Shown: piece by piece, positions 1 to 64,000 of the stretch
How the letters are laid out: every line of letters begins with the position of its first letter
Position numbering within the stretch: position 1 is the stretch's first letter
Translations under genes and position numbers: made by a program
Assembly (NCBI GenBank): GCA_017992005.1
Contig: JAGOPO010000001.1
Location: forward strand, 4,646-68,645
Source: Minisyncoccota bacterium
GTDB lineage: Bacteria; Patescibacteriota; Minisyncoccia; 2-02-FULL-40-12; GWA2-44-9
DNA length: 64,000 nucleotides
Reading direction: 5' to 3'
The notes under the pieces: model-generated
Databases searched by the model: none
Told to the model about the DNA's origin: nothing
What the model saw: only the letters and a program-made list of their open reading frames with translations

Positions 1-464
1 AGAAGAAGTGGGTGGTTCTCTTTTTCTATCCGCGCGATTTTACCTTTGTATGCCCCACGGAGATCCGCGAGTTTGCTAAGTTGGAGGCGGAATTCAAGAA
101 GTGCGGATGCTCGATAGTGGGCGCGAGCACCGATAGCGAGCACAGTCACAAGGCTTGGTTTGAGCGCGATTTGCCCGAGGTTACCTATCCCATTCTTGCC
201 GATACCACACAGCAGGTGAGTCGTGACTACAATGTCCTGGGAGCAGATGGAGCAAGTCAACGGGGGACGTTCATCATCGACCCCGAGGGCGTGCTTCGCT
301 GGATGGTTGTCTCCGATAATTCAGTGGGACGCTCAGTGACTGAGACTGTGCGTGCGCTGCAGGCATTACAGACGGGGAATCTGTGCCCGATTGAGTGGGC
401 ACCAGGGGCTGCGTTTGTGGGGCCTGCGAAGCAAGCAAAAAAACCCGCCACCAAGAAGTCATAG
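1..464 (+). CDS. Peroxiredoxin (typical 2-Cys Prx/AhpC family), 5' end truncated by window start
   Basis: Translation ...KKWVVLFFYPRDFTFVCPTEI... carries the peroxidatic Cys motif FTFVCPTE; the reading frame continues upstream of position 12 to the window edge; stop at 464. Confidence 0.9.
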   Translation, partial: KKWVVLFFYPRDFTFVCPTEIREFAKLEAEFKKCGCSIVGASTDSEHSHKAWFERDLPEVTYPILADTTQQVSRDYNVLGADGASQRGTFIIDPEGVLRWMVVSDNSVGRSVTETVRALQALQTGNLCPIEWAPGAAFVGPAKQAKKPATKKS

Positions 465-497
465 TGAGACTCTGGACAATAGTAAATACTTGGGGTA

Positions 498-535
498 TAT
501 TCACCTCCTCGCTACACGAGGAGGTGAATAGTTTT
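498..535 (+). terminator. Perfect 14-bp inverted repeat (tattcacctcctcg-ctaca-cgaggaggtgaata) followed by TTTT; likely an intrinsic terminator after the peroxiredoxin gene. Its 3' arm is also a GAGGAGGTG Shine-Dalgarno for the next ORF.
   Basis: Stem 498-511/517-530 seen directly; T-run 532-535; TTG start of the next ORF at 534. Confidence 0.5.
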
Positions 536-896
536 GAAGCTTGATACATCGCACGTATCAACAACCAGTCAGTTGCGCAATATTCAGCGCATTCCGATCA
601 CATTTATTCCGGGGCTAGAGTATCCGTATGCTTCTGGAGTTCGTTGTGCTCTTTGCAGCAAGCCGTTGTCTCGACTCAATCCGCATATCGTCTGTTTTTC
701 TTGCATTCTTGAGGTGCGATCATCACAGTCTCAATCGCTCATAGAAGCTGCGCAGCATATTTTGCATATTCGGCGCCTGCCAGCTCATCTCACAGATGCT
801 CGTGAGCTTCGTCGGATGAATCATCGTATCGCACAGGCAACGCGTCGATGGCATCGTTTACGTGACCGACCACGATCCAACGAGGTACTCCGCTAG
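534..896 (+). CDS. Hypothetical small protein with two CxxC pairs (possible zinc ribbon)
   Basis: ORF with TTG start 7 nt after a GAGGAGGTG SD; CALC...CFSC motif; no recognisable family. Confidence 0.4.
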   Translation: MKLDTSHVSTTSQLRNIQRIPITFIPGLEYPYASGVRCALCSKPLSRLNPHIVCFSCILEVRSSQSQSLIEAAQHILHIRRLPAHLTDARELRRMNHRIAQATRRWHRLRDRPRSNEVLR

Positions 897-957
897 CTTT
901 AGCTGGCGGTTTTTTTATGAAAGCGTACACTGGAGTTGTAGAGAAATTCTCATTTCT

Positions 958-1884
958 ATGACATCAAACACAACCGCTCGCGATGTATTTATGTATTTAC
1001 TTTTGGTGATTGTTGTTGGTATGAGTGCGATGAATCTTGGTACGTTACTATTCCAGTATGTGAATATTTATGTTCCAGATTCTTCCTTGCAGCAATGCTT
1101 TGCGTCATCCTGTGTGCAAGCGATCCGTTGGGCGCTGGCGTCTCTAATAATTGTGTTTCCTGTGCTTCTTTGGGTCTGGAGATTCCTTCAACGGGATTGC
1201 ATCCAGTACCCAGAAAAACTTGATTCTCGGGTTCGAAGATGGATTCTGTATTTCTTATTGTTCGTGTCGGGAGTCGTTTTGATTGGCGATTTAGTTTCGC
1301 TCGTGTACAGCTGGCTACAAGGTGACTTCACGGTTCAGTTTGTCTTGAAGGTGCTCATCATCGCATACGTTGCAGGTTCGATTTTCTTCTACTTCCTTCG
1401 CGCGCTTAACCCGTCCAGCGGCGTTGGCTCAAAGATCGTTGGCTGGGTTGCCATCGGTGTGACTACCGTTACGCTCGTCGTGGGATTTATGTCATCGGGT
1501 TCGCCATTTCAGGCGAGATTAGAGCGTCTTGATAATCAACGCGTGCAGGATCTTCAAAATATTCAAAATCAAATTGTGTACTCGCACTGGTCCGCCAAGC
1601 AGTCGCTGCCGGGTACGTTGAGCGACCTGAACGATCCCATTAGTGGCTATGTTGTGCCGGTCGATCCACAGTCAAAAGTATCGTATGAATACACCAAGAA
1701 AGGGGATACTTCATTTGAGCTGTGTGCAGCGTTTGCGACTGAGCTACGCGTCGACACGAGCTTGAATCGAATCTCGTATCCTGTCGGAGCTAATTCCGCC
1801 GAAGGCAATTGGTTTCATGGCGTCGGTCGCACATGCTTTGAGCGTTCCATCGACACTCAGCTGTATCCACCGAAGACAAAGTAA
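958..1884 (+). CDS. Hypothetical integral membrane protein (multiple hydrophobic helices)
   Basis: Long ORF; the internal ATG at 958 (MTSNTTARDVFMYLLLVIVVG...) is chosen over the upstream TTG-type start at 862; several predicted TM segments; unknown family. Confidence 0.5.
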   Translation: MTSNTTARDVFMYLLLVIVVGMSAMNLGTLLFQYVNIYVPDSSLQQCFASSCVQAIRWALASLIIVFPVLLWVWRFLQRDCIQYPEKLDSRVRRWILYFLLFVSGVVLIGDLVSLVYSWLQGDFTVQFVLKVLIIAYVAGSIFFYFLRALNPSSGVGSKIVGWVAIGVTTVTLVVGFMSSGSPFQARLERLDNQRVQDLQNIQNQIVYSHWSAKQSLPGTLSDLNDPISGYVVPVDPQSKVSYEYTKKGDTSFELCAAFATELRVDTSLNRISYPVGANSAEGNWFHGVGRTCFERSIDTQLYPPKTK

Positions 1885-1892
1885 TAGTCGCC

Positions 1893-2465
1893 ATGAAGCG
1901 TATCATTCTTATTGCGATTTCCGTTACCTTGATAGGCATAGCTGGTTGGCTTCTGACCGGAAGAATGAGACAGCCTGATGACTCATCGCGAGCTGCTCTC
2001 GGTATCTCGGATATTGCGGTGCAAGAAACGCCGACACCGACGACAGGAGCGTTGGCGATGCAGGATTATAAAAAAATTATGAACATACCCGAAACAAAAG
2101 AATCGTCTGATGCTATGCGCACGACGCCTAGCGGTTTACAGATCCAAGAGGTGAAGATCGGAGAGGGCGACGAGGCTGTTGGCGGTCGGGGAGTCGCCGT
2201 GCATTACACGGGACGATTCCAAGATGGAAAAGTGTTCGATAGCTCTGTCGAGCGCGGGAAGCCATTCGAGTTTATTCTTGGGAAGGGTATGGTTATAAAG
2301 GGATGGGACGAGGGCGTACTCGGGATGAAGGTTGGCGGAAAGCGTAAGCTCATCATTCCGTCGGCTCTTGCATATGGCGAGCAGGGGGCTGGGGGAGTCA
2401 TTCCGCCAAATGCCACATTAGAATTCGACGTCGAGCTTCTCGCGGTGCAAACTGCTGCAAAATAA
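1893..2465 (+). CDS. FKBP-type peptidyl-prolyl cis-trans isomerase with N-terminal signal/anchor
   Basis: Canonical FKBP domain: VAVHYTGRFQDGKVFDSS...PFEFILGKGMVIKGWDEGVLGMKVGGKRKLIIP...LEFDVELL. Confidence 0.9.
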   Translation: MKRIILIAISVTLIGIAGWLLTGRMRQPDDSSRAALGISDIAVQETPTPTTGALAMQDYKKIMNIPETKESSDAMRTTPSGLQIQEVKIGEGDEAVGGRGVAVHYTGRFQDGKVFDSSVERGKPFEFILGKGMVIKGWDEGVLGMKVGGKRKLIIPSALAYGEQGAGGVIPPNATLEFDVELLAVQTAAK

Positions 2466-2781
2466 CCATCGTGATTTTGCGACATATCGGCACGTTTCGC
2501 GTACGTATGTAAACGTTGATAACCTGTGGATAACTTTTAAGAGGGAGGGGAGCGAGCTGATTGTTTCGCGAAGGTGCGGCGCATTGTTTCGTTGCGCGCC
2601 CTGAAGCTGTGCGTTTACGCTTAGTACCAGATGCGATGTTGGCGGAGGGTCTAGTGGTTGGTACGAATTTGCCAACCCCCTACTCTCCCCTTGCGGGGTG
2701 TTTTTGTATTTCAGTAGCAACCGTTACACTCATTGCGGGTGTATGGTTGAATGTCGCATAACGAAGAAGAGGTGCAATTGA

Positions 2782-3561
2782 TTGTATTGCTCATGTAAAT
2801 CTGCTAGCGTAAGCGCCATGAAATTCAGACCGGCGTGGACCATAGCAGCCTCTGTGCTCGTAGTGACCGCTTCACTCTTCTCTATTCGCTATCTAGATCG
2901 TTTGCCGTCGGAACGATTGGCCGCACTTTTAGGTATTACGGTTACGGTGCGCGATATCAATCAGACGCCAATCCCGTCTTCTCAAGTTATTCCGGCCCAA
3001 GGTAATGAATCTGCGATACTTGGACTCGTTACAATTCAGACATATTCTGGCTCCGCGCTGATTCGCCAAGGAACTGGAACCGCTGTTTCGGTTGATGGAC
3101 TTGTGTTAACGCTAGCAAGTATCGCCCCTTATGGTTCCGGCTCGTATGTCTATCAGGTGGCTACGCCGCATGGTCAGGTCGTCCGCGCATATCGCGTAGC
3201 AAGCGATCGCCAGGCGGGCTTAGTGCTCCTCAAGGCGGATATTGGTGATCTTGATGCAGTATTGTTTGATGACGGAGCTCGGGGGCTCAATTCAGGCCAG
3301 GGGCTTGAGGCAGTATCATCTCGTATAGCGGTTTCGCAATTCGAGATTATGAGACTCCCCGTGTGGGTCGTATCAAATGTGCGTGATCATGAGATCACGC
3401 TATCGCTTGATCGTGCATACGGTCCATTATTTCATGGCGCGCGACTGATTGATGCTTCTCAGCGATCGGTCGGGATCATCCGGTATGGTGCACAACCAGT
3501 GCTCATATCTGCGGCAAGTCTGAATTCGTTTATTGAGTCGTATCTTGCTGGAGTTAAGTAA
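2782..3561 (+). CDS. Trypsin-like (S1C/HtrA-like) peptidase-fold protein with signal anchor; the catalytic His region appears substituted (possibly an inactive pseudo-protease)
   Basis: GTGTAVSVDGLVLT and LVLLKADIGDLDAV resemble S1C blocks, but no NAHV-type His motif is present; an AGAGGTG SD precedes the TTG at 2782; alternative ATG start at 2818 (MKFRPAWTIAASVLVV). Confidence 0.45.
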   Translation: MYCSCKSASVSAMKFRPAWTIAASVLVVTASLFSIRYLDRLPSERLAALLGITVTVRDINQTPIPSSQVIPAQGNESAILGLVTIQTYSGSALIRQGTGTAVSVDGLVLTLASIAPYGSGSYVYQVATPHGQVVRAYRVASDRQAGLVLLKADIGDLDAVLFDDGARGLNSGQGLEAVSSRIAVSQFEIMRLPVWVVSNVRDHEITLSLDRAYGPLFHGARLIDASQRSVGIIRYGAQPVLISAASLNSFIESYLAGVK

Positions 3562-3569
3562 CGCCATCT

Positions 3570-4142
3570 ATGGAGCAATCTCTCGAACGACAAGTGGTTC
3601 GAACGGCATCTGCTCTTGTGGTTGCGTCGGTGCACGCAACGAGTACAGAGCTTATTGTTGAGATGCGCGATCGGGCATTCCATGCTCTCTCGCTACGATT
3701 GAAAGAGGCGGGGTGTCTCGAGGAGCTTGCGTTGTGGTGTCGCGATGCCGGCGACCTTCTCCAGGAGGCTCTCGATGCGCGTGCCATATCTGCTGACGTG
3801 GGGGCGCGAACGCTTGCGTTGATTTTGAAGCTGCGCCTTTCGGTGTTGCGCTCAGTGACGGCAGAGCTTCAGATGTTGGTCAAAAAAGCCGGTGACGCTG
3901 CGATGAAAAAACGGCCTCAGCAAGATCCACCACCGAAGATAACGCTCACGGAAAATACAAAAAAAGTCTTGGAGTATATCAAGTCCAATAAAGATATCAG
4001 AACAAAAGAACTCATAGACCACTTCTCAAAGCAGTTTTCGTCACGAAGTACGAAGCGATATCTTTCAGAGCTGCTCGCGCAAAAAATTCTCCAGCGACGC
4101 GTGCATCCTGATGGTGGTGTTTCCTATGTTGAGCGAGTGTAG
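3570..4142 (+). CDS. Hypothetical protein with a C-terminal winged-helix-like DNA-binding segment
   Basis: The C-terminal ~60 aa (KVLEYIKSNKDIRTKELIDHFS...STKRYLSELLAQKIL) is HTH-like; the N-terminal part is unrecognised. Confidence 0.4.
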   Translation: MEQSLERQVVRTASALVVASVHATSTELIVEMRDRAFHALSLRLKEAGCLEELALWCRDAGDLLQEALDARAISADVGARTLALILKLRLSVLRSVTAELQMLVKKAGDAAMKKRPQQDPPPKITLTENTKKVLEYIKSNKDIRTKELIDHFSKQFSSRSTKRYLSELLAQKILQRRVHPDGGVSYVERV

Positions 4143-4155
4143 TTTTCCTCCGATG

Positions 4156-4183
4156 TTGACACCACATATTGCTTTGCTATAAC
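4156..4183 (+). promoter_or_regulatory. Sigma70-like promoter TTGACA-16nt-TATAAC upstream of the lamin-tail-domain gene
   Basis: Hexamers at 4156-4161 and 4178-4183 read directly from the sequence. Confidence 0.5.
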
Positions 4184-4309
4184 AACGCCCACAGATGTCG
4201 TTAGTTGATACCCTGCCGTGATCGCCGACGTGGACCATTATCCCTCCTTGGTTCACATCGACATTCGTATCATGGCAGGATATGAATTCGCGCCTCGCTG
4301 CCCACTATA

Positions 4310-5257
4310 ATGTCTCCCGCAAAGTCAGTACTTCTAGCGGTTGTAATTGCAGGCGTCGCGTACGGTGCCGCCACTGTCTTTGGCGGCGCCAGGCAATCAA
4401 GTGACAGTACTGGTGCCATCAGTGGCGCGCTGGTGACAGTTACCGTGTCACCTGGTGCCACGCAGGTGACACGTGGTGACAGGCGAGGTGTCACATCGGT
4501 GACACCTCGTAACGTCGCGGTGACACCATTGCTGTCACCAGCTGGCACTAGCGTGTCACCACTCGTTCCTCGCGTAAGCGTTGCAGTTTCGAATGCACCA
4601 AGTGCAACGCCCGCTCCTGTACTGTCCAGTTTGCCGAGTCCGATTGTTGCGAGGACTGCAACGCCCACTCCGGTGGTGCAGACGCCGACACCGGTTCCAA
4701 GTGCAACGGTTACACCTTCTCCAGCGCCGACTCCTGCGGCGCCAGCAAGCACTGCAGTGGTGATCAATGAGGTCGCTTGGGCTGGCACCGCAGCTAACGC
4801 GTCCGACGAATGGATCGAGCTCTTCAACTACGGGAGTAGCGCTATCGACCTGTCAGGGTGGGGGCTGTTTGAGGGCGCAACGCAAATCATTGAGCTCAAA
4901 GGAGTGATTGGTGCCGGAGAGTATTGGCTTATCGAGCGAACCGACGATTCAACCGTGTCTGATATAGCCGCAGATGTTATTGGTCCGTTTTCTGGGTCCG
5001 GCTTGAGTAATAGTGGTGAGGCACTCTCGTTGCGCACAGCGATGGGTGTATCCGTCGATATTGTTGATTGCGCCGCCGAATGGTTCAACGCTGGATTGGT
5101 CGCTCAAAAACAGACCATGGAGCGTAAAGATCCACGAACGAGTGGCTCAGAGGCAACCAACTGGGGCTCAAATTCGGGGGCGATCACGACCGGATTGGAT
5201 GCCAAATTCACTCCCATAGTGGGGACTCCAAAGTTCAAAAATAGCCTCGCGCTCTAA
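4310..5257 (+). CDS. Lamin tail domain (LTD)-containing secreted/anchored protein with a Pro/Thr/Val/Ser-rich linker
   Basis: N-terminal hydrophobic anchor, then PT/VT-rich linker, then LTD signature VVINEVAW...DEWIELFNYG...DLSGWGL. Confidence 0.75.
   Translation: MSPAKSVLLAVVIAGVAYGAATVFGGARQSSDSTGAISGALVTVTVSPGATQVTRGDRRGVTSVTPRNVAVTPLLSPAGTSVSPLVPRVSVAVSNAPSATPAPVLSSLPSPIVARTATPTPVVQTPTPVPSATVTPSPAPTPAAPASTAVVINEVAWAGTAANASDEWIELFNYGSSAIDLSGWGLFEGATQIIELKGVIGAGEYWLIERTDDSTVSDIAADVIGPFSGSGLSNSGEALSLRTAMGVSVDIVDCAAEWFNAGLVAQKQTMERKDPRTSGSEATNWGSNSGAITTGLDAKFTPIVGTPKFKNSLAL
4434..4560. repeat. Array of about 9 alternating GTGACAC / GTGTCAC heptamers (each the reverse complement of the other) inside the LTD gene linker
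   Basis: Direct reading: ggtgacag, gtgtcacc, ggtgacacg, ggtgacagg, gtgtcaca, ggtgacacc, ggtgacacc, tgtcacc, gtgtcacc; encodes a VT/VS-rich peptide with strictly biased codons. Confidence 0.6.
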
Positions 5258-5297
5258 AAGTAGTGGGAATTGACTTGGTTTATCCACAAAAATGCTA

Positions 5298-5325
5298 TTG
5301 TTGGCTTTCGGAGTTTCGCTATAAT
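5298..5325 (+). promoter_or_regulatory. Candidate promoter TTGTTG-16nt-TATAAT about 565 nt upstream of the large surface-protein gene (would give a long 5' UTR)
   Basis: Hexamers 5298-5303 and 5320-5325; no convincing ORF lies between this promoter and 5891. Confidence 0.35.
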
Positions 5326-5890
5326 GATTTTGTTACCACGGTTTCTGAGTCGGGCAGCGGTTCGCAGTTGGTGAGGAAAGTATTGACTTTTCTTGCCTAT
5401 CTGCTATCCTAGAGGTCACCGCTCCCATTGCGTATAACCGCGGTAAAAGTACCCTTCAAACCCTTGACAGGTCATCAAAAAAGCCATTTTGGCTTGATTT
5501 TGGTGCTTGAGCTTTCGATCTTTGTGGCTAGTGGCCCCAAAGATGGACAGCCCAGGAAAGAACGTTGAAAACAAAGGATAAGCAAGATCATACTGTTGCA
5601 AATGTTGCATGACCGAATATGGAAGCGAAAGAACCCTTTCCGTAGTCACCAGAACGGGTCTTGGTAGTTATTTCAGCGAGGAGTCCGATGCTCCTTGGTC
5701 GAAGTGGGAGTACTCGGAACCGTATACAGCAATGTGTGCGGCCTGCGTGTTCGAACAAGATCCAGTTGCTTCGTCGAAAGACGGAGTGACGCAAGCAGTG
5801 CAGTGCAGTTTAATACCCTCTTCCCCTCTCATTGCTCGTCCCCCAGTAGGGAGGCGATACGGTGGAGCGAGATGAGGTTCACCCTAGATA

Positions 5891-8800
5891 ATGTCTAATT
5901 CTATCAAGGGCTACGTCCGCACCGTTGCGGCAAGCCTGACGATGGCGTCTACGGTGCTCTCCTTGGCAGGCTTCGCAGCCTTCCCAGTTGCAGCATACGC
6001 AGTCGCTCCAGCAGATTTCGGACTCCGAGAAGGAGACGTGATCCGCGCCACTGGCGATGTCGATTTGTATATCGTCAATGATATGGGCTACAAGCGCTTG
6101 TTTGTAAACCCAGCAATCTTCAACCTCTACGGCCACCTCGGCTGGAGCAAGGTGAAGGAAGTTGCACCTTCCACCCGCGATGCGTTCGTGACCTCTGGTC
6201 TCTTCCGCGTTGATGGTGATGCAAAGGTCTATGGCTTGGACGTCGTGTCCGAGGATGTAGCAAACCTTCGCTGGGTCAACACAACCGGTGCACAGGCAGT
6301 TGTCGATGATGCGAACTTCTTCAAGAAGGTCTTCACCGTCAATGCTGCTGAAAAGGCTTTGTATGGAATGGGCGCAGACTACACGTCTGTTCTCCAGGTT
6401 CCAAACTACAGCCGTGGCACAACCGTTGCGACTGGTCCATTGAGCGCATCTTTGGCCTACTCCAACCCAGCATCCTCAACATTGATCGAAACCCAGTCCA
6501 TGGCGGACTTGGCACACTTCAGTGTTATGGGATCTGGTGCAGTCACCAAGCTCGTCCTCAAGAAGCTCGGTGTCGCAGGTGATTCTACCCTCAGCAATGT
6601 CTATCTCTTCGTAAATGGAGAGCGCAAGTCTGATGGATTCACGTTCGCAAGTGGAGAGCTTACGCTCAACAATGCAGCTGGATTCTTCACGGCTCCTGCG
6701 ACGGTTTCTATCCGTGGAAATATTGCGGATACTACTGCCGGACAGACGATTGGTGTCGGTTTGACGATGTTGAATGATTCAGTTGTGTCTGTGAATGGAA
6801 ACATCCACACGATTGCAACGAACCCATCTGACCTCGGTAGCGTTACCGTTGTTGCTCCAACGAGCGCAGGCGACGTTAATCCACAGAGCGACGTTAAAGT
6901 ATGGGAATCTGATCTTACTATCGGTGGCAATGATATGTACTTGAAGCGCTTGTCGCTTCGCTTGCTCGGTTCCTCGAGCGTCGCAGACTTCCGCAACTTC
7001 CGCCTCTTCGTTGATGGCACACAGGTTGCTACGTCCGCTGGCTTCGATGCAAACGAGTATGTGCACTTCTTGACCAACACGAAGATCACGACCAGTGCGG
7101 GAGCGGTTGTGAAAGTTGTCGCTGATATCGTCAGCGGTTCCACTCGAACATACCAGTTCCAGCTCAAGGGTGCCTACGATTTGGAAGTCATGGATGCTGA
7201 TTACAGCGTCAACGTGACCCCAGGAGGTACCTTCCCAGCGGCCCCATCCTCAGGCACGATCGGCGGAGCTTCAGTTACGTCCATCAAGGCAACCAACTCG
7301 CCATCCGGTGATGTTGTCGATGCTGCAGATGACGTCGTCTGGGCAACCTACACACTCACCACCTACGGTGAAGCTGTGAAGATCGATACACTTAGCTTCT
7401 ATGCATCGGTTTCTGACAGCAATGTTGGATCCCTTCGCGATGGTCGCGTGTTGATCAACGGTGTTCAGTACGGTAGCACCCAGAGCTTGCTTGAGACTGC
7501 TTCTACGTCCTTCACAGTCAACTACACTCTCGTTCCTGGTTCGCCAGCAACGGTTGAGGTCCGTGCAGATGCATACGATGCATCCAGCACAGAGGATCTT
7601 ACTTCAGGTGATGTTGTCTCCGTTGTTATGGACTTCGACTCCGGTAACGCCGAGGGCGTAAGCTCAGGTAACTCCGTGAACGTTCCTGGCTCCGATATCG
7701 AAGGTAACAATCGTTCGATTGTCACCGGCTCGATGACGTTGACCAAGAACAGCGGCTATGCAAACCAGACCGTCGTTCTTCCTCAGACCGCATTCAAAGT
7801 TGGTGAGTGGAATCTTGTTGGACCAAGCACCGAAGCGGTCAACTTGAACACATTCTCACTTGATGTCAATGAGGTCGTCGGCTCGACCTTCAACGAATCT
7901 GATCTTCAGGATTTGTACATTGTGTACGGATCTCAGACGACCACGATCAAGGGAACGGTCTCAGCTGATGGTCAGGACAACGAGTTCTCGGTTAGCAAGC
8001 AGCTTGCCGCATCCGAAACCTTGAACATCAAGGCGTATGCAACCTTGAAGTCCGGTAGCGTTACTGCGAATGACTCCTTCAAGACGGACCTCTCGATCAA
8101 CGGTACAACCGTTTCTTCGGGAACTTCCTTGAACGGAAATTCAACCAACTCCGATATCGATGGTCAGACCATTGCATACGGTGCTGGTTCCTTGACGCTT
8201 GCACTTGATGCAGACTCTCCTGTCGCCCGCATCGTTGCGGATGGCCAGACTGTTGATGCAGCAAAGTTCAAGCTCACTGCAGTCAACGACACCTACAAGC
8301 CAACTCGTCTTATCTTCGGATTGACGAACACAGCTGGTATCGATTCGGCAACCGTTACGGATGGCTCGACCACCGTCGCGATGTCGATCGGCGCAGCTTC
8401 AGCTTCTATCGATCTTAACTCAGCACAGCAGGAAGCCTTCAAGGTGACCGCTGGCTCGACAAAGGTCCTTACGGTGAAGTTGGCTATCGGTTCGATTGAA
8501 ACACCAAATGGTGCAGGTACTGGCTTGAGTCACGCCGTCACCTTCGATGTTTCTGAGAGTAAGGCAATGGCAGCTTCTTCTGGAACAGAGAGCACGTTCA
8601 CGTCGCTTTCCCAGACGAACAAGAGCGGCAACGCCTTGTATGCCTATGCTGCAATCCCAACCATCAGCCGTATTGCCCTCCCAAGCACTGTGCTCGCCAA
8701 TGGCACCACAACGCTTGCGAAGTGGTCAGTCAGCTCTGGCGGAACTGGAACGATCGGCTGGATCAAGAGCATCTTTACGGTGACTCCAAGCTCAGGCGTA

Positions 8801-9178
8801 TCCGTTTCCAGTCTCTCGGTATGGGATGCTGATTCCAACACCCAGATCACTGGTGGAATCTCAAGCTCTTCGAACGTAGTTACCTTCCTCGCAACCAATG
8901 AGCAGGAAATCAGTGGTGCGAAGAACTACTACCTCAAGGGTACTGTTGCAGGAACGGATGGTACTTCCGACAGTGTTGTGGTCACGTGGAACGCTGGTAG
9001 CACCGCATATGGCGCATCAGCTGCTTCTTCATCGGCCGCGACCGCTGGCGCAGGAACTGCATCGTTCGTCTGGACGGATCAGTCGCTCAAGTCGCCTCAC
9101 ACCGAGTCGACCGCAGACTGGAACAACGACTGGCTCGTCAAGAATCTCTCCTTGGATTCCTGGACACTCCAGAACTAA
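5891..9178 (+). CDS. Large secreted S/T/G/V-rich cell-surface protein (S-layer-like / Ig-like beta-sandwich repeats); candidate glycosylation substrate
   Basis: Signal peptide MSNSIKGYVRTVAASLTMASTVLSLAGFAAFPVAAYA; 1095 aa of low-complexity beta-rich composition with many D-S/T sites; long upstream region and a strong terminator downstream (architecture of highly expressed S-layer genes). Confidence 0.8.
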   Translation: MSNSIKGYVRTVAASLTMASTVLSLAGFAAFPVAAYAVAPADFGLREGDVIRATGDVDLYIVNDMGYKRLFVNPAIFNLYGHLGWSKVKEVAPSTRDAFVTSGLFRVDGDAKVYGLDVVSEDVANLRWVNTTGAQAVVDDANFFKKVFTVNAAEKALYGMGADYTSVLQVPNYSRGTTVATGPLSASLAYSNPASSTLIETQSMADLAHFSVMGSGAVTKLVLKKLGVAGDSTLSNVYLFVNGERKSDGFTFASGELTLNNAAGFFTAPATVSIRGNIADTTAGQTIGVGLTMLNDSVVSVNGNIHTIATNPSDLGSVTVVAPTSAGDVNPQSDVKVWESDLTIGGNDMYLKRLSLRLLGSSSVADFRNFRLFVDGTQVATSAGFDANEYVHFLTNTKITTSAGAVVKVVADIVSGSTRTYQFQLKGAYDLEVMDADYSVNVTPGGTFPAAPSSGTIGGASVTSIKATNSPSGDVVDAADDVVWATYTLTTYGEAVKIDTLSFYASVSDSNVGSLRDGRVLINGVQYGSTQSLLETASTSFTVNYTLVPGSPATVEVRADAYDASSTEDLTSGDVVSVVMDFDSGNAEGVSSGNSVNVPGSDIEGNNRSIVTGSMTLTKNSGYANQTVVLPQTAFKVGEWNLVGPSTEAVNLNTFSLDVNEVVGSTFNESDLQDLYIVYGSQTTTIKGTVSADGQDNEFSVSKQLAASETLNIKAYATLKSGSVTANDSFKTDLSINGTTVSSGTSLNGNSTNSDIDGQTIAYGAGSLTLALDADSPVARIVADGQTVDAAKFKLTAVNDTYKPTRLIFGLTNTAGIDSATVTDGSTTVAMSIGAASASIDLNSAQQEAFKVTAGSTKVLTVKLAIGSIETPNGAGTGLSHAVTFDVSESKAMAASSGTESTFTSLSQTNKSGNALYAYAAIPTISRIALPSTVLANGTTTLAKWSVSSGGTGTIGWIKSIFTVTPSSGVSVSSLSVWDADSNTQITGGISSSSNVVTFLATNEQEISGAKNYYLKGTVAGTDGTSDSVVVTWNAGSTAYGASAASSSAATAGAGTASFVWTDQSLKSPHTESTADWNNDWLVKNLSLDSWTLQN

Positions 9179-9208
9179 GCTGTTGGTTGCCTGATAGGTT
9201 AGAAGTTT

Positions 9209-9240
9209 CCAAAACCCCCCGAAAGGGGGGTTTTGGTTTG
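9209..9240 (+). terminator. Strong rho-independent terminator (12-bp GC stem ccaaaacccccc/ggggggttttgg with GAAA loop, then T-run)
   Basis: Seen directly, 31 nt after the surface-protein stop. Confidence 0.85.
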
Positions 9241-9272
9241 AACTAATCGTACATATTGCTAGTATTAATAAT

Positions 9273-10973
9273 ATGAGAAATATGACCAAGGTATTATTGG
9301 CGCTGCTTGTGATTGTGGGGGGAATTGTATATTTCCCAAATCTACGCAGTGCATTTTATGAAGATGATATTCAGGTGATAGTGGAGAATCCCGGGATTCA
9401 GCAGTTCACACGTACGAGCGTTGCTAATTTATTTTTGCAGCCTATGACTGATGGTGATTCGGGGACTGCATTACTGTATCGACCACTAGCAATGATGACG
9501 TTTGCGGCCAATGTTCAATTGAGTGAAGCAAATACATTTACCTATCACGTCGTGAACAATCTTCTCCATATTTGTAATGCACTGTTGTTGTTCTTTTTAG
9601 TGCGCACACTTATGAGGGGGGTGAATCTTGATTTGCCCGCAGCACACTTCAATATTCTTGCTGGTCTTTCAACAATTCTTTGGCTTATTCACCCGCTGCA
9701 AAGTGAGGCCGTTTCGTCCATTTCGGGAAGAGCTGATTTACTTGCATTTTTGTTTATTCAAATTGGAATGCTTCTACTGCTTCGCGGCACTGTCTGGCAA
9801 TATCGAGTTGGTGCGGGAGGTGCGATGGTTCTTGCTCTGATGTCGCATGAGTCTGCTATTTTATTTCCTGTCTATGTTGTATCCGCCCTGATAGCTACTC
9901 GTGCCAAAGACGAATCACTGTCCTCATCGGTGCGTGCTGTTGCAAGAGTGACATGGCCGTTCGTTGCGCTTGCGCTTCTTTACGGACTATTTCGTTCGAC
10001 AGTATTGAAGCTGCCTTCGGAATTTTTTGGGTATACACTTAGTCATGCAGCGGCGTTTTTTGAGTATATCCGCTTAGTGGTGGTGCCAACGGCGCTTCAT
10101 CCGGAGAGAACGATACCATTGGCAGCTAGTAGCGCTGTGTGGGCGGGGATGGCGTTGCTTGTGCTTTTTGCAGCACTGATTGTCGTCGCATGGAGGCGTG
10201 GCTACCGGAGTATAATCGTTCCTGCAGGTTTCATCGCGCTTCCTCTTTTACTCGTCTTTGGATTCTCAGCCGGCTCTAATGCGCGGATGCTTGAGCATTG
10301 GATGTATGTCCCATTGGCGGGGTTGAGTATAGTGATTGGTGGTATGGGTGGTGCGCTATATTACATCGTGAGGCAGAAATCACGCATCGCTGCAATGCTT
10401 TTGTTTGTCGCGGTGTGCGCGGGGATTGGCGTCTATGGAGTTATGGCGTTTCGGCAAAATAAGCTATGGAGTCAATCAGAGCAGCTGCTTCTACGTATCG
10501 CGCACTTCGAGCCACAGAACGTGAGCTCAAGAATCGCGCTTGCGATATATTACGCGCAAGAGGAGAGCTTTGATCTTGTTGAGCAATATCTTCTGGATGC
10601 TGCCTTGTTGGATCCGTTTGATGCGAATATTCCGATGATGCTTGGCAATCTCAAGAGAAATACGGGGGCATATCCGAAGGCAATTGAATATTATGAGCAA
10701 GCAATTGCGCTAAATCCTGAGCTCGGATTTCCATACCGTAATCTCGCTGGAATATATATTCAGCAGGGAGACAAGGTGAAAGCTCTTCCGTTGCTCTTAA
10801 AACTTGAAGAAATTGATCCTTCAGATGTCGCCGCGCATTTCGCTGTTGCGCAGCTCTATTTTACAGCAGGCAAGAAATCGGAAGCACTCAAAGCGCTTGA
10901 GCGTGGTATTCCGTATCTTCAATCGCCAGATGCAGCCGCTGCTTATGAGCAGCTCCTCAGAAAACTGCAGTAG
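9273..10973 (+). CDS. TMTC/PMT-like GT-C family protein O-glycosyl(mannosyl)transferase homolog: polytopic N-terminal domain (DUF1736-like) plus C-terminal TPR repeats
   Basis: First-loop motif FYEDDIQVIVENP and YRPLAMMTFAANVQL are typical of TMTC/DUF1736 proteins; about 9 TM helices; C-terminal TPR-like repeats (AIEYYEQAIALNPE..., AHFAVAQLYFTAGK...). Confidence 0.7.
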   Translation: MRNMTKVLLALLVIVGGIVYFPNLRSAFYEDDIQVIVENPGIQQFTRTSVANLFLQPMTDGDSGTALLYRPLAMMTFAANVQLSEANTFTYHVVNNLLHICNALLLFFLVRTLMRGVNLDLPAAHFNILAGLSTILWLIHPLQSEAVSSISGRADLLAFLFIQIGMLLLLRGTVWQYRVGAGGAMVLALMSHESAILFPVYVVSALIATRAKDESLSSSVRAVARVTWPFVALALLYGLFRSTVLKLPSEFFGYTLSHAAAFFEYIRLVVVPTALHPERTIPLAASSAVWAGMALLVLFAALIVVAWRRGYRSIIVPAGFIALPLLLVFGFSAGSNARMLEHWMYVPLAGLSIVIGGMGGALYYIVRQKSRIAAMLLFVAVCAGIGVYGVMAFRQNKLWSQSEQLLLRIAHFEPQNVSSRIALAIYYAQEESFDLVEQYLLDAALLDPFDANIPMMLGNLKRNTGAYPKAIEYYEQAIALNPELGFPYRNLAGIYIQQGDKVKALPLLLKLEEIDPSDVAAHFAVAQLYFTAGKKSEALKALERGIPYLQSPDAAAAYEQLLRKLQ

Positions 10974-10974
10974 G

Positions 10975-12147
10975 CTATTTCAAGAGATTAGCATACTGCG
11001 CGATCATTGATTGCGTGGTGTACGTATCGAGGGCTGTGTGGCTAGCGTTCACCGCGAGGGCGGCTTTCAATTCTTGGTTTGCGGTAAGTCGGATCACAGC
11101 GCGTGCGATATCTTGCGGGTTGCCAGGATCACAGAGAATCCCATTTTTCCCGTCATCGATAATCTCCGAAACGGCTCCAACGCGAGTCGTTATCACTGGC
11201 ACGTTGGCCGCCATAGCCTCCAATAGGGCCCAGGGGAAACCTTCTTTGACAGATGGGAGTACGAATAGGTCGAATGCCTTGAGGTACCTCCATGCGTCTG
11301 GGAGGCGACCAATGAGAAAAAAACGACGCTGTATATTAAGGGCCTCTATCGTTCGTTGAAGCTCCTGTCGAAGTGGGCCATCTCCGACGACAACGTATTG
11401 AATGCTGTCCGGGGTTGCAGCAGCTGCTTCAATAAGCGTGGCGATGCCTTTTGTTGCGTATAAATTGGCAATGGTGCCCACGAGCTGCGAGGATGACGAC
11501 AGGTGACCTTGAGGGAGGTGCTTTTGGAGGGCGGCACGCGCTTCATCCCGAGTGAGAAATGGCAAATCAGTATCGATGCCGTTGTAGATACGGATAATCT
11601 GTTTTCTGGGTTTGATGCCAAGCGCGATTGCTTGCTTGAGATCGTGGGTGTTGTTGACGACGATGACATCCTTCCAAGATGCCGAGAGTTTTTCCATGAC
11701 AATGTAAAGCCTCTTTTTCCATGCGGGGATGGGGTCATTAAATGACCAGCCACCAATTCGGTATATGACCTTGAGCTGAGCGTGTTGTTTGCGTAGTCCG
11801 TGCGCTGCTCGAGAGCCAACAAATCCCGCCTTGCTCGACATGCAGAGCACGATATCCGGTCGAAAAGCACGCATCATCGTGCGCAGTTCACTCACAGCGA
11901 GCGCGTCGTGGAGGGGAGAGATCGAGCGAACAAGATGACGAGCCACCGCATGAGTGACCGATGCAGGAAGGAGACGAGCTAGGTCGTTACCCGTATGCTG
12001 GCCCCAGACGACATGAATGGTGTGCTTTGATGGATTGAGGTGTAGCGCTAGTTGCGCGAGAAATCGCTGGGCGCCACCTTCTTCGCCCTGCGTGATAACA
12101 CAGAATATTCTACGCTTTGTCGTGGTTGTAGTTGCTTCGGAAGGCAT
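10975..12147 (-). CDS. Glycosyltransferase family 4 (GT-B)
   Basis: C-terminal EGFPWALLEAMAANVPVITTRVGAVSEIIDDGKNGIL motif (E-x7-E GT4 signature). Confidence 0.85.
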   Translation of the reverse strand: MPSEATTTTTKRRIFCVITQGEEGGAQRFLAQLALHLNPSKHTIHVVWGQHTGNDLARLLPASVTHAVARHLVRSISPLHDALAVSELRTMMRAFRPDIVLCMSSKAGFVGSRAAHGLRKQHAQLKVIYRIGGWSFNDPIPAWKKRLYIVMEKLSASWKDVIVVNNTHDLKQAIALGIKPRKQIIRIYNGIDTDLPFLTRDEARAALQKHLPQGHLSSSSQLVGTIANLYATKGIATLIEAAAATPDSIQYVVVGDGPLRQELQRTIEALNIQRRFFLIGRLPDAWRYLKAFDLFVLPSVKEGFPWALLEAMAANVPVITTRVGAVSEIIDDGKNGILCDPGNPQDIARAVIRLTANQELKAALAVNASHTALDTYTTQSMIAQYANLLK

Positions 12148-12205
12148 AGCGGAGTACGCTCAGTGATGCTAGAATACCACAACATTCCAATTGATATAGA
12201 GCTCT

Positions 12206-13312
12206 ATGCGACCACGTATTCTCTTATTCTCGACAGCATATCTTCCACACATTGGAGGCAGTGAGTTGGCAATTTACCACATCGCGCGGTTTCTTCCCGA
12301 CTATGATATCGATCTGGTAACCGGAAGACTCGATAGCTCCGATGCGACAATGGAGTACATAAATCGAGTTCGTGTTTTCCGTGCCGGCGGAAGATGGTCG
12401 CGGCTTTCACTCTTGGTGCCAAAATTTCTGATGCCGATTGCGATGGCTATCACTGCGTATCGACTAACCAAAAAGTATCGATATAGCGTATTGCATGCGT
12501 ACCAGGCATCGCAGGCAGCAGTAGCGGCCGCTATCGTGAATGCATTTTGTCCAAGCATACCTCTGATCATCACACTGCAAGAGGGTAAGATTCTCAAGCA
12601 GCAACCGTGGCTTACGCAAACAATACGCGCATTCATCTTGCGTCGTGCGCGTATGATTACCGCGATTAGCAATTATCTAGCCGACTATGCAGGAAGCGTT
12701 TCTCGTGCGCCCGTTGTGGTTATTCCCAACGGAGTTGACGTGGGCGCGATGTATCACCCGGAAATTGTACGCGATGCTCATCGTATTGTGACCGTTTCGC
12801 GTTTAGTGGAAAAAAATAATGTCGAAGGCATTTTGCGGGCGATGGTTCATGTGCGGGAGCGCTTTCCGTTGGCGAAGCTACTTATTGCGGGCGATGGCCC
12901 CATGAAAGCGAGCCTGATGGGCCTTTCGTCGGATCTCGGCATCGCTGGTAGTGTTGAATTTCGAGGATTTGTGGCTCATAAAAATTTGGGAGAGATATTG
13001 AGCTCTGCTTCGATCTTTGCGCGCCCGTCCTTGAGCGAGGGGCTAGGATCAGCATTTCTCGAAGCGATGGCGGCGCACACGGCTATTGTCGCATCTTCAG
13101 TGGGTGGTATTCCTGATATCGTAGAAGATGGTGTCACGGGGCTGCTGTGCGATCCGCGTAATCCACACGATATTGCGCGTGCAATCATGACGCTCTTAGA
13201 GCAAGAGCAAACTCGCACCGAAATCGTTGAACGAGCAGATGCATTTGTGAAAAAATATGACTGGTCATCCATCGCATGGCGCATGTCAAAACTCTACGCT
13301 TCAATCGCATGA
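12206..13312 (+). CDS. Glycosyltransferase family 4
   Basis: EGLGSAFLEAMAAHTAIVASSVGGIPDIVEDGVTGLL motif. Confidence 0.85.
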   Translation: MRPRILLFSTAYLPHIGGSELAIYHIARFLPDYDIDLVTGRLDSSDATMEYINRVRVFRAGGRWSRLSLLVPKFLMPIAMAITAYRLTKKYRYSVLHAYQASQAAVAAAIVNAFCPSIPLIITLQEGKILKQQPWLTQTIRAFILRRARMITAISNYLADYAGSVSRAPVVVIPNGVDVGAMYHPEIVRDAHRIVTVSRLVEKNNVEGILRAMVHVRERFPLAKLLIAGDGPMKASLMGLSSDLGIAGSVEFRGFVAHKNLGEILSSASIFARPSLSEGLGSAFLEAMAAHTAIVASSVGGIPDIVEDGVTGLLCDPRNPHDIARAIMTLLEQEQTRTEIVERADAFVKKYDWSSIAWRMSKLYASIA

Positions 13313-14475
13313 AATCGCTTTGTATCGCAACCGGAATATTTGCTCCAGATATCGGAGGCCCAGCATCGTATGCAGCCTCGCTAGCAGCGCGATTATCAGA
13401 TGACGGCGTTCGTGTTGAGATTATTACGTATTCCAGTGTCCGAAGATTTTCTGGTGATAATCAATCGGGGTATCGTATTCATAGAATCTGGTCGGGTTGG
13501 CCGTGGGGGATTCGGCATGGCATCTACTTTCTGCGAAGTCTCATTGTAGTGAGTCGATGCGATGCTGTTCTTGCGCTCAATGCTGTCTCGGCTGGCGTTC
13601 CTGCGGCTCGTGCTGCGCGACTCTTCGGAAAGCCATATATTGTGCGTATTGCAGGAGACTACGCCTGGGAAATCGCTGTGCAAACTGCCGCGACATACCT
13701 CATGATTAATGAGTTCCAAAAATCCCCGAAGCAAGGGCGGATTCGGCGACTCCATGAGGCTCAAAAATCCATGGTGAGTCGAGCGAATGCCGTCATTGTG
13801 CCTTCTGAGTATCTCGCTGGTATCGTGCGCTCGTGGGGCGCCCCTGATGAGCGTGTTCACGTTATCTACAATGGAGTAGATCTTCCAGGCTATGAAGGGT
13901 CCAAAGAAGATGCGCGTCGCACAATTGGCGTGTCAGGCACCATCATTGTATCAGCGGGTCGTCTCGTGCCATGGAAGGGATTTCGCATGCTCATAAAAAT
14001 TATGCCTCAATTATCGCAGGTGAATCAATTCTTTCGCTTGGTTATCGTAGGTGACGGGCCAGATTTGGCAATGCTTCAATCGGTTATTCGAAATCTTGGA
14101 TTAGAGCGAAAGGTGACACTTGCGGGGCGAAAGTCGTCACGTGAGCTGGCGGTATATCTCGCGGCAGCAGATATGTTCGTGCTCAATACGGGCTATGAAG
14201 GATTTTCCCATCAAGTACTCGAGGCGATGCAAGCTGGCGTTCCCGTTATCACGACGACATCAGGGGGTAATCCGGAAGTCATAACGCAAGGGGAAAATGG
14301 CTTGATGGTCAGATACAATGATGAATTCAATCTCGTCGAAGCAATCAAGGCTCTTTCGAAGCAGGCAGAACTTCGCGAGCAATTTATTATCCAAGGGAAA
14401 AAGTCGGTTGAAGTCTTTAGTATCGAAAAGATGTACCAACAAACGAAACAGCTGCTCGAACGACTTTCGCCATGA
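13309..14475 (+). CDS. Glycosyltransferase family 4
   Basis: ATGA start/stop overlap with the upstream gene; MKSLCIATGIFAPDIGGPASY N-terminus; EGFSHQVLEAMQAGVPVITTTSGGNPEVI motif. Confidence 0.8.
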   Translation: MKSLCIATGIFAPDIGGPASYAASLAARLSDDGVRVEIITYSSVRRFSGDNQSGYRIHRIWSGWPWGIRHGIYFLRSLIVVSRCDAVLALNAVSAGVPAARAARLFGKPYIVRIAGDYAWEIAVQTAATYLMINEFQKSPKQGRIRRLHEAQKSMVSRANAVIVPSEYLAGIVRSWGAPDERVHVIYNGVDLPGYEGSKEDARRTIGVSGTIIVSAGRLVPWKGFRMLIKIMPQLSQVNQFFRLVIVGDGPDLAMLQSVIRNLGLERKVTLAGRKSSRELAVYLAAADMFVLNTGYEGFSHQVLEAMQAGVPVITTTSGGNPEVITQGENGLMVRYNDEFNLVEAIKALSKQAELREQFIIQGKKSVEVFSIEKMYQQTKQLLERLSP

Positions 14476-15557
14476 AGTTACTCATGATTAGCGGTGACCG
14501 CACGTTAGCATCCGGAAAGCAGGGTGCATTCTATAATACGCTGGAGGAGCTCCACACGCATTTCGAGCGCATCGATATCATCTGTCCTCGCGTATCGGTG
14601 CAAAGGTACAACATGGTTGTATTTGGCAATGTATATGTCCATCCATCGCCATTGCCGCTTGTACTGCAACCTTTGTGGATTTGGTTCAATGGTAAGCAAT
14701 TAATTCATAGACTTCAGCACGAGCTTATGACGGTGCATGAGTATCCACCCTTCTACAATGGCTTGGGGGCTCGACTAGTGAACTACGCGACAAAGGTGCC
14801 GTATGTCTTGGAGCTATTTCATATACCAGGTGTGCCACGGGCGTCAGGGCTCAAAGAGCACTTCTATCGGTGGCTCACGAGGCAGATTATCTCGTGGGAC
14901 GCGGCTCCTGCGCGTGTAGTGCGGGTTATGAATCAACGACAGGTGCCCGCATTCCTGCAAGACGCGGGGGTGCCGCCCCAGAAGATCCGTACTATTTCTG
15001 CTGTGTACGTTGATACAAATGTATTCACGTTTCATGATAAGCCCAAGCTCTACGATGTGGCATTTGTAGGCCGCATGGCATCCAATAAGGGGCTCAATTT
15101 GTATCTTGATGTAATCGAGAAATTAGGATGTGTTGGTGTGGCTGTAGGCGATGGGCCGCTGCTTTCATGGGCGTGTCGCCAGGCAAAACGGCGTGGATTA
15201 AAAATTCATTTTCCTGGATTCGCCGTCGACAGTACCGAGGTGGCTCGATATCTCAATGAGTCGCGAGTGCTTCTTATGCCATCGTTGAATGAAGGGGGCC
15301 CTCGTATTGTGGTGGAGTCCCTCGCATGCGGAACTCCCGTAGTGGCGACACCCGTTGGTATTGTTGAAGATGTGCTTCCACCAGAGTGTATCGAGGAATG
15401 GAATACTGCTGACTTAGCCGATAAGGTTCGTAATATTTTGGAAGATGCAACGCTCTATCGGCGATTGAGTGAGCAAGGCATCGCAACCGCTCAACAATTT
15501 GAGCGCACGAAAGCAATCGCGCATCTCGCTGATACTTTAAAATCGCTGGTGTCATGA
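14472..15557 (+). CDS. Glycosyltransferase family 4-like
   Basis: LMPSLNEGGPRIVVESLACGTPVVATPVGIVEDVL; 4-nt overlap with the upstream gene. Confidence 0.75.
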   Translation: MKLLMISGDRTLASGKQGAFYNTLEELHTHFERIDIICPRVSVQRYNMVVFGNVYVHPSPLPLVLQPLWIWFNGKQLIHRLQHELMTVHEYPPFYNGLGARLVNYATKVPYVLELFHIPGVPRASGLKEHFYRWLTRQIISWDAAPARVVRVMNQRQVPAFLQDAGVPPQKIRTISAVYVDTNVFTFHDKPKLYDVAFVGRMASNKGLNLYLDVIEKLGCVGVAVGDGPLLSWACRQAKRRGLKIHFPGFAVDSTEVARYLNESRVLLMPSLNEGGPRIVVESLACGTPVVATPVGIVEDVLPPECIEEWNTADLADKVRNILEDATLYRRLSEQGIATAQQFERTKAIAHLADTLKSLVS

Positions 15558-16588
15558 AGCGCTTACTTATTATTACCCAAAAAGTCGATGAACAAGATGA
15601 CTTGCTAGGTTTTTTTGTTGCCTGGATACGCGAATTTTCTCGTCTGTGGGATTCAGTGACCGTGATTACACTTGGCGTTGGTGTTCATACATTGCCTTCG
15701 AATGTCCGGATTCTATCGCTCGGCAAGGAGCGAGGCTCTAGCAAGTTCTCTCGAGCGATTTCTTTTGGGGCACACTGCATACGTGAAATTCCACGACACG
15801 ATGTAGTTTTTGCCCATATGTCTCCTGTTTTCGCTATAGCAGCCGCCCCACTAACGAAGCTGTTTCAAAAAAAACTTATCCTTTGGTACCTTCACCGTTC
15901 TGCTACGATAAAGCTCAAGCTCGCAATCGCTCTCGCGGACAAGCTCGTCACCGCCGATACGCAGAGCCTAACGATTCGGAATTCCAAGATAGTTGCCGTG
16001 GGGCACGGCATAGACGTTCAGCGTTTTTCGAATCCACAACGAGTAGCACCAGCGAATAGACCGATACGTATTTTGTCGGTAGGGCGCGTCTCGCCAATTA
16101 AGGGCTTTGAGACTCTATTGCGTGCTGTGCATGTTTTGCGAAAGAACGGATTCGTCTGTGAGATTCGTATTGTTGGCGCTCCGGTAATGAAGGGGGATGC
16201 AGAATACGCAGGCTCACTACACGCTCTCATTCAAAATCTGGAAATATCGGACATAGTAACTATGATCGGATTTGTTCCCTACGCCGATATGCCGAAGCAA
16301 TACGCGTGGGCTGATGTTGTTGCTGGGTGTACGCCACCTGGGGGAATAGATAAGGTTCTTTTAGAGGCTATGGCAGCTGGGTGTATCGTGATGACATCTA
16401 ATGGCGTAATGGGGGCGCATCTGACTCCCTACGCAGATCAGCTAGTCTTTCCGGCCGGTGACAGTGAACGACTAGCGCAACTTCTTAATTCATTGCATGA
16501 ATACGACGAGCTCTCGCGTGCGATGGTGGTTGCCGCACAGCGCTATACGGTGGAATCAGTAGTCAAAAATATATCAGCACTTGTTTAG
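15554..16588 (+). CDS. Glycosyltransferase family 4-like
   Basis: GT-B C-terminal block GGIDKVLLEAMAAGCIVMTSNGV; overlaps the upstream stop. Confidence 0.7.
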   Translation: MKRLLIITQKVDEQDDLLGFFVAWIREFSRLWDSVTVITLGVGVHTLPSNVRILSLGKERGSSKFSRAISFGAHCIREIPRHDVVFAHMSPVFAIAAAPLTKLFQKKLILWYLHRSATIKLKLAIALADKLVTADTQSLTIRNSKIVAVGHGIDVQRFSNPQRVAPANRPIRILSVGRVSPIKGFETLLRAVHVLRKNGFVCEIRIVGAPVMKGDAEYAGSLHALIQNLEISDIVTMIGFVPYADMPKQYAWADVVAGCTPPGGIDKVLLEAMAAGCIVMTSNGVMGAHLTPYADQLVFPAGDSERLAQLLNSLHEYDELSRAMVVAAQRYTVESVVKNISALV

Positions 16589-16596
16589 AAAATTAT

Positions 16597-16650
16597 AAAT
16601 CCTCGCATACTATTTTATACTCATGATAAATAGTATTCATGCGAGGATTT
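16597..16650. terminator. Long imperfect palindrome (aaatcctcgcat...atgcgaggattt); likely a bidirectional terminator between the + strand GT operon and a - strand gene
   Basis: 12-bp perfect outer arms with a partially self-complementary AT-rich interior, seen directly. Confidence 0.55.
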
Positions 16651-16711
16651 TATGTATAGATTGCGCCATGCCATTGCACGCGTAATCTCAACCGACTACG
16701 AACGACTATGT

Positions 16712-17323
16712 TTACTTGGTTACTTTCGGCTTGAGGATGTGGCGTACGGCACGTGCCATGTCCTTTTCGGAGGTGCGTCGCCTCAGTGCGTCTCGGAACA
16801 ATGCTTGCGTTTCAGGTGTGGCGGGAGTCGTCACGCGAGCACTCGTGTGGCGCGGCACCTGCTGAGCTACAACGTAGAGCATCCCTCGTGCATTGCCTTT
16901 GAGGCGCGGCGTCGGGATGCACAATCGTTCGTCGCTGCAGGGTGATAGGAGCGTCACAAGGTTTGCTCTCCCGGAACGGCACACAAGACCCCAGGCTTCC
17001 TTCACTTCTTGCGGAAATGATGAGTATTCCGAGAAGTCGAGATACGGAGATCTCGTGCAGCTGCTTTCAGGATAGGCACTTCGAATCCACTCCTTGAGCC
17101 TGCTCGGAATGAACATCGCTTGAGGTCGTGATGACTCAAGCAGAATCAGCCCGTGATTGGCAAACACACGGAAATACCGATACACGAGGAATGCGAAGAT
17201 TTGACTTGCAACCCCGTATTCCGAGTGGTTCTTTGCCTGATTCGCCAACCGCATCAGCGCATCGATGTGCGCATCGCGGTCGCGATGCTTTCGCTTCAAT
17301 TTTTTAGGTGCAGTTTCGGACAT
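16712..17323 (-). CDS. Hypothetical basic protein (203 aa), independently transcribed on the opposite strand inside the glycosyltransferase cluster
   Basis: Own SD (AAGGAGGG 3 nt before the ATG), own canonical promoter, downstream hairpin; no recognisable family. Confidence 0.6.
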   Translation of the reverse strand: MSETAPKKLKRKHRDRDAHIDALMRLANQAKNHSEYGVASQIFAFLVYRYFRVFANHGLILLESSRPQAMFIPSRLKEWIRSAYPESSCTRSPYLDFSEYSSFPQEVKEAWGLVCRSGRANLVTLLSPCSDERLCIPTPRLKGNARGMLYVVAQQVPRHTSARVTTPATPETQALFRDALRRRTSEKDMARAVRHILKPKVTK

Positions 17324-17369
17324 GAGCCCTCCTTGGACTCTGAAGCCTCGTGATTGAGACTTATATTAT

Positions 17370-17398
17370 ATTATACCAAATTGGCAGATAGTCGTCAA
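17370..17398 (-). promoter_or_regulatory. Canonical sigma70 promoter TTGACG-17nt-TATAAT on the minus strand driving ORF 16712..17323
   Basis: Minus-strand -35 = plus 17393-17398, -10 = plus 17370-17375. Confidence 0.55.
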
Positions 17399-17434
17399 TA
17401 TCGTGAAGTGAAGCGAAAATGCTATATTTTGAGC

Positions 17435-18568
17435 ATGAAAGCACTTCATGCGGCGCTTAAATCAGCATTGTCGCAATCGGATTGCCACGCTGCCTTTGGT
17501 GCCGTGCCGTTACGAATTCTCTACGTCGGCTCGTATAAACAAACGTATCCGCGCAATAGGATATTTATTCATGGATTACGGCAAAACGGTGCCATAGTTA
17601 CCGAGTGCAATGAGAGTAGTGGGGGTCTTATGAAGTATCTTCGACTAGCGCTGCGCCTGTTCCGTTTGCGTGGGACGTACGATGTTATGCTCGTGGGATT
17701 TCCGGGGCAAGAGGTCATGTTCGTTGCTCGTCTTTTTGCTTCAGCTCCCATAGTATTTGATGTTTTCACGTCTCACTATATGGGATATATTCTTGATCGC
17801 GCATACTTTAAACCGGGTAGTTTCCGTGCGAGGGTATACCGTTTTCTTGATTATTGGTCATGTCGTTTTGCCGATATGATTATTCTTGATACGAATGCCC
17901 ACATCGATTTTTTTGTAAGCGAATTTAAGCTACCAAGGACTAAATTTCAGAGAATATTTCTTGGCGCAAATACTGATCTTCACGCCCCTCGTTCTCAGGA
18001 AAAGAATTCTCAAGAATGTACTGTTCTTTTTTGGGGAAGTTTTATTCCTCTGCAGGGAACAGAGTATATTTTAGAAGCTGCCCGACTACTTCGAGATGAA
18101 CGCATTCGATTTATCCTTATTGGTGACGGTCAGAAGCGAGCGCGGGATATTCAGGAGGCTCAGCGACTCCAGCTTACGAATATTCAGTTTCCTGGTAAGG
18201 TGAGCGACGATGTTCTCACCGATTACATTCGTAACGCGGATATCTGTTTAGGGGCATTTAGTATGGGGCAGAAGGCGGACATCACCATTCAGAATAAAAT
18301 TTTCGAAACACTTGCATCACGAAAACCACTTATTACGATGCGGACCACTGCTATCGAGGAACTGTTAACTGATGGCGAGCAGTGTCTATTCTGTGAAAAG
18401 GCGAGTCCCCACGATCTCGCCAAGAAAATTATCCTATTGCGAGACAATGCAATTCTGCGCGCTTCGCTTGCGGAGCGTGGGTATCAATTTTTCATGGAGC
18501 ATCTAACCGAAGAAAGTATTGGAAGAGAGTTGCTCGCTAAAATCAAGCTACTATGCAAGAAATCTTAA
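17435..18568 (+). CDS. Glycosyltransferase (GT-B, GT4-like)
   Basis: ILYVGSYKQTYPRNRIF N-terminal domain; C-terminal KIFETLASRKPLITMRTTAIEELLTDGEQCL; start chosen at the in-frame ATG (MKALHAAL); the TTG at 17354 is also possible. Confidence 0.65.
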   Translation: MKALHAALKSALSQSDCHAAFGAVPLRILYVGSYKQTYPRNRIFIHGLRQNGAIVTECNESSGGLMKYLRLALRLFRLRGTYDVMLVGFPGQEVMFVARLFASAPIVFDVFTSHYMGYILDRAYFKPGSFRARVYRFLDYWSCRFADMIILDTNAHIDFFVSEFKLPRTKFQRIFLGANTDLHAPRSQEKNSQECTVLFWGSFIPLQGTEYILEAARLLRDERIRFILIGDGQKRARDIQEAQRLQLTNIQFPGKVSDDVLTDYIRNADICLGAFSMGQKADITIQNKIFETLASRKPLITMRTTAIEELLTDGEQCLFCEKASPHDLAKKIILLRDNAILRASLAERGYQFFMEHLTEESIGRELLAKIKLLCKKS

Positions 18569-19710
18569 TTGTAGGCTTTCCCTACGTTCGTGAGAGATAT
18601 TTCGCCACATTTCGTCACTGGCCAATATCGGGGCAAGTTTCGTTTCTCCTCCCGCGTATTTGGTCTACGAAAAATGGCAAGGTCGTATTCTCTCCTCCTG
18701 TCGATCCTAATATCGCTACAACCCGAGCGTATTTTCACCATTCGCACTATCCGATTATCGGCGGTTTATTAAAGGGCTTTATGCCCGGATTCGCAGTACA
18801 TCTTTGGAGGCATCGTCGTGATGTGCGGTTGGTGTATAGCTGTAGCGAGCCGATACTGCTGACGACACTATTTCAGGCTATGTGGTCAAAAATACTTGGA
18901 AAGAAACATATTGTTTTTACGTGGGAGAACATACCATATACGGAAAAATTTCGCGGGCTCTCTCTTTGGGTTCACCTCTGTATTTTACGAATTAATCTTG
19001 CTCTTTCCGATGGTCTTATATGTGGCAATAGTGAGGGGGCGCTCGTTCATAGTGAATATACAAAAAAACCTATCGAAATAATTCCAATGAATGGTCTCGA
19101 TTGCGATGTGTTCGTGAAAGACTCTGCGACTCTTCGGCCTTCTCACTTGATGGGCGCCACAGTTTATACATTCATTGGAGCGATAGGATATCGAAAAGGG
19201 ATCCAAAATATTATCAAGGCATTTCCTGATGTCATCGCGAGGGTGCCAAATGCGCATTTGATTATTGCAGGTTCTGGTGAGTACGAGCAACAAGTTGACG
19301 CGCTTATTGGAGAGCTTAATCTTCAAGACCGTATTGCGAGATTTCCATGGGTCGAGCAAAAAGAACTTATCCGTATTCTCTCACTTTCAGATGTATTCCT
19401 TTACCCGAGTATCCCGCATGGTGGGTGGTCGGAGCAGTTTGGGTATTCTATGGCCGAGGCATCTCTTATGGAGCTACCTGTTATTGCCACGCATACAGGC
19501 TCCATCGCAGACATCGTAATTGATGGCGAAACTGGAATCCTTGTGCCCCCCGATAATGTCAATGACTTGGGAGAGGCTATGATTCGATTGGGAACGGATT
19601 CTGCGCTGCGAGAGCATCTTGGAGCGGCAGGTCGTCGATATATTTCTGAGCGATTTTCGCATCAAGCCATCGCTCAGCGTTTCTCCGAATTTTTAAATCA
19701 ATATCTATGA
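18553..19710 (+). CDS. Glycosyltransferase family 4
   Basis: EQFGYSMAEASLMELPVIATHTGSIADIVIDGETGIL motif. Confidence 0.8.
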   Translation: MQEILIVGFPYVRERYFATFRHWPISGQVSFLLPRIWSTKNGKVVFSPPVDPNIATTRAYFHHSHYPIIGGLLKGFMPGFAVHLWRHRRDVRLVYSCSEPILLTTLFQAMWSKILGKKHIVFTWENIPYTEKFRGLSLWVHLCILRINLALSDGLICGNSEGALVHSEYTKKPIEIIPMNGLDCDVFVKDSATLRPSHLMGATVYTFIGAIGYRKGIQNIIKAFPDVIARVPNAHLIIAGSGEYEQQVDALIGELNLQDRIARFPWVEQKELIRILSLSDVFLYPSIPHGGWSEQFGYSMAEASLMELPVIATHTGSIADIVIDGETGILVPPDNVNDLGEAMIRLGTDSALREHLGAAGRRYISERFSHQAIAQRFSEFLNQYL

Positions 19711-19743
19711 ATCCAACTATCGATATGATAGCCTACTACTGTT

Positions 19744-20781
19744 GTGGGCCAAGAGATGAAAGGTAAAATAGTATTGGTTTTTCCTGGAGGGTCGTTTTTT
19801 ACAGACCCATTTCTGCGTTCATTCGAGCGGGCGGGCTACGAGTGTGTTGTTTTTGATTATAGACAAGGAGTCGTCTTTACTAGTGCTATCCTGCGCCGCG
19901 CTCTCAATCGTTTTCCTTTTTTAAGAATCTTAAAACGGTGGCAAGTTGCGAGGACGAATCGTATGCTCGTAGAACTAGTTCGGACATATAATCCGAAGTA
20001 TTTATTCGCGCAAAAAGGCGAACATATTTATCCTGAAACCATCGAGAGAATAAAAACAATGGGCGTGGTGACACTCAATTTTTATAACGATCAAATGAAT
20101 CAGTGGAATGTCATCTCTAAAATAGCGCCGTCGTACAATTATTTTTTCAACGAATGCCATTTGGTACTTCGTAGACTTTGGAGCGAGTGTGCTCTTACGA
20201 ATTGTTTTTATCTAGCGCATTCAGCGGAGCCGCTCACCGAAGACCTGCTGGTTACCGATAAGAAATATCCAATTTCCTTTATTGGTACGCATAACAAGAC
20301 TCTCTACCCCAAGCGCGAGAGGTATCTCATGGCTATTCGCGATCTCGGCCTCAATATTTGGGGCACCGATGGGTGGGCGGCAAGTCCCCTCAAGGATTGT
20401 TTTCGTGGGCGTTCTCGCGGTGAAGAGCGGTTCGCCATATATGCTAATAGTAAGATAGTCATTGATATTAATTATGAGTTCGTACCAGCAGAAGGCGTTA
20501 ATAATAGGCCATTCGAAGTTGCTGGTTGTGGTACTCTATTGGTAACTGATTATGTGAGAAAGGATTTAGAAAGGGAGTATTCTTCTGGGGTGGAGGTGGT
20601 TCAGTTCAAGGATGAGGCGGAGTTAAGGGAGAAAGTGAAATATTATCTAGACCACGACGATGAACGCCTGAAGGTTGCTATGGCCGGGTATCGAAGAACG
20701 GTTGCCGACCATACCTACGACAGAAGGGTTGCACAAATTTTTGATACTATGCAGCACCCCCAGAATTATTTATTCCAATGA
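19744..20781 (+). CDS. CgeB-family / Glyco_trans_1_2-type glycosyltransferase
   Basis: C-terminal block CGTLLVTDYVRKDLEREYSSGVEVVQFKDEAELREKVKYYLDHDDERLKVAMAGYRRTVADHTYDRRV matches the CgeB-like signature. Confidence 0.65.
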   Translation: MGQEMKGKIVLVFPGGSFFTDPFLRSFERAGYECVVFDYRQGVVFTSAILRRALNRFPFLRILKRWQVARTNRMLVELVRTYNPKYLFAQKGEHIYPETIERIKTMGVVTLNFYNDQMNQWNVISKIAPSYNYFFNECHLVLRRLWSECALTNCFYLAHSAEPLTEDLLVTDKKYPISFIGTHNKTLYPKRERYLMAIRDLGLNIWGTDGWAASPLKDCFRGRSRGEERFAIYANSKIVIDINYEFVPAEGVNNRPFEVAGCGTLLVTDYVRKDLEREYSSGVEVVQFKDEAELREKVKYYLDHDDERLKVAMAGYRRTVADHTYDRRVAQIFDTMQHPQNYLFQ

Positions 20782-21662
20782 AACTAATTACTACATTAAG
20801 AAAATTAGGTCTACGATTTTCCCGCTTCATCATTCCTCATCTGCCACGAGGGCGAAGTCTTGCCATTAGAGCCGCCTTAGCTTTATTTGGAAACATATAT
20901 GGAGGCGTTATCGCTCTCCCCGATGGGCGGAAATTCTATATTGACAAGATTTCACTCGTAAAGCGGCATTTATTTTTTGTAGATACATATGAAGAAATAG
21001 AATCAAGAATTATTGAGCGCATTGTCGGGGCTGGAGACTACGCCCTTGATGTGGGTGCTAGTTATGGTTGGTACACTGTTCTTATGAGTAGACTCGTTGG
21101 GGACTCCGGAAAGGTGTTTGCGTTTGAATTAGTGCCGCATATCGCAGAAGAATGCAGATATAATATTTCGCTGAACCACCAAAGCGCCAATACCGTGATT
21201 GAGAGTGTCGCGCTGGGGGAGAGTGACGCAGTCGTGAGCTATATCTATTCGGATGATTTAGGACTAGGAAATTTAAATCCAAGAGGTCTTACAGATGGTG
21301 GTCGAATGACGAGTGGCCAGGGGGCAATTACCGCGTTGGACAAATACGCAGAAGATAATGGAATCCAAAAATTGAATTTCATAAAATGCGACGTAGACGG
21401 AGCGGAGGTATTGTTCTTGCGGGGTGCACGGAAGACGATAGCGAAATTCCTACCTGCGATCATCATAGAAGCAAGCGGTGCCCATGGGCGATCATCTTGC
21501 TATGAAATATTCGATGAATTAAGTCGGTATGGTTACTCATTCTTCTCGTTGCATTACAAAAAAAGGCTACGACCTATAAACGAAGAGAATTTCAGAGGAG
21601 CTTTTAAGGAGAATATACTCTGTCTTCCTGAGAATAAATTGGATATACTACGGAGCCTGTGA
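20778..21662 (+). CDS. FkbM-family SAM-dependent methyltransferase
   Basis: DVGASYGWYT...FAFELVP and NFIKCDVDGAEVLFLRGARKTI motifs. Confidence 0.8.
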   Translation: MKLITTLRKLGLRFSRFIIPHLPRGRSLAIRAALALFGNIYGGVIALPDGRKFYIDKISLVKRHLFFVDTYEEIESRIIERIVGAGDYALDVGASYGWYTVLMSRLVGDSGKVFAFELVPHIAEECRYNISLNHQSANTVIESVALGESDAVVSYIYSDDLGLGNLNPRGLTDGGRMTSGQGAITALDKYAEDNGIQKLNFIKCDVDGAEVLFLRGARKTIAKFLPAIIIEASGAHGRSSCYEIFDELSRYGYSFFSLHYKKRLRPINEENFRGAFKENILCLPENKLDILRSL

Positions 21663-21672
21663 GTCAATTGTT

Positions 21673-22401
21673 ATGAAAAAAGCAATAAAACAATATGGGC
21701 GCAAGATTTTTGATTATTTAGGCTTGAAGATTTCCTTCATAGACCGGAGACAGGTATCCGACGTTAATAGACTGAAATGGTTGAGAGATCTAAATATCAG
21801 AACAGTCATTGATATTGGAGCGAGCAAAGGCGGCTTCTCAGCTGAATTGCATGGAGTATTACCAGAAGCTCAAATTTACGCCTTTGAGCCATTATCTGAC
21901 TGCTTCGCCCAAATTCAGGAGCGCATGAAGGGCGTGTCAAAATTTCGTGCATTCAACCTCGCCCTTGGTGATACCCCGGGGAAGGTGGTAATGCATCGGA
22001 GCTCATATTCCGGGTGTTCCTCACTCCGTGAAATGGCAAGCCTCCATAAGGACACCTTCCCAGTTACTGCGGGGCAGGAGACGATTAGCGTTGCGGTAAG
22101 CACGCTCGATGAAGCACTTAGCGATTATAGCTTAGAAGAAAATATCATGGTAAAAATAGACGTTCAGGGATTCGAAGATAAAGTTATAGCTGGAGGCTTA
22201 GAGATGTTGAAACGGTCTCGTGTGATACTTATCGAGACATCGTTCAAGGAGCTGTATGTTGGGCAGCCACTCTTCGATGGGGTCTATCACTTATTGCGAA
22301 GTCTTGGTTTCCAATATCGTGGTGCTTGGGCGCCGGAACTTAAGAGCCCATTGGACGGGTCGCCACTTCAGCAGGATAGTATATTTATCCGCGAAGGATA
22401 A
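21673..22401 (+). CDS. FkbM-family SAM-dependent methyltransferase
   Basis: VIDIGASKGGFS...IYAFEPL and MVKIDVQGFEDKVIAGGLEML. Confidence 0.8.
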   Translation: MKKAIKQYGRKIFDYLGLKISFIDRRQVSDVNRLKWLRDLNIRTVIDIGASKGGFSAELHGVLPEAQIYAFEPLSDCFAQIQERMKGVSKFRAFNLALGDTPGKVVMHRSSYSGCSSLREMASLHKDTFPVTAGQETISVAVSTLDEALSDYSLEENIMVKIDVQGFEDKVIAGGLEMLKRSRVILIETSFKELYVGQPLFDGVYHLLRSLGFQYRGAWAPELKSPLDGSPLQQDSIFIREG

Positions 22402-22485
22402 TTGTCCGCCTGAAGTATCTTGGATTGAGGGTCGAGAGGGGGATTGTTTAGATACTATGAACTAATAGATGATAGCATCGAATTT

Positions 22486-23610
22486 ATGAAAGGACTCCTT
22501 TATATTACAAATCTTCGTTTGCCGACAGAGAAGGCATACGGTATTCAGATAGTAAAAATGTGCGAAGCTTTTGCGAATCAGGGCGTTGCACTCGAGCTTA
22601 TGATGCCCTCACGGCAGGTGGTTATCAGAGAGGATATATTCAGTTATTACAATATTCAAAAGAATTTTCGGACTAATAAATTAAGAACGCCGGACTTCTA
22701 TCTTCCCGGAATACTTGACGGGATTGCTGTGATAATAAAAGAATTTATTTCTGCAGTAATTATTGTTTTCGCCGTTCTCGCGTCCAAGTCTGAGAATATT
22801 TACTCACGAGATGAACTACCTATTTTTCTTCTTAGTTTCTTTCGGAAAAATATCATATTTGAAGCGCATAGATACTCTCAGCGTCGAGTTTGGTATTATC
22901 GTAGATTTAGAAATTCTGGCATTAAAGTGGTGGCGATCTCTAGCGGTGTGCATGAGAAATTTATGCAGATGGGATTCACATCGAGTCAGGTTCTATTAGC
23001 GCCTGACGGCGTTGATGTGGGCCAGTTCCAAGACGCCCTATCAAAGAAGGAGTGTCGAGATTATTTAAAATTGCCGCACGACAAGATTTTGGTCACGTAT
23101 GCTGGCCAGCTCTACCCGTGGAAAGGTGTTGACTCATTAATGGAAGCCGCGAGGTCGCTTGATGAACGTTTCCAGGTTGTTGTAGTGGGTGGATCCAAGG
23201 TAGATGTGGCTAGGTATTCAAAAAAATATGCTGGCTGCTTGAACGTTTCATTCATTGGTTGGCGTCCGCATCGCCTCGTGCCAATGTTTTTGGCGGCTTC
23301 AGATATTCTAATTTTGCCTAATTCTAGCAAAGAAGACATATCCAAGATTTACACCTCTCCTCTAAAAATGTTTGAATATATGGTTAGTGAACGTCCAATA
23401 GTTGCGTCCGACTTGCCTTCAATTCGCGAAATACTGACGGACGAGATGGCTTATTTTGTAAGTCCGGATGACGCACTGTCACTAGCAGCTGGGGTGGTGG
23501 CGGCGGCAACAGATGTCGAGGGATCCTTACGGCGTGCATCGAATGCTCGTAGTGCTGTTACTCAATATTCCTGGGATGAACGAGCGCGGAGCATTTTAAG
23601 ATTGTTCTGA
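22486..23610 (+). CDS. Glycosyltransferase family 4
   Basis: MKGLLYITNLRLPTEKAYGIQ N-terminus; C-terminal KMFEYMVSERPIVASDLPSIREILTD; an upstream in-frame start at 22444 is possible. Confidence 0.75.
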   Translation: MKGLLYITNLRLPTEKAYGIQIVKMCEAFANQGVALELMMPSRQVVIREDIFSYYNIQKNFRTNKLRTPDFYLPGILDGIAVIIKEFISAVIIVFAVLASKSENIYSRDELPIFLLSFFRKNIIFEAHRYSQRRVWYYRRFRNSGIKVVAISSGVHEKFMQMGFTSSQVLLAPDGVDVGQFQDALSKKECRDYLKLPHDKILVTYAGQLYPWKGVDSLMEAARSLDERFQVVVVGGSKVDVARYSKKYAGCLNVSFIGWRPHRLVPMFLAASDILILPNSSKEDISKIYTSPLKMFEYMVSERPIVASDLPSIREILTDEMAYFVSPDDALSLAAGVVAAATDVEGSLRRASNARSAVTQYSWDERARSILRLF

Positions 23611-23632
23611 ATATTGTAGTCACACGAGAACA

Positions 23633-24493
23633 GTGAAAACAATCATTGTAACGGGGAGCTCCGGACTCATTGGTTCAGCTCTAGTAAAGCACCTGGTCCG
23701 TCAAGGATACTTCGTGCGTGCCTTTCAACGGCGGATACCTATGAAGAAAATTACAAACGTCGAGTACGTTTGTTTCGATCTTGCACATGTTATGGATGCT
23801 GATTTGGAAGGTGCTGACGTTATCGTTCACTGCGCATATCAAACAAGCGTTGCTTCTGAGGAGACCGTAGAGGGTAGAAATGCAGATATCATTGCAGCTG
23901 AACGATTGGTCCAGCATGCACAAGCAAAGAATCAGCGCATCATTTTTCTCTCTTCGTTTTCAGCATGCAAAGACGCAAAATCATACTACGGAAAAAATAA
24001 ATATCGAGTTCAAAACTTCTTTGAATCAAAAGGGGCGGTGGTGCTGAGATTAGGTATTGTTGTTGGGGGTGTAATCGGATTATTCGGTAAATTAAAATCA
24101 AGTATCCGGAAGTCGCCCATTATCCCACTGCTCGATGGGGGTAATCAATGTCTTCAGGTCGTGGCTCTTGATGATGTATGTAGGATTATTGAGAGGTGTG
24201 TCGAGGATTCTATGGTGGGTGTCTTTGATATTGCACATCCACACGTGATGACATTGCGACAGCTAGCTCAAGGAATACAGTGCCAGTTGAAAGTACGTCG
24301 ATTGTATTTGTCGCTTCCAAGCTGGTTCGCGTATTACGCGGTTCGCGTAGTTGAGGTATTGCGAATTCCGTTGACGTTCTCCTCCCAGAATATCTTAGGA
24401 ATATATGATTTGCGAACAAGCACGCGCATTCGCGTTCCTGAGATATTTGGTATACGATTGCGGTCGTATAGTGAGATGTTTGAGGTGATCTAG
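23633..24493 (+). CDS. NAD(P)-dependent epimerase/dehydratase (extended SDR)
   Basis: Rossmann motif IIVTGSSGLIGSALVKHL at the N-terminus; GTG start. Confidence 0.7.
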   Translation: MKTIIVTGSSGLIGSALVKHLVRQGYFVRAFQRRIPMKKITNVEYVCFDLAHVMDADLEGADVIVHCAYQTSVASEETVEGRNADIIAAERLVQHAQAKNQRIIFLSSFSACKDAKSYYGKNKYRVQNFFESKGAVVLRLGIVVGGVIGLFGKLKSSIRKSPIIPLLDGGNQCLQVVALDDVCRIIERCVEDSMVGVFDIAHPHVMTLRQLAQGIQCQLKVRRLYLSLPSWFAYYAVRVVEVLRIPLTFSSQNILGIYDLRTSTRIRVPEIFGIRLRSYSEMFEVI

Positions 24494-24497
24494 CTCA

Positions 24498-25226
24498 ATG
24501 AATATACCTCGTCAACTACCCGACTTATCAATTGTAGTTTTGTGTTACAAGAGTGGCGAGACGATTGAGGCGTACATTGAGCAAATGGAGACGGAGTTGC
24601 ATGCTGGGGGAATGGAGAGCTATGAACTTGTATTGGTTGGCAATTATATGGCGGGGTCGTCAGATACAACGCCAACTGTTATTCGTAGGATGGCTGCTCA
24701 TAATGCGAGGGTTCGTCCTGTGACCCTCGAAAAAAGGGGAATGATGGGATGGGACGCGCGAATGGGGATGAAGGCGGCCACGGGGCGATCGATAGCGCTC
24801 ATTGATGGCGATGGACAGATGCCGTCACGTGATATTGTCCGATTGTATCGCGTTCTTACGAGTGGCGAGTTTGACATGGTGAAGACATTTCGAAAAACGA
24901 GAATGGATGGGCCCTATCGTCGATTTATTTCTGGCTGGTATAATGCACTCTTTCGCCTCGTGTTTCCGCTCGTAACTTTTCGCGATGTTAACGCAAAGCC
25001 AAAGCTTTTGACGCGAGAGGCATATCAACGGATGCAGTTTACAAGTAATGACTGGTTTATTGATAGCGAGATAATGCTTGAATCAATGCGTTTGGATATG
25101 AATGTCGCCGAAGTACCTACGGTTTTTTTCAAAAATGAATGGCGAGGTAGCTTTGTGAAGCTATGGACGATATTTGAGTTTATGGGAAACCTCGCCTATT
25201 ACCGCATCAAATATTGGTTTCAATGA
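24498..25226 (+). CDS. GT2 polyprenyl-phosphate glycosyltransferase (DPM1/GtrB-like)
   Basis: LSIVVLCYKSGE...IALIDGDGQMPSRDI (DXD) and DPM1-like C-terminal region. Confidence 0.8.
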   Translation: MNIPRQLPDLSIVVLCYKSGETIEAYIEQMETELHAGGMESYELVLVGNYMAGSSDTTPTVIRRMAAHNARVRPVTLEKRGMMGWDARMGMKAATGRSIALIDGDGQMPSRDIVRLYRVLTSGEFDMVKTFRKTRMDGPYRRFISGWYNALFRLVFPLVTFRDVNAKPKLLTREAYQRMQFTSNDWFIDSEIMLESMRLDMNVAEVPTVFFKNEWRGSFVKLWTIFEFMGNLAYYRIKYWFQ

Positions 25227-26014
25227 AGACGAGCGATCCAAAATTTCGAGTACTGCAGCAGCCAGCGCAAGCGAGCTTGCCAGCTTTTGAGGCTGAAAAA
25301 AGAATTGCCTCAAATCGTTTAAAGACTTTTTTTAAGCAGTGGCCAGGATTGTATCTGTTCCTACGGGAAACATTCGGTCCGACCCACTCTCCCTTCAACG
25401 GGTTTTATTTGAGTCGTCGTGTTCGCGATATTTTTACGGCTGTTGGGGCAAACGCTATCGTAATGAATGTAGGATCTGGTGCGACGCGCGTTCATCCAGA
25501 AATTATTAACGTTGATATTTTCCCCTTTCGCGGTGTTGATCTCGTCGCGGACATTGGAGATCTACCGCTTCGCGATGCTGTTGTAGATGGCGTGGTGTGT
25601 GATTCTGTGCTTGAGCACTTGCCTGATACATCGCGTGCCCTCACGGAGATTGCGCGAGTGCTCAAGCCCGGTGGGGTCTTCTTGGTGACGGGACTTTTCA
25701 TGTACCCATACCACTCTTCTCCGAGCGATTATTATCGGTGGACTGAGCAGGGCACGCGTTATCAATTGGAGCTTCATGGATTTCACATAGAAGAGTTAGG
25801 CGTACGAGGGGGTCCCATGGGAGCTCTTCAAGGCGTTCTCATGCATATTTTTGCTATGCCGTTTTCCCGTGTTTCTCCCGCGCTCTATTTCGGTATGGTA
25901 CAATTTTTCATGGTGCTCTTTTCGCCGCTCAAAATTCTCGATCTCATCTGGATGCGATTGCCCGCTTCACTGGAATTGGCATCCGATGTATATGTAGTTG
26001 CCATCAAAAAATAA
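25214..26014 (+). CDS. Class I SAM-dependent methyltransferase (Methyltransf_11-like)
   Basis: VDGVVCDSVLEHLPDTSRALTEIARVLKPGGVFLVT. Confidence 0.75.
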   Translation: MVSMKTSDPKFRVLQQPAQASLPAFEAEKRIASNRLKTFFKQWPGLYLFLRETFGPTHSPFNGFYLSRRVRDIFTAVGANAIVMNVGSGATRVHPEIINVDIFPFRGVDLVADIGDLPLRDAVVDGVVCDSVLEHLPDTSRALTEIARVLKPGGVFLVTGLFMYPYHSSPSDYYRWTEQGTRYQLELHGFHIEELGVRGGPMGALQGVLMHIFAMPFSRVSPALYFGMVQFFMVLFSPLKILDLIWMRLPASLELASDVYVVAIKK

Positions 26015-26421
26015 TGTTGAATTATCAAATAATTCGTTTCCTTATCGGCGGGGCATTTGTTTTCTGTGTTAGTATTGGCCTTCTCTATTTTTTTGTTGAT
26101 ATTCTTGGCATTTGGTATCTCTGGGGTACCACGCTCTCATTTCTTATTTCTCTCGGTATTAGTTTTGCTGTTCAGAAATATTGGACGTTTCGAGATGCCT
26201 CTACCGAGCGCCTCAAGGGGCAGATGGGAGTCTACGCAACGCTACAAGTAATCAATCTTGCTGCAAATGACGGATTGATGTATATCGGTGTAGAATTCGC
26301 GCACATGCCGTATCTCCTAGTTCAAGTATTTACTGCCGGTAGTATTGCTATTTGGTCGTATTTTGCATTTCGCTACCTGTTTAAAAGTACTCATTTTCAG
26401 CCCGTCGCAACTATCACATGA
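26014..26421 (+). CDS. GtrA-family membrane protein (polyprenyl-P-sugar translocation associated)
   Basis: 135 aa, 4 TM, IRFLIGGAFVFCVSIGLLYFFVD...FAVQKYWTFRD (GtrA signature). Confidence 0.8.
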   Translation: MLNYQIIRFLIGGAFVFCVSIGLLYFFVDILGIWYLWGTTLSFLISLGISFAVQKYWTFRDASTERLKGQMGVYATLQVINLAANDGLMYIGVEFAHMPYLLVQVFTAGSIAIWSYFAFRYLFKSTHFQPVATIT

Positions 26422-27179
26422 GAGCCACTATTATTCTGCCAACCTATAACGAGATAGAAAACATTGGGTATTTGATTCGAGCTATTGATGTGGCGGTGAA
26501 GGGTGAGAAGGAGATTCTCATCGTAGATGATAATTCACCCGATGGCACATCTCGTGCCGTGCAGGATATAATCGATGCGGGCGAGGTCTCCAATGTTCGG
26601 CTGATCAAACGTCTTCACAATAGAGGACTCGCCAATAGTATTCGTGACGGGATTTCGCACGCTCGCGGAGATGTGGTGGTTTGGATGGATTGTGATTTTT
26701 CGATGCCGCCCGATATCATTCCCTCACTACTTGTAGAAATTGACCACGGTTGTGACATTGCGGTTGGATCTCGCTTTGTTGAAGGGGGGAGCTTTAAGAA
26801 GAATACCTCTGATTCACAGGATTCCTGGGTGGCTGTTTTGTTGAGTCGCGGATTGAACGTCTTTATTCGCGTTCTCTTGGGCGGATGGTTTAAAGATTAT
26901 ACGAGTGGTTTTATTGCTGTTCGGAAGAATGTTTTTGAAAAAGTGCAATTTGGCGGTGACTATGGTGAGTATTTTATGGAAATCATTTTACGAGCGCGCC
27001 TCTACAACTTCAAGATTGTCGAAATTCCATATGTCTGCCTTCCGCGGGCTCGCGGCCAATCAAAAACTGGAACGAACATGAAGCAATACTTGAAGCGTGG
27101 CCTGAAGTACGTTCACACTGCTTTTCGATTACTTTGGATACGATTGAAATACGACCTCTTTCGAGTCATTGATGCATGA
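26418..27179 (+). CDS. GT2 dolichyl/polyprenyl-phosphate glycosyltransferase (DPM1/GtrB-like)
   Basis: IILPTYNEIENIGYLI...ILIVDDNSPDGT...VVVWMDCDFSMPPDI. Confidence 0.85.
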   Translation: MRATIILPTYNEIENIGYLIRAIDVAVKGEKEILIVDDNSPDGTSRAVQDIIDAGEVSNVRLIKRLHNRGLANSIRDGISHARGDVVVWMDCDFSMPPDIIPSLLVEIDHGCDIAVGSRFVEGGSFKKNTSDSQDSWVAVLLSRGLNVFIRVLLGGWFKDYTSGFIAVRKNVFEKVQFGGDYGEYFMEIILRARLYNFKIVEIPYVCLPRARGQSKTGTNMKQYLKRGLKYVHTAFRLLWIRLKYDLFRVIDA

Positions 27180-27772
27180 TTGAGCCACTAGATGATGCTC
27201 GAATATCAGACGTCGTCGCTCTTCACCAGCAAGTGCTCGGTCACACACTTAATTCGCGGTTGGGGCCATGGTTTCTCCATAAACTCTATCGGCAGACAGT
27301 GCTTTCCAGACAGAACGGATTTTGTTATATCTATACGAATGAATCCGAGATCGTTGGATTCATTAGTTTTTGCCGTGATCACCATCGACTTGAGAGTGAG
27401 ATTCGTAGGAGTCTCTCGTTTCGTGACCGGATGCGCGTAGCAGTGATACTCTTGGCGCATCCGTCGTGGTGGCCACCGCTCCTTCGTCAGCTTCTCTTCT
27501 CTCGATTTCTGGTGTCCCGCTATCCAGAGCAGTATTCATTGATTCTTACGCTTGGAGTTGCGCCGGATCAACAAGGCAAGGGAGTCGGTTCGCAACTCAT
27601 CCAAAAGGCGATTACAGTCGTCGCCGCTCTAGGGGTTCAAGATTTTTTTGTCGATACAGAAGTTACTAATACAGCAGCGATTGAAACCTATAAGAAAAAC
27701 CTATTTAGCATGGTGGGTATAAAGTATGGGAATGTAATCTTACATTATGGAGCCTCGAGAAATAAAAGATAA
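27176..27772 (+). CDS. GNAT-family N-acetyltransferase
   Basis: Motif A-like LGVAPDQQGKGVGSQLIQKAI. Confidence 0.7.
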   Translation: MIEPLDDARISDVVALHQQVLGHTLNSRLGPWFLHKLYRQTVLSRQNGFCYIYTNESEIVGFISFCRDHHRLESEIRRSLSFRDRMRVAVILLAHPSWWPPLLRQLLFSRFLVSRYPEQYSLILTLGVAPDQQGKGVGSQLIQKAITVVAALGVQDFFVDTEVTNTAAIETYKKNLFSMVGIKYGNVILHYGASRNKR

Positions 27773-28160
27773 AAATCATAAAATTGTTGCTCATTTTTTT
27801 CCAAAAACGATGAGCGCTGATGGCTCTATTCGATTTTTGACGCCGCAGACCTATCCACTTCAGATTGGCCTGATAGAGCATCGAGATGGAAAAATGGTCC
27901 GACCACATATTCATCGCAACCTATTTTACGACGTCAATACTACGCAGGAGTATATTTACATTGAGAGAGGAGAAGGAATCGCGGTGACGATTTTTGATAC
28001 GGACTGGGTAGAGATTGAGAAGCTTTCCATGTCAGCGGGGGACTCGATTTTATTTGTTGGCGGAGGACATAGCCTTAATATCCCACCCAGCTGTCGTTTG
28101 CTCGAGGTCAAGCAGGGTCCGTATCCGGGTGATAAGGAGGCTAAGATTTTTAAGGATTAG
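27747..28160 (+). CDS. Small cupin-fold protein, possibly a WxcM/FdtA-like sugar ketoisomerase (uncertain)
   Basis: 137 aa; His-rich RPHIHRN and a beta-rich C-terminal half; sits between an acetyltransferase and a DegT aminotransferase; start uncertain (overlaps the upstream gene). Confidence 0.4.
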   Translation: MEPREIKDKNHKIVAHFFPKTMSADGSIRFLTPQTYPLQIGLIEHRDGKMVRPHIHRNLFYDVNTTQEYIYIERGEGIAVTIFDTDWVEIEKLSMSAGDSILFVGGGHSLNIPPSCRLLEVKQGPYPGDKEAKIFKD

Positions 28161-28163
28161 CCG

Positions 28164-29291
28164 ATGTTTATCCCTGTTAACGAGCCTAAGTTATCGATTG
28201 AAGCAAAGAAGTACGCTCACGACGCTATTGATAGTGGGTGGATTTCTTCGTCTGGGAAGTACGTTACTCAATTCGAAGATGATTTTGCTCGACTCTATGG
28301 CGTCAGGCATGCGATAGCGGTGTCAAACGGAACTGCCGCATTGCATGTGGCACTGTTGGCGCTTCATATCGGTCAAGGAGATGAAGTTATCGTGCCTGCG
28401 TTTACGATGGCAGCGTCGTGGCTTGCGGTTCTCTACACCGGTGCGACGCCCGTGTTTGTCGACTGCGACGCTACGACCTACAATATCGATGTTCATCGCA
28501 TCGAGGCAAAAATATCGTCCAAAACGAGAGCAATTATGCCCGTGCATATTTACGGTCAGCCGTGCGAGATGGACGAGATCCGCGCGCTAGCAAAGAGGCA
28601 CAATGTAGCCATTATTGAGGATGCCGCTGAAGCGCACGGCGCACTCTACAGGGGTCGCTTAGCTGGCACCTTAGGCGATGTCGGATGCTTTAGTTTTTAT
28701 GGCAACAAAATTATTACCACTGGTGAGGGCGGGATGATTATTACCAATGACGATTCTATTGCAGCGCAATGTAGAAAAATCAAAGATCTTCATCATTCGT
28801 CGACGAGGTTTATTCATGATGGGGTAGGGTACAATTATCGTATGACAAATATGCAGGCTGCGCTCGGATGTGGAGAGCTTGCTCATCTTCAGGAATATAT
28901 TGAGAAAAAACGGTGGATGGCTCAACTGTATAAGCGTCACCTTCAGGGCATTGCCGGAATTCAGCTTCCACGTGAAGTGGAGCACGCCCATAGTGTGTAC
29001 TGGATGTATGCGATTGTTATAGATGAGCATAAATTTGGAATGAACAAACAGCAATTACGCGCCGGCCTCAAGGATGTTGGAATAGACACGCGTGATTTTT
29101 TTTATCCGCCAGAGCAGCAACCAGTATTGCGGAAGATATTAGGAGGGGAGGTTTTTCCCGTGGCAGCGGACCTTGCTCATCGAGGCTTGTATCTACCCTC
29201 GGGCTTAGCTCTTACGGAAGCCCAGCTTCTCTATGTATGCAAGAGCATTGAGCTTCTGCACCGAAGAAATACTGCATGTCCCATAGATTAA
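28164..29291 (+). CDS. DegT/DnrJ/EryC1/StrS-family PLP-dependent sugar aminotransferase
   Basis: AIAVSNGTAALHVAL..., FSFYGNKIITTGEGGMIITND (Lys-containing active-site block). Confidence 0.9.
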   Translation: MFIPVNEPKLSIEAKKYAHDAIDSGWISSSGKYVTQFEDDFARLYGVRHAIAVSNGTAALHVALLALHIGQGDEVIVPAFTMAASWLAVLYTGATPVFVDCDATTYNIDVHRIEAKISSKTRAIMPVHIYGQPCEMDEIRALAKRHNVAIIEDAAEAHGALYRGRLAGTLGDVGCFSFYGNKIITTGEGGMIITNDDSIAAQCRKIKDLHHSSTRFIHDGVGYNYRMTNMQAALGCGELAHLQEYIEKKRWMAQLYKRHLQGIAGIQLPREVEHAHSVYWMYAIVIDEHKFGMNKQQLRAGLKDVGIDTRDFFYPPEQQPVLRKILGGEVFPVAADLAHRGLYLPSGLALTEAQLLYVCKSIELLHRRNTACPID

Positions 29292-30973
29292 CCCTGCTTG
29301 TGCTGATCGTAGTAAGCGGTCTTATGTCTCTCGCTGCATTTATTCCAGTGATTACCTCGGACTCATTTCGAGGTGTAATGCCTCGCCTTGTTGACGACGA
29401 TTTGTATTACTACGCAAGAATGCGTGAAGTTTTTGATGGTAATTTAATGGTTGGTAATCCGTATTTTTTAGAGCATGCGGAGGCTCCGTCAGTTGCCTTT
29501 TCGCTGACTGATGTAGTTGCTGCGACGCCTCTATTGCTTGGCATGCCTTTTGTTGCCGTGGTTATTACAAACCATATTTTGTGGTCAATCTTGTTCGTTG
29601 TCCTAACATACTGGCTCGTATATCTCATTACTCGACATCGCTACGTGTCAGCGTTCGGTGCTATTTTTGCGTATGTACAGGTGTACTGGCTCATACTAAG
29701 GCCCGTAATTATGCAGCAGGTATTCCCATTTTTTACACTGTTTCTAATCTCTTTCTTCTATTGGCTAGAATCAACAACATCTAAGAAGAGAATAGTAGCT
29801 CTCACGCTATCTGCTGCAGCTACGTTTTATATCTATGGCTTCTTGTGGCAAGTTGTTTTCTTTATCATGCTTGTTGGGTTGCTATTAAAAATAATGCAAC
29901 GCGCATGGGGGGACGTTCGAACTCTCCTGCTCGTTGCAGGAGGGGTCGCTATTCTTGCGCTACCAGCAATTATCTATGCCGTGCAAGGTTTTTCAGATTT
30001 GATATTTTGGGAGACGCTCGATCGCGTTGGCTTAGTATTTACACGTCTACCCGCACTCGATTCATATTATTATGGTCGCTGGATGATATTTCTATTGGCA
30101 ACCGGATGGGTCATACATCGATGGCTGAATATCAAACAGAGACCGATAATTACACGTACTGCGTTGGGTCTCTTTTTGGCAAGCGTGAGCGCTGTCGCCG
30201 TAGGATCAGATTTCGCCACCGGCCAACATGTTGGGCGGTTCATTACATTCTTTTTTTCTATTGCTATTATTGTGCAACTCTATGACGTGTGGGAGCAGCG
30301 TGATGCAATGAAAGAAGTATCATCCCTTAAAATATCTACGCTGTTAGTCCTTCTTAGTATTGGATCTGCGTTTCTCATAAATAATGTGCAGCGCGCAGTC
30401 CCGTTGGGTCGATTAAGCATCGGCGGCACCTCATCGGTGCAGTCGATCGCTGAGCCGCTACGCTGGCTTGAGGCGTATGTTCCAGAGAAGAGCGTCGTGA
30501 TGGCAAATGACGTCTTAAGTTCTTATATACCGATTATGACAAAACATGCGGTGGCGTGGAGCCATGCGGGTAGCCTATACCATATGAGCATAGCAGAGGT
30601 GGAGGAGAGGTTTTTTATGGCGCAATCGTCGGCGCTATCAAGGGATCAGGTGCTTGCAAAACTTGGAGAGATAGATGGGGCTGGAATTGAGCGACGTCTT
30701 GCGGACTCCTACCATAAACAGCAATTGAGATGTCTCCTCTTTATGCCCTGTCATCCCACAACATCACTTTCTCGATTTGTAGGAGCGGAGCGTTTAGATC
30801 GTTTGATGATTGTTCAAGATCGTATTCGGTCAGATATGTATGCTGCATTGCAGCGTTACAATGTTGATTATCTTTTGGTCGATACGTTCGTGGATATTGT
30901 TCCATCTACAATCATGAAGTATTGCGTTATCGTCTGGAATGATGACCGTTATATCATTTATAAAATCAACTAA
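29276..30973 (+). CDS. Polytopic membrane protein with a C-terminal soluble domain; candidate GT-C-fold glycosyltransferase (unassigned family)
   Basis: More than 10 predicted TM helices; acidic DDD motif in the first extracytoplasmic loop (RLVDDDLYYYARMREVFDGN); paralog of the next gene. Confidence 0.5.
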   Translation: MSHRLTLLVLIVVSGLMSLAAFIPVITSDSFRGVMPRLVDDDLYYYARMREVFDGNLMVGNPYFLEHAEAPSVAFSLTDVVAATPLLLGMPFVAVVITNHILWSILFVVLTYWLVYLITRHRYVSAFGAIFAYVQVYWLILRPVIMQQVFPFFTLFLISFFYWLESTTSKKRIVALTLSAAATFYIYGFLWQVVFFIMLVGLLLKIMQRAWGDVRTLLLVAGGVAILALPAIIYAVQGFSDLIFWETLDRVGLVFTRLPALDSYYYGRWMIFLLATGWVIHRWLNIKQRPIITRTALGLFLASVSAVAVGSDFATGQHVGRFITFFFSIAIIVQLYDVWEQRDAMKEVSSLKISTLLVLLSIGSAFLINNVQRAVPLGRLSIGGTSSVQSIAEPLRWLEAYVPEKSVVMANDVLSSYIPIMTKHAVAWSHAGSLYHMSIAEVEERFFMAQSSALSRDQVLAKLGEIDGAGIERRLADSYHKQQLRCLLFMPCHPTTSLSRFVGAERLDRLMIVQDRIRSDMYAALQRYNVDYLLVDTFVDIVPSTIMKYCVIVWNDDRYIIYKIN

Positions 30974-30986
30974 GCTTGGGGCGATC

Positions 30987-32789
30987 ATGCGACATCACGG
31001 CATCGCCATTGGCGCTGCACTTGTCGTCGCAATAGTTGCTGGGCTTCCGCAGCTTATCGTGCGCGACCGAGCGGGAGAGCTTGATAAAGGAGTGCCGTAT
31101 CTTGTGAATGATTCTGAGGGAGAATACCTGAGCCGCGTACGAGAGGTGTTAGATGGGCACCATAGAGTCGCTTCCCCAACAATGTATGAGTACAAGGATG
31201 CGCGTGTTCTCATGCCCCCGTATGCAGAGACACTATTCTATGCTCTGCCAACCATTATCACTGGCGCTTCACTGGAGAGCGTTATTTTCTATAGTAAGTG
31301 GATTCTACCGGCCCTCTTATTTCTTGTTATATATTTATTTGTTCGTGAGCTATTGCTGCATAAAGATGCATCAGCTCAAGTCGCCGCAGTGAGCGCGGGT
31401 CTCTTGGTCGTTCTTGGATATGATGCTTATGACTATCGGCATTTTTTTCAAGTGCTAGTCCACGGAGCTAGTGATCCTGCGGGTCTCCTATGGAATAGGC
31501 TGGTCCACCCAATTACAGGGGGTATTTTGCTTTTTGCATTTCTTTGGCAATTGTCAAAAATTGTACTGAGAAAAGAATCATGGTCGCATGTGGTAGCGGC
31601 TAGTCTCATCCTTGCATGTACGCCTGGATATTTCTTCGCGTTCGGATTATCGCTGGGTGTTCTGGTTTGTTCTGCATTGTATGCGTCGGCGTGGCGATGG
31701 TGGAGGTTGGTTGCAAGATTGGCGATCTGCGGCGTCATTGGTGTTGGGTTGAACCTGCCATACCTTGCTGGGGCTCTTATGGCAACCAACGGAGACGCTT
31801 CCGGAGACGCTTTTCGCTCTGGGATGTTTGCCACACATGCCTCGCTTATTAATTACATCTCCTTTGCGACACTGAGCGGCGCATTACTCGTGTTTCTCTT
31901 CTCTGTATTGAAAGGATGGGATTGGAGGGGGCGATGGTGGCTTATTGTTCTTTCGGTAGGTGGAACGATGGTTCTTGTCTACAACCAGCAGATTATTACT
32001 GGACGAGCGATTTGGCCACAGCATTTTGTTCAGTATACAACACCGCTATCAATGGCACTGCTCGTTACTCTTATTCATAATATTCTTCGAGAGCGCTCAC
32101 TAATACTGTGGAGGCTTTTCATTTCCTGCATCATCATTATTGCGTTGTTCTTTGGCTGGAGAGGTTTCCAATCGGCTACCTACGCTACGGTTCCTAAATA
32201 CATGGAGCTTCAAAGCTTCTCCGGTGTTATTTCGTATCTTCAGCAGTATGCAAAATTGGATTGCGTCGTTTATGCATTTCCTGCGTATCCCAATGAATTA
32301 AGTAGATTCATTCCTGCTTTGACAGGTTGCAACAACTATCATTCATTTTACATTTATAGTGGTATCCCTCGGGAGCGCATTCTTCATAATTACCTCGTAA
32401 ACCTACGATTTCGGAATTTATTACCAAAAGACGTGCGTCGACACTTTTATTCAGAGCCGTTTTTTAGCACGTCATACTTCTTTCGTGATTGGAATGATAT
32501 GCTATGTAATAACCTATCTGGTTGTGGAGATCGGTGGCAAGAGAAATTTGCTGATACAGCCGGGATTGATCGTTGGTTCGACGCAACTGAGCGAGAAATA
32601 GAAGAAGCATACTCAAGATTTCTAGAGGCGGATTTGTACGTAGAACTCATGAAATTTAAATTGGACTACGTTGTTGTTGATCGGCGATATGACGCACTGG
32701 TCAATGATCAAATCTACTCATTTCTCCGAAAAGTTCATGTTGATGATCAATTTATCCTGTATAGCGTTCGTCAAATTAAGTCGCGCTAA
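30987..32789 (+). CDS. Paralogous polytopic membrane protein; candidate GT-C-fold glycosyltransferase
   Basis: Same architecture, with a first loop (NDSEGEYLSRVREVLDGHH) parallel to the upstream gene; start chosen at the ATG 30987 (MRHHGIAIGAALVV); the ORF is open from 30939. Confidence 0.5.
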   Translation: MRHHGIAIGAALVVAIVAGLPQLIVRDRAGELDKGVPYLVNDSEGEYLSRVREVLDGHHRVASPTMYEYKDARVLMPPYAETLFYALPTIITGASLESVIFYSKWILPALLFLVIYLFVRELLLHKDASAQVAAVSAGLLVVLGYDAYDYRHFFQVLVHGASDPAGLLWNRLVHPITGGILLFAFLWQLSKIVLRKESWSHVVAASLILACTPGYFFAFGLSLGVLVCSALYASAWRWWRLVARLAICGVIGVGLNLPYLAGALMATNGDASGDAFRSGMFATHASLINYISFATLSGALLVFLFSVLKGWDWRGRWWLIVLSVGGTMVLVYNQQIITGRAIWPQHFVQYTTPLSMALLVTLIHNILRERSLILWRLFISCIIIIALFFGWRGFQSATYATVPKYMELQSFSGVISYLQQYAKLDCVVYAFPAYPNELSRFIPALTGCNNYHSFYIYSGIPRERILHNYLVNLRFRNLLPKDVRRHFYSEPFFSTSYFFRDWNDMLCNNLSGCGDRWQEKFADTAGIDRWFDATEREIEEAYSRFLEADLYVELMKFKLDYVVVDRRYDALVNDQIYSFLRKVHVDDQFILYSVRQIKSR

Positions 32790-33853
32790 TGAAAATTGCT
32801 GTACTAACACATGATGTTAATGTTTCCGCAGGTTGGGGCCGTTTTTCCGATCAGCTTATATCGGGACTGCGCGAACGAGGGCATGACGTTCTTGTGATAT
32901 CCGAAAGGGGCGGGGCTCATCCCGTGCTACGGCGGGGTATTGGGGTTCTCTGGTCTGTGGTTCGACTCCTTCCTCTTATTCGGACTGTTGATATCGTTCA
33001 CGCAATGGATGTCTATCCGTTTGGTGCTATTGCTTGGTTGGCCACTCGCATCATTAGGAAGCCGATCATATTTTCGGCGCAAGGAACCTACTCAATCGCA
33101 CCACTTGAAGTATCTCGTTATCGGCTACTATATCGCGTGATGACTCGGCGTGTAGATCGTGTGCTTGCTATTAGCCAATATACTGCTGATCGACTTACGG
33201 GGGCCCTCGGGTCGTCTTGCTCGATATCGGTAATACATCATGGCGTTGATCTTGAGCGATGGAGGATAGATGTGAGCACGGGCCTTCAGCGCGATCAAGC
33301 GGTCATCTCTGTGGGTTCTGTGAAATTCAGGAAAGGATATCATGTTGCGATCCGGGCATTTTCAGAAGCAAGAAAAAGCTTTCCCTCGCTGCAGTGGTGG
33401 ATTGTTGGTTCAACACGCGATAAGGGGTACATTGAAAAATTAAAGAAGCTTGCAGACTCATTGGGCGTGACCGATGCAATACATTGGTACGAAAATGTGA
33501 GTGACGATGAGTTGAGGCGCCTTTATTCTCGCGCGTCCGTATTTATGTTGCTATCGCAAAATCAGGGCGCGCACTTTGAAGGCTTCGGTTTAGTCTTTCT
33601 TGAGGCAGCAGCATGCGGTTTGCCTGTGATTGGAACTCGTGATAATGGAATTCAAGAGGCGATATCGGATGCAAATGGCATCCTCGTGCCGCAAGATGAT
33701 AGTGCCGCAGCTCGAGATGCTATAGTTTTATTACTATCTCATGAGGCGATTCGGAGGAGTATGGGCGAAGCAAGTGTGCGGTGGGCGAAATCGCATTCCA
33801 TTGATAGCGTCATTGACGAATATGAGCTACAGTATAAAGAGGTGATAGCATGA
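32789..33853 (+). CDS. Glycosyltransferase family 4
   Basis: EGFGLVFLEAAACGLPVIGTRDNGIQEAISDANGIL. Confidence 0.85.
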   Translation: MKIAVLTHDVNVSAGWGRFSDQLISGLRERGHDVLVISERGGAHPVLRRGIGVLWSVVRLLPLIRTVDIVHAMDVYPFGAIAWLATRIIRKPIIFSAQGTYSIAPLEVSRYRLLYRVMTRRVDRVLAISQYTADRLTGALGSSCSISVIHHGVDLERWRIDVSTGLQRDQAVISVGSVKFRKGYHVAIRAFSEARKSFPSLQWWIVGSTRDKGYIEKLKKLADSLGVTDAIHWYENVSDDELRRLYSRASVFMLLSQNQGAHFEGFGLVFLEAAACGLPVIGTRDNGIQEAISDANGILVPQDDSAAARDAIVLLLSHEAIRRSMGEASVRWAKSHSIDSVIDEYELQYKEVIA

Positions 33854-33863
33854 TGCCGCTTAT

Positions 33864-35042
33864 ATGAAAAATGCATATACAATTTTAGATTTTGCTGAGT
33901 ATTACCGAGTAACTGTTCGTGAGTTGCCTTCGGACATCATTCTAGAACGAGAGCCTCTTTGTCCTTGTTGTGATATTGAGATGAACATTGTTTGTGCGTT
34001 AGTTGCTCATCAGGGTAAGCAAATATTGAATATCGGAGCATGTCCCGAATGTGGAACGAGGGGGTACATTGATAGGCCATCGCGACAATGGATTGAGGAA
34101 TTTTATACTGATACTTGGGATATTCACACCGCTCTCAATGCAGAGCAGGTAAGGGCATTTCCACGTATCGAATTAGATAAAAAGTCGAGTCGAAGAGTTG
34201 CTGCCATTGCAGCTTCCTCACTCGATGTTGCTCGTAGACTTCGTGCTCTTGATATTGGGGTGGGTTACGGAAGTATTCTTCGACATTTTCAGGAATCTGG
34301 ATTCGGCGAAGTTGTTGGAGTTGAGCATTCACCACACCGAGCCGACGTCGTCGCAAGGGCATTTGATGCAAAGGTATGTGTGGGGCCTTTTGAGTCTGAT
34401 GATGTGCAAAGTATTTTACGGCACAATAAGCCATTCGATGCTATTGTGAGCCATCATGTATTTGAGCATGTTGTGGATCCGAGGCGCTTCATTCGATGCG
34501 CATCTGAGCTTCAAGCACGTGGCGGTATTTTTGTGCTTGCTGTACCGGACGCGCTCGGCGAGCACGCCGGGTATCAAGCGTTGTATCCACCGCATCTATA
34601 TTCGTATACAAAATATGGAATCGAGACGCTGCTTATGAAGCATGGATACGAAGTGATAGAAGATGTATCACCTACGTTTGATAACATGATTCTGAAAATG
34701 ATCCGCGTTGATAAGCCGTCTCGCAGATTTTTCACCAAAGATCCACGGGCGTTTCAGGGTGTACTGGAGCGCTTTGAGCAGGGACTCGGATTCAACCAGG
34801 GTGAGGTAGTGAAACGATATGGAGTTTTTTGGTTGCAGCCAAATAGGTCACCTCATGATTTTACTAGAATTCCGATGCGCGGTTTTCAGTGGCGTATACA
34901 ATCACTCTACATGAAATTACTTGCACGTATTGGTAGGTATCGAAGCGATCATGCGATGTATATAGGACCCGCTGTAAAGAAATACTCGAATGCGCCATTC
35001 GAACTACAATGGGATGGACCATTACGATTACTCTTTAAATAG
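33864..35042 (+). CDS. Class I SAM-dependent methyltransferase with N-terminal Cys4 zinc-ribbon
   Basis: CPCCDIE...CPECG; LDIGVGYGSILRHF...FDAIVSHHVFEHVVDPRRFI...GGIFVLAVP. Confidence 0.7.
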   Translation: MKNAYTILDFAEYYRVTVRELPSDIILEREPLCPCCDIEMNIVCALVAHQGKQILNIGACPECGTRGYIDRPSRQWIEEFYTDTWDIHTALNAEQVRAFPRIELDKKSSRRVAAIAASSLDVARRLRALDIGVGYGSILRHFQESGFGEVVGVEHSPHRADVVARAFDAKVCVGPFESDDVQSILRHNKPFDAIVSHHVFEHVVDPRRFIRCASELQARGGIFVLAVPDALGEHAGYQALYPPHLYSYTKYGIETLLMKHGYEVIEDVSPTFDNMILKMIRVDKPSRRFFTKDPRAFQGVLERFEQGLGFNQGEVVKRYGVFWLQPNRSPHDFTRIPMRGFQWRIQSLYMKLLARIGRYRSDHAMYIGPAVKKYSNAPFELQWDGPLRLLFK

Positions 35043-35044
35043 CT

Positions 35045-35770
35045 ATGTATATCAATCAACGGCAAGTCGAGCGTGCGCAAATCCACAAGTCACCCCACGG
35101 ATTTTCTTATGGTTTCATCGAGAACTTTATTCATGAAGCTGCCTATGAGAATTTACGGTTAACGTTTCCAGATGTGCGCGGATTTAACCTTGTTGATAAA
35201 GCTTCTGGAGGTGGGAGAAAGCGTTTTTACGTAGGTCCGACGTATGTGGCGGGTAAGCATAATGATTGCGCATGTCAGGTGGCGGCACTCTCTCGATATT
35301 GGCAGGAATTCTTTCGTGAGTGTGCTTCTCCTGCGACGGCTGAGCTGATATCAAAAGCAGTCGGGATTAGCTTTAATACGCTCTGTAATTTTGGGCTCAC
35401 CTTTGGCAATGAGGGCTGCGTACAAGAACCGCACATCGATGGTGCGGCTCGAGAATATGATGAGAGTCCAGTAAAATCGTCATGGGCTTCAATCGTGTAT
35501 TTCAATGAGTCTCCTAATAATAGAGCCGGAACGTGTGTCTACGAGCCTGATAGAAGAACCATGACATATCAAGCTCCAAGCATGAGAAACGGTCTGTTCT
35601 TTTTTGAGCAGCACCCTCTGGCGTGGCACGGCTTTCCAAAAATGCAAAAAGGATTCGAAAGGAGGATTCTTTCACTGGCATATAGTTCCCAGCAGCAACC
35701 TCTCATGCCTCGGTCATCGTGGGCGCATCGGCTAACTTGTCGACAGTACTGGAAGCAATTTCGACCATGA
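35045..35770 (+). CDS. Hypothetical protein; possible Fe(II)/2OG-oxygenase-like or cupin fold (HxD...H)
   Basis: EPHIDG (HxD) and a distal AWHGF; weak inference only. Confidence 0.35.
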   Translation: MYINQRQVERAQIHKSPHGFSYGFIENFIHEAAYENLRLTFPDVRGFNLVDKASGGGRKRFYVGPTYVAGKHNDCACQVAALSRYWQEFFRECASPATAELISKAVGISFNTLCNFGLTFGNEGCVQEPHIDGAAREYDESPVKSSWASIVYFNESPNNRAGTCVYEPDRRTMTYQAPSMRNGLFFFEQHPLAWHGFPKMQKGFERRILSLAYSSQQQPLMPRSSWAHRLTCRQYWKQFRP

Positions 35771-37137
35771 AAACTATAGTAGTCACCGCTTATCACGGAT
35801 GGGTGTTTCGTAATTTACTTGGTAGTACCGCACTTTCCCAAGTCCACGAGAGGACGGGTGCGCGTGTAATTGTATGTGTTCCTCCAGATAAGGCTGAATT
35901 TACCCAAGCAACATATGGGAAAGAATGGATGACTGTTGTGCCATATGATGCGGATGCAATTATATCGACACGATATAATAAATTTTGGTATCGACTTGGG
36001 TTCTTGATTGAAAATACGCAGTATGTTCGCGACCAGCGCCTAGAGCGTCGCGAAAGACAGGGAACAATTGTTGCGCGGATTAATTTTTGGATAGTAAATA
36101 ATCTTGCATCAATACTTAGTAGGATAAGATTTGCTGTTCATCTCTATAGAGCTTTTGACTACCTTGCTTCGTCAAAGAGTTCAACGGAGGTGATAATGAG
36201 AAAATATCGTCCAGACCTTGTCCTCTTAGGTGATATATTTGGTGAGCACGATCTGCTATTTCAGAGAAATGCAAAGAGGAATCATATTCGGACTATTGGG
36301 ATGGTCCGTTCATGGGATAATACGACCACGAAGGGAATCCTTCGCATGATTCCCGATAGAATTCTTGCAAATAGCGAGACGGTAAAACGGGAACTTCAAG
36401 TCATTCACCGTGTGCCGAGTAGTCTCATTTCAGTGGTTGGGCTTCCACAGTTTGATGCTTGGATATCTGGGCCCACGGTCTCGCGTGATGAATTCTTTAG
36501 AAGTATTAGTTCAAACGCTGATAAGCGGCTCATTCTATTTGCTCCTGCTGGCGATATATTATCAACGACCGATTGGCAAGTATGCCAGCTTTTGAAGGAG
36601 GCAATTAATGGGGGCCGACTTCCGGATGATATCGTCTTCTTAATTCGAAATCACCCGCAGCATCCAGCAGATTTCTCTCATTTTATTGCAGATGATCATT
36701 TTATAATTGAAAACCCAGGGACTCGAACGCTTGAAAGGAATTTCAAGGGGGCAACATTAAATCCATTTGAAAATGATCATCTTCGAAATTCGATCTACTA
36801 TTCAGAGCTTGTTATGTACGTAGCCACTTCGATAGGTCTTGATGCAACTGTTTTCGATAAGCCACAGATCATAGTTAGTTTTGATGGATGGGAGGCGCGG
36901 CAGTATATTCAAAGCGTTCAGCGATACAATCAAGAGGATTGCCTTCGGAGTATGGTGAAATCAGGCGGCACGAAGGTCGCTCGAACTTCAGATGAGCTCA
37001 TTACGTATATCAATATGTATCTTGAAAAGCCTGAAATGGATGCCGGTGGAAGGCGCAGGGCGGTAGATGACCATCTCTTTAAGCTAGATGGCCATGCAGC
37101 GAATCGAATTGCGGAGATTATTTCCTCGAAGCTTTAG
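35767..37137 (+). CDS. GT-B-like transferase; TagB/TagF-type glycerophosphotransferase-like or sialyltransferase-like (HP motif); function unresolved
   Basis: ATGA overlap start; KRLILFAPAGD and IVFLIRNHPQHP resemble the YAPT and HP motifs of Glyphos_transf / bacterial GT-B sialyltransferases; its 3' end overlaps the convergent CMP-nonulosonate synthetase gene. Confidence 0.4.
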   Translation: MKTIVVTAYHGWVFRNLLGSTALSQVHERTGARVIVCVPPDKAEFTQATYGKEWMTVVPYDADAIISTRYNKFWYRLGFLIENTQYVRDQRLERRERQGTIVARINFWIVNNLASILSRIRFAVHLYRAFDYLASSKSSTEVIMRKYRPDLVLLGDIFGEHDLLFQRNAKRNHIRTIGMVRSWDNTTTKGILRMIPDRILANSETVKRELQVIHRVPSSLISVVGLPQFDAWISGPTVSRDEFFRSISSNADKRLILFAPAGDILSTTDWQVCQLLKEAINGGRLPDDIVFLIRNHPQHPADFSHFIADDHFIIENPGTRTLERNFKGATLNPFENDHLRNSIYYSELVMYVATSIGLDATVFDKPQIIVSFDGWEARQYIQSVQRYNQEDCLRSMVKSGGTKVARTSDELITYINMYLEKPEMDAGGRRRAVDDHLFKLDGHAANRIAEIISSKL

Positions 37138-37876
37138 GCTTGATGAATAGGGACTTGAATTTTATTTCTCCGTCGTGCCATTCACCGGGAGTGTTGATAT
37201 CGAGCTCATACTGCTCCGAGTGGGCGACGACATACAACTCTACTTTTTTGCCGTACAAATTGGATTTCTCGCTGTCGTAAAGATTTTGAGGGTTCAAAAC
37301 GTAGATAATATCATTGCGTGCATAGCATACTTGAGGGAAGTCTTGTCGTCGCGTAAGGATGTGTTTGAGTGGCACGCCTCCCCAGAGAGTGACATGGCCT
37401 TTTGGTCCGCGAACGAGTGTCCAGTACGGTGTATGGTTTGCTGGTGTAGGGTTTACGCCTACAACTGAAGTCGTATTCTTGCTTAAGAACAACATAATTG
37501 CATTATCGATATGAAACGATTGACGCGTGGGTGTCGTCGGCATCATGAGCGCAATGCCATCGGCGACATATCTCTCGGTATCTTTGAGGTGCTCATAGGC
37601 ATGCTTGAGCGTGGGTTCAATTCCAATGGAAGCGGTAGCTAATTCGTCTGGACGGATAATAACTTCGGCGCCATAACGCTTAGCGATGCGTGCAATTGCT
37701 GGACTATCAGTGGAAACAAAAACACGGTCAAGTTTTTTACTTTGGAGTGCAGCTAGAATAGACCATGCAATAAGCGGTTTGCCACAAAATAGCTTACTAT
37801 TCTTCCCAGGAATACCTTGTGAGCCACCGCGTGCGGGGATTATACCAATAAGACGAGGTCGTTTTTTCTTAACCAT
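37118..37876 (-). CDS. neuA: Acylneuraminate (nonulosonate) cytidylyltransferase, CMP-NeuAc synthetase family
   Basis: N-terminal LIGIIPARGGSQGIPGKN motif diagnostic of the CTP_transf_3 family. Confidence 0.9.
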   Translation of the reverse strand: MVKKKRPRLIGIIPARGGSQGIPGKNSKLFCGKPLIAWSILAALQSKKLDRVFVSTDSPAIARIAKRYGAEVIIRPDELATASIGIEPTLKHAYEHLKDTERYVADGIALMMPTTPTRQSFHIDNAIMLFLSKNTTSVVGVNPTPANHTPYWTLVRGPKGHVTLWGGVPLKHILTRRQDFPQVCYARNDIIYVLNPQNLYDSEKSNLYGKKVELYVVAHSEQYELDINTPGEWHDGEIKFKSLFIKPKASRK

Positions 37877-37910
37877 AAAAATATTATAGCATAAATATTA
37901 GGTAAGGAAA

Positions 37911-37934
37911 AGCCCCACACGGGATGTGTGGGGC
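37911..37934 (-). terminator. 9-bp GC-rich hairpin (gccccacac/gtgtggggc) followed on the minus strand by TTTT; also precedes an extended -10 (TGcTATAAT) placed for a leaderless neuA transcript
   Basis: Seen directly between the rSAM stop (37942) and the neuA start (37876); TATAAT (minus strand) ends 6 nt before the ATG. Confidence 0.55.
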
Positions 37935-37941
37935 GGGAATG

Positions 37942-39669
37942 CTAGAGATGAAGTACGTCGAGAGTGTGTCCGGAGTCAACAAGATCCCGAACCCTCAAGA
38001 ACATGTCGTTGGGGATATCGCTGAAGTTCAACGGTTCCCCCTCGTTTTCAAGAAGCTTCGTTGCGTCGTCCAATGAGATGAGATAGTCGTAGAACGCGTC
38101 ATCCATGACAGGATCAAACAGAACGCCGCTCGTATTCGGTCGTGCAGGTTGAAATGAAAGTCCAAATACACGGGTGAGTTCGGCGCGAACCGTGGAGTCG
38201 TTGATGAGCGTCGTGCCGGGGTACCACGTCATCGTGAACATTTTGGTATTCACTGATTCGGGGTTGATGCCGAATTGACTATAGTACTCCATTTGCCATT
38301 GCATGAAGAGAACGCTCTCTTTGATATCGGCAAGTGTTTCTGTTGGCGAACCGATAATCCATGTGCAGTTAGCGTGAATGTTAAATCGTCGAGCATTTTG
38401 AATGCCAACAATCATGGAGGTGGGGAATGAATGAGGCGAACCTCCAACATGAACCTCCATCATGCCATTACTAAGCGTGTGACCGCCCTTGCCGATTGCT
38501 TTGAGAACATCAGCGCTTGCGCTTTCTGCACCGAAGCCGATATAGGCGCAGCCGCCTTTAGCCATCAGCTCCACACGGAGTGGGCTCTCGGTCTTGCCAT
38601 TAATGAGTCCTGCGGCTTCGTCTAAGCGTGTATGGGTGCCCCAGGCAACTAAGTTCTTGATTTCTATGATTCGATCGACAGTGACAGCAAAGTTGTCATC
38701 AGGAAACGCATGGAACTTAATGCCGTAGCGGTCGATGTGGTCATGGAGTTCCCGCATAATGTGATCAGCGGAACGGACACCCCAATTGCGTTCGCCCTGC
38801 GTCTTGCGGAAGCAGTACTTGCATCCGAATGGGCACCCACGACTGGAGACTGATGTGGTCTTAGGGATCACATCCGCGTCACTCCATGGCGCAGCAGACG
38901 AATTGTTGGCACTGGCACTCCATGCGGGAGTGTGAAGATACCAATCAAGTACCGGATTGCCGTCAACGTCAGAGCGCAGAAGCTCCAAATCGGCATAGGG
39001 AAGTGCATCGAGATTGCGTGGCCGATTGCCAGCGTACAAGAATCGGTGACGTTCCCCAATGATACCCAGATGGTAGGGGTCGAGCATCCCAGAGCGAGCT
39101 GCTCTCTCAATGCCAAGATCGCTAACGATTTTAGCATCGTATGCAATCTTAATCATGATGTCGTCGCCTTCGGAGTGTGCGGCGCCATCAAGCTTGGGCA
39201 TGTACTGGAATAATCCTTCTTTGAGTTCGGTTGCCAGTCCACCACCGGACACCACGAAGACATCGGGAAGAATTGTGCGCACGATATCGAGCATGTTTTT
39301 CTGCCAACGGAGCGTGGTGATTTTACCCGAGAATGCGACACAGTGCGGCTCGCCGTGTTTCTCGATGTGGCGCTTTATGAGACCCGCCGCCTCGTCAAGA
39401 TTTAGGTGCCGTCCCCAGGGCAGGCGCGGATTTTGAGTAGTTAGGCGATAGGCATTTAGGTCGATGATCGTCGCCTCGACGCCGTAGTGTTGGCGCAGGC
39501 GGGTCGCCAGAAGGAGTGGCCCTTCTGGAGTCACGTTGGGTCGCGCCGTCTCTCGGAGCGGCATGTTGACGAACAGGACCCGAACGCCTGATAGGTGAGA
39601 CGGAGTGATAGATGCAATGACATCTGCCGGATGCAGTTCTAGCTGCGGAGCAACTGGAATTGTAGACAC
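37942..39669 (-). CDS. B12-binding domain-containing (class B) radical SAM enzyme
   Basis: CPFGCKYC (CxxxCxxC) radical SAM motif; N-terminal cobalamin-binding-like domain (VRVLFVNMP...ATRLRQHYGVEATIIDLN). Confidence 0.85.
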   Translation of the reverse strand: MSTIPVAPQLELHPADVIASITPSHLSGVRVLFVNMPLRETARPNVTPEGPLLLATRLRQHYGVEATIIDLNAYRLTTQNPRLPWGRHLNLDEAAGLIKRHIEKHGEPHCVAFSGKITTLRWQKNMLDIVRTILPDVFVVSGGGLATELKEGLFQYMPKLDGAAHSEGDDIMIKIAYDAKIVSDLGIERAARSGMLDPYHLGIIGERHRFLYAGNRPRNLDALPYADLELLRSDVDGNPVLDWYLHTPAWSASANNSSAAPWSDADVIPKTTSVSSRGCPFGCKYCFRKTQGERNWGVRSADHIMRELHDHIDRYGIKFHAFPDDNFAVTVDRIIEIKNLVAWGTHTRLDEAAGLINGKTESPLRVELMAKGGCAYIGFGAESASADVLKAIGKGGHTLSNGMMEVHVGGSPHSFPTSMIVGIQNARRFNIHANCTWIIGSPTETLADIKESVLFMQWQMEYYSQFGINPESVNTKMFTMTWYPGTTLINDSTVRAELTRVFGLSFQPARPNTSGVLFDPVMDDAFYDYLISLDDATKLLENEGEPLNFSDIPNDMFLRVRDLVDSGHTLDVLHL

Positions 39670-39786
39670 GAAGGAAACCTCCTTAAGAAATTGATTGGAA
39701 AAGTGCAGCGGTAGTATAGCAGAACATTGACGAAATGCAATGTTTGAGTTATTATATTATCATTCTTTTACAAAGGAGTAGCAATT

Positions 39787-40299
39787 ATGTGGATCACACA
39801 ATACGACGTTCTTCGACCGAAATTCGCTTCAATTGAGATCCTCGCATTGGACTTTGACGGCACGCTTACTGATGGTTTTGTGCACGTCCGACAGGATGGC
39901 ATGGAGACCGTTCGGTGTAGTCGTCGTGATAGCTTGGGCACCAATTTGCTTCAGGCAGCAGGTGTCAAAGTGGTTATCATCTCCAAGGAGACGAATCCAG
40001 TTGTACAGACGCGTGCCCAGAAGATGAAGGTTGACTGCTATCACGGAGTAGCTACTGGCGAGGGCAAGCTTGAAATTCTTCGTCGATACGCAGCGGAACG
40101 CCAAGTTCCACTTGAGAGAGTGTCCTACATGGGAGATGACATCAACGATCTGGAGTGCATTAAGGCCGTAGGCCTTGGTATCACTGTTGCCGATGGCCAT
40201 CCCATGTGCATTGGAGGCGCTGATTTCGTGACTACGCGCAAGGGTGGCGAGCACGCGGTGCGCGAAGTCTGCGATCTTATTTTGGAGGCAAAACGATGA
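39787..40299 (+). CDS. HAD-superfamily KdsC-type phosphatase (KDO-8-P / nonulosonate-9-P phosphatase family)
   Basis: ILALDFDGTLTDG...VVIISKE...SYMGDDINDLECIKAVGLGITVADGHP. Confidence 0.85.
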   Translation: MWITQYDVLRPKFASIEILALDFDGTLTDGFVHVRQDGMETVRCSRRDSLGTNLLQAAGVKVVIISKETNPVVQTRAQKMKVDCYHGVATGEGKLEILRRYAAERQVPLERVSYMGDDINDLECIKAVGLGITVADGHPMCIGGADFVTTRKGGEHAVREVCDLILEAKR

Positions 40300-41135
40300 C
40301 ATTTCCTATCGCAATTCTGCAGGGAAGATTGTCGCAGTCCCCCGATGAGCGATTTCAGTTTTTCCCTTATTATTGGGCAAGTGAGTTTCTTGCTGCTCAA
40401 GTAATGGGATTCGAGGGCATTGAGTGGCTGTGCGACGCCCCCGAGATGGAGGACAATAGCAATCCGGTACTCCTCAAGCAGGGCTCACAGCTGATTCGGA
40501 CTGCGGAGCTTCGCTCAGCTGTTCGTGTGGCTTCGGTATGCGCTGATTGGTTCATGAAGTACGATTTGCGCTCGTTGAGTGGAGCGCGGACATTGCCTTG
40601 GTTGACCTCGGCAATTCACCGCGCGGAATTAACCACCAATCGGGTTGTTCTGATCCCGCTATTGGAGGCGCATGCTCCAAAAAGTCTGGTGGAGCGGGAG
40701 AGGGTCCGCGAAAATCTCCAGATGATTCTGCCGATGTTGGCAAACTATCAAGTTTCGATCGCATTCGAAACGGAAATGAATGCCAGCGCATTGCAAGAAT
40801 TCGTGGATTCCTTCCAGAATGAGTACGTCGGCGTATACTACGATATCGGAAACTGTACGAGCTATGGCTTTGATTGCGCATCTGATATCAAGCGGCTCGC
40901 GCACCGAATCAAGGGGGTGCACGTCAAGGATCGTAAGAGGTATTCAACGAAATCGGTGTCACTTGGCACTGGTGACGCGAACATTCGAGGATGCCTCGAG
41001 TCCCTAGGTCACATAGGCTGGAGTGGAAGTCTCGTCCTGCAGGCGTTTCGAGGTGCTGCTACGTATCTGAAGGATGCCCAGCAGCAATTGACGTACATGA
41101 AGAAAATCCAAAAGGAGGTGTTTGGAAATGGATAA
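40296..41135 (+). CDS. Sugar phosphate isomerase/epimerase (xylose isomerase-like TIM barrel)
   Basis: FEGIEW..., VYYDIGNCTSYGFD...HVKD pattern typical of the AP_endonuc_2 / XylI-like TIM barrel. Confidence 0.7.
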   Translation: MTFPIAILQGRLSQSPDERFQFFPYYWASEFLAAQVMGFEGIEWLCDAPEMEDNSNPVLLKQGSQLIRTAELRSAVRVASVCADWFMKYDLRSLSGARTLPWLTSAIHRAELTTNRVVLIPLLEAHAPKSLVERERVRENLQMILPMLANYQVSIAFETEMNASALQEFVDSFQNEYVGVYYDIGNCTSYGFDCASDIKRLAHRIKGVHVKDRKRYSTKSVSLGTGDANIRGCLESLGHIGWSGSLVLQAFRGAATYLKDAQQQLTYMKKIQKEVFGNG

Positions 41136-41907
41136 GACATCAAATCCGTTCGATGTCGGTGATAAGGTCATTATCGTGACCGGTTCGTCTGGATTCCTTG
41201 GTCAGCAGTACGTGCGAGCGCTTCTAAAGGCTGGCGCGTATGTATACAGTTGGGATCGAGACGAATCACGTTCCGTTGACATCAAATCAGTTGATATCAC
41301 GAACGAAGGTTCCGTTGCAGAGGCTGTTGCGCGAATCATTGCCAATCGGGGACAGATCGATGGACTCGTCAACAACGCAGCCATGAATCCGGCGATCGGC
41401 TCAGGTGATTCGAAGTCACAGTTCGTGCCGTACGAGCAGTATGACATCGATCTCTTCCGGCGAGAGTTGGAAGTGAATCTCGTCGGTACGATGATCTGCA
41501 TCAAGCACGTTGCTCCATATATGATTGAGCAGAGGTCAGGCTCGATTGTGAACGTGGCATCTGAGGTAAGTGTCATCGCACATGATCATCGCGTCTACGA
41601 TGCAGGTGAGACGAAGTTTAAGAGCCCCGCATACACGGCGTCCAAGACAGCGGTGCTGGGCCTAACGCGTCAGTGGGCGGCACGTCTTGGTCGGCACGGG
41701 GTTCGCGTCAACGCGCTCTCTATTGGAGGCGTCCAGCGCGACGGCATGCCTGCTGACTTTGTTGAGCGTTTCGGTGCAACGACGATGTTGCAGCGGATGG
41801 CTCAGCCGGGCGAGTATTGTGCCACTCTGCAGTATTTGCTCTCGGATGCATCGTCGTTCATGACGGGCAACAACCTGATCGTGGATGGCGGTAAGCATGC
41901 CTGGTAA
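41122..41907 (+). CDS. SDR-family oxidoreductase
   Basis: IIVTGSSGFLGQQYVRAL glycine motif; YTASKTAVLGLTRQWA catalytic YxxxK. Confidence 0.85.
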   Translation: MEMDKTSNPFDVGDKVIIVTGSSGFLGQQYVRALLKAGAYVYSWDRDESRSVDIKSVDITNEGSVAEAVARIIANRGQIDGLVNNAAMNPAIGSGDSKSQFVPYEQYDIDLFRRELEVNLVGTMICIKHVAPYMIEQRSGSIVNVASEVSVIAHDHRVYDAGETKFKSPAYTASKTAVLGLTRQWAARLGRHGVRVNALSIGGVQRDGMPADFVERFGATTMLQRMAQPGEYCATLQYLLSDASSFMTGNNLIVDGGKHAW

Positions 41908-41914
41908 TCCGTTC

Positions 41915-41968
41915 GCCCCCGGTACGCCGGGGGCCTTTTCTTGACTTATATAGTGAAATCAGTACAAT
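41915..41968 (+). promoter_or_regulatory. GC-rich hairpin terminator (gcccccgg-tacg-ccgggggc + CTTTTC) immediately followed by promoter TTGACT-16nt-TACAAT for neuB (SD AAGGAGA before the ATG at 42000)
   Basis: Read directly; hexamers at 41941-41946 and 41963-41968. Confidence 0.55.
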
Positions 41969-41999
41969 TGCGCCAGCATTCTTTACAAGGAGATACGAA

Positions 42000-42968
42000 A
42001 TGAACCCGATTCGAATCGGATCACGTTGGGTGGGAAATGGCTTTCCCTGTCTTGTCATCGCTGAAATCGGCATCAACCATAACGGTTCTGTCGAAATCGC
42101 AAAACAGCTCATCGACGTTGCCGTCGATGCTGGTTGCGAAATGGTGAAGTTCCAGAAGCGCACCATCGATGTCGTCTACACGCAGGACGAGCTCGCGAAG
42201 CTTCGTGCGTTTGATAGAAGCATCATCAAGCATGCGGTCGAGCGCTCGGGCCGCTATGGATATTCCGTTCTAGGCTCAGTTGCGGAGGCTCGTTTGCATG
42301 CCAATCCCGAAGCGACCACGAACGGAGATCTGAAGCTCGCACTCGAGTTCAATCAGCCCGAGTATCGAGAGATTGACGCGTATTGTCGGGAGCGGGGCAT
42401 CATGTGGTGCGCTTCTCCTTGGGATGAGGCAAGCGTCGATTTTCTGGAGCAGTTCAATCCCGTGTGCTACAAGCTTGCGTCGGCTTCTATCACCGATCGC
42501 AAGCTGCTCGAGCATGTGCGAAGCAAGGGTCGTCCCGTAATTCTTTCGACAGGAATGAGTACCATGGAGCAGGTGCTTGCGTCGACGGGTATTGTCGGCG
42601 ATGTGCCACTGGTGATTCTGCACTGCAACAGCACATATCCGACGGCGGATGAAGACGAGAACCTTCGCGTCATCACGACGCTTCAGAATGAGTTTCCGTT
42701 TACGCCCATCGGATACTCGGGACACGGTCATGGCACCACCCCAAGTGTTGCCACTGTCGCACTGGGAGCGAGCGTCATCGAACGGCACATCACTCTTGAT
42801 CGTGCGATGCCTGGCTCGGACCAGTCCGCGTCGCTTGAGCCCTCTGGCATCAAGCATCTCGTACATAACGTTCGGCGCCTCGAGAAGGCGCTTGGCGACG
42901 GTATGAAGCGAGTGACGCCGGCCGAAGTTGCTATTGCCGCAAAGCTGCGTCGGAAGACCGACTTCTGA
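42000..42968 (+). CDS. neuB: N-acetylneuraminate (nonulosonic acid) synthase family protein (NeuB/PseI/LegI-like)
   Basis: GNGFPCLVIAEIGINHNGSVEIAKQLIDVAVDAGCEMVKFQKRT NeuB N-terminal signature; the C-terminal SAF domain appears short or absent. Confidence 0.9.
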   Translation: MNPIRIGSRWVGNGFPCLVIAEIGINHNGSVEIAKQLIDVAVDAGCEMVKFQKRTIDVVYTQDELAKLRAFDRSIIKHAVERSGRYGYSVLGSVAEARLHANPEATTNGDLKLALEFNQPEYREIDAYCRERGIMWCASPWDEASVDFLEQFNPVCYKLASASITDRKLLEHVRSKGRPVILSTGMSTMEQVLASTGIVGDVPLVILHCNSTYPTADEDENLRVITTLQNEFPFTPIGYSGHGHGTTPSVATVALGASVIERHITLDRAMPGSDQSASLEPSGIKHLVHNVRRLEKALGDGMKRVTPAEVAIAAKLRRKTDF

Positions 42969-42972
42969 CGCA

Positions 42973-43009
42973 CACCCCGTCCACGTGGACGGGGTGTTTT
43001 CTTTTTCGT
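42973..43009 (+). terminator. Rho-independent terminator (caccccgtcc-acgt-ggacggggtg + TTTTCTTTTT)
   Basis: Seen directly after the neuB stop. Confidence 0.8.
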
Positions 43010-43021
43010 ACACTACACATA

Positions 43022-43978
43022 ATGCATATCGAACACTGGGATGTTGATGCGGAGGTTAAAAAAGAGGCGCAAGAAAATTATCGAACAAAGTTCGCACTTT
43101 CACTTGCAGGAAAGGATGCACTTACTATAGTACGAGAGCTCACGTTTGATGGCGTTGCTCCTCTCATCACTATTGATGATCTTGATTGCCTCCTTCGGTG
43201 GATTGAGAAATACTTACTGCGAAAGAATTTTTCCGGTGTTGGCGTGGAGGTTGGAGCGGGGCCGCTAGTGTTTAGCTCGGTACTCGCGCGTTGTACTGCC
43301 GTTACCAAGATGTATGGTATTGAGATATGTCAGCCTATTGTTGAGCAATTGTTTCCTGGTGTTGCACGCGGTATCGCTCAGGAGAATACAAGCAAGCTCG
43401 TCGGCGTTGTCGGAAGTTTTGATGACATGCAGCTGCCTGATGCATCTGTCGATTTTGTATTTGATTTCTTCTCGCTACATCACTCACTCGATATTGAAGT
43501 AACATTTCGCGAGATAGCTCGAGTCCTAAAACCGGGCGGCTTTCTTCTGATGCTTGATAAAGCACGTCCGGATAGTTATTCGCAGGATGATTTGGACGCT
43601 TTACTAGACACACGTTATGGGCCTGAATATAATAAACAGTTCGGAATACCCGCAGAGCAGGTGATGACCCGCCGACTCAACGGAGAGCGTGAGTATCGAC
43701 GACGTGATTGGTGGGGCGCAGCATACAATGCAGGGATTCGGGTATTTGAATCGTGGCGGATTGAAAAGCCAGATTCTGGGGGAGTTATCGGTAAGATTAA
43801 GTTAGCACTTTCTATTTTGCCCCCAAATATTCAACTACTATTATCGCGATTTATTCCACAAAGAAAGCAAACGCATAAATTTATATTAGATGATTCATCT
43901 CGTGTCTTTACTCGACATATGGAGCACTTTCGTAAAGAAATGTCGGTTATGATAGCTTATAAAAATGAGCGTACTTAA
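43022..43978 (+). CDS. Class I SAM-dependent methyltransferase
   Basis: VGVEVGAGPLVF...; VDFVFDFFSLHH...IARVLKPGGFLLMLD. Confidence 0.75.
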   Translation: MHIEHWDVDAEVKKEAQENYRTKFALSLAGKDALTIVRELTFDGVAPLITIDDLDCLLRWIEKYLLRKNFSGVGVEVGAGPLVFSSVLARCTAVTKMYGIEICQPIVEQLFPGVARGIAQENTSKLVGVVGSFDDMQLPDASVDFVFDFFSLHHSLDIEVTFREIARVLKPGGFLLMLDKARPDSYSQDDLDALLDTRYGPEYNKQFGIPAEQVMTRRLNGEREYRRRDWWGAAYNAGIRVFESWRIEKPDSGGVIGKIKLALSILPPNIQLLLSRFIPQRKQTHKFILDDSSRVFTRHMEHFRKEMSVMIAYKNERT

Positions 43979-44663
43979 TAGAATTCGTCATGCGGTACGA
44001 GATTTGTTTTGGTACCCTGTATATATTGATTCAGACTCTACCTATAATAGGTATTGGTCTCAACGGGATATGTTTGCGACATTGAATGGCTTCCAGGCTG
44101 ATCGCGTTCGGATGATCGATGCGACTCTGCGGGATGGCGATTCTGTGCTCGATATCGGTTGCGGCGATGGTAGAATTCTTTCCGAGCTTCTGAAGAGAAG
44201 GGATATTACCGCATTAGGAATCGATAGTTCTGAGGATGCTCTCGGTGTGGCACAGCAACGAGGGGTGCCTGTGCAAAGAGTTGATATTCGAAAATTGGAC
44301 CCTGATGCTATTGGGACATATGACTGGGTCTTGTTGTTGGAAGTCTTGGAGCATATGAGCAATTGTGAGGAGCTCTTAGAGTGTGCACGTGTGCACGCCA
44401 GAAAGGCAGTGATATTTTCGGTGCCCAATACTGGCTACATAACGCACCGACTTAGGCTCTTGTTTGGACGTTTCCCGCTTCAATGGCGTGCGCATCCAGG
44501 TGAGCATGTCCGTTTTTGGACGTATCGAGATATGCAGTATTGGCTTGCATCTCTTGATTATGAGCAAGACATAAGGCCGTACCAGGGTATTCCGATATTG
44601 CGTCGCATCTGGCCGAGCCTATTTGCGGCCGGGCTTTTTATAGTTGTACGCTCTCGAAGCTAG
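43965..44663 (+). CDS. Class I SAM-dependent methyltransferase (MetW/Methyltransf_11-like)
   Basis: VLDIGCGDGRILSEL...DWVLLLEVLEHMSN. Confidence 0.75.
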   Translation: MSVLNRIRHAVRDLFWYPVYIDSDSTYNRYWSQRDMFATLNGFQADRVRMIDATLRDGDSVLDIGCGDGRILSELLKRRDITALGIDSSEDALGVAQQRGVPVQRVDIRKLDPDAIGTYDWVLLLEVLEHMSNCEELLECARVHARKAVIFSVPNTGYITHRLRLLFGRFPLQWRAHPGEHVRFWTYRDMQYWLASLDYEQDIRPYQGIPILRRIWPSLFAAGLFIVVRSRS

Positions 44664-45982
44664 CTTAGTAGTTTGCGACTCTCGTATTCCCATAATACAC
44701 AATTGAGCACCGTGCCAATTACCTGAGTAATAAGCGCAGCCCATACAAGACCCCAAATACCCCAGGCGCTACCGAGGAATAGATAAAGTATTATCTTAAG
44801 GGAGTGGCCAACTGTCGAGCTGATATATAGTGGCTTGAGCATTCGTTTGCCCCTAAAAATGCTAGCGATGTAAGAGTTTGGAAGTGTAAACACAGTTGTG
44901 AACATGAATACTCTGGAATATGCGATTGATTCTAAGTATTGAGGAAAAATAAATGAAAAAAGATGTGGTGCAACTATCCAGTAGCTTATGCTTACCAAGA
45001 AGCCCAAGCTTGCGCCCTGAAGGATTCGAGTATAGAAAACAGGTCGTATAGTGGATAGCTCCCTGCTAGACATCTTAGGCAACAAGAGAGCGGCGATGCT
45101 TTTTGCGTAGCTTTTAATTCGCTCAGGTGCGGCTTGGGCTAGTGAGTAGACCGCAAGCTGAACAGAACCAGTATTTTGGAATAGAAGCACCTTATCAATG
45201 TATTGATCTACTGTCGCTAATACATTCATGAATGATAGGTGGCCGCCGTAGGTTGCTAGCTGTGATTTCATTTGGCTAGACAAAGACGGGTGATGAGAGG
45301 CAGAGATAATTCTTCGATAGAAATATAGACCTGGAAGTAGCGTGCCTAGTGCATAAGCGATTACAATGATGAGAATATTTTTTGTGAGAATTGTTGCCGT
45401 AATGAGTAGGATGGAATAGGTGAGCGTACCCAATGCGTTATAGAGGGAAGCAGTCCGAAAATCTCTTTTCCCTGAAAGATATGCCCCGTATGTGTTAAGA
45501 GCCGAAGATATCGGAAACGATATACCCAAGATAAAAAGACCAAATGAAAGGACGGTGTTTCCCTGAACAAGATAATAGAGTGACCCAATAATCGACGCTA
45601 TAAAATACGCCGTATTCCATTTCAATTGCAAATGCACACTAAAAGGAAGCGCTCCCTGAACGCCGCTTGCCGTCATCTGCGTGACTGCCGTGTTCATGCC
45701 TGTTAATGTAAGGAATCCGAGCATTCCCGCTATTGAGAGGAGGTATTTGTAGGTGCCATAGTCCTGTGGCGATAAATAGTGTGCAAAGACAAGAATTTGA
45801 GCTAGTGACAAAATAGATCCAAGTGTTTGACCAAAGCCCGTCCAAAAACCACCTCGAACTAAATATAGATTGTCAGTTCCCGTGAGTGATTGAGTGCGGA
45901 CAACGAGTGCACGTAAGTAGCCCTTGACACGTGTAATCATGATAGTTATATTATAGCCTATCTTCGCATCTTTGGCAATCAC
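44660..45982 (-). CDS. MOP-superfamily oligosaccharide flippase (Wzx / Polysacc_synt family)
   Basis: About 12 TM helices; N-terminal GFWTGFGQTLGSILSLAQILVFAHYLSPQDYGTYKYL typical of Wzx-type proteins. Confidence 0.8.
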   Translation of the reverse strand: MIAKDAKIGYNITIMITRVKGYLRALVVRTQSLTGTDNLYLVRGGFWTGFGQTLGSILSLAQILVFAHYLSPQDYGTYKYLLSIAGMLGFLTLTGMNTAVTQMTASGVQGALPFSVHLQLKWNTAYFIASIIGSLYYLVQGNTVLSFGLFILGISFPISSALNTYGAYLSGKRDFRTASLYNALGTLTYSILLITATILTKNILIIVIAYALGTLLPGLYFYRRIISASHHPSLSSQMKSQLATYGGHLSFMNVLATVDQYIDKVLLFQNTGSVQLAVYSLAQAAPERIKSYAKSIAALLLPKMSSRELSTIRPVFYTRILQGASLGFLVSISYWIVAPHLFSFIFPQYLESIAYSRVFMFTTVFTLPNSYIASIFRGKRMLKPLYISSTVGHSLKIILYLFLGSAWGIWGLVWAALITQVIGTVLNCVLWEYESRKLLS

Positions 45983-45999
45983 GGATAGCCCAGAGAATC

Positions 46000-47337
46000 A
46001 TGTATAGTACGTTGATGATGCTTCTAGAAAAAATTACGACTTCCATACGGCATCGTTTTGTTCGGGACAATATGATGCTTCAAATTGGATCATTGGGGGC
46101 GATGCTGGCGCAAGCCATAGGTGGTGTAATCCTTGCGCGGATTCTTGGCCCTCAGGAGTACGGGCGATTTGCAATTGTTATGTCAATGGCTGCTGTGGGA
46201 AGCGTATTTCTAGGTGCGGGCGCCGCTGATGCATTGGCCCCTATGTTAACTCGAGCCTATCATCGTGAAGATGATGGCGAAGTCCGCCGGGTATTCCTAT
46301 TTTTAGGAGGCTTTGTTATAAGCGCAGCTTTATTTTCAAGTGCACTTGGCCTTACGATGCCGCTGATTGCGAGGCATCTCTATGGAGATCGAATGATAGG
46401 ATGGCTGGGTTTTTTGGTCCTCATGGCTTCATCAATTTCAACGCTCATTTTAGTACCAACTCAACTTGGTCTACAGGTTGCAGGGAAGATTAAGCAGCTT
46501 GCACTCCTCACGCTTACTGATCAGTTTGTTCGACAGACACTCGTTCTCGTCCTTGCAGCGCTTGGCCTCGGAATCGCTGGAGCTGGCGTGGGCCACACTG
46601 TCGGCGCTATCGTGGTCTTATTTATTGCGTATTGGTTTTGGTCTCGACTGCGTAGGCAGTGGGGAGCGTTACCTACGGTGCCTCAAATGATGGCTCATAT
46701 ATCTCACACAAGAGATTCAAGCCTTATCGCACCAACGTTGTGGGTCCTTGCTGATCGTAATATTGCAATGCTCTATGGAGCGGCACCGATTTCAATCGCG
46801 GCGTTATCTCTTGTCGCAAGCGACGTATCGTATTTTAAGATCGCACTTGGCTGGGTAACGCTTGCGCTATCCGTGATAAGTCCAATTTCTAGCCTTTTAA
46901 ATACGGAGTTAGCTCGTATTCAAGTACAGCGACCGCAGCTACTCCGACGTCGCTTCTTGCAGATTACTGGTGGCGCAATTGCAGTCACGTGTGCTGTTAC
47001 ATTCGGGGCGGCGTTGATGGCAAGGCCAATGTTTTCACTTTTATATGGACCGCAATATGCACTGGCTGTGCCGCTTGTCTATAATCTTATTCCATTTGGA
47101 GCGCTTTTTGGTTTGGGTGTGGCTTTGGGGCCAATGTGGCGCATCATGAACCGCGTCAGGCATTCTATTGTAATTAATATCGTAGTTTTGGTCGTCGGCG
47201 TTCCGTTGGCGCTTTTTAGTATGCAGCACTGGGGTGTTATTGGTGCGATTGGCATGGTGACTGGATGGTATGCTGCGTCACATGCGATATCCTTCTGGTA
47301 TCTTTTGAAACTATTGGGTAAGATGCAGACACCATGA
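46000..47337 (+). CDS. MOP-superfamily polysaccharide biosynthesis/export protein (second Wzx-like flippase)
   Basis: GSLGAMLAQAIGGVILARILGPQEYGRFAIVMSMAAVG; multi-TM; start could be the internal ATG near 46072. Confidence 0.75.
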   Translation: MYSTLMMLLEKITTSIRHRFVRDNMMLQIGSLGAMLAQAIGGVILARILGPQEYGRFAIVMSMAAVGSVFLGAGAADALAPMLTRAYHREDDGEVRRVFLFLGGFVISAALFSSALGLTMPLIARHLYGDRMIGWLGFLVLMASSISTLILVPTQLGLQVAGKIKQLALLTLTDQFVRQTLVLVLAALGLGIAGAGVGHTVGAIVVLFIAYWFWSRLRRQWGALPTVPQMMAHISHTRDSSLIAPTLWVLADRNIAMLYGAAPISIAALSLVASDVSYFKIALGWVTLALSVISPISSLLNTELARIQVQRPQLLRRRFLQITGGAIAVTCAVTFGAALMARPMFSLLYGPQYALAVPLVYNLIPFGALFGLGVALGPMWRIMNRVRHSIVINIVVLVVGVPLALFSMQHWGVIGAIGMVTGWYAASHAISFWYLLKLLGKMQTP

Positions 47338-49613
47338 ACGAATCTTTTCTCGCAAAAGCTATCCGCTGGCTTGTCTATGCTAGTGCGTTTATTCCACTCG
47401 TAATATTTAGCCAGTACATGTCACCATTTCACTTTGGAAAGGTGGTAGTGTTCCGGAGCATCGTGCAGGTCATGGTGGCTTTGTATCTCCTTTTGGTGTG
47501 GCGAGATCGATCCTATGCGCCCAAGAGTCATCCGATCACTTGGGCATTCCTATCGTTTGCAATTGCTTTTACGATCACTTCCGGAACGTCGGTGGCGTTT
47601 TTACAGAGTTTTTGGGGGACGCTTGAGCGTATGGGCGGGCTATTTTCATTTTGGCACTACTTCTTATTTTATATCATCACAATTTCTGTGATGAGAACGC
47701 GAAGTGATTGGAGGGTGCTTCTCAATATCATGGTTGGTGTTGGTTTTGCTTCCGCAATCTATGGATTTCTCCAAAAAACAGACTGGGCATTTATTCTTGG
47801 CTCTGGCGGACGTCAACGCCCCTTTGGGACCATAGGCAATCCGGCGCTCTTTGCGGGGTACCAAATCTTGATCGCATTCCTTTCGTTAACGCTGGCATCC
47901 ATGAAGCGCACAAGTTTCAAAATGAAGCGGTGGTATTTTACAGCAGGAGGTGTCATGTTGCTGGCGGTAATATCAACAGCGGTTCGTGGCTCGCTTATTG
48001 GAATTGTTGCTGGGGGACTTACGTGGGCACTTCTCTGGGGGTCTTTGAATAGGAGTCGCCTTGCTAGGAATGGTCTACTTGCTGGCTTAACGGCTATTGT
48101 AGTGTTTGTATTTCTCGCAATGATGTTGCGGCAAACGTCCTTTGTTCAGAATTCGCCGTATTTAAAGCGCGTTACTGATTTTTCAAGTTCAACATTCACA
48201 GTGCAGACTCGATTTTGGGCATGGACCGCAGGGTATGAGGGTTGGACTGAAAATTTCAAGACGATCATGCTCGGATGGGGGCCAGAAAATTTCAACGTAC
48301 CATTCAGTAAGCACTTCAATCCGAAATTCTTTACAGGACCAGGTGCAGAAACATTCTTTGATCGTGCGCATAACATGTTTGTTGAAGTTACGGTCACGAT
48401 GGGTCTCCTGGGATTGATTTCGTATCTTTCAATCTTTGCAGCATCCTTTCGACAGTTTGCTCGTTTTATGAAAGAGAATTCAGATGCTCGAGTTATAGGG
48501 ATTGGCTTTGCGTCGATGTCGGTTGCGTATATCATCCATAATTGTTTTATCTTCGATACCTCTGCAAACTTCCTGTCGTTCTTCACTCTTCTCGCCTTTG
48601 TAGTGCATGTCGCAATCTCTGGAATTGATGCAGCGCCGATTCGAGGTTCGAGCGTGCGAGCATGGTCAGGTTTGCAGACGCTTTACATTGTTGTCGTGCC
48701 AATCATCGTCTTTGTTTCAATTTATGCTACCAATGTGCGACTATCGATGGCAAACTACGCGAGTACGAGAGCAATTGTAGCGGGATATCGAGGTGATTGG
48801 GTTTCTGCGGTCAATAAATATAGAGAAGCGATCGATATCGATGCCCCTGGGCGTTACGAATATCGACACAGATACGCACAATATTTGCTGGAGCTTTCGG
48901 GGGCAACCGATGTGAGTAAGGTTCCAAATTTTAAAGAGGTCACATTGCGCGCCATTGAAGACGTAAAGCAGAATACGATAGAAAATCCGGACGATTACCT
49001 TCCGTACCTCTATCTTTCTCGTCTGTATATAACGCTTGGAAAAGGAGATTCCAAGAGTCCGTATAATGACGAGGCGCTTCGTATGTCGGGTAAGGCGCTC
49101 GAGATTAGTCCTACCTTTGTCCGCACCTATTATGAGGTCGCTCAGGCGTACTTGAATAAGGGATTACCAGAGAGCGCCCTGGAGTGGTTTAAGAAGGCTT
49201 CGGTGCTAAACCCTGATGTTGCAATAACATACTGGTATATCGGCACGGTGCAATATCAAATTGCGGCATCGCGTAATAGCTTTGAAGGAGTTAAGGAGGC
49301 CCTACAATCGATGAATACTGGTTTGGCGAAGGGATACACGATGACGGAGCAAGATGGTCTTCGATTGATTCAGATCTATTCCCAGCTGGGCGATATGAAG
49401 AATGTTGCCGCTATGAGCGAGCGACTCGTAGTCTCGTTCCCAAAGAAAGCAGATTACTGGTCCCTCCTGATTAATGCGTACGCCGACTTAAACGAAGCTC
49501 AAAAAGTAATTGAAACAATACGACGAGCACTCGCAGTTCCTGAGATTGCTGCAGATAAAAACTTTACCGAAAAAGCAGATCTTGTATTGGGGCGTTTAGG
49601 GGCGGCACGTTAA
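47334..49613 (+). CDS. O-antigen ligase (Wzy_C) domain membrane protein fused to C-terminal TPR repeats; candidate O-oligosaccharyltransferase/polymerase
   Basis: Polytopic N-terminal domain; Wzy_C-like loop RAHNMFVEVTVTMGLLGLISYL; C-terminal TPR-like repeats (YYEVAQAYLNKGLPESALEWFKKASVLNPD...). Confidence 0.8.
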   Translation: MNESFLAKAIRWLVYASAFIPLVIFSQYMSPFHFGKVVVFRSIVQVMVALYLLLVWRDRSYAPKSHPITWAFLSFAIAFTITSGTSVAFLQSFWGTLERMGGLFSFWHYFLFYIITISVMRTRSDWRVLLNIMVGVGFASAIYGFLQKTDWAFILGSGGRQRPFGTIGNPALFAGYQILIAFLSLTLASMKRTSFKMKRWYFTAGGVMLLAVISTAVRGSLIGIVAGGLTWALLWGSLNRSRLARNGLLAGLTAIVVFVFLAMMLRQTSFVQNSPYLKRVTDFSSSTFTVQTRFWAWTAGYEGWTENFKTIMLGWGPENFNVPFSKHFNPKFFTGPGAETFFDRAHNMFVEVTVTMGLLGLISYLSIFAASFRQFARFMKENSDARVIGIGFASMSVAYIIHNCFIFDTSANFLSFFTLLAFVVHVAISGIDAAPIRGSSVRAWSGLQTLYIVVVPIIVFVSIYATNVRLSMANYASTRAIVAGYRGDWVSAVNKYREAIDIDAPGRYEYRHRYAQYLLELSGATDVSKVPNFKEVTLRAIEDVKQNTIENPDDYLPYLYLSRLYITLGKGDSKSPYNDEALRMSGKALEISPTFVRTYYEVAQAYLNKGLPESALEWFKKASVLNPDVAITYWYIGTVQYQIAASRNSFEGVKEALQSMNTGLAKGYTMTEQDGLRLIQIYSQLGDMKNVAAMSERLVVSFPKKADYWSLLINAYADLNEAQKVIETIRRALAVPEIAADKNFTEKADLVLGRLGAAR

Positions 49614-50977
49614 CGACCCGATCGACGCAGCGAGATACTTATCGTTTTTAAGACGATTTCAAGATCGAGCAAGATTGATCGATGCTTGATGTAGTAAAGA
49701 TCATACTGGAGCTTTTGAAGCGCATCTTCTACTGATGCTCCATACGGGTAGTTAATTTGAGCCCAACCAGATAAACCCGGTTTAATGAGATACCGCTCGT
49801 TATAGAATGGAATTTGAAGCGCCAACTGTGCGTCGAACTCTGGCCGTTCAGCGCGGGGTCCCACAAGCGACATATCTCCACGAAGGATATTCCAAAGCTG
49901 GGGCAGCTCATCAATCCGAGTTTTGCGGAGTAGTGAGCCAACTCTCGTAATTCGCGAGTCATTTTGTGTTGCCCAGACAGCACCAGTCGTGGCCTCGGCA
50001 TCAATCTTCATTGTTCTGAATTTAATTATTGAAAATGGCGTACCCGCGCGACCCGTTCTCGCTTGTCGAAAGAACACTGGGCCGCGCGAATCAACGAGAA
50101 TGATGGCTGCGATGAATGGAAGTGCGATGAGTGTTGGGATGCCAAGTAGTGTAGCCGAAGCAATATCCACGAAGCGCTTCATAGGATCGAGTGATTTTTT
50201 GGAGCCCTCCTCGAGGTTGTTCAAGAACCAGGTCTGATTAATCGATCCTAACGGAATTCGACCCGTGAGTTGCTCGGTGAGTGAGGTGAGAGATATAAAA
50301 TTAATTTGACGAGATATCGCCGAGTAGAAAAGGTCCACGACCTCCTTGAGCTGATATGCATCGGGAGTGATAACAACAGTATCGATGCTTTTATGAATAA
50401 TATGAGCGTCGACCTCGTTGAGATTATGTATTACACCCCAGCTCGTTGCTGAAGTGGTTGTTTCAATTGATTCATTATTAAGATGTACAAATGAACTAAT
50501 ACGGTAGCCAAGTTGTGGGTTATTCGTAATGAATGTAGCGAGTTCGATAGCTTCTTTTGTTATTCCAACTATAAGAATATTTTTCTTGGTACTACCCGCT
50601 AGGATGCGATTATAGAGTAGTCGCATGCCCCACATTCCGATTGCTAGAAGGATCAAAAAGATGAAAAGATTTCGCTTCGGTGTAATTCCAAAAAAGGGTA
50701 TGAGATAGAAGAATATAATAGAAATGACCGCGGCGAATAACATCGCTTGTGCAAGGCGTTCAAAAAATTCTCTATCATTGCGCATGAATCTGACATTGTA
50801 GAGATTTGTTATATAGAGTGCGAAAAGCCACACGAGTAGTAAAAGAGAGAATGGGACAACGTGACGACTGAACTGAATCGTAAAATCAGACCTTCCGTAG
50901 CGCAGCAAGAGTGTGACTGCAAGGGCGCCGTAGAAAGAGACGAAGTCTGAGGAGAGAAGGGTGATAATACGTGGCAT
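49610..50977 (-). CDS. Polyprenyl-phosphate sugar phosphotransferase (WbaP/WsaP-like initiating phosphoglycosyltransferase, Bac_transf family)
   Basis: KRFVDIASATLLGIPTLIALPFIAAIILVDSRGPVFFRQARTGRAGTPFSIIKFRTM...DELPQLWNILRGDMSLVGPRAERPEF. Confidence 0.9.
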   Translation of the reverse strand: MPRIITLLSSDFVSFYGALAVTLLLRYGRSDFTIQFSRHVVPFSLLLLVWLFALYITNLYNVRFMRNDREFFERLAQAMLFAAVISIIFFYLIPFFGITPKRNLFIFLILLAIGMWGMRLLYNRILAGSTKKNILIVGITKEAIELATFITNNPQLGYRISSFVHLNNESIETTTSATSWGVIHNLNEVDAHIIHKSIDTVVITPDAYQLKEVVDLFYSAISRQINFISLTSLTEQLTGRIPLGSINQTWFLNNLEEGSKKSLDPMKRFVDIASATLLGIPTLIALPFIAAIILVDSRGPVFFRQARTGRAGTPFSIIKFRTMKIDAEATTGAVWATQNDSRITRVGSLLRKTRIDELPQLWNILRGDMSLVGPRAERPEFDAQLALQIPFYNERYLIKPGLSGWAQINYPYGASVEDALQKLQYDLYYIKHRSILLDLEIVLKTISISLRRSGR

Positions 50978-50987
50978 AGTAGTAAGT

Positions 50988-51016
50988 ATTATAGAGAATA
51001 ATTACAATTTAGTCAA
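50988..51016 (-). promoter_or_regulatory. Canonical promoter TTGACT-17nt-TATAAT on the minus strand; the -10 ends 10 nt before the PGT start codon (near-leaderless transcript)
   Basis: Minus-strand -35 = plus 51011-51016; -10 = plus 50988-50993. Confidence 0.6.
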
Positions 51017-51056
51017 TTCCTTCGACGTGTGCCGTTGTGTTTGCTACTATAATCAC

Positions 51057-52811
51057 ATGAAATGGGCGAGACTCCTAGCAAGTTGGTTTATTCTATCGTC
51101 TGTATTTGGCTTGCGAATTGAGCGTGCTGTGGCGGATAGTATTGAGCAGGCGCAGAAGTATAATGTCAATTCATTCTATGATTACGCTGGGGCTGCTTCA
51201 CTTTATTCGACGCTCCGTGCTATTGGCACCCATGGGTACTTCTATGTTGATGATCGCTACTGGAGCTATATGACTCCAGCACAGCAAACCTCATTTATCA
51301 TTTCTCTTCAACAGCTATCTCAACAGTTTGACGATGCGATCTATCCAGCCTCCGTGAAGTTATGGGGCTCGGAGGCCAATCCTGGTGTCGACGGTGATTC
51401 TCATGTGGTAATTCTCCTGCAGCGCTTGATTAATGGGAGTGGTGGGTATTTCGAAAATATTCATAACTACTCCAAGGAGCAGTCGCCCCTCGGTAATGCT
51501 CGCGAGATGCTTTTTATAAACGCAGATAGCGTTCTGGCTGGTAACGCAAAGACGTTAATCGCACATGAGCTGCAACATCTTATCTCGTTTAATCAAAGAG
51601 AGCTGGCTGGTCGAATGGATGAGGATGTATGGCTGAACGAGGCACGAAGTGAATACAATACAACGGCTGTTGGTTACGGTGGTCCTACCGAGTTTAGTTC
51701 GCTCCAGAGGCGTGTGGTTGGTTTTCTCCGCGCCCCATCTGATTCATTGACGGTATGGCCAAATACTTCTACGGATTACGCAATTACGTCGATTTTTGCA
51801 CACTATCTCGTTGGTCATTATGGAGAGGCGATTCTGTCTGAAACGGGGTCCTCAAAATATAGTGGAACAGCCGCGTTGCATGACTGGCTTAAGACGAATA
51901 AAAATAGTGGCTTCTCGGACGTATTTGTAAGCTGGATGGTCGCGAACGCCCTCAATGATCGTGGTCTCAATTCACTGTATGGCTATACGCAAGCTGAATT
52001 AAGCTCGCTTCGTGTACTACCAGAGACCACGGAGAGCCTTTCATTGTCGCGTAAGCAGATTTCGCGCTCAAGTCGTTTACAAGAATGGCAGCCACGTTGG
52101 CTCACGATACCCATTGAATCGGGCGTGACTTCTAATCAGGATCTCACGTTGCGAATTTCGGGGTCGTCGGAGAGCTCGCTATATGGTGCTATTATGATGC
52201 GTTATAGAAACGGATTCACGCGTGTTTTGCAGTCTCAATTTACGGATGGCCGTTCAGATGCGCGGGTTCCTATGTGGGACGCTGGTTCTGAGATTCAATC
52301 CGTTACATTCGCCGTCGCGCAAGGATCCTTGTATCCCCTAGAGAGAAGGAAACCGATTGAGGAGACGGTCATGATTACTGCCTCCATCGGTGATCTTGAC
52401 GAGTCATACGTGTCACCTTTGACGGACCCGATAGCACCGACTTCAGAGCGATTTGCTTATGTCCAGCCAAGAGATGGAGATCTCATTCGTCGAAAAGGTC
52501 AGAGCGATATCTATGTGGTCTGGGGTCCGTATCGAAGATTGCTAACGCCTACCATTCTTGCGCTATACGGATTCCAGAATAGGGAAATTCGCGATGTGCC
52601 TGATGATGTGTTCTTCCATTACGCTGCAAGTGTGTATATCCGCGCTCTTGGCTCCAAGAAGGTCTATGCGGTTTGGGCGGATGGGTCAAAGCACTGGTTT
52701 GATATTTCTGCTCAGCAATGGGAGGCGTCAGGACGAGATTGGAGTGCTATTTTTACGGTTAATGATGCGGAGGTCTCTGCGTATCCACTCGGCACATCGA
52801 TTACTCGTTAA
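51057..52811 (+). CDS. Secreted hypothetical protein with HExxH zinc-peptidase motif
   Basis: Signal peptide MKWARLLASWFILSSVFGL; AHELQHLIS...E; unassigned family. Confidence 0.5.
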   Translation: MKWARLLASWFILSSVFGLRIERAVADSIEQAQKYNVNSFYDYAGAASLYSTLRAIGTHGYFYVDDRYWSYMTPAQQTSFIISLQQLSQQFDDAIYPASVKLWGSEANPGVDGDSHVVILLQRLINGSGGYFENIHNYSKEQSPLGNAREMLFINADSVLAGNAKTLIAHELQHLISFNQRELAGRMDEDVWLNEARSEYNTTAVGYGGPTEFSSLQRRVVGFLRAPSDSLTVWPNTSTDYAITSIFAHYLVGHYGEAILSETGSSKYSGTAALHDWLKTNKNSGFSDVFVSWMVANALNDRGLNSLYGYTQAELSSLRVLPETTESLSLSRKQISRSSRLQEWQPRWLTIPIESGVTSNQDLTLRISGSSESSLYGAIMMRYRNGFTRVLQSQFTDGRSDARVPMWDAGSEIQSVTFAVAQGSLYPLERRKPIEETVMITASIGDLDESYVSPLTDPIAPTSERFAYVQPRDGDLIRRKGQSDIYVVWGPYRRLLTPTILALYGFQNREIRDVPDDVFFHYAASVYIRALGSKKVYAVWADGSKHWFDISAQQWEASGRDWSAIFTVNDAEVSAYPLGTSITR

Positions 52812-52814
52812 TAG

Positions 52815-52843
52815 TTGAGTTTGTGGCGCAAGTAGCGTATATT
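52815..52843 (+). promoter_or_regulatory. Promoter TTGAGT-17nt-TATATT; the -10 ends 6 nt before the hpf ATG (leaderless candidate)
   Basis: Hexamers at 52815-52820 and 52838-52843; ATG at 52850. Confidence 0.5.
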
Positions 52844-52849
52844 ACAGCT

Positions 52850-53182
52850 ATGAATATAGACATACACGCAAAGAATATTGAGCTCAATGCGCCCCTCAGA
52901 ACGTTTATAGAGGATAAGATTGGCGATTTGGAGCATATTCTATCTACTTTGGGTGAGTATACGGTACGCGTTGAGGTTGCGATTCCTTCTCAACATCATG
53001 CGTCGGGCGCAATATATTACACCGAAGCCAACATTACGGTGGGATCACATCTTTTCCGTGCCGAATCAAACCACTTTGATTTGCACTCGTCGATTGTGGA
53101 TGTCAAAGAGGACTTGAAAAATCAAATCACAAAATTCAAAGATAAGCAGCGCGAGCAAGAGCGACAGCCTCTTGAGGAGTAG
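52850..53182 (+). CDS. hpf: Ribosome hibernation promoting factor / RaiA (short HPF, S30AE family)
   Basis: MNIDIHAKNIELNAPLRTFIEDKIGDLEHIL...; conserved hpf-secA gene order. Confidence 0.85.
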   Translation: MNIDIHAKNIELNAPLRTFIEDKIGDLEHILSTLGEYTVRVEVAIPSQHHASGAIYYTEANITVGSHLFRAESNHFDLHSSIVDVKEDLKNQITKFKDKQREQERQPLEE

Positions 53183-53201
53183 AGTTGTATTGCTGTCCGC
53201 T

Positions 53202-55913
53202 ATGTTTGAATTTCTTTCGAAGTTTTTACCCGATGCAAACGCGCGTATCATTCGATCATACGCTGATTTAGTTGCGCAAATCAATGCCCTTGAGCCGCGC
53301 ATGCAGTCGCTATCAGACGATGAGATTCGTTCGCTTACCATCGATTTCAAGGAGCGATTGAGGGTCGGTGCCACGCTCGATGAGCTTCTCCCCGAAGCAT
53401 TTGCAGCGGTCCGAGAGGTTTCTCTACGAAAATCCGGAAAGCGTCATTTTGACGAGCAGCTTATCGGTGGAATGGTTCTTCATACTGGGTCAATCGCACA
53501 GATGTCGACCGGTGAAGGAAAGACACTCGTTGCAACGCTTCCTGCGTACTTGAACGCGCTTTCGGGCAAGGGGGTGCACGTGGTGACCGTCAACGACTAC
53601 CTTAGTCGACGAGATGCGACGTGGATGGGGCAGATTTATGACGCCCTTGGATTATCCGTTGGAGTGCTTAACCATGAGGCCTCGTATCTCTACGATGCTT
53701 CGCACATCCAAGCGGAGAAGATAGGGGAGAGCGATCACGAGCGAGATGCTACGGGGTCATTTCGAGTTGTGCATGAATTTTTGCGTCCAGTGAGTCGACG
53801 CGAAGCGTACCAGGCTGATATTACCTACGGTACGAACAATGAATATGGATTTGATTACCTTCGCGACAATATGGCTCCCCGAGTGGAGGAGATGTCTCAG
53901 CGACAAGAAGCGCCACACTCATTTGCAATTGTTGATGAGGTGGATTCGATACTTATAGACGAGGCGCGTACTCCGCTCATTATTTCCGCTCCCGACGAGG
54001 AGTCGGGCGCGCTCTATTCGTCATTTGCTCGCGCGGTCCCAATTCTAAAAGAGGGCGAAGACTATTCTATTGATGAGAAGTTGAAAGCGGTCAGCATTAC
54101 TGATGCTGGTATTGAAAAAATACAGACGCGTCTTGGTATTACCGATATGTACGAGGAGGGTGGGGCGCGATATGTCCATCATCTTGAACAGGCTCTACGT
54201 GCGAGTGTTCTTTTTCGTCGTGATAAGGAATATGTAGTAAAGGACAATGAGGTCATTATCGTCGATGAATTCACGGGGCGTCTTATGCCGGGACGTCGCT
54301 GGTCAGATGGACTCCACCAAGCCGTTGAGGCTAAGGAGGGTGCGCTTATTCAGCGCGAAAGTAAAACATTAGCCACGGTAACGTTTCAAAACTATTTCCG
54401 CCTCTATGGAAAGCTGTCGGGAATGACTGGTACCGCGCGAACATCAGCAGAGGAATTTCATAAGGTTTACAATCTCAACGTAATTGTTGTCCCAACACAC
54501 AGGCCCCTGTTGCGAAAAGATTTGCCAGATCGCATTTATAAGACTGAACTTGGAAAGTTTAAGGCGCTTGCACAGGAGGTGAAGCAACGTCATGAGCAGG
54601 GGCAACCCGTTCTCGTGGGAACAGTTTCTATCGAAAAAAATGAGATGCTTTCGGTGCTCCTAGCTTCTATGGGGGTCCCGCATCAGGTTTTGAATGCAAA
54701 AAACCACGAACAGGAAGCAGAGATTATTGCGCAGGCTGGTCGCAAGGGTGCAGTGACTGTGGCGACCAACATGGCTGGTCGTGGTGTCGATATTATTCTG
54801 GGAGGAAATCCAGTTGTAGAAGAGGAGGCGCGCGTCGTTCGTGAGCTCGGTGGTCTATGCGTGTTCGGAACAGAGCGGCACGAAGCTCGTCGAATCGATG
54901 ATCAACTGCGAGGGCGAGCGGGTCGCCAGGGGGATCCGGGCGCAAGTCAGTTCTATGTATCTACAGAAGATGAACTCGTACGAATATTTAGCGGCGATCG
55001 ACTAAAAAATATCATGGAGTCGCTCGGCGTGACCGATGAGGACGTTATTGAGAATAGTCTCGTCTCTAGGTCAATTGCTCAGGCACAGAGCAGAATTGAG
55101 GGTCATAATTTTGATTCTAGAAAGTATGTGCTTGAGTATGACGATGTCATGAATAAGCACCGTGAGACAATGTATGGAATTCGACGTTCAATCCTCTTTT
55201 CAAGCGATGTTCGCGAGAAAGTAATTGGATATCTAGAGAATGAGCTCCAAGCAATTGTTCGTTCGCATCTTAGCGAGGATACGGGTGAATTAAGTATCCG
55301 CGAGATCGTAGATACAGTCCGAGCGATTGCTCCATTTTCTGAATCTTTGTATCCGGATCTTATTGCAAAAGAATATCATGATGCAAATGAGTTAACAGAT
55401 TATCTCGTGGTAGAAATACGGCGTCTCTATGCAGAGCATGAAGAGCGAATGGGAACTTCGCAGATGAGACAAATTGAGAAGGCAATCGTTGTGCGGACCA
55501 TTGATGATTTGTGGGTTGATCATATTGAAGCGATGGATCATTTGCGTGAATCTGTGCGATTGCGAGCCTATGGACAACGCGATCCTTTGGTGGAGTACAA
55601 GATTGAATCTCAGCGGATGTATGGTTCGCTTACACGAACGTTGGCCTCCCGAGTCGCGAGCATCATTTTTAAGGTGCAGGTTGCGCAGGAGTCTGCGATG
55701 AAACGTGTTGGCGTTGAGAGCCGTCCGGAAATTGCTGCCGATCCCGCAGCGCAACTACTATCATCCAAGGATAAACACGCCTCCGATTCGAATATTCAAT
55801 CGGAGGATATTGGTCGTAACGATCCGTGTCCTTGCGGCTCCGGTAAGAAATACAAAAAATGCGGGCTTCTGGAGACCTCTGAGCATGCCAAATTGATTAA
55901 GGGCGCAAAATAG
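53202..55913 (+). CDS. secA: Preprotein translocase ATPase SecA
   Basis: Full-length SecA motor blocks (GEGKTLVATLP, DEVDSILIDEARTPLIIS, TGTA..., NMAGRGVDIILGGN) and C-terminal zinc finger CPCGSGKKYKKCG. Confidence 0.95.
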   Translation: MFEFLSKFLPDANARIIRSYADLVAQINALEPRMQSLSDDEIRSLTIDFKERLRVGATLDELLPEAFAAVREVSLRKSGKRHFDEQLIGGMVLHTGSIAQMSTGEGKTLVATLPAYLNALSGKGVHVVTVNDYLSRRDATWMGQIYDALGLSVGVLNHEASYLYDASHIQAEKIGESDHERDATGSFRVVHEFLRPVSRREAYQADITYGTNNEYGFDYLRDNMAPRVEEMSQRQEAPHSFAIVDEVDSILIDEARTPLIISAPDEESGALYSSFARAVPILKEGEDYSIDEKLKAVSITDAGIEKIQTRLGITDMYEEGGARYVHHLEQALRASVLFRRDKEYVVKDNEVIIVDEFTGRLMPGRRWSDGLHQAVEAKEGALIQRESKTLATVTFQNYFRLYGKLSGMTGTARTSAEEFHKVYNLNVIVVPTHRPLLRKDLPDRIYKTELGKFKALAQEVKQRHEQGQPVLVGTVSIEKNEMLSVLLASMGVPHQVLNAKNHEQEAEIIAQAGRKGAVTVATNMAGRGVDIILGGNPVVEEEARVVRELGGLCVFGTERHEARRIDDQLRGRAGRQGDPGASQFYVSTEDELVRIFSGDRLKNIMESLGVTDEDVIENSLVSRSIAQAQSRIEGHNFDSRKYVLEYDDVMNKHRETMYGIRRSILFSSDVREKVIGYLENELQAIVRSHLSEDTGELSIREIVDTVRAIAPFSESLYPDLIAKEYHDANELTDYLVVEIRRLYAEHEERMGTSQMRQIEKAIVVRTIDDLWVDHIEAMDHLRESVRLRAYGQRDPLVEYKIESQRMYGSLTRTLASRVASIIFKVQVAQESAMKRVGVESRPEIAADPAAQLLSSKDKHASDSNIQSEDIGRNDPCPCGSGKKYKKCGLLETSEHAKLIKGAK

Positions 55914-55950
55914 TTGTAGTAGAGGAAATGATGCGATTGGTATCTTCTCG

Positions 55951-56451
55951 GTGTATACTATAGGTATGAAGCGTGAAAGATTTGTACGGAACCTCGTATT
56001 TGGGGTAGAAGATTCACTCGTCTCGACTGTGGGGTTTATTTCAGGTATCGCGGCGGCTTCCGTGAATCGCAGGACGCTTTTATTGTCCGGCATTGTGTTG
56101 ATATGTGTCGAAGCATTTTCGATGGGCATCGGAAGTATTGTGTCGGAGGAATCTGCCCTCGAAGCGAAAACAAAAAAACGTGTGAGTTGGAGCGGGCCCA
56201 TTGCTGGGGGACTCGTCATGTTTGCCTCGTACATTCTTACTGGCGCCCTCGTTCTTCTTCCATATTTCACACGAGATGTTGCGAGTGCGCTTCCACAGTC
56301 TATAGCGGTTTCTCTTACGCTTCTTTTTCTCCTGGGAGCTGTTTCCGCATTTATGTCTGGCTTACCGGTGCTTCTGCGAGCCGTTCGGATGATGGTGGTT
56401 GGAGGTCTAGCGATTGTACTCGGAGTATTTGTTGGCTCAGCTATGCCGTAG
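55951..56451 (+). CDS. VIT1/CCC1-family membrane protein
   Basis: VFGVEDSLVSTVGFISGIA motif; 4-5 TM helices. Confidence 0.6.
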   Translation: MYTIGMKRERFVRNLVFGVEDSLVSTVGFISGIAAASVNRRTLLLSGIVLICVEAFSMGIGSIVSEESALEAKTKKRVSWSGPIAGGLVMFASYILTGALVLLPYFTRDVASALPQSIAVSLTLLFLLGAVSAFMSGLPVLLRAVRMMVVGGLAIVLGVFVGSAMP

Positions 56452-56525
56452 CTGTGGATTGTGTTGCTATACAGCCTGAATTGCTTATGAGAATATACTA
56501 GCATCTAGAGGAAGGGGGTGTTTAT

Positions 56526-56729
56526 GTGAATCTCCACAAAATTTCGTTTATCCTTCTCGTGATCGGTGGCCTCAACTGGGGCTTGTTCCTCTTTCAGGTT
56601 GACGTTGGTACGTTCCTTCCCGCAACCTTAGCAAATATCGTCTACGCACTCGTGGCGCTCTCGGCGTTGTATGAAGTGTTCGGACATAAGGGTATGTGTA
56701 AGGCATGCAGTACCGGTTCTTCGATGTAA
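56526..56729 (+). CDS. DUF378-family small membrane protein
   Basis: IGGLNWGLFLFQ...IVYALVALSALYEV signature; GTG start with a GGAAGGGGGTG SD. Confidence 0.8.
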   Translation: MNLHKISFILLVIGGLNWGLFLFQVDVGTFLPATLANIVYALVALSALYEVFGHKGMCKACSTGSSM

Positions 56730-56745
56730 TCGAAGGATGCGAAAA

Positions 56746-56766
56746 GACGCCGTAAGGCGTTTTTTC
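56746..56766 (+). terminator. Rho-independent terminator (acgcc-gtaa-ggcgt + TTTTTT)
   Basis: Seen directly after the DUF378 stop. Confidence 0.65.
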
Positions 56767-56791
56767 GTGCTGAAATATAGGAGCATTGTCA

Positions 56792-57298
56792 ATGTTGCGC
56801 AGTACGGTTGCGATCACTACCATGGGTCATCTACAACCACCCATGAAGCGCGCTGCCCAAAAAATGAAAAATGATCTTCCTCGAAGCGGCGACACGCTTG
56901 TTGATTGGATATTTAGGCAATTCATACACATTTTGAATAGTGAAAAAGTAAGGATTTCGAGGAAGAAAAGACTCGTAAATCCTGACGATCCGCACCGTAG
57001 GGTCATACGAGGACTCATGGATCCCGATATTCACCCATCAGGTCGTTGGGTCCAAATACTCATTAATCCTTCAAAAAATACGCACAAGTGTCGAGATGAT
57101 GAGGTCGAGACGTTGATTCATGAATTGGCGCATGTGCTTATGCCGCGGAGTGGTGAGCGTTCCATTTTAGGGATGGAGTCGATGCTTGCGCGACGATTCT
57201 CCGGCGCTCAAAGGCGATATCTCAAGCTGTACATACCGCGTCACGAAGTGAAAAAATATCCAGCGTCTGTGCTGCCAGGAAGAATTGCAATTGTCTAG
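56792..57298 (+). CDS. Hypothetical basic protein with HExxH (zincin-like) motif
   Basis: LIHELAHVLM; TAGGAG SD 9 nt upstream of the ATG. Confidence 0.5.
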   Translation: MLRSTVAITTMGHLQPPMKRAAQKMKNDLPRSGDTLVDWIFRQFIHILNSEKVRISRKKRLVNPDDPHRRVIRGLMDPDIHPSGRWVQILINPSKNTHKCRDDEVETLIHELAHVLMPRSGERSILGMESMLARRFSGAQRRYLKLYIPRHEVKKYPASVLPGRIAIV

Positions 57299-57343
57299 AG
57301 TCGTGGTGTAATAGTTATTCGCACCTTAGCACAGGAGAAAGAG

Positions 57344-57892
57344 ATGAAAATTCGAAGAACTGCGATGTCGATGTCCGTCGCTGCATGGGCACTCATGAGC
57401 GTATCCGTCGCAGTCTATGCGCAGCCGGATAGTGCCGTCCCGCGCGATCGCCGCAGACAAACTGCACCTTCTAGGGGTCCTCACGCAGCGAATGCGCCCA
57501 ACCATCAGTCGCGATGGGCTCCGTCACGACGACCACAACCGGATATCTCCACGACGCAAGCGTTCGAGTATCGGGATTATTCTATGTTCGATTGGCGTCG
57601 CTATGACCGGCGACCGCAATGGAGTCGGGACCGCTTTCCGCGGTTCTTCAATGATTTGCGAGTCTTCAATCGCCTTCGCTACCACGGAGAGACGTTCGGG
57701 CCTCATTATCGTCTCTGGTACAGGTACGCAGGCGCTTGGATGTTGTTTTACTGGCCATATACTAATGAACCAGACAGGGGCTGTACTACGTATTTCGTTC
57801 CCACGAATCGTCGTCTCTCCATAGACTTACGATCGAGATTTGAGTATTGGGAATATTCGGATTACCGTAGGCTCTATATCTGTTTCGATTGA
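57344..57892 (+). CDS. Secreted hypothetical protein, extremely rich in Arg/Trp/Tyr/Phe/Pro
   Basis: Signal peptide MKIRRTAMSMSVAAWALMSVSVAVYA; AGGAGAAAGAG SD; terminator follows. Confidence 0.55.
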   Translation: MKIRRTAMSMSVAAWALMSVSVAVYAQPDSAVPRDRRRQTAPSRGPHAANAPNHQSRWAPSRRPQPDISTTQAFEYRDYSMFDWRRYDRRPQWSRDRFPRFFNDLRVFNRLRYHGETFGPHYRLWYRYAGAWMLFYWPYTNEPDRGCTTYFVPTNRRLSIDLRSRFEYWEYSDYRRLYICFD

Positions 57893-57903
57893 TTCACAAA
57901 CCT

Positions 57904-57927
57904 CACCCTTGCGGTGGGGGTTTTTTT
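57904..57927 (+). terminator. Short GC hairpin (cacc-cttgc-ggtg, gggg) followed by TTTTTTT
   Basis: Seen directly after the stop at 57892. Confidence 0.55.
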
Positions 57928-57974
57928 CTTTTATCTTTTTGCCACGTTCTCTAACAATGCAAGGGAGGTGAGTC

Positions 57975-59315
57975 ATGCGCGATTACAATGATCCCGTCAT
58001 AACAACGTTTGAAAACGGAATGGAGATGGTCACGATTGCCAATCGACTTCTCAATACTTCCGCGATCGGATTTACCGTTGGCATGCGCGACGACCCTCCG
58101 TGGCTCGATGGCGCTGCTCATTTGGTGGAGCATCTCGTTTTTCGAAGAGGTGCGACTCATGATAGCCGAACCGTAAATCGAATGATGCGTAGGTTTCTGG
58201 GCGGCTCGGATGGTCCTGGTATGAATGTGTACACCGTCCACAGTCATACGATGTTCGCTCATCAGGATCTTCTGCGACGCAGCAATCTCGAGCACGTCTT
58301 TGGTATTACCGGTCGCATCGTGTGCGACAACCTGTACGATTTGCGACGCATGCGTTCCAGTAAAGATAGACCGCTCATCATCGACGATGCGGTGTACGAT
58401 GTGGAGCGCGCTGCGGTGCATAATGAGGATGGTGAGTTTACCGATTCCTACATGCACGAAGCTACGAGACTCGCGTACGCAGAGCTCTACCGTGGTGGTA
58501 ATCCCGCTGGCCGAGTGGGCACGGGTGATGAGGCGCAACTGCGGGGCACGAAGCTCGGTCGACTGAAGCAGTGGGCGCAGGGGAGATACGTCCCGAGTCG
58601 TCTTCGCATTATTCTTCTTGGGCCTACTGCGAACGATGGCCTTCGGCTTGTGCGTGGCGTTGGACTCAACGAATTGCCAGCGTGGCCGTCGCAGGAGTGT
58701 TCGTATCAGTCTCATGATCAAGTCCCAGTGCTGAGCTCTGTTCGCGAAGTTATCGCTACTCGCCCGCTCATCGAGATGTGCTACATCAGCCTCGTGTGGC
58801 CGACCGATATTGCGTATCGTTGCGATCGCTTGGCGCTCGAAGTGCTTGAGAGTGTCCTGAAAGATCGCATCGAGGGCGCGATTCGAGAAGAGAATCGATT
58901 GTTTGACGGTGGCCTCTATCACCCGCACGTCGCGTGGGATAGCACCTCGAGTCACGGTGCATTTTCGATTCACGTGTCAACTCGCGGTTCGTGGGCGTAC
59001 GCGCGGACGCTCATCGATAAGATTCTCACCGTCATCGAGTACCTCAAGAGTGATACGACGAGTGATCTCGATGAAGATGTGAAAGACGCCCGAGAAAACC
59101 TGGCAGATGCATTTATCGAAGAGTACAAGTTCATTCCGGGCGCGTTGACAGATCGCATCATGGACGCTCTTTCGAATGGAGATCCGGAACTTCACAAGTT
59201 TAAGATCTACCATTCTGATGTGAGGCGGGTGTCAGCGAGACGCGTTCGCGATGTCGCGCATCGGTATCTTCACAAAGATCGGTTTGTTCTGGCGGTCGTG
59301 CGGCCTTCCTCGTAG
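57975..59315 (+). CDS. M16-family (pitrilysin/insulinase-like) zinc metallopeptidase
   Basis: Inverted zinc motif HxxEH (GAAHLVEHLVFRRG) near the N-terminus; about 440 aa, two-domain size. Confidence 0.8.
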   Translation: MRDYNDPVITTFENGMEMVTIANRLLNTSAIGFTVGMRDDPPWLDGAAHLVEHLVFRRGATHDSRTVNRMMRRFLGGSDGPGMNVYTVHSHTMFAHQDLLRRSNLEHVFGITGRIVCDNLYDLRRMRSSKDRPLIIDDAVYDVERAAVHNEDGEFTDSYMHEATRLAYAELYRGGNPAGRVGTGDEAQLRGTKLGRLKQWAQGRYVPSRLRIILLGPTANDGLRLVRGVGLNELPAWPSQECSYQSHDQVPVLSSVREVIATRPLIEMCYISLVWPTDIAYRCDRLALEVLESVLKDRIEGAIREENRLFDGGLYHPHVAWDSTSSHGAFSIHVSTRGSWAYARTLIDKILTVIEYLKSDTTSDLDEDVKDARENLADAFIEEYKFIPGALTDRIMDALSNGDPELHKFKIYHSDVRRVSARRVRDVAHRYLHKDRFVLAVVRPSS

Positions 59316-59332
59316 CGAGGAGGCCGTTTTTT
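59302..59332 (+). terminator. Rho-independent terminator (ggccttcctcg-tag-cgaggaggcc + TTTTTT) overlapping the M16 stop codon
   Basis: Seen directly. Confidence 0.75.
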
Positions 59333-59364
59333 CTTTCACTGATGGGTGTGGTAGAGTTCTTGCT

Positions 59365-60810
59365 ATGGAACAAAAGCAAAAATTGACCGGCGCACATTTC
59401 TATAAGTTTTTCCAATGTCCTCATTGGATTTGGTATGATATTTACGCAGACAGTGCGCAGAAGAAATCCGTATCACCGCTCCTGGATATTATATATAAGG
59501 GCGGGGTTCAGAATGGAGCGGAGACAATCCAAGCACATAAAAAATTCGAGGAACTCAAGCCCGAGCAATATCGAGATCTCGAAGAGGCATATCTGGCGAC
59601 AGTGGAGCTTATGCGTCAGGGCAAGAACATCTACCATGGGGTCCTCATGACAGAGGATTGGGTAGGAATTCCGGACCTACTGGAAGCACGGCCAGGTAAG
59701 AGCTCACTCGGAGATTTTGAATATGTTGCCTATGACATCCAGCGTACCCTCGATTTAAAGGACGAGCAAAAGTTTCCGCTCGTATTTTACTCACTAATCC
59801 TTGAAAAGATTCAAGGTACACGCCCAAAGGAGGCGTACGTAATTGATCCGAGCGGAAGCGAGCGTGCATTCGTTGTTGATGAATTCGTGGAGCAGTTTCA
59901 TATTGTTCGTGGTGATATCGAGCGTATTTTGAATGGAGAAAAGCCAGCCCCATTTTTAAAATCGAGCTGCAAGAGGACTCCTTGGTATTCACTCTGCCTT
60001 GAAGGGGCGGAGGGTTGCAATGACATCTCGCTGATATATCGACTTTCTCAGGCCGACCAGCGACGACTCTACGGCATCGGCATTAAGACTGTCGCCGATC
60101 TCGCGAATGCGAGTGGGGATGAGATGCGTGGGAAATTGGAAGATTGGCAATACGATAAGATTGTTCGATTCCAAAATCAGGCCCGGGTTCTTATGGAGGG
60201 TAGTCCTCTCATTTTGAGGAAAAGCGCATTTCCGGAGGTGGCCACTGAGGTCTACTTCGATATAGAATCTGACCCAACGCGTGGAACTGATTATTTGTTT
60301 GGGCTTCTTATTCGTGATGTAGCGAGTGGCGACGTAACGTATGAGCGATTTGTGGCGGAGAAACCCGAAGATGAAGAGAAGGCGTGGATTGCGTTTTTGG
60401 ATCGCCTAGCCGGACTCGAGGATTTTGCGATTTATCATTATGCGTTTTATGAAAAAATGGTGTTTGATCGACTTGCTCTTCGCTACGGCGCTTCATCGCA
60501 GATATCGCAAAAATTTCACGAGCATAGTGTGGATCTTCACCAGAAAACAATCGATTCCGTTGTTCTGCCCCTCTACTTCTATACGCTCAAAGATGTTGCA
60601 AAGTTTCTCGGATATGCGTGGCATGATTCTGAGGCAGGTGGAGCGGAGTCGGTTGGATGGTACGATCAATGGCTACGCACAGGTGATCGAGAGTCATTGA
60701 ATCGTGTCATTCGATACAATGAAGATGATGTTCGCGCAACGATGCTGTTACGAGATTGGCTCGGACAGCAAAAGCCCACAAAGAAACGTGAATCTCTCGA
60801 CAGCGAGTGA
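59365..60810 (+). CDS. TM0106-family RecB-like nuclease (PD-(D/E)xK / Cas4-like N-terminal domain + RNase H-like domain)
   Basis: FQCPHWIWYD...; VYFDIESDP...YHYAFYE; start placed after the upstream terminator at the in-frame ATG (MEQKQKL). Confidence 0.7.
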   Translation: MEQKQKLTGAHFYKFFQCPHWIWYDIYADSAQKKSVSPLLDIIYKGGVQNGAETIQAHKKFEELKPEQYRDLEEAYLATVELMRQGKNIYHGVLMTEDWVGIPDLLEARPGKSSLGDFEYVAYDIQRTLDLKDEQKFPLVFYSLILEKIQGTRPKEAYVIDPSGSERAFVVDEFVEQFHIVRGDIERILNGEKPAPFLKSSCKRTPWYSLCLEGAEGCNDISLIYRLSQADQRRLYGIGIKTVADLANASGDEMRGKLEDWQYDKIVRFQNQARVLMEGSPLILRKSAFPEVATEVYFDIESDPTRGTDYLFGLLIRDVASGDVTYERFVAEKPEDEEKAWIAFLDRLAGLEDFAIYHYAFYEKMVFDRLALRYGASSQISQKFHEHSVDLHQKTIDSVVLPLYFYTLKDVAKFLGYAWHDSEAGGAESVGWYDQWLRTGDRESLNRVIRYNEDDVRATMLLRDWLGQQKPTKKRESLDSE

Positions 60811-60850
60811 TTGACATTACGAAAGTATATTGGCATTATAGACCCCGTAT

Positions 60851-62197
60851 TTGACTACGCGTATGCAACGAAATACTAAAATTCTTCTCGCGATAATTCT
60901 TGCTTCGATAGTTCTGTTTGTATTTGTCGTACCAAGTGTTGTAAATCGCGCGACCTCTGCCCTCAATGGAGTGCTGCCGAAGTGGGCTGGCTCGGTGCCA
61001 GCGATTCCAGAGCGACCGTTTGTCCTCGGCCTCGATCTGTTGGGGGGTGCGCATCTATTGTACGAAGCTGACTTCTCTGGTTTGAGTGCAGATGTTGATC
61101 GAACGTCGGCGATGCAGGGTGTGCGTGATGTCGTGGAGCGCCGTGTGAATTTCTTTGGCGTTGCTGAGCCGGTAGTCCAATTAAGCGGTACTGATCGGCT
61201 TATCGTAGAGATCGCTGGGGTTAAAGATGTCAATGAAGCTATCAAGCTAATTGGGGAGACTCCCTTTTTGGAGTTTAAAGAGCAGGGTTCTGCGCCATCG
61301 AAGGTAGTTAATGGCACTGTCGAGATCAATACAGATCAGCAGTGGATTTCTACGGGTCTTTCGGGCAAGCAGCTTTCACGTGCCTCGGTGACGTTTGACT
61401 CGCAAACGCGACGCCCACAGGTGAGTCTTGAGTTTAACGACGAAGGACGCGTATTATTTGCCGCGATCACAAAACGTAATCTTGGGAAGCCCGTTGCGAT
61501 TTTCCTCGATGGCGCACCAATTAGTATGCCGACCGTGCAATCGGAGATCACTGATGGCAATGCGGTCATCACGGGAAGTTATGGCGCAAGCGAGGCGAAG
61601 CTATTGGCAACTCGACTTAATAGTGGGGCACTTCCAGTTCCTATAAAGCTCATCTCGCAGCAAACGATTGGCTCATCGCTCGGAGCGAAGTCCCTGCATG
61701 ATAGTCTTCGCGCTGGCTTGTGGGGATTGGGATTAGTCGCTCTGTTTATGATCACGTTCTATCGGCTACCAGGATTCACCGCGGTCATGGCGCTTGGCGT
61801 CTACACGCTCATCGTATTGTCGGCATTTAAATTACTATCCGTTACGCTATCTCTGGCTGGTATTGCAGGATTTATTCTCTCGCTTGGTATTGCTGTCGAT
61901 GCGAACATCCTTATTTTCGCTCGCATCAAGGAGGAGCTTGATCTAGGAAAGTCACTTCCAGCTGCTCAGCATGAAGGTTTTCGCCGTGCGTGGCTATCAA
62001 TCCGTGATTCACACATGACGACACTCATTGGAGCCTTTATCTTATACGCATTCACTACGTCCATCGTAAAGGGTTTTGCTCTTACGTTGGGTATTGGCGT
62101 CGCGACATCGCTCATCACTGCTACGATCGTTACGCGTGCGTTCCTCACTGTATTCACTGGCGTATGGGGCCAAAAGCATCTGTGGCTATTTCGCTAA
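60851..62197 (+). CDS. secD: Protein translocase subunit SecD
   Basis: LGLDLLGGAHLLYEADF and a C-terminal 6-TM SecDF core; start may be the ATG at 60863. Confidence 0.9.
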   Translation: MTTRMQRNTKILLAIILASIVLFVFVVPSVVNRATSALNGVLPKWAGSVPAIPERPFVLGLDLLGGAHLLYEADFSGLSADVDRTSAMQGVRDVVERRVNFFGVAEPVVQLSGTDRLIVEIAGVKDVNEAIKLIGETPFLEFKEQGSAPSKVVNGTVEINTDQQWISTGLSGKQLSRASVTFDSQTRRPQVSLEFNDEGRVLFAAITKRNLGKPVAIFLDGAPISMPTVQSEITDGNAVITGSYGASEAKLLATRLNSGALPVPIKLISQQTIGSSLGAKSLHDSLRAGLWGLGLVALFMITFYRLPGFTAVMALGVYTLIVLSAFKLLSVTLSLAGIAGFILSLGIAVDANILIFARIKEELDLGKSLPAAQHEGFRRAWLSIRDSHMTTLIGAFILYAFTTSIVKGFALTLGIGVATSLITATIVTRAFLTVFTGVWGQKHLWLFR

Positions 62198-62206
62198 CTA
62201 CCCGAT

Positions 62207-63091
62207 ATGAGAACTACTTATAACATTATGTTCGCGGTGAGTATCACGCTTCTGGTGAGTGCATTGGTGCTCTGGGGAAAGTTTGGATTGAATCTTGGCG
62301 TAGATTTTAGAGGCGGAAGCGTGTCTGAGATTCAGTTTCATGGCGCCCGTCCCGATATCGAAAAGATTCGCACCATCATTGCTGCTTCGGAATTTCGAGA
62401 ATCGACGGTGAGCTTGGCAGGAGCTGATGCTGTTGTGATCCGTGGGGATCAGTTATCAGAGACGCAACATCAATCATTGCTCGGCCTTGTTCAGAAGAAT
62501 TTCAAAGATGCCAAACCAGTGGAAACTCGATTTGATTCAGTCGGTCCTGCGATTGGAGATGAGCTTAAATCGCGAAGTGCTTGGGCTATCCTCTTAGTTC
62601 TCGTTTCGGTGTCTGCTTACATCGCGCTGGTATTTCGCTCGATGGGACGAGTCCTATCGCCGTGGGCGATGAGCGCTGCAACGATGGTTGCTTTGGCGCA
62701 TGACGTGCTTCTGCCGATTGGATTGTTTGCGGCACTCGGTCATTGGTCTGGCGTTGAGATCAACGCAGTGTTCGTCGCCGCTATCTTGACCATTATGGGG
62801 TATTCGATCTCAGATACGGTTGTTATCTTCGATCGTGTTCGAGAAAATATACTTCGTGGTGTGAAGGGTGAGTTCCATGAGATTGTGCACATGAGTGTCA
62901 TGCAAACGTTAGCACGTTCGATCGCCACGAATGTCACTACGTTGCTTTCTCTTATTGCTATCTATTTCTTTGGCGGTGAGTCAATCAAGTACTTTGCCTT
63001 AGCTCTTATTGTGGGTATTTTCTCGGGTGCGTATTCTTCTATTTTTGTCGCATCTCCCATTCTCGTTTGGATGGTTCGCAAGAGGGTATAG
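62207..63091 (+). CDS. secF: Protein translocase subunit SecF
   Basis: GLNLGVDFRGGSVSEIQF; C-terminal TM bundle. Confidence 0.9.
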   Translation: MRTTYNIMFAVSITLLVSALVLWGKFGLNLGVDFRGGSVSEIQFHGARPDIEKIRTIIAASEFRESTVSLAGADAVVIRGDQLSETQHQSLLGLVQKNFKDAKPVETRFDSVGPAIGDELKSRSAWAILLVLVSVSAYIALVFRSMGRVLSPWAMSAATMVALAHDVLLPIGLFAALGHWSGVEINAVFVAAILTIMGYSISDTVVIFDRVRENILRGVKGEFHEIVHMSVMQTLARSIATNVTTLLSLIAIYFFGGESIKYFALALIVGIFSGAYSSIFVASPILVWMVRKRV

Positions 63092-63175
63092 GGGGGGCTT
63101 GACGAGATTTGTATTAACTGCTACTGTAAGTACTCATATAACCGTAGGTAGCTTCATAACCCACTTCGAACGCGT

Positions 63176-64000
63176 ATGGCAACCATCGACGTAAAAAATC
63201 TCACAAAAGCAGTAGCGCAGCTCGTAAAGACCCTCAACCCACGAAATCGGGATATTGTATCTCGCCGTTTTGGCTTGAAAAATGGAACAAAAGAGACGCT
63301 TGAATCGATTGGCAAGGGATATGGCATTACTCGCGAACGTGTGCGTCAAATTGAGGAATTTGCCCTCGCGCAACTCGCTAAGGTAACAACGGATCAGCGC
63401 GATGTCTTGAAGTATTCTGCTGCTGCAAAAGAGCTTATAGCTCGTGAAGGCGGCATCATGAAGGAGCGTGCACTCTTTAAGGCTATTTCAGGAAATGAAA
63501 AGGATTCCGTTGCGAATGCCTCGCTCGTCTTCGCGCTTACTCTCGATCACGAATTGGTGCGCATGGCAGACAATGACCACGTGCATGGATATTGGGCGCG
63601 TGATTCCAAGTCGCTCGAAGCGTTTCGCTCCCAAGTTGCCACGCTTACAACGGTTTTACAGGGCCATGGAACGGTAGTTCCTGCCACTCAGCTTGCCACG
63701 CTGGCGCACGAGAATGGCGTCGTTGGTCATGATGGATCGAAGTTTAACGATCGTCACCTCGCAACCGTTACAGCGATCTGCAAGGACGTCGGCTCAAATA
63801 TCTTTGGTCAAATGGGGCTTACCACGTGGAGTCAGATCCACCCCAAGGGAGTTCGTGATAAGGCATATCTCGTTCTACGTCAGGCAGCGACTCCTCAGCA
63901 CTTTAGCCAAATTGCGAAGCTCATCAATGTCGCAAAGTTCGATGCTAAGAAGGTAAACGTTCAGACGGTACATAATGAACTCATCAAGGATAATCGATTC
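63176..64000 (+). CDS. Sigma-70 region 4 (HTH) domain-containing protein with a long uncharacterised C-terminal extension; 3' end truncated by the window
   Basis: Frame-2 ORF open to the window end, read by hand (not in the ORF track because it has no stop): MATIDVKNLTKAVAQLVKTLNPRNRDIVSRRFGLKNGTKETLESIGKGYGITRERVRQIEEFALAQLAK matches sigma70 region 4. Confidence 0.6.
   Translation, partial: MATIDVKNLTKAVAQLVKTLNPRNRDIVSRRFGLKNGTKETLESIGKGYGITRERVRQIEEFALAQLAKVTTDQRDVLKYSAAAKELIAREGGIMKERALFKAISGNEKDSVANASLVFALTLDHELVRMADNDHVHGYWARDSKSLEAFRSQVATLTTVLQGHGTVVPATQLATLAHENGVVGHDGSKFNDRHLATVTAICKDVGSNIFGQMGLTTWSQIHPKGVRDKAYLVLRQAATPQHFSQIAKLINVAKFDAKKVNVQTVHNELIKDNRF

What the first reader, a model, noticed from the sequence alone, without database searches (positions are those of the whole stretch)
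35767..42968. Unusual nonulosonic (sialic-like) acid module with B12-radical-SAM enzyme, XylI-like TIM barrel and overlapping candidate transferase
NeuB (synthase), a KdsC-type 9-phosphate phosphatase and NeuA (CMP-activating) make a minimal nonulosonate pathway. Embedded with them are a class B (cobalamin) radical SAM enzyme, which typically C-methylates or rearranges unactivated carbons. There is also a xylose-isomerase-like TIM barrel enzyme and an SDR. This predicts a novel C-modified nonulosonic acid. NeuA and the rSAM are on the opposite strand to everything else. The NeuA 3' end overlaps by 20 nt a convergent GT-B-like gene with an HP-type motif, a candidate nonulosonate transferase. 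No UDP-GlcNAc 2-epimerase or PseB/LegB-type dehydratase is present, so the C6 precursor route is unclear.
Basis: partly seen in the sequence, partly recalled or inferred. Interest (0 to 1): 0.7.

Follow-up and report, generated by a model that had tools for sequence, protein, structure and literature searches.

The report
Sialic-acid-like sugar pathway with radical enzyme
This stretch of a candidate-phyla-radiation bacterium carries a real gene set, also found in many other genomes, for making, activating and attaching a sialic-acid-like sugar, and it includes a radical-SAM enzyme family not previously linked to such sugars, so the product is probably a new modified sugar that cannot yet be named.

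Summary
An independent assembly shows the same gene order.

The window comes from a Paceibacterota (CPR) genome and lies inside a large surface-glycan locus.

- **Synthase.** The "NeuB" is a true NeuB-family enzyme. It belongs to a clade that lacks the SAF domain and scores below the NeuB and PseI equivalog cut-offs.
- **Likely route.** A KdsC-type phosphatase and a NeuA-like cytidylyltransferase sit with it. This points to a KDN-like route through phosphorylated intermediates, which would explain why no UDP-GlcNAc 2-epimerase or dehydratase is present.
- **Radical SAM enzyme.** It has the two-domain class-B architecture. Its closest structures are TsrM and, equally, the cobalamin-free diol dehydratase AprD4. 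It belongs to a small, sharply separated family.
- **Linkage.** In 40 loci with full flanks, the family lies near a cytidylyltransferase in 32 and near a NeuB in 28. These loci span CPR lineages, cultured Roseibium (in flagellar contexts) and other phyla.
- **Transferase.** The overlapping gene has a GT-B fold with an invariant His-Pro motif. Its only consistent family match is the Tannerella Pse/Leg transferase family.

The chemistry is unresolved: C-methylation, deoxygenation and epimerisation all remain possible. I found no published link between radical SAM enzymes and these sugars. My verdict is a new variant of a known kind.

The parts
33864..35042 (+). Class I SAM methyltransferase (392 aa), part of a recurring trio of methyltransferase, 2OG-like protein and transferase
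   Evidence: Pfam Methyltransf_23, 68 bits. Found together with the 241-aa protein and the transferase in L007, L008, L018, L024, L037 and L078.
35045..35770 (+). 241-aa protein with a weak 2OG-Fe(II) oxygenase signal. Its stop overlaps the start of the transferase gene by 4 nt.
   Evidence: Pfam 2OG-FeII_Oxy_3, E = 0.0026, below the cut-off. Conserved beside the transferase in related loci.
35767..37137 (+). Candidate transferase for the CMP-activated sugar (456 aa): GT-B fold, TagB/BFO_1060-like, HP motif
   Evidence: AlphaFold pLDDT 92.6. Foldseek gives a GT-B fold. H296-P297 are invariant in 35 homologues. 34 of 35 family members hit NCBIfam BFO_1060_trans. Pfam Glyphos_transf scores 28 bits against a cut-off of 22.
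37118..37876 (-). NeuA/PseF-like cytidylyltransferase (252 aa), downstream of the radical SAM gene on the same strand
   Evidence: CTP_transf_3, 78 bits. PseF model 119 bits, below the cut-off. Full-length match to CMP-Neu5Ac synthetases 6ifd (2e-26) and 1eyr; KdsB matches only the N-terminus.
37942..39669 (-). Radical SAM enzyme with class-B architecture (575 aa); the tailoring enzyme of the module
39670..39786 (.). 117-bp divergent intergenic region between the radical SAM/cytidylyltransferase unit and the HAD-TIM-SDR-NeuB unit. Presumed to hold divergent promoters (inferred).
   Evidence: Sequence read. No Rfam element at gathering score.
39787..40299 (+). KdsC-type (HAD-IIIA, C0) sugar-acid phosphate phosphatase (170 aa)
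   Evidence: NCBIfam KdsC 115.5 bits. TIGR01670 scores 103.9 against a cut-off of 106.95. KDN-9-P phosphatase model 88.8 bits. DFDGT motif visible in the translation.
40296..41135 (+). Xylose-isomerase-like TIM-barrel enzyme (279 aa), UlaE-like sugar-phosphate epimerase/isomerase
   Evidence: Pfam AP_endonuc_2, 68 bits. Closest solved structure is UlaE, 1.4e-11. E158, D183 and H209 are conserved in 14 sequences. Where both genes were detected it lies next to an SDR of the window's type.
41122..41907 (+). Classical SDR oxidoreductase (259-261 aa), partner of the TIM-barrel enzyme
   Evidence: adh_short_C2, 134 bits. 54-59% identical to the SDRs in four TIM-containing loci and 28-30% identical to the SDRs in TIM-less loci.
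42000..42968 (+). SAF-less NeuB-family ulosonate (phosphate) synthase (322 aa)
   Evidence: Pfam NeuB, 243 bits, with no SAF domain. TIGR03569 scores 254 against a cut-off of 400; PseI model scores 196 against 340. It falls in a separate SAF-less clade in an NJ tree; the metal-binding His residues are retained and E134 is replaced by Ser.
43022..43978 (+). Class I methyltransferase (318 aa) that travels with the module
   Evidence: Methyltransf_11, 55 bits. It lies beside NeuB, or between the radical SAM and cytidylyltransferase genes, in many loci.
43965..44663 (+). MetW-like class I methyltransferase (232 aa)
   Evidence: Pfam MetW, 64 bits. Syntenic in L001, L007, L008 and L009.
44660..50977 (.). 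Export and assembly genes of the same glycan locus: two Wzx-type flippases, a Wzy_C-TPR protein and an initiating Bac_transf sugar transferase
   Evidence: Pfam Polysacc_synt, Polysacc_synt_3, Wzy_C and Bac_transf. Same order in L001.

Best explanation
The region is a biosynthesis-and-transfer module for a tailored sialic-acid-like (2-keto-3-deoxy-ulosonic, probably nine-carbon) sugar. The sugar decorates a surface glycan of a Paceibacterota (CPR) bacterium.

The proposed sequence of steps is as follows. All steps are inferred except the family assignments.

1. An aldose phosphate is prepared at the sugar-phosphate level, with help from the UlaE-like TIM-barrel enzyme and its partner SDR.
2. 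The SAF-less NeuB-family synthase condenses it with PEP to give an ulosonate phosphate.
3. The KdsC-type HAD phosphatase removes the phosphate, following the logic of the KDN pathway.
4. The NeuA-like enzyme makes the CMP-sugar.
5. The radical SAM enzyme, encoded directly upstream of the cytidylyltransferase on the same strand, carries out a radical modification of the carbon skeleton. It may act on the cytidylylated sugar, as Fom3 acts on a cytidylylated substrate (Fom3 comparison from my own knowledge). C-methylation is the most likely reaction if cobalamin is bound. 1,2-diol dehydration or epimerisation would apply if it is not.
6. The TagB/BFO_1060-like GT-B protein with the HP motif transfers the sugar.
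7. Neighbouring methyltransferases decorate it, and the Wzx/Wzy-type genes export the glycan.
For: **Family assignments**.

**Synteny**
- An independent assembly has the same gene order.
- 72 distinct genome loci carry the radical SAM family.
- Of 40 loci with at least 8 kb on both flanks, 32 have the cytidylyltransferase, 28 NeuB, 21 the HAD, 19 the SDR, 12 the transferase and 7 the TIM barrel.
- In many loci the radical SAM gene is directly followed on the same strand by the cytidylyltransferase gene.

**Minimal operon in cultured Roseibium**
- The order is NeuB-like, HAD, methyltransferase, radical SAM, cytidylyltransferase, next to a TPR protein.
- In an alphaproteobacterial single-cell genome, FliD lies directly upstream of the pair.

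**Gene fusions**
- NeuB-SAF-TIM barrel and cytidylyltransferase-NeuB-SAF-TIM barrel fusions occur in three genomes.

**Chemistry at the sugar-phosphate level**
- Related loci carry KdsC-type HADs, a SIS_2 isomerase, a weak kinase-like AAA_33 match (below Pfam's cut-off) and transketolases.
- No nucleotide-sugar precursor genes are in the window.

**Accessory tailoring role**
- A close relative (NeuB 86% identical) keeps the module but lacks the radical SAM and TIM-barrel genes.

**Structure**
- The radical SAM enzyme has a class-B fold and matches the TokK B12 domain at 1.2e-8.
- For the transferase: GT-B fold, invariant HP motif, and BFO_1060 hits in 34 of 35 family members. The Tannerella enzymes of that family were validated by knock-out (PMC5420450).
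Against: - There is no biochemical evidence. The substrate, the chain length and the order of steps are all inferred.
- Every component scores below the curated equivalog cut-offs.
- The synthase lacks the SAF domain and Glu134 of characterised NeuB, so it may use an unexpected acceptor.
- The Pfam B12-binding score is below threshold. The cobalamin-free AprD4 is as close structurally as TsrM.
- CPR bacteria are generally considered unable to make cobalamin (general knowledge).
- 5 of the 40 full-flank loci carry the radical SAM gene without NeuB or a cytidylyltransferase nearby.
- The top Foldseek hits for the transferase are UDP-GlcNAc 2-epimerases, and no sialyltransferase is in the top 50.
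- The TIM domain fused to NeuB in other genomes is not BLAST-similar to the window's TIM protein.
Confidence: 0.6

Rival explanations
1. The radical SAM enzyme does not use cobalamin. It acts like AprD4, as a radical 1,2-diol dehydratase on the sugar, and an SDR reduces the resulting ketone (the AprD4/AprD3 logic). The product would be a deoxygenated ulosonic acid rather than a C-methylated one.
Against: The minimal Roseibium operons have no SDR next to the radical SAM gene. The family profile hits the TokK cobalamin domain at 1.2e-8, and several family members pass Pfam B12-binding. An invariant GxG segment lies 28 residues after an invariant Ser, which resembles the classical cobalamin-domain spacing (my reading of the motif). 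In R. aggregatum-type genomes the gene lies beside a cobalamin biosynthesis operon.
Confidence: 0.25
2. The radical SAM enzyme is a radical epimerase. It would use the invariant Cys435 as hydrogen-atom donor, change the configuration at an unactivated carbon of the sugar, and give a new stereoisomer of unchanged mass.
For: Apart from the cluster cysteines, only two further cysteines are conserved: C435 (invariant, in the NCTWI motif) and C374. That is too few for an auxiliary cluster but fits a hydrogen-donor role. Ulosonic acid diversity in nature is largely stereochemical (general knowledge).
Against: No solved radical SAM epimerase appears among the top structural matches. The cobalamin-like domain would then have no explanation.
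Confidence: 0.12
3. The product is not a nine-carbon sugar. The SAF-less NeuB condenses PEP with a pentose phosphate or a heptose phosphate and gives a Kdo-like C8 acid or a C10 ulosonic acid.
For: The phosphatase scores best against KdsC. Related loci carry GmhA-like SIS_2 isomerases and transketolases, which interconvert C5 and C7 sugar phosphates. The synthase lacks the SAF residue that contacts ManNAc, and also E134.
Against: The cytidylyltransferase aligns over its full length with CMP-Neu5Ac synthetases but only over its N-terminus with KdsB. The transferase family is related to Pse/Leg transferases. The synthase belongs to the NeuB family, not the KDO-8-P synthase family.
Confidence: 0.2
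4. This is an ordinary Neu5Ac, Leg or Pse pathway. Its precursor genes lie elsewhere in the genome, and the radical SAM, TIM-barrel and SDR genes are unrelated neighbours.
For: Only 64 kb of the genome is visible. A DegT aminotransferase and a GNAT acetyltransferase lie 8-10 kb upstream. The close relative L001 has an Epimerase_2 gene at the edge of its locus.
Against: The radical SAM gene is linked to cytidylyltransferase and NeuB genes across phyla, and fusions exist. The synthase is below both equivalog cut-offs and lacks the SAF domain. The presence of a KdsC-type phosphatase implies a phosphorylated intermediate, which the bacterial Neu5Ac, Pse and Leg routes do not use (established pathway knowledge).
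Confidence: 0.08
5. The 456-aa GT-B protein is not a transferase. It is an enzyme resembling UDP-GlcNAc 2-epimerase that supplies the hexose precursor.
For: The top Foldseek hits are UDP-GlcNAc 2-epimerases (E 2e-12 to 1e-10, TM up to 0.70).
Against: No family member hits an epimerase model. 34 of 35 hit the BFO_1060 Pse/Leg transferase model. Pfam Glyphos_transf is above its cut-off. The His-Pro motif typical of CMP-sugar transferases is invariant (PMC5420450). Identity to the epimerases is only 12-14%, and the GT-B fold is shared by both groups.
Confidence: 0.05

Closest known systems
KDN pathway of Bacteroides thetaiotaomicron (KDN-9-P synthase, KDN-9-P phosphatase, CMP-KDN synthetase), and the animal route through Neu5Ac-9-P
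   Same: The same three-enzyme logic applies: a NeuB-family synthase, a C0-type HAD phosphatase of the KdsC/YrbI family and a NeuA-type cytidylyltransferase. No nucleotide-sugar precursor enzymes are needed (the pathway itself is from my own knowledge).
   Different: The phosphatase scores 88.8 bits against a cut-off of 180 for the KDN-9-P phosphatase equivalog. The synthase lacks the SAF domain and is divergent. The radical SAM enzyme, TIM barrel, SDR and several methyltransferases are additions.
Bacterial Neu5Ac, legionaminic and pseudaminic acid synthases (NeuB, LegI, PseI; B. subtilis SpsE, PDB 1vli)
   Same: Same Pfam family (243 bits). The metal-binding His residues and the PEP-site motifs are retained. 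SpsE is the best solved match at 1.2e-42.
   Different: There is no SAF (antifreeze-like) domain and therefore no equivalent of Arg314. E134 is replaced by Ser and F112 by Trp. There is an insertion of roughly 30 aa. Scores are below both equivalog cut-offs. The protein falls in a separate clade. SAF-less "environmental" NeuBs have been noted in the literature but not characterised (PMC8208679).
Class B (cobalamin-dependent) radical SAM enzymes (TsrM, TokK, CysS, OxsB; Fom3 as a precedent for a cytidylylated substrate) and the cobalamin-free relative AprD4
   Different: Sequence identity is 13-19%. No curated family is matched above 42 bits. The family is distinct, with only 44 cluster representatives at E <= 1e-30. 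The substrate context, an ulosonic acid, has no precedent that I could find. Cobalamin dependence is unproven.
Tannerella forsythia Pse/Leg-derivative transferases (Tanf_01245, TFUB4_00887, BFO_1060; TagB-like)
   Same: Similar size (456 against 442-445 aa). GT-B/TagB-like fold, HP motif and position next to CMP-sugar genes. 34 of 35 family members hit the BFO_1060 model.
   Different: The score is 34 bits against a cut-off of 200. I could not identify a clear D/E-D/E-G motif. The acceptor is unknown.

Membership tests
NeuB / nonulosonic acid synthase family (PF03102) | NeuB TIM-barrel domain above the Pfam threshold | tested here: met
   242.8 bits against a cut-off of 22.1.
NeuB / nonulosonic acid synthase family (PF03102) | Metal-binding His pair and the PEP-site motifs (AEIGxNHNG, KFQ, GYS-H, E-H-TLD) | tested here: met
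   Alignment with neuB and pseI reference sequences shows AEIGINHNG, KFQ, GYSGH and ERHITLD.
Canonical NeuB / LegI / PseI equivalogs | C-terminal SAF (antifreeze-like) domain that contributes Arg314 to the substrate site | tested here: not met
   No SAF hit. The protein ends about 20 residues after the barrel.
Canonical NeuB / LegI / PseI equivalogs | Score above the curated equivalog cut-off (TIGR03569, TIGR03586) | tested here: not met
   253.9 against 399.65, and 196.1 against 340.25.
   Only PF03102 was hit. The PDB matches are all NeuB, SpsE or PseI.
Class B cobalamin-dependent radical SAM | CxxxCxxC radical SAM core | tested here: met
   C279, C283 and C286 are invariant in 31 sequences. 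Radical_SAM scores 55 bits.
Class B cobalamin-dependent radical SAM | N-terminal Rossmann domain of cobalamin-binding type | tested here: inconclusive
   Pfam B12-binding scores 25.3, below the 32.1 cut-off. The family profile hits the TokK B12 domain at 1.2e-8. The fold matches TsrM, TokK, OxsB and the MetH B12 domains, but matches the cobalamin-free AprD4 equally well.
Class B cobalamin-dependent radical SAM | Binds cobalamin and needs it for turnover | not testable with these tools
   The only circumstantial clue is that the gene lies next to a cbi/cob operon in R. aggregatum-type genomes.
KdsC/YrbI-type HAD-IIIA phosphatase | HAD motif I (DxDGT) and the family score | tested here: inconclusive
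   A DFDGT motif is present. TIGR01670 scores 103.9 against 106.95, KdsC 115.5 against 208, and the KDN-9-P phosphatase model 88.8 against 180.
CMP-ulosonate synthetase (NeuA, PseF, LegF) | CTP_transf_3 domain and a full-length match to CMP-Neu5Ac synthetases | tested here: met
   78 bits. 6ifd at 2e-26 over residues 9-229. The PseF equivalog cut-off is not reached (119 against 206).
BFO_1060 / TagB-like ulosonic acid transferases | GT-B fold with an HP motif | tested here: met
   Foldseek gives a GT-B fold. H296-P297 are invariant.
BFO_1060 / TagB-like ulosonic acid transferases | Score above the NF046086 cut-off, and a D/E-D/E-G motif | tested here: not met
   34 bits against 200, although 34 of 35 homologues match, the best at 2.3e-18. 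I found no clear D/E-D/E-G motif in the sequence.
L-ribulose-5-phosphate 3-epimerase (UlaE/SgbU) | Equivalog score and metal ligands | tested here: not met
   55 bits against a cut-off of 317. E158, D183 and H209 are conserved, but the fourth ligand position is not a Glu. The protein is a member of the wider AP_endonuc_2 superfamily only.

The most novel reading that the evidence does not exclude
This radical SAM family is a dedicated tailoring enzyme for ulosonic acids. It installs a C-methyl group, or makes another radical change to the carbon skeleton, on a CMP-activated sugar that is built from a sugar phosphate by a SAF-less NeuB. The result would be a previously unknown class of branched or skeleton-modified sialic-acid-like sugars, displayed on CPR cell surfaces and on Roseibium flagellins.
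Probability: 0.4. Interest if true: 0.8.

Novelty: new variant of a known kind. Interest (0 to 1): 0.62.

Why it matters
Sialic-acid-like sugars shape how cell surfaces are recognised, how flagella assemble and how phages and hosts interact. All the known routes to them use nucleotide-sugar or sugar-phosphate chemistry without any radical enzymes.

A conserved radical SAM family wired into such a pathway would add a new type of sugar and a new class of substrate for class-B-like radical SAM enzymes. It would also give a first chemical handle on the surface glycans of CPR bacteria, whose episymbiotic lifestyle depends on surface contact.

The same core operon occurs in cultured Roseibium strains, so the prediction can be tested directly by genetics and mass spectrometry.

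Tried and rejected
- **Literature.** Eight full-text searches were run; seven combined nonulosonic/ulosonic, sialic acid, NeuB, pseudaminic or legionaminic terms with "radical SAM" or CPR/Patescibacteria, and looked for the KDN-9-phosphate synthase literature. None turned up a paper linking a radical SAM enzyme to these sugars. The nearest is an uncharacterised radical SAM ORF in some Legionella LPS loci.
- **Riboswitches.** Rfam scans of the window and of six related loci found no cobalamin or SAM riboswitch.
- **Transferase against solved structures.** A sequence search of the PDB gave nothing, so I used structure prediction instead.
- **Fused TIM domains.** I tested whether the TIM domain fused to NeuB in other genomes is an orthologue of the window's TIM protein. 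There was no BLAST similarity, so the fusions support only a general link between NeuB and TIM-barrel proteins.
- **SIS_2 and TIM barrel as interchangeable isomerases.** I rejected this idea as a simple rule, because L018, L028 and L059 carry both.
- **A cobamide-metabolism reading.** I considered this because of the weak CbiR hit on the TIM protein and the cob-operon neighbour in R. aggregatum. I rejected it as the main function, because the dominant context is NeuB, cytidylyltransferase, transferase and flippase genes.
- **Clustering.** Single-linkage clustering of neighbouring genes merged the SDR, NeuB and cytidylyltransferase families. I replaced it with per-family HMMs.
- **A script error.** The first NeuB tree used the wrong window record. 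It was redone.

Full report
**What is there**

The finding lies inside a locus of about 40 kb for a surface glycan, running from roughly 11 to 51 kb of the window. The locus contains many GT4 glycosyltransferases, FkbM and class I methyltransferases, a DegT aminotransferase, two Wzx-type flippases, a Wzy_C-TPR protein and an initiating Bac_transf transferase. The NeuB-like protein is identical to one annotated from a "Candidatus Pacebacteria" MAG, and its closest relatives are all Parcubacteria/Paceibacterota.

The convergent overlap between the transferase gene and the cytidylyltransferase gene is exactly 20 nt. An independent assembly, L082, has the same order and the same gene lengths. Pfam scans of most ORFs of 150 aa or more in the window found no UDP-GlcNAc 2-epimerase and no PseB/LegB-type dehydratase.

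**The core trio**

The synthase belongs to the NeuB family (243 bits) and not to the KDO-8-P synthase family. However, it has no SAF domain and falls below the NeuB and PseI equivalog cut-offs (254 against 400, and 196 against 340).

I built a neighbour-joining tree with PGAP-named neuB and pseI references and with a SAF-bearing paralogue from a Giovannonibacteria genome. The window's protein falls in a separate SAF-less clade that also holds the CPR homologues and a Methylomagnum plasmid protein. The SAF-less enzymes of Roseibium branch as a sister group.

The metal-binding histidines and the PEP-site motifs are kept. Glu134 of the meningococcal enzyme is replaced by Ser, and Phe112 by Trp. 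A published survey noted SAF-less "environmental" NeuBs with the Phe-to-Trp change and left their function open (PMC8208679).

The phosphatase is a KdsC/YrbI-type HAD. It scores 103.9 against a cut-off of 106.95 for TIGR01670, and 88.8 bits on the KDN-9-P phosphatase model. The cytidylyltransferase aligns over its full length with CMP-Neu5Ac synthetases, but only over its N-terminus with KdsB.

A synthase combined with a dedicated phosphatase is the logic of the KDN pathway and of the animal Neu5Ac-9-P route. Related loci carry further sugar-phosphate enzymes, which supports this reading. They include a GmhA-like SIS_2 isomerase, extra HADs, a weak kinase-like P-loop match and transketolases. 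A Methylomagnum plasmid has a split transketolase, an aminotransferase, an SDR, a SAF-less NeuB and a HAD in a row.

**The radical SAM enzyme**

Cobalamin use is still unproven. AprD4 is a sugar 1,2-diol dehydratase with the same architecture that does not use cobalamin (my own knowledge), and it is an equally good structural match. The Pfam B12-binding score is also below threshold.

The family is small and well separated. Only 44 representatives score at E <= 1e-30 among 1.84 billion, and generic class-B enzymes appear only at about 1e-14 to 1e-25.

**Linkage of the radical SAM family to the pathway**

A scan of one genome per species found 72 distinct loci. Most are in Parcubacteria. Others are in cultured Roseibium species and in MAGs labelled Nitrospirae, Deltaproteobacteria, Planctomycetota, Acidobacteriota, Opitutia and Nanoarchaeota. 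I searched the 40 loci that have at least 8 kb on both flanks with HMMs built per family. The counts were:

| Neighbour of the radical SAM gene | Loci out of 40 |
|---|---|
| Cytidylyltransferase | 32 |
| NeuB | 28 |
| KdsC-type HAD | 21 |
| SDR | 19 |
| 456-aa transferase | 12 |
| 318-aa methyltransferase | 8 |
| TIM barrel | 7 |

Thirty-five of the 40 have NeuB or the cytidylyltransferase.

The most conserved unit is the radical SAM gene followed directly by the cytidylyltransferase gene on the same strand. This is the arrangement in the window, on the minus strand.

- **Roseibium operon.** Roseibium litorale and relatives carry a compact operon: an FNR-like reductase, a SAF-less NeuB, a HAD, a methyltransferase, the radical SAM enzyme and the cytidylyltransferase. 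It sits next to a 622-aa TPR protein and TylF-type methyltransferases.
- **Flagellar context.** In an alphaproteobacterial single-cell genome, FliD lies directly upstream of the pair. The TPR protein recalls the FlmG flagellin glycosyltransferases, but I did not test that resemblance.

A close relative of the window organism (NeuB 86% identical) keeps the cytidylyltransferase, HAD, an SDR, NeuB, the methyltransferases and the transferase. It lacks the radical SAM and TIM-barrel genes, and its SDR is of a different type. This makes the radical SAM enzyme an accessory tailoring enzyme and not part of the backbone pathway.

**The TIM barrel and the SDR**

The TIM protein is most similar to UlaE, a sugar-phosphate 3-epimerase, at 1.4e-11. 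Three conserved residues, E158, D183 and H209, fit a metal site. Where both genes were detected, it lies next to an SDR. In four of those loci the SDR is 54-59% identical to the window's, and in others it is more divergent. SDRs in TIM-less loci are only 28-30% identical. The two proteins therefore look like a functional pair.

In three other genomes, including cultured R. hamelinense, a xylose-isomerase-like TIM domain is fused to NeuB-SAF. In one of these a cytidylyltransferase domain is fused as well. The fused domain is not BLAST-similar to the window's TIM protein. The fusions therefore support only a general partnership between NeuB and this superfamily. Whether the pair prepares the precursor or re-shapes the product cannot be decided from sequence.

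**The transferase**

The model is confident (pLDDT 92.6) and shows a GT-B fold. H296 and P297 are invariant in 35 homologues. Thirty-four of the 35 hit the NCBIfam model for the BFO_1060 family, the best at 2.3e-18, and no other family is hit consistently. That family contains the Tannerella forsythia Pse/Leg-derivative transferases. These are TagB-like, carry the HP motif and were validated by knock-out and complementation (PMC5420450).

The top Foldseek hits are UDP-GlcNAc 2-epimerases, which share the GT-B fold. Identity is only 12-14% and no family member hits an epimerase model, so I regard an epimerase function as unlikely.

**Mechanism and how sure I am**

These points are shown:
- the family assignments;
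- the architecture of the radical SAM enzyme and of the transferase;
- the conserved linkage of the genes.

These points are inferred:
- a phosphorylated ulosonate intermediate;
- the order of the steps;
- action of the radical SAM enzyme near the CMP-activation step, based on gene coupling and the Fom3 precedent, which is from my own knowledge;
- the type of radical reaction.

I rate C-methylation as the most likely reaction. The reasons are the homology to cobalamin domains, an invariant Ser114 followed 28 residues later by a GxG segment, operons without any SDR, and a cob-operon neighbour in R. aggregatum-type genomes.

AprD4-like dehydration followed by SDR reduction is a serious alternative. 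So is epimerisation using the invariant Cys435. A backbone that is not C9 also remains possible.

**Novelty**

I found no paper that connects a radical SAM enzyme with the biosynthesis of nonulosonic or other ulosonic acids. The nearest mention is an uncharacterised radical SAM ORF in some Legionella pneumophila LPS loci.

The module is a new variant of a known kind. It is a sialic-acid-like sugar gene cluster with a SAF-less synthase, sugar-phosphate logic and a dedicated radical SAM family. It is not unique to this window, and that strengthens the case that it is functional. It is experimentally tractable in Roseibium.

Noticed in passing
L012 14510-16420 (-); L079 6957-9287 (-); L017 7208-10006 (-): Single ORFs fuse NeuB, SAF and a xylose-isomerase-like TIM barrel (636 and 776 aa). 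One ORF fuses a cytidylyltransferase, NeuB, SAF and the TIM barrel (932 aa). All three are in loci that also carry the radical SAM family, and one is from cultured Roseibium hamelinense.
   Followed up: partly
L038 9947-20154 (same layout in L042, L043 and L046): In Roseibium aggregatum-type genomes the radical SAM/cytidylyltransferase pair has no NeuB nearby. It lies about 1.9 kb upstream of a cobalamin biosynthesis operon (CbiX, CbiC, tetrapyrrole methylases, CbiG). No cobalamin riboswitch was detected.
   Followed up: partly
P0201 and P0203 (homologues of window 37942-39669): Some homologues of the radical SAM enzyme are 913-919 aa long and carry a LAGLIDADG_3 (PF14528) domain, which suggests an intein inserted in the enzyme.
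   Followed up: no
L083 (Methylomagnum ishizawai plasmid pRS11DPr1) 7053-13498: A cultured methanotroph carries a SAF-less NeuB (48% identical) in a run of genes: a split transketolase, a class III aminotransferase, an SDR, NeuB and a HAD-IIIA. This is a second uncharacterised variant of the sugar-phosphate route.
   Followed up: no
window 29276-32789: Two large overlapping ORFs (565 and 616 aa) have no Pfam match. They are conserved in the same position in the related locus L001 and lie upstream of the GT4 and transferase genes.
   Followed up: no
window 38000-44000: GC content is 0.50-0.53 across the radical SAM to NeuB segment, against 0.44-0.47 on either side. Relative to the close relative L001, the radical SAM and TIM-barrel genes are gained and the SDR is replaced. 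Together this suggests modular exchange within the locus.
   Followed up: partly
L047 7056-8006; L060 5339-6181: Roseibium operons carry a ferredoxin-NADP-reductase-like gene (FAD_binding_6 plus NAD_binding_1) directly upstream of the NeuB-like gene. It could be an electron donor for the radical SAM enzyme.
   Followed up: no
L062 9500-9970: In an Opitutia MAG, a small protein with DUF5522 and pterin-binding DUF4346 domains lies directly upstream of the radical SAM/cytidylyltransferase pair.
   Followed up: no
L005 3186-10945: A Giovannonibacteria genome has two synthases in one locus. One is a canonical SAF-bearing NeuB next to Epimerase_2. The other is the SAF-less NeuB with a cytidylyltransferase, a methyltransferase and a Capsule_synth (KpsC/KpsS-like) protein. 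This implies two different ulosonic acids in one locus.
   Followed up: no
window 5891-9178 and 4310-5257: A 1095-aa ORF has no Pfam match, and a neighbouring protein carries a lamin-tail domain. Both lie upstream of the glycan locus and may be surface proteins.
   Followed up: no
window 10975-23610: The window holds an unusually long run of about ten GT4-type glycosyltransferase genes, interspersed with two FkbM methyltransferases.
   Followed up: no

Follow-up and report, generated by a model that had tools for sequence, protein, structure and literature searches.

A protein that fuses a Wzy_C domain to TPR repeats (Wzy_C-TPR) and a phosphoglycosyltransferase (PGT) encoded convergently with it are best explained as the conserved centre of a surface-glycan pathway that depends on Wzx, in an ultra-small, monoderm, LPS-free bacterium of the Paceibacteria (CPR). 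The explanation draws on the domain identities, the fold and the invariant residues of Wzy_C-TPR, on a conserved synteny, and on the conservation of the enzyme as opposed to a variable donor pathway. In the 64-kb stretch of DNA that we analysed (the window, to which all coordinates refer), Wzy_C-TPR is a protein of 759 residues encoded at 47334..49613 on the + strand, and is a candidate WaaL-fold ligase of Und-PP-linked glycans or O-oligosaccharyltransferase (O-OTase).

The fusion of Wzy_C to TPR proposed in an earlier note on this DNA was recovered as a single open reading frame at exactly those coordinates, and the HMM check suggested there gave matches above the Pfam cutoffs for both parts. 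Wzy_C (PF04932) matched residues 207-365 with 42.7 bits against a gathering score of 31.7 and was detected in 10 of 10 family members tested (best E 2.8e-17), and several TPR models scored above cutoff at about residues 579-642. The public annotation of the protein is 'O-antigen ligase family protein'. In a scan against NCBIfam all matches were driven by the TPR repeats, and no O-OTase, ligase or polymerase family was matched. Likewise, when the full-length alignment was used as a profile against the PDB, only TPR proteins were matched, and with the alignment of the membrane domain alone there was no match even at E<=10. Since these searches could not place the family by sequence, structure was needed.

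The AF2 model (pLDDT 87.4), hydropathy and K/R counts together predict a membrane domain (residues 1-472; 47334..48749) with 12 WaaL-like TM helices and an extra, 13th one. The best structural match of this domain was WaaL of Cupriavidus metallidurans (7tpg/7tpj), of which 359 of 403 residues could be aligned, as expected of the WaaL-type 12-TM fold. TM13 (residues 446-472; 48669-48749), which follows the 12-TM core, and the loop before it are the least conserved segments (0.46 and 0.27, respectively), as expected of a simple membrane-crossing linker. Beyond TM13 lies a TPR domain, predicted to be extracytoplasmic (residues 473-759; 48750..49610), in which about 14 helices form about seven hairpins (residues 489-754); the TPRs of OGT and SPY were among its best structural matches. 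The membrane-proximal half of the domain (residues 473-646) is conserved as strongly as the catalytic domain whereas the distal half is variable, and the TPR fusion is kept in all 65 of the 65 family members.

The structural match and the public annotation might suggest a classical WaaL, which joins O-antigen to lipid A-core. This reading is effectively refuted. The family profile of the membrane domain found no PDB match at E<=10, WaaL included, whereas E. coli WaaL found 7tpg at 2.3e-11, and hhalign aligned the family with E. coli WaaL at a probability of 0.4%, over the catalytic-His motif only. WaaL, moreover, has neither a 13th TM helix nor a TPR domain, and all 185 relatives of Wzy_C-TPR belong to the Patescibacteria. 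Patescibacteria/Parcubacteria have been reported to be monoderm and to be without genes for lipid A or LPS (PMC5220378; bioRxiv 2021.05.31.446380), and the host would have no lipid A-core acceptor; no lpx or waa genes were found within the 64-kb window, and the gene lies outside any waa core locus. Neither of the outcomes that the earlier note had named as fatal to its proposal was therefore seen: with no detectable family-level similarity in sequence, the protein groups apart from bona fide WaaL sequences, and there is no LPS core locus for it to serve, whether in the window or, as reported, in the group.

Wzy_C-TPR has the Arg/Arg/His triad of WaaL and PglL. R218 (47985-47987), at the outer end of TM7/8, R293 (48210-48212) and H346 (48369-48371) do not vary among 35 sequences; they lie 75 and 53 residues apart, as compared to 73/50 in WaaL and 74/51 in PglL. 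The functional residues are R215/R288/H338 in E. coli WaaL and R224/R298/H349 in PglL (PMC3643930); H346 pairs with H338 in the sole stretch matched by hhalign, a match that is not significant. R293 and H346 are part of a catalytic loop (residues 266-347; 48129..48374) that also carries the motifs WGPENF (residues 315-320; 48276-48293) and DRAHN (residues 343-347, with H346; 48360-48374), and 33 of its 82 residues are invariant across 35 family members that are 47-80% identical. Following the suggestion of the earlier note that the topology of the Wzy_C loop be predicted, the AF2 helices, hydropathy and K/R counts were combined, and place the loop outside. Loops 189-197, 238-246, 373-386 and 430-445 carry positive charge and were assigned to the cytoplasm by the positive-inside rule; the invariant polar clusters are all located in loops that this assignment puts outside. 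The triad would thus face outward on the predicted topology and, because TM13 comes in addition to the 12-TM core, so would the TPR domain.

The PGT (49610..50977, - strand; 455 residues) appears to be the initiating enzyme. It matched Bac_transf (209.9 bits) and CoA_binding_3, and passed TIGR03025, 'EPS polyprenyl glycosylphosphotransferase', with 365.4 bits against a cutoff of 295.55. It stayed below the cutoffs of WbaP (TIGR03022; 195.5 against 403) and of the WcaJ equivalog (297.8 against 410.75), so that the description of the enzyme as WbaP-like holds at the level of the superfamily but not for WbaP proper. Hydropathy indicates three N-terminal hydrophobic segments, one of which, at 53 residues, has room for two helices, and one further segment ahead of the catalytic domain; the translation also contains the motifs KFRTM, RIDELPQ and PGLSGWAQ. 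By these sequence features the PGT belongs to the large polytopic PHPT group (WbaP/WcaJ/CpsE/WsaP). The sigma-70-type promoter TTGACT-17-TATAAT that had been pointed out for the PGT is present (50988..51016, - strand, reading 51016->50988), and its -10 box ends 10 nt ahead of the ATG, so that the mRNA would be leaderless or nearly so. Across the region, promoter-like sites are not in excess (10, compared to 9.1 in shuffled sequences), but the motif is visible in most of the closer relatives, as AAATTGAC(T/C)-N17/18-TATAAT ending about 7-10 nt before the start codon; 17 of 29 related loci fit a relaxed form of it, TTGnnn-N16-18-TAnnnT, whose end lies 0-14 nt ahead of the start codon.

The Wzy_C-TPR and PGT genes lie on opposite strands, convergent as first described, and share the palindrome TTAA (49610-49613), in which the two stop codons overlap. 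A PGT gene is found within 6 kb of Wzy_C-TPR in 41 of 65 related loci and is both convergent and adjacent in 32. The pairing is not accidental. Together with a flippase gene, the pair makes up the conserved border of a glycan island that is hypervariable and lies next to secA. Divergent from the PGT gene, a secreted M30-like zinc metalloprotease of about 580 residues, with a C-terminal CPR surface-protein domain, is encoded at 51057..52811 on the + strand. We considered it as a component of the glycosylation machinery and rejected the idea, because its synteny is best explained by a conserved genomic backbone (PGT-protease-HPF-SecA), of which it is probably a part.

On the other side of Wzy_C-TPR, a MOP (Wzx-type) flippase (flippase B; 46000..47337, + strand) was identified by matches to Polysacc_synt_3 and Polysacc_synt. 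Its stop codon overlaps the start codon of Wzy_C-TPR in ATGA (47334-47337), an overlap missing from the earlier note, and from the sequence the two genes appear to be translationally coupled. A second MOP flippase, flippase A (44660..45982, - strand; Polysacc_synt, 66.5 bits), is divergently transcribed and present in several related loci. The island itself (10975..44663), the putative supply of the donor, codes for at least 12 GT4/GT2 glycosyltransferases, many methyltransferases, one GNAT and one B12-radical SAM enzyme, and for a nonulosonic-acid-type pathway with NeuB-like, PseF-like, LegC/PseC-like and KdsC-like members. It also codes for two unannotated polytopic proteins (29276-30973 and 30939-32789), without a Pfam match and with only two to three homologues in the fetched loci, which could be either polymerases or GT-C enzymes.

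Wzy_C-TPR tracks the genome phylogeny, whereas the adjoining flippase and the glycosyltransferases are swapped. Over 19 genomes, SecA had a median identity to the window of 68%, the Wzy_C domain and the PGT reached 52% and 51%, and the flippase 39%; the closest relative showed 90% for SecA, 80% for the Wzy_C domain and 75% for the PGT, but 38% for the flippase. Open reading frames upstream of the flippase are common to a median of 11% of the loci, as compared to 47% for those downstream. An enzyme that is conserved beside swapped donor genes behaves as a ligase or O-OTase and not as a Wzy polymerase, suggesting that Wzy_C-TPR transfers the glycan en bloc. A Wzy-type polymerase would instead link flipped repeat units to one another at the outer face, on their Und-PP carrier; a separate enzyme would attach the polymer, and the TPR domain would serve as a built-in scaffold for chain length or export. 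Some Wzy_C enzymes of monoderms do act as polymerases; PF04932 covers polymerases too, and the solved 7tpg/7tpj chain was deposited as 'polymerase/ligase'. The position of Wzy_C-TPR directly after a Wzx-type flippase, in one operon, is the classical wzx-wzy arrangement, and the annotation of the window shows no further gene recognisable as a polymerase. Polymerases, however, are specific for their repeat unit and change along with it, whereas in three relatives (L006, L007 and L009) the Wzy_C domain is 67-80% identical while the adjoining flippase is only 38-43% identical, and the upstream set of glycosyltransferases differs between genomes. A search of the 64-kb window for Wzz/PCP or LCP genes, including the co-polymerase that would partner a polymerase, found none. 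In addition, the glycosyltransferases of the island are numerous enough (at least 12) to make a long glycan without repeats, for which no polymerisation would be needed, and its two polytopic proteins are better placed as glycan-specific polymerases or GT-C enzymes. Lacking both co-variation with the flippase and repeat-unit genes and a Wzz/PCP partner, Wzy_C-TPR is a distinctly improbable Wzy polymerase of O-antigen or capsule.

That the acceptor is a protein, and Wzy_C-TPR an O-OTase, is our leading reading, with chances that we regard as evenly balanced. It is above all this protein nature of the acceptor that we infer, on circumstantial evidence: the precedent of WsfB and PglL, together with Ser/Thr-rich surface proteins encoded nearby. 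As the earlier note had it, Wzy_C is found in all the described classes of O-OTases, PglL, PglS, TfpO and TfpM (PMC9829042) as well as WsaB/WsfB (PMC2943079). Sequence and fold cannot tell an O-OTase from other Wzy_C ligases, and experiment is needed (PMC3643930). We found no description of an O-antigen ligase or O-OTase for Patescibacteria/CPR in the literature.

The Wzy_C plus TPR O-OTase WsfB and the WbaP-like initiating enzyme WsfP are a published design, that of S-layer glycosylation in Paenibacillus alvei (PMC2943079), and the pair in the window is accordingly less novel than had been implied; the same review describes WsfB as a 'putative/predicted' O-OTase. The S-layer O-glycosylation systems of P. 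alvei (WsfB/WsfP) and Geobacillus stearothermophilus (WsaB with WsaA/WsaP) resemble the window in architecture. Their hosts are likewise monoderm; glycan synthesis is initiated by a polytopic, WbaP-like PHPT whose catalytic domain is C-terminal, and proceeds on a polyprenol carrier through glycosyltransferases encoded in the locus. WsfB has its TPR repeats C-terminal to Wzy_C, as here, whereas for WsaA/WsaB a TPR protein is encoded adjacently. Both systems differ from the window in exporting the glycan by a Wzm/Wzt ABC transporter, in place of two MOP flippases, and in having a known S-layer acceptor gene where we have candidates only; the Wzy_C-TPR family, in addition, is confined to the Patescibacteria.

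PglL and PglS of Neisseria and Acinetobacter share with Wzy_C-TPR the Wzy_C domain, the R/R/H triad with the same spacing (PMC3643930, PMC9829042), a large C-terminal extracytoplasmic domain, and the trio of PGT, flippase and OTase. Their relaxed glycan specificity may have a parallel here, as suggested by the conservation of the enzyme beside variable glycan genes. Their hosts are diderm, however, and the C-terminal domain, which in PglL and PglS has been suggested to read sequons (PMC2943079, PMC9829042), is in Wzy_C-TPR a canonical array of seven TPR hairpins behind an extra TM helix. The PglL_A motif (PF15864) and Wzy_C_2 gave no match at E<=10 in any of 10 members, but PilO/TfpO is likewise without PglL_A (PMC3643930), so that its absence does not exclude O-OTase activity. 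No credible pilin was found either when the window and 84 related loci (85 sequences) were searched for a prepilin-type N-terminal motif, the single regex match being a false positive; with no adjacent pilin gene, we reject a pilin-specific enzyme of the TfpO/PilO/TfpM type. Thus, of the O-OTase pair proposed in the earlier note, the Wzy_C precedent, the distinction from WaaL, the LPS-free group and the conserved pairing with a PGT speak for it, while the PglL motif and an adjacent pilin are missing.

The step from the TPR domain to a protein acceptor is an analogy with WsfB, OGT and TMTC, and not the result of a test. OGT, SPINDLY and the eukaryotic TMTC enzymes also fuse a TPR array to a glycosyltransferase, and that of OGT is generally taken to select protein substrates; their catalytic folds, however, are unrelated, and their donors are nucleotide sugars or Dol-P-Man as opposed to an Und-PP-glycan. 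Roles of TPR domains also include scaffolding the export of polysaccharides and binding enzymes of the cell wall, so that their presence is no proof of protein glycosylation.

Among the neighbours of Wzy_C-TPR, the product of 5891..9178 (+ strand), a secreted or anchored surface protein of 1095 residues with 23.6% Ser+Thr and no Pfam domain, is a speculative candidate acceptor. In 28 of 84 loci its N-terminal domain, of about 130 residues, is encoded again in the vicinity of a Wzy_C-TPR gene; the domain is also a homologue of the C-terminus of the M30-like protease (E 3e-11). The product of 4310-5257 has a Pro/Thr-rich linker. Both proteins are suggestive as acceptors. The clearest Ser/Thr-rich neighbours flank not the orthologue group of the window but a paralogous clade, in which the flanking genes code for PMT-type enzymes and for secreted proteins that carry poly-Thr or Ser/Thr/Pro/Tyr-rich tracts, one of these proteins being encoded directly downstream.

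Alternatively, Wzy_C-TPR may move the glycan from Und-PP to a membrane glycolipid, as a TacL-like ligase of lipoteichoic acid or lipoglycan, or to a component of the wall, with the TPR domain docking the enzyme to partners in wall synthesis or export and not to an acceptor protein. We consider this somewhat unlikely. There is precedent in TacL of Streptococcus pneumoniae, a monoderm Wzy_C enzyme that ligates Und-PP-linked teichoic acid to a glycolipid, a non-LPS acceptor, at the outer face (PMC5727136). Yet TacL has 397 residues and no extra domain (PMC5727136), which sets it apart in architecture from the 759 residues of Wzy_C-TPR with TM13 and TPR, and among the genes of the window we recognised no set specific for teichoic acid. 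The retention of the TPR fusion throughout the family, the conserved membrane-proximal surface, and the Ser/Thr-rich secreted proteins and PMT-type enzymes around the paralogue also argue against a non-protein acceptor; the only described Wzy_C plus TPR enzymes are protein O-OTases (PMC2943079).

With a protein as the acceptor, the pathway could operate as follows. The PGT, made from a leaderless mRNA, would act at the cytoplasmic face and place the first sugar-phosphate onto undecaprenyl phosphate. The glycan would then be extended by the upstream island's strain-specific set of glycosyltransferases and modifying enzymes, possibly with a nonulosonic-acid-type sugar and methylations, and a MOP flippase would carry the lipid-linked product to the outer face. 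There, the outward R218/R293/H346 site of the WaaL-fold Wzy_C enzyme may move the glycan in one piece from Und-PP onto a conserved acceptor, which the extracytoplasmic TPR domain would hold by its membrane-proximal part. The acceptor would most likely be Ser/Thr/Tyr residues of secreted surface or S-layer-type proteins, and Wzy_C-TPR would then be an O-oligosaccharyltransferase of the WsfB/PglL type.

A conserved WaaL-fold ligase at a fixed chromosomal position beside a changing island points to a major, strain-variable surface glycoconjugate in LPS-free bacteria. To our knowledge, the composition of the cell envelope in CPR/Patescibacteria, which are not easily cultured, is essentially unknown. 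Tentatively, and in a form that may well prove too broad, the locus could represent a lineage-wide system of general protein O-glycosylation in Paceibacteria (CPR), in which a sequence-distinct O-OTase with a WaaL fold, reaching its acceptors by way of a 13th TM helix and an outward TPR domain, decorates surface or S-layer proteins with strain-specific nonulosonic-acid glycans made by a hypervariable island next to secA. If so, the island would be the functional counterpart of an O-antigen locus in bacteria without LPS, and would probably help to determine how these episymbionts attach to their hosts and evade phages. If the acceptor is indeed a protein, the CPR radiation would gain its first defined O-glycosylation machinery, with H346, R293, the TPR domain and the candidate acceptors as concrete targets for reconstitution in E. 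coli, and a glycan-promiscuous O-OTase of a new sequence family could serve in bioconjugate engineering. Should a lipid or the wall prove to be the acceptor, the module would still define how the variable glycan is displayed.

The Wzy_C-TPR gene, in which an earlier note had seen one half of an O-oligosaccharyltransferase (O-OTase) pair with a protein acceptor, and the gene for the initiating phosphoglycosyltransferase (PGT), proposed as the other half, were found at exactly the coordinates first assigned to them, 47334-49613 (+; 759 aa) and 49610-50977 (-; 455 aa). In Pfam searches the former ORF matched Wzy_C over residues 207-365 (42.7 bits, against a gathering score of 31.7) and several TPR models above cutoff at about residues 579-642, so that both domains named in the note are present. 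The genes are convergent, as described, and the palindrome TTAA (49610-49613) belongs to both stop codons. At its other end, the start of the Wzy_C-TPR gene overlaps the stop of the upstream MOP flippase gene (46000-47337, +) in the sequence ATGA (47334-47337), so that these two genes form one operon. The near-leaderless promoter attributed to the PGT gene was also present, as a pattern match to TTGACT-17-TATAAT at 51016->50988 (-), the -10 box ending 10 nt before the ATG. Promoter-like sites numbered 10 across the region and 9.1 in shuffles, and a lone match is statistically weak. A related motif, AAATTGAC(T/C)-N17/18-TATAAT, with its end about 7-10 nt ahead of the PGT start codon, was seen in most of the closer relatives, and the relaxed form TTGnnn-N16-18-TAnnnT, ending 0-14 nt before it, in 17 of 29 related loci. 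Because the motif recurs in this way, the promoter is probably real.

The PGT was described as WbaP-like, which holds at the superfamily level only. It carries Bac_transf (209.9 bits in Pfam) and a CoA_binding_3-type domain, and passed TIGR03025, the NCBIfam model for exopolysaccharide polyprenyl glycosylphosphotransferases (365 bits; cutoff 296), but fell below the cutoffs of the WbaP-specific (195 bits; cutoff 403) and WcaJ-specific (298 bits; cutoff 411) NCBIfam models. These profile matches place it in the polytopic PGT family, as a large enzyme whose sugar the models do not assign, and not in WbaP proper.

An alignment of 35 family members (47-80% identity) revealed unusually strong conservation across the Wzy_C-TPR enzyme. 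Among the invariant residues were SPFHFGK (30-36), ERMGG (98-102), a Gly/Arg-rich loop (156-169), R218, R293, WGPENF (315-320), DRAHN (343-347), H402, N403 and D408. The functional triad R215/R288/H338 of WaaL is equivalent to R224/R298/H349 of PglL (Schulz et al., PMC3643930). R218, R293 and H346 are spaced by 75 and 53 residues, compared with 73 and 50 in WaaL and 74 and 51 in PglL; the sole match returned by hhalign against E. coli WaaL, RAHNMFVE with HLHNEIIE at a probability of 0.4%, sets H346 on WaaL H338. The AF2 model was confident (pLDDT 87.4, pTM 0.83). From its helices, from hydropathy and Lys/Arg counts, and from superposition on the 12-TM WaaL, we infer a topology of 13 TM helices in which the N-terminus is cytoplasmic. 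The Lys/Arg-rich loops 189-197, 238-246, 373-386 and 430-445 would then be cytoplasmic, and all of the invariant polar clusters would lie on the outer face. Since an extra helix, TM13 (446-472), would return the chain outward, the TPR domain (473-759) is predicted to be extracytoplasmic and to adjoin the catalytic loop. Segment-wise conservation agrees with this topology, being 0.80-0.82 in the outer loops, 0.68-0.69 in the membrane-proximal TPR half (473-646, with 35 invariant residues), 0.47 in the distal TPRs (647-759), 0.46 in TM13 and 0.27 in the cytoplasmic loop preceding it (430-445).

By the tests run, the enzyme is a member of the Wzy_C superfamily. A profile of its membrane domain retrieved zero PDB chains even at E<=10, whereas the control, an E. 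coli WaaL query, retrieved the solved WaaL at 2e-11. This result, together with the hhalign comparison, rules out WaaL proper. The PglL_A motif (PF15864) and Wzy_C_2 were undetected in 10 of 10 members at E<=10, which places the enzyme outside the PglL_A-defined PglL family. No pilin gene was found adjoining the Wzy_C-TPR gene, which sets the enzyme apart from the pilin-adjacent TfpO group. None of the NCBIfam ligase, OTase or polymerase families was matched by the protein. Lipid A/LPS genes are reported missing in Parcubacteria (PMC5220378), and the CPR have been grouped with monoderm lineages (bioRxiv 2021.05.31.446380). As the host is without lipid A-core, the acceptor must be another molecule. 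Despite the WaaL fold, it is thus extremely improbable that the enzyme is a classical WaaL, given such a host and a sequence that falls outside WaaL proper.

NCBI holds an identical protein, 'MAG: O-antigen ligase family protein [Candidatus Pacebacteria bacterium]'. A homologue search gave 741 significant matches, the best 120 of which were mostly full-length (about 46-80% identity) and, where a source was named, came entirely from Patescibacteria/Paceibacterota MAGs. When one genome of each GTDB species was scanned, 185 relatives emerged; the record titles listed for the 80 loci retained were all of Patescibacteria or unclassified 'bacterium' MAGs, with labels including Yanofskybacteria, Paceibacterota, Parcubacteria, Portnoybacteria, Minisyncoccia and the generic 'Saccharibacteria'. 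The searchable literature yielded no account of either an O-antigen-ligase-like protein or an O-OTase from CPR/Patescibacteria.

From about 10975 to about 51000 the window is one long glycan locus, with at least 12 GT4/GT2 glycosyltransferases, many methyltransferases, a GNAT, a B12-radical SAM enzyme and two MOP flippases. Genes at 28164-29291, 35719-37137, 37118-37876 (-), 37942-39669 (-), 39787-40299 and 42000-42968 encode a nonulosonic-acid-type pathway (a LegC/PseC-like aminotransferase, a NeuB-like synthase, a KdsC/KDN-9-P-phosphatase-like HAD and a PseF-like cytidylyltransferase, all below equivalog cutoffs), together with the B12-binding radical SAM enzyme and a glycosyltransferase weakly matching the BFO_1060 family. 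This gene content suggests that the glycan includes an unusual nonulosonic acid, which is possibly C-methylated. Two further genes, 29276-30973 (+; 565 aa) and 30939-32789 (+; 616 aa), encode distantly paralogous polytopic proteins with C-terminal soluble domains of about 200 aa, no Pfam match, and an acidic motif in the first loop (VDDDLYYY and NDSEGEY). Each is a candidate for a GT-C glycosyltransferase or a glycan-specific polymerase, and both, with homologues in just 2-3 related loci, belong to the variable island.

The gene order in relatives with 68, 50, 49 and 48% identity runs from variable glycan genes through the flippase and Wzy_C-TPR to the convergent PGT, a protein of about 580 aa, HPF and SecA. 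Among 65 loci with enough flanking DNA, the TPR was fused to Wzy_C in all 65; a PGT lay within 6 kb in 41, convergent and adjacent in 32 and upstream in 6, and the ~580-aa protein was present in 34. In two loci a gene for pyruvoyl-dependent arginine decarboxylase (PvlArgDC) stands between the pair (L003:12249-12791 and L004:12281-12823), so strict adjacency is not required. Across 19 genomes, median identity to the window was 52% for the Wzy_C domain, 51% for the PGT, 68% for SecA and 39% for the flippase; in the closest relative, L006, the values were 80, 75, 90 and 38%, respectively. In L006 and two other relatives (L007 and L009), the flippase was 38-43% identical, whereas the Wzy_C domain was 67-80% and SecA 78-90% identical. 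Moreover, ORFs upstream of the flippase were shared by a median of 11% of the loci, and downstream ORFs by 47%. These contrasts indicate that the variable island ends between the flippase and Wzy_C-TPR genes, with a recombination boundary at their 4-nt overlap, and that the enzyme and PGT lie in the stable part. Conservation of the PGT suggests a conserved reducing-end sugar.

WaaL and PglL, which tolerate many glycans, recognise a conserved acceptor as well as the lipid carrier, whereas a Wzy polymerase changes with the repeat unit. Remaining constant while flippase and glycosyltransferases are swapped, the Wzy_C-TPR enzyme behaves like the former and does not behave like a Wzy polymerase, an identity that we consider improbable. 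No Wzz/PCP, LCP or recognisable Wzy polymerase was encoded in the 64-kb window. In the best-supported route, the PGT would prime Und-P, the island's enzymes would build the glycan, a MOP flippase would export it, and the WaaL-fold enzyme would transfer it en bloc at the outer face.

The acceptor in this last step is putative. O-OTases and ligases are separable only by experiment (PMC3643930), and we see an even chance that the enzyme is an O-OTase with a protein acceptor, as the earlier note proposed; this is the leading reading and a plausible, partly supported one, but the arguments for it are all circumstantial, and the most suggestive neighbours are those of a paralogue. In S-layer O-glycosylation of the monoderms Paenibacillus and Geobacillus, a Wzy_C enzyme either ends in a TPR (WsfB) or has a TPR protein next to it (WsaA/WsaB), and is paired with a WbaP-like PHPT, WsfP or WsaP (PMC2943079). 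The same features, Wzy_C with a C-terminal TPR and a polytopic PGT in a monoderm host, are found here, and the module would work like WsfB/WsfP and PglL-type O-glycosylation on a WaaL fold. In PglL and PglS the proposed sequon reader is a large periplasmic domain at the C-terminus (PMC9829042); the membrane-proximal TPR surface of our enzyme is conserved to the same degree as its catalytic domain. A ligase with a non-protein acceptor is a less likely, though real, possibility: TacL is a Wzy_C enzyme of a monoderm that uses a glycolipid (PMC5727136), and scaffolding is another role of TPR arrays, with LpoP and PilF/PilW matching the TPR structure equally well. The missing adjacent pilin gene is a further reason for caution.

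Also counted in favour of a protein acceptor are surface proteins of the window and the surroundings of the paralogue. A neighbour-joining tree placed the paralogue in a derived clade (L022-L083) that has lost the PGT/flippase context and in which the gene follows one for a GSDH-like beta-propeller; at least two MAGs carry one copy of each type (L017/L046 and L059/L060). Around the paralogue lie genes for a PMT/PMT_2 enzyme, GT4s, a GT2, a polytopic TPR protein and secreted proteins whose tracts are poly-Thr or rich in Ser/Thr/Pro/Tyr; one of these secreted proteins is encoded immediately downstream. Apart from this argument, 9273-10973 (+) of the window encodes a 566-aa polytopic protein with 9-10 TM, a membrane part without Pfam match and a C-terminal TPR domain; an acidic FYEDDIQVIVENP motif in its first outer loop is reminiscent of GT-C/TMTC-type enzymes, and homologues lie one or two genes upstream of Wzy_C-TPR in the paralogous clade. 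Its TPR shares 32% identity with residues 539-633 of the Wzy_C-TPR enzyme (E 2e-7), so that related TPR modules appear to be carried by two distinct, outward-facing membrane enzymes of the window.

Low-complexity linkers are typical sites in general O-glycosylation systems. The membrane-anchored product of 4310-5257 (+) has a long Pro/Thr/Ala/Val-rich linker (S/T/P at 25 of 40 residues, 103-142) followed by a lamin-tail domain, and the surface protein encoded by 5891-9178 (+; 1095 aa) is 24% Ser+Thr. The latter opens with an undescribed domain of about 120-130 aa (GDVIRATGDVDLYIVN..GYKRLF..P.IF..YG...), without Pfam match, that recurs near Wzy_C-TPR genes in 28 of 84 loci (45-61% identity) and may be a CPR-specific surface/wall-anchoring or acceptor domain; in L050:3274-4566 it is fused to a poly-Gly/poly-Thr linker and SH3_3. 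A homologous segment of divergent sequence (E 3e-11) forms the C-terminal ~120 aa (52443-52808) of the ~580-aa protein at 51057-52811, whose gene is transcribed divergently from that of the PGT. With a signal peptide and an HELQH...NE motif, this protein is a secreted, M30-like protease; its homologues are all Patescibacteria hypothetical proteins, 9 of 30 matching Peptidase_MA_2 weakly. There was no sign that it is a glycosylation component, and conserved backbone best accounts for its synteny.

The novelty implied by the earlier note is smaller than claimed, as the pairing of Wzy_C plus TPR with a PHPT, and the architecture itself, have been published (PMC2943079) and the protein is deposited under a generic name. 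New here are a sequence-distinct lineage of such enzymes, restricted to Patescibacteria, and its role as the fixed border of a hypervariable glycan island in bacteria that are ultra-small and lack LPS.
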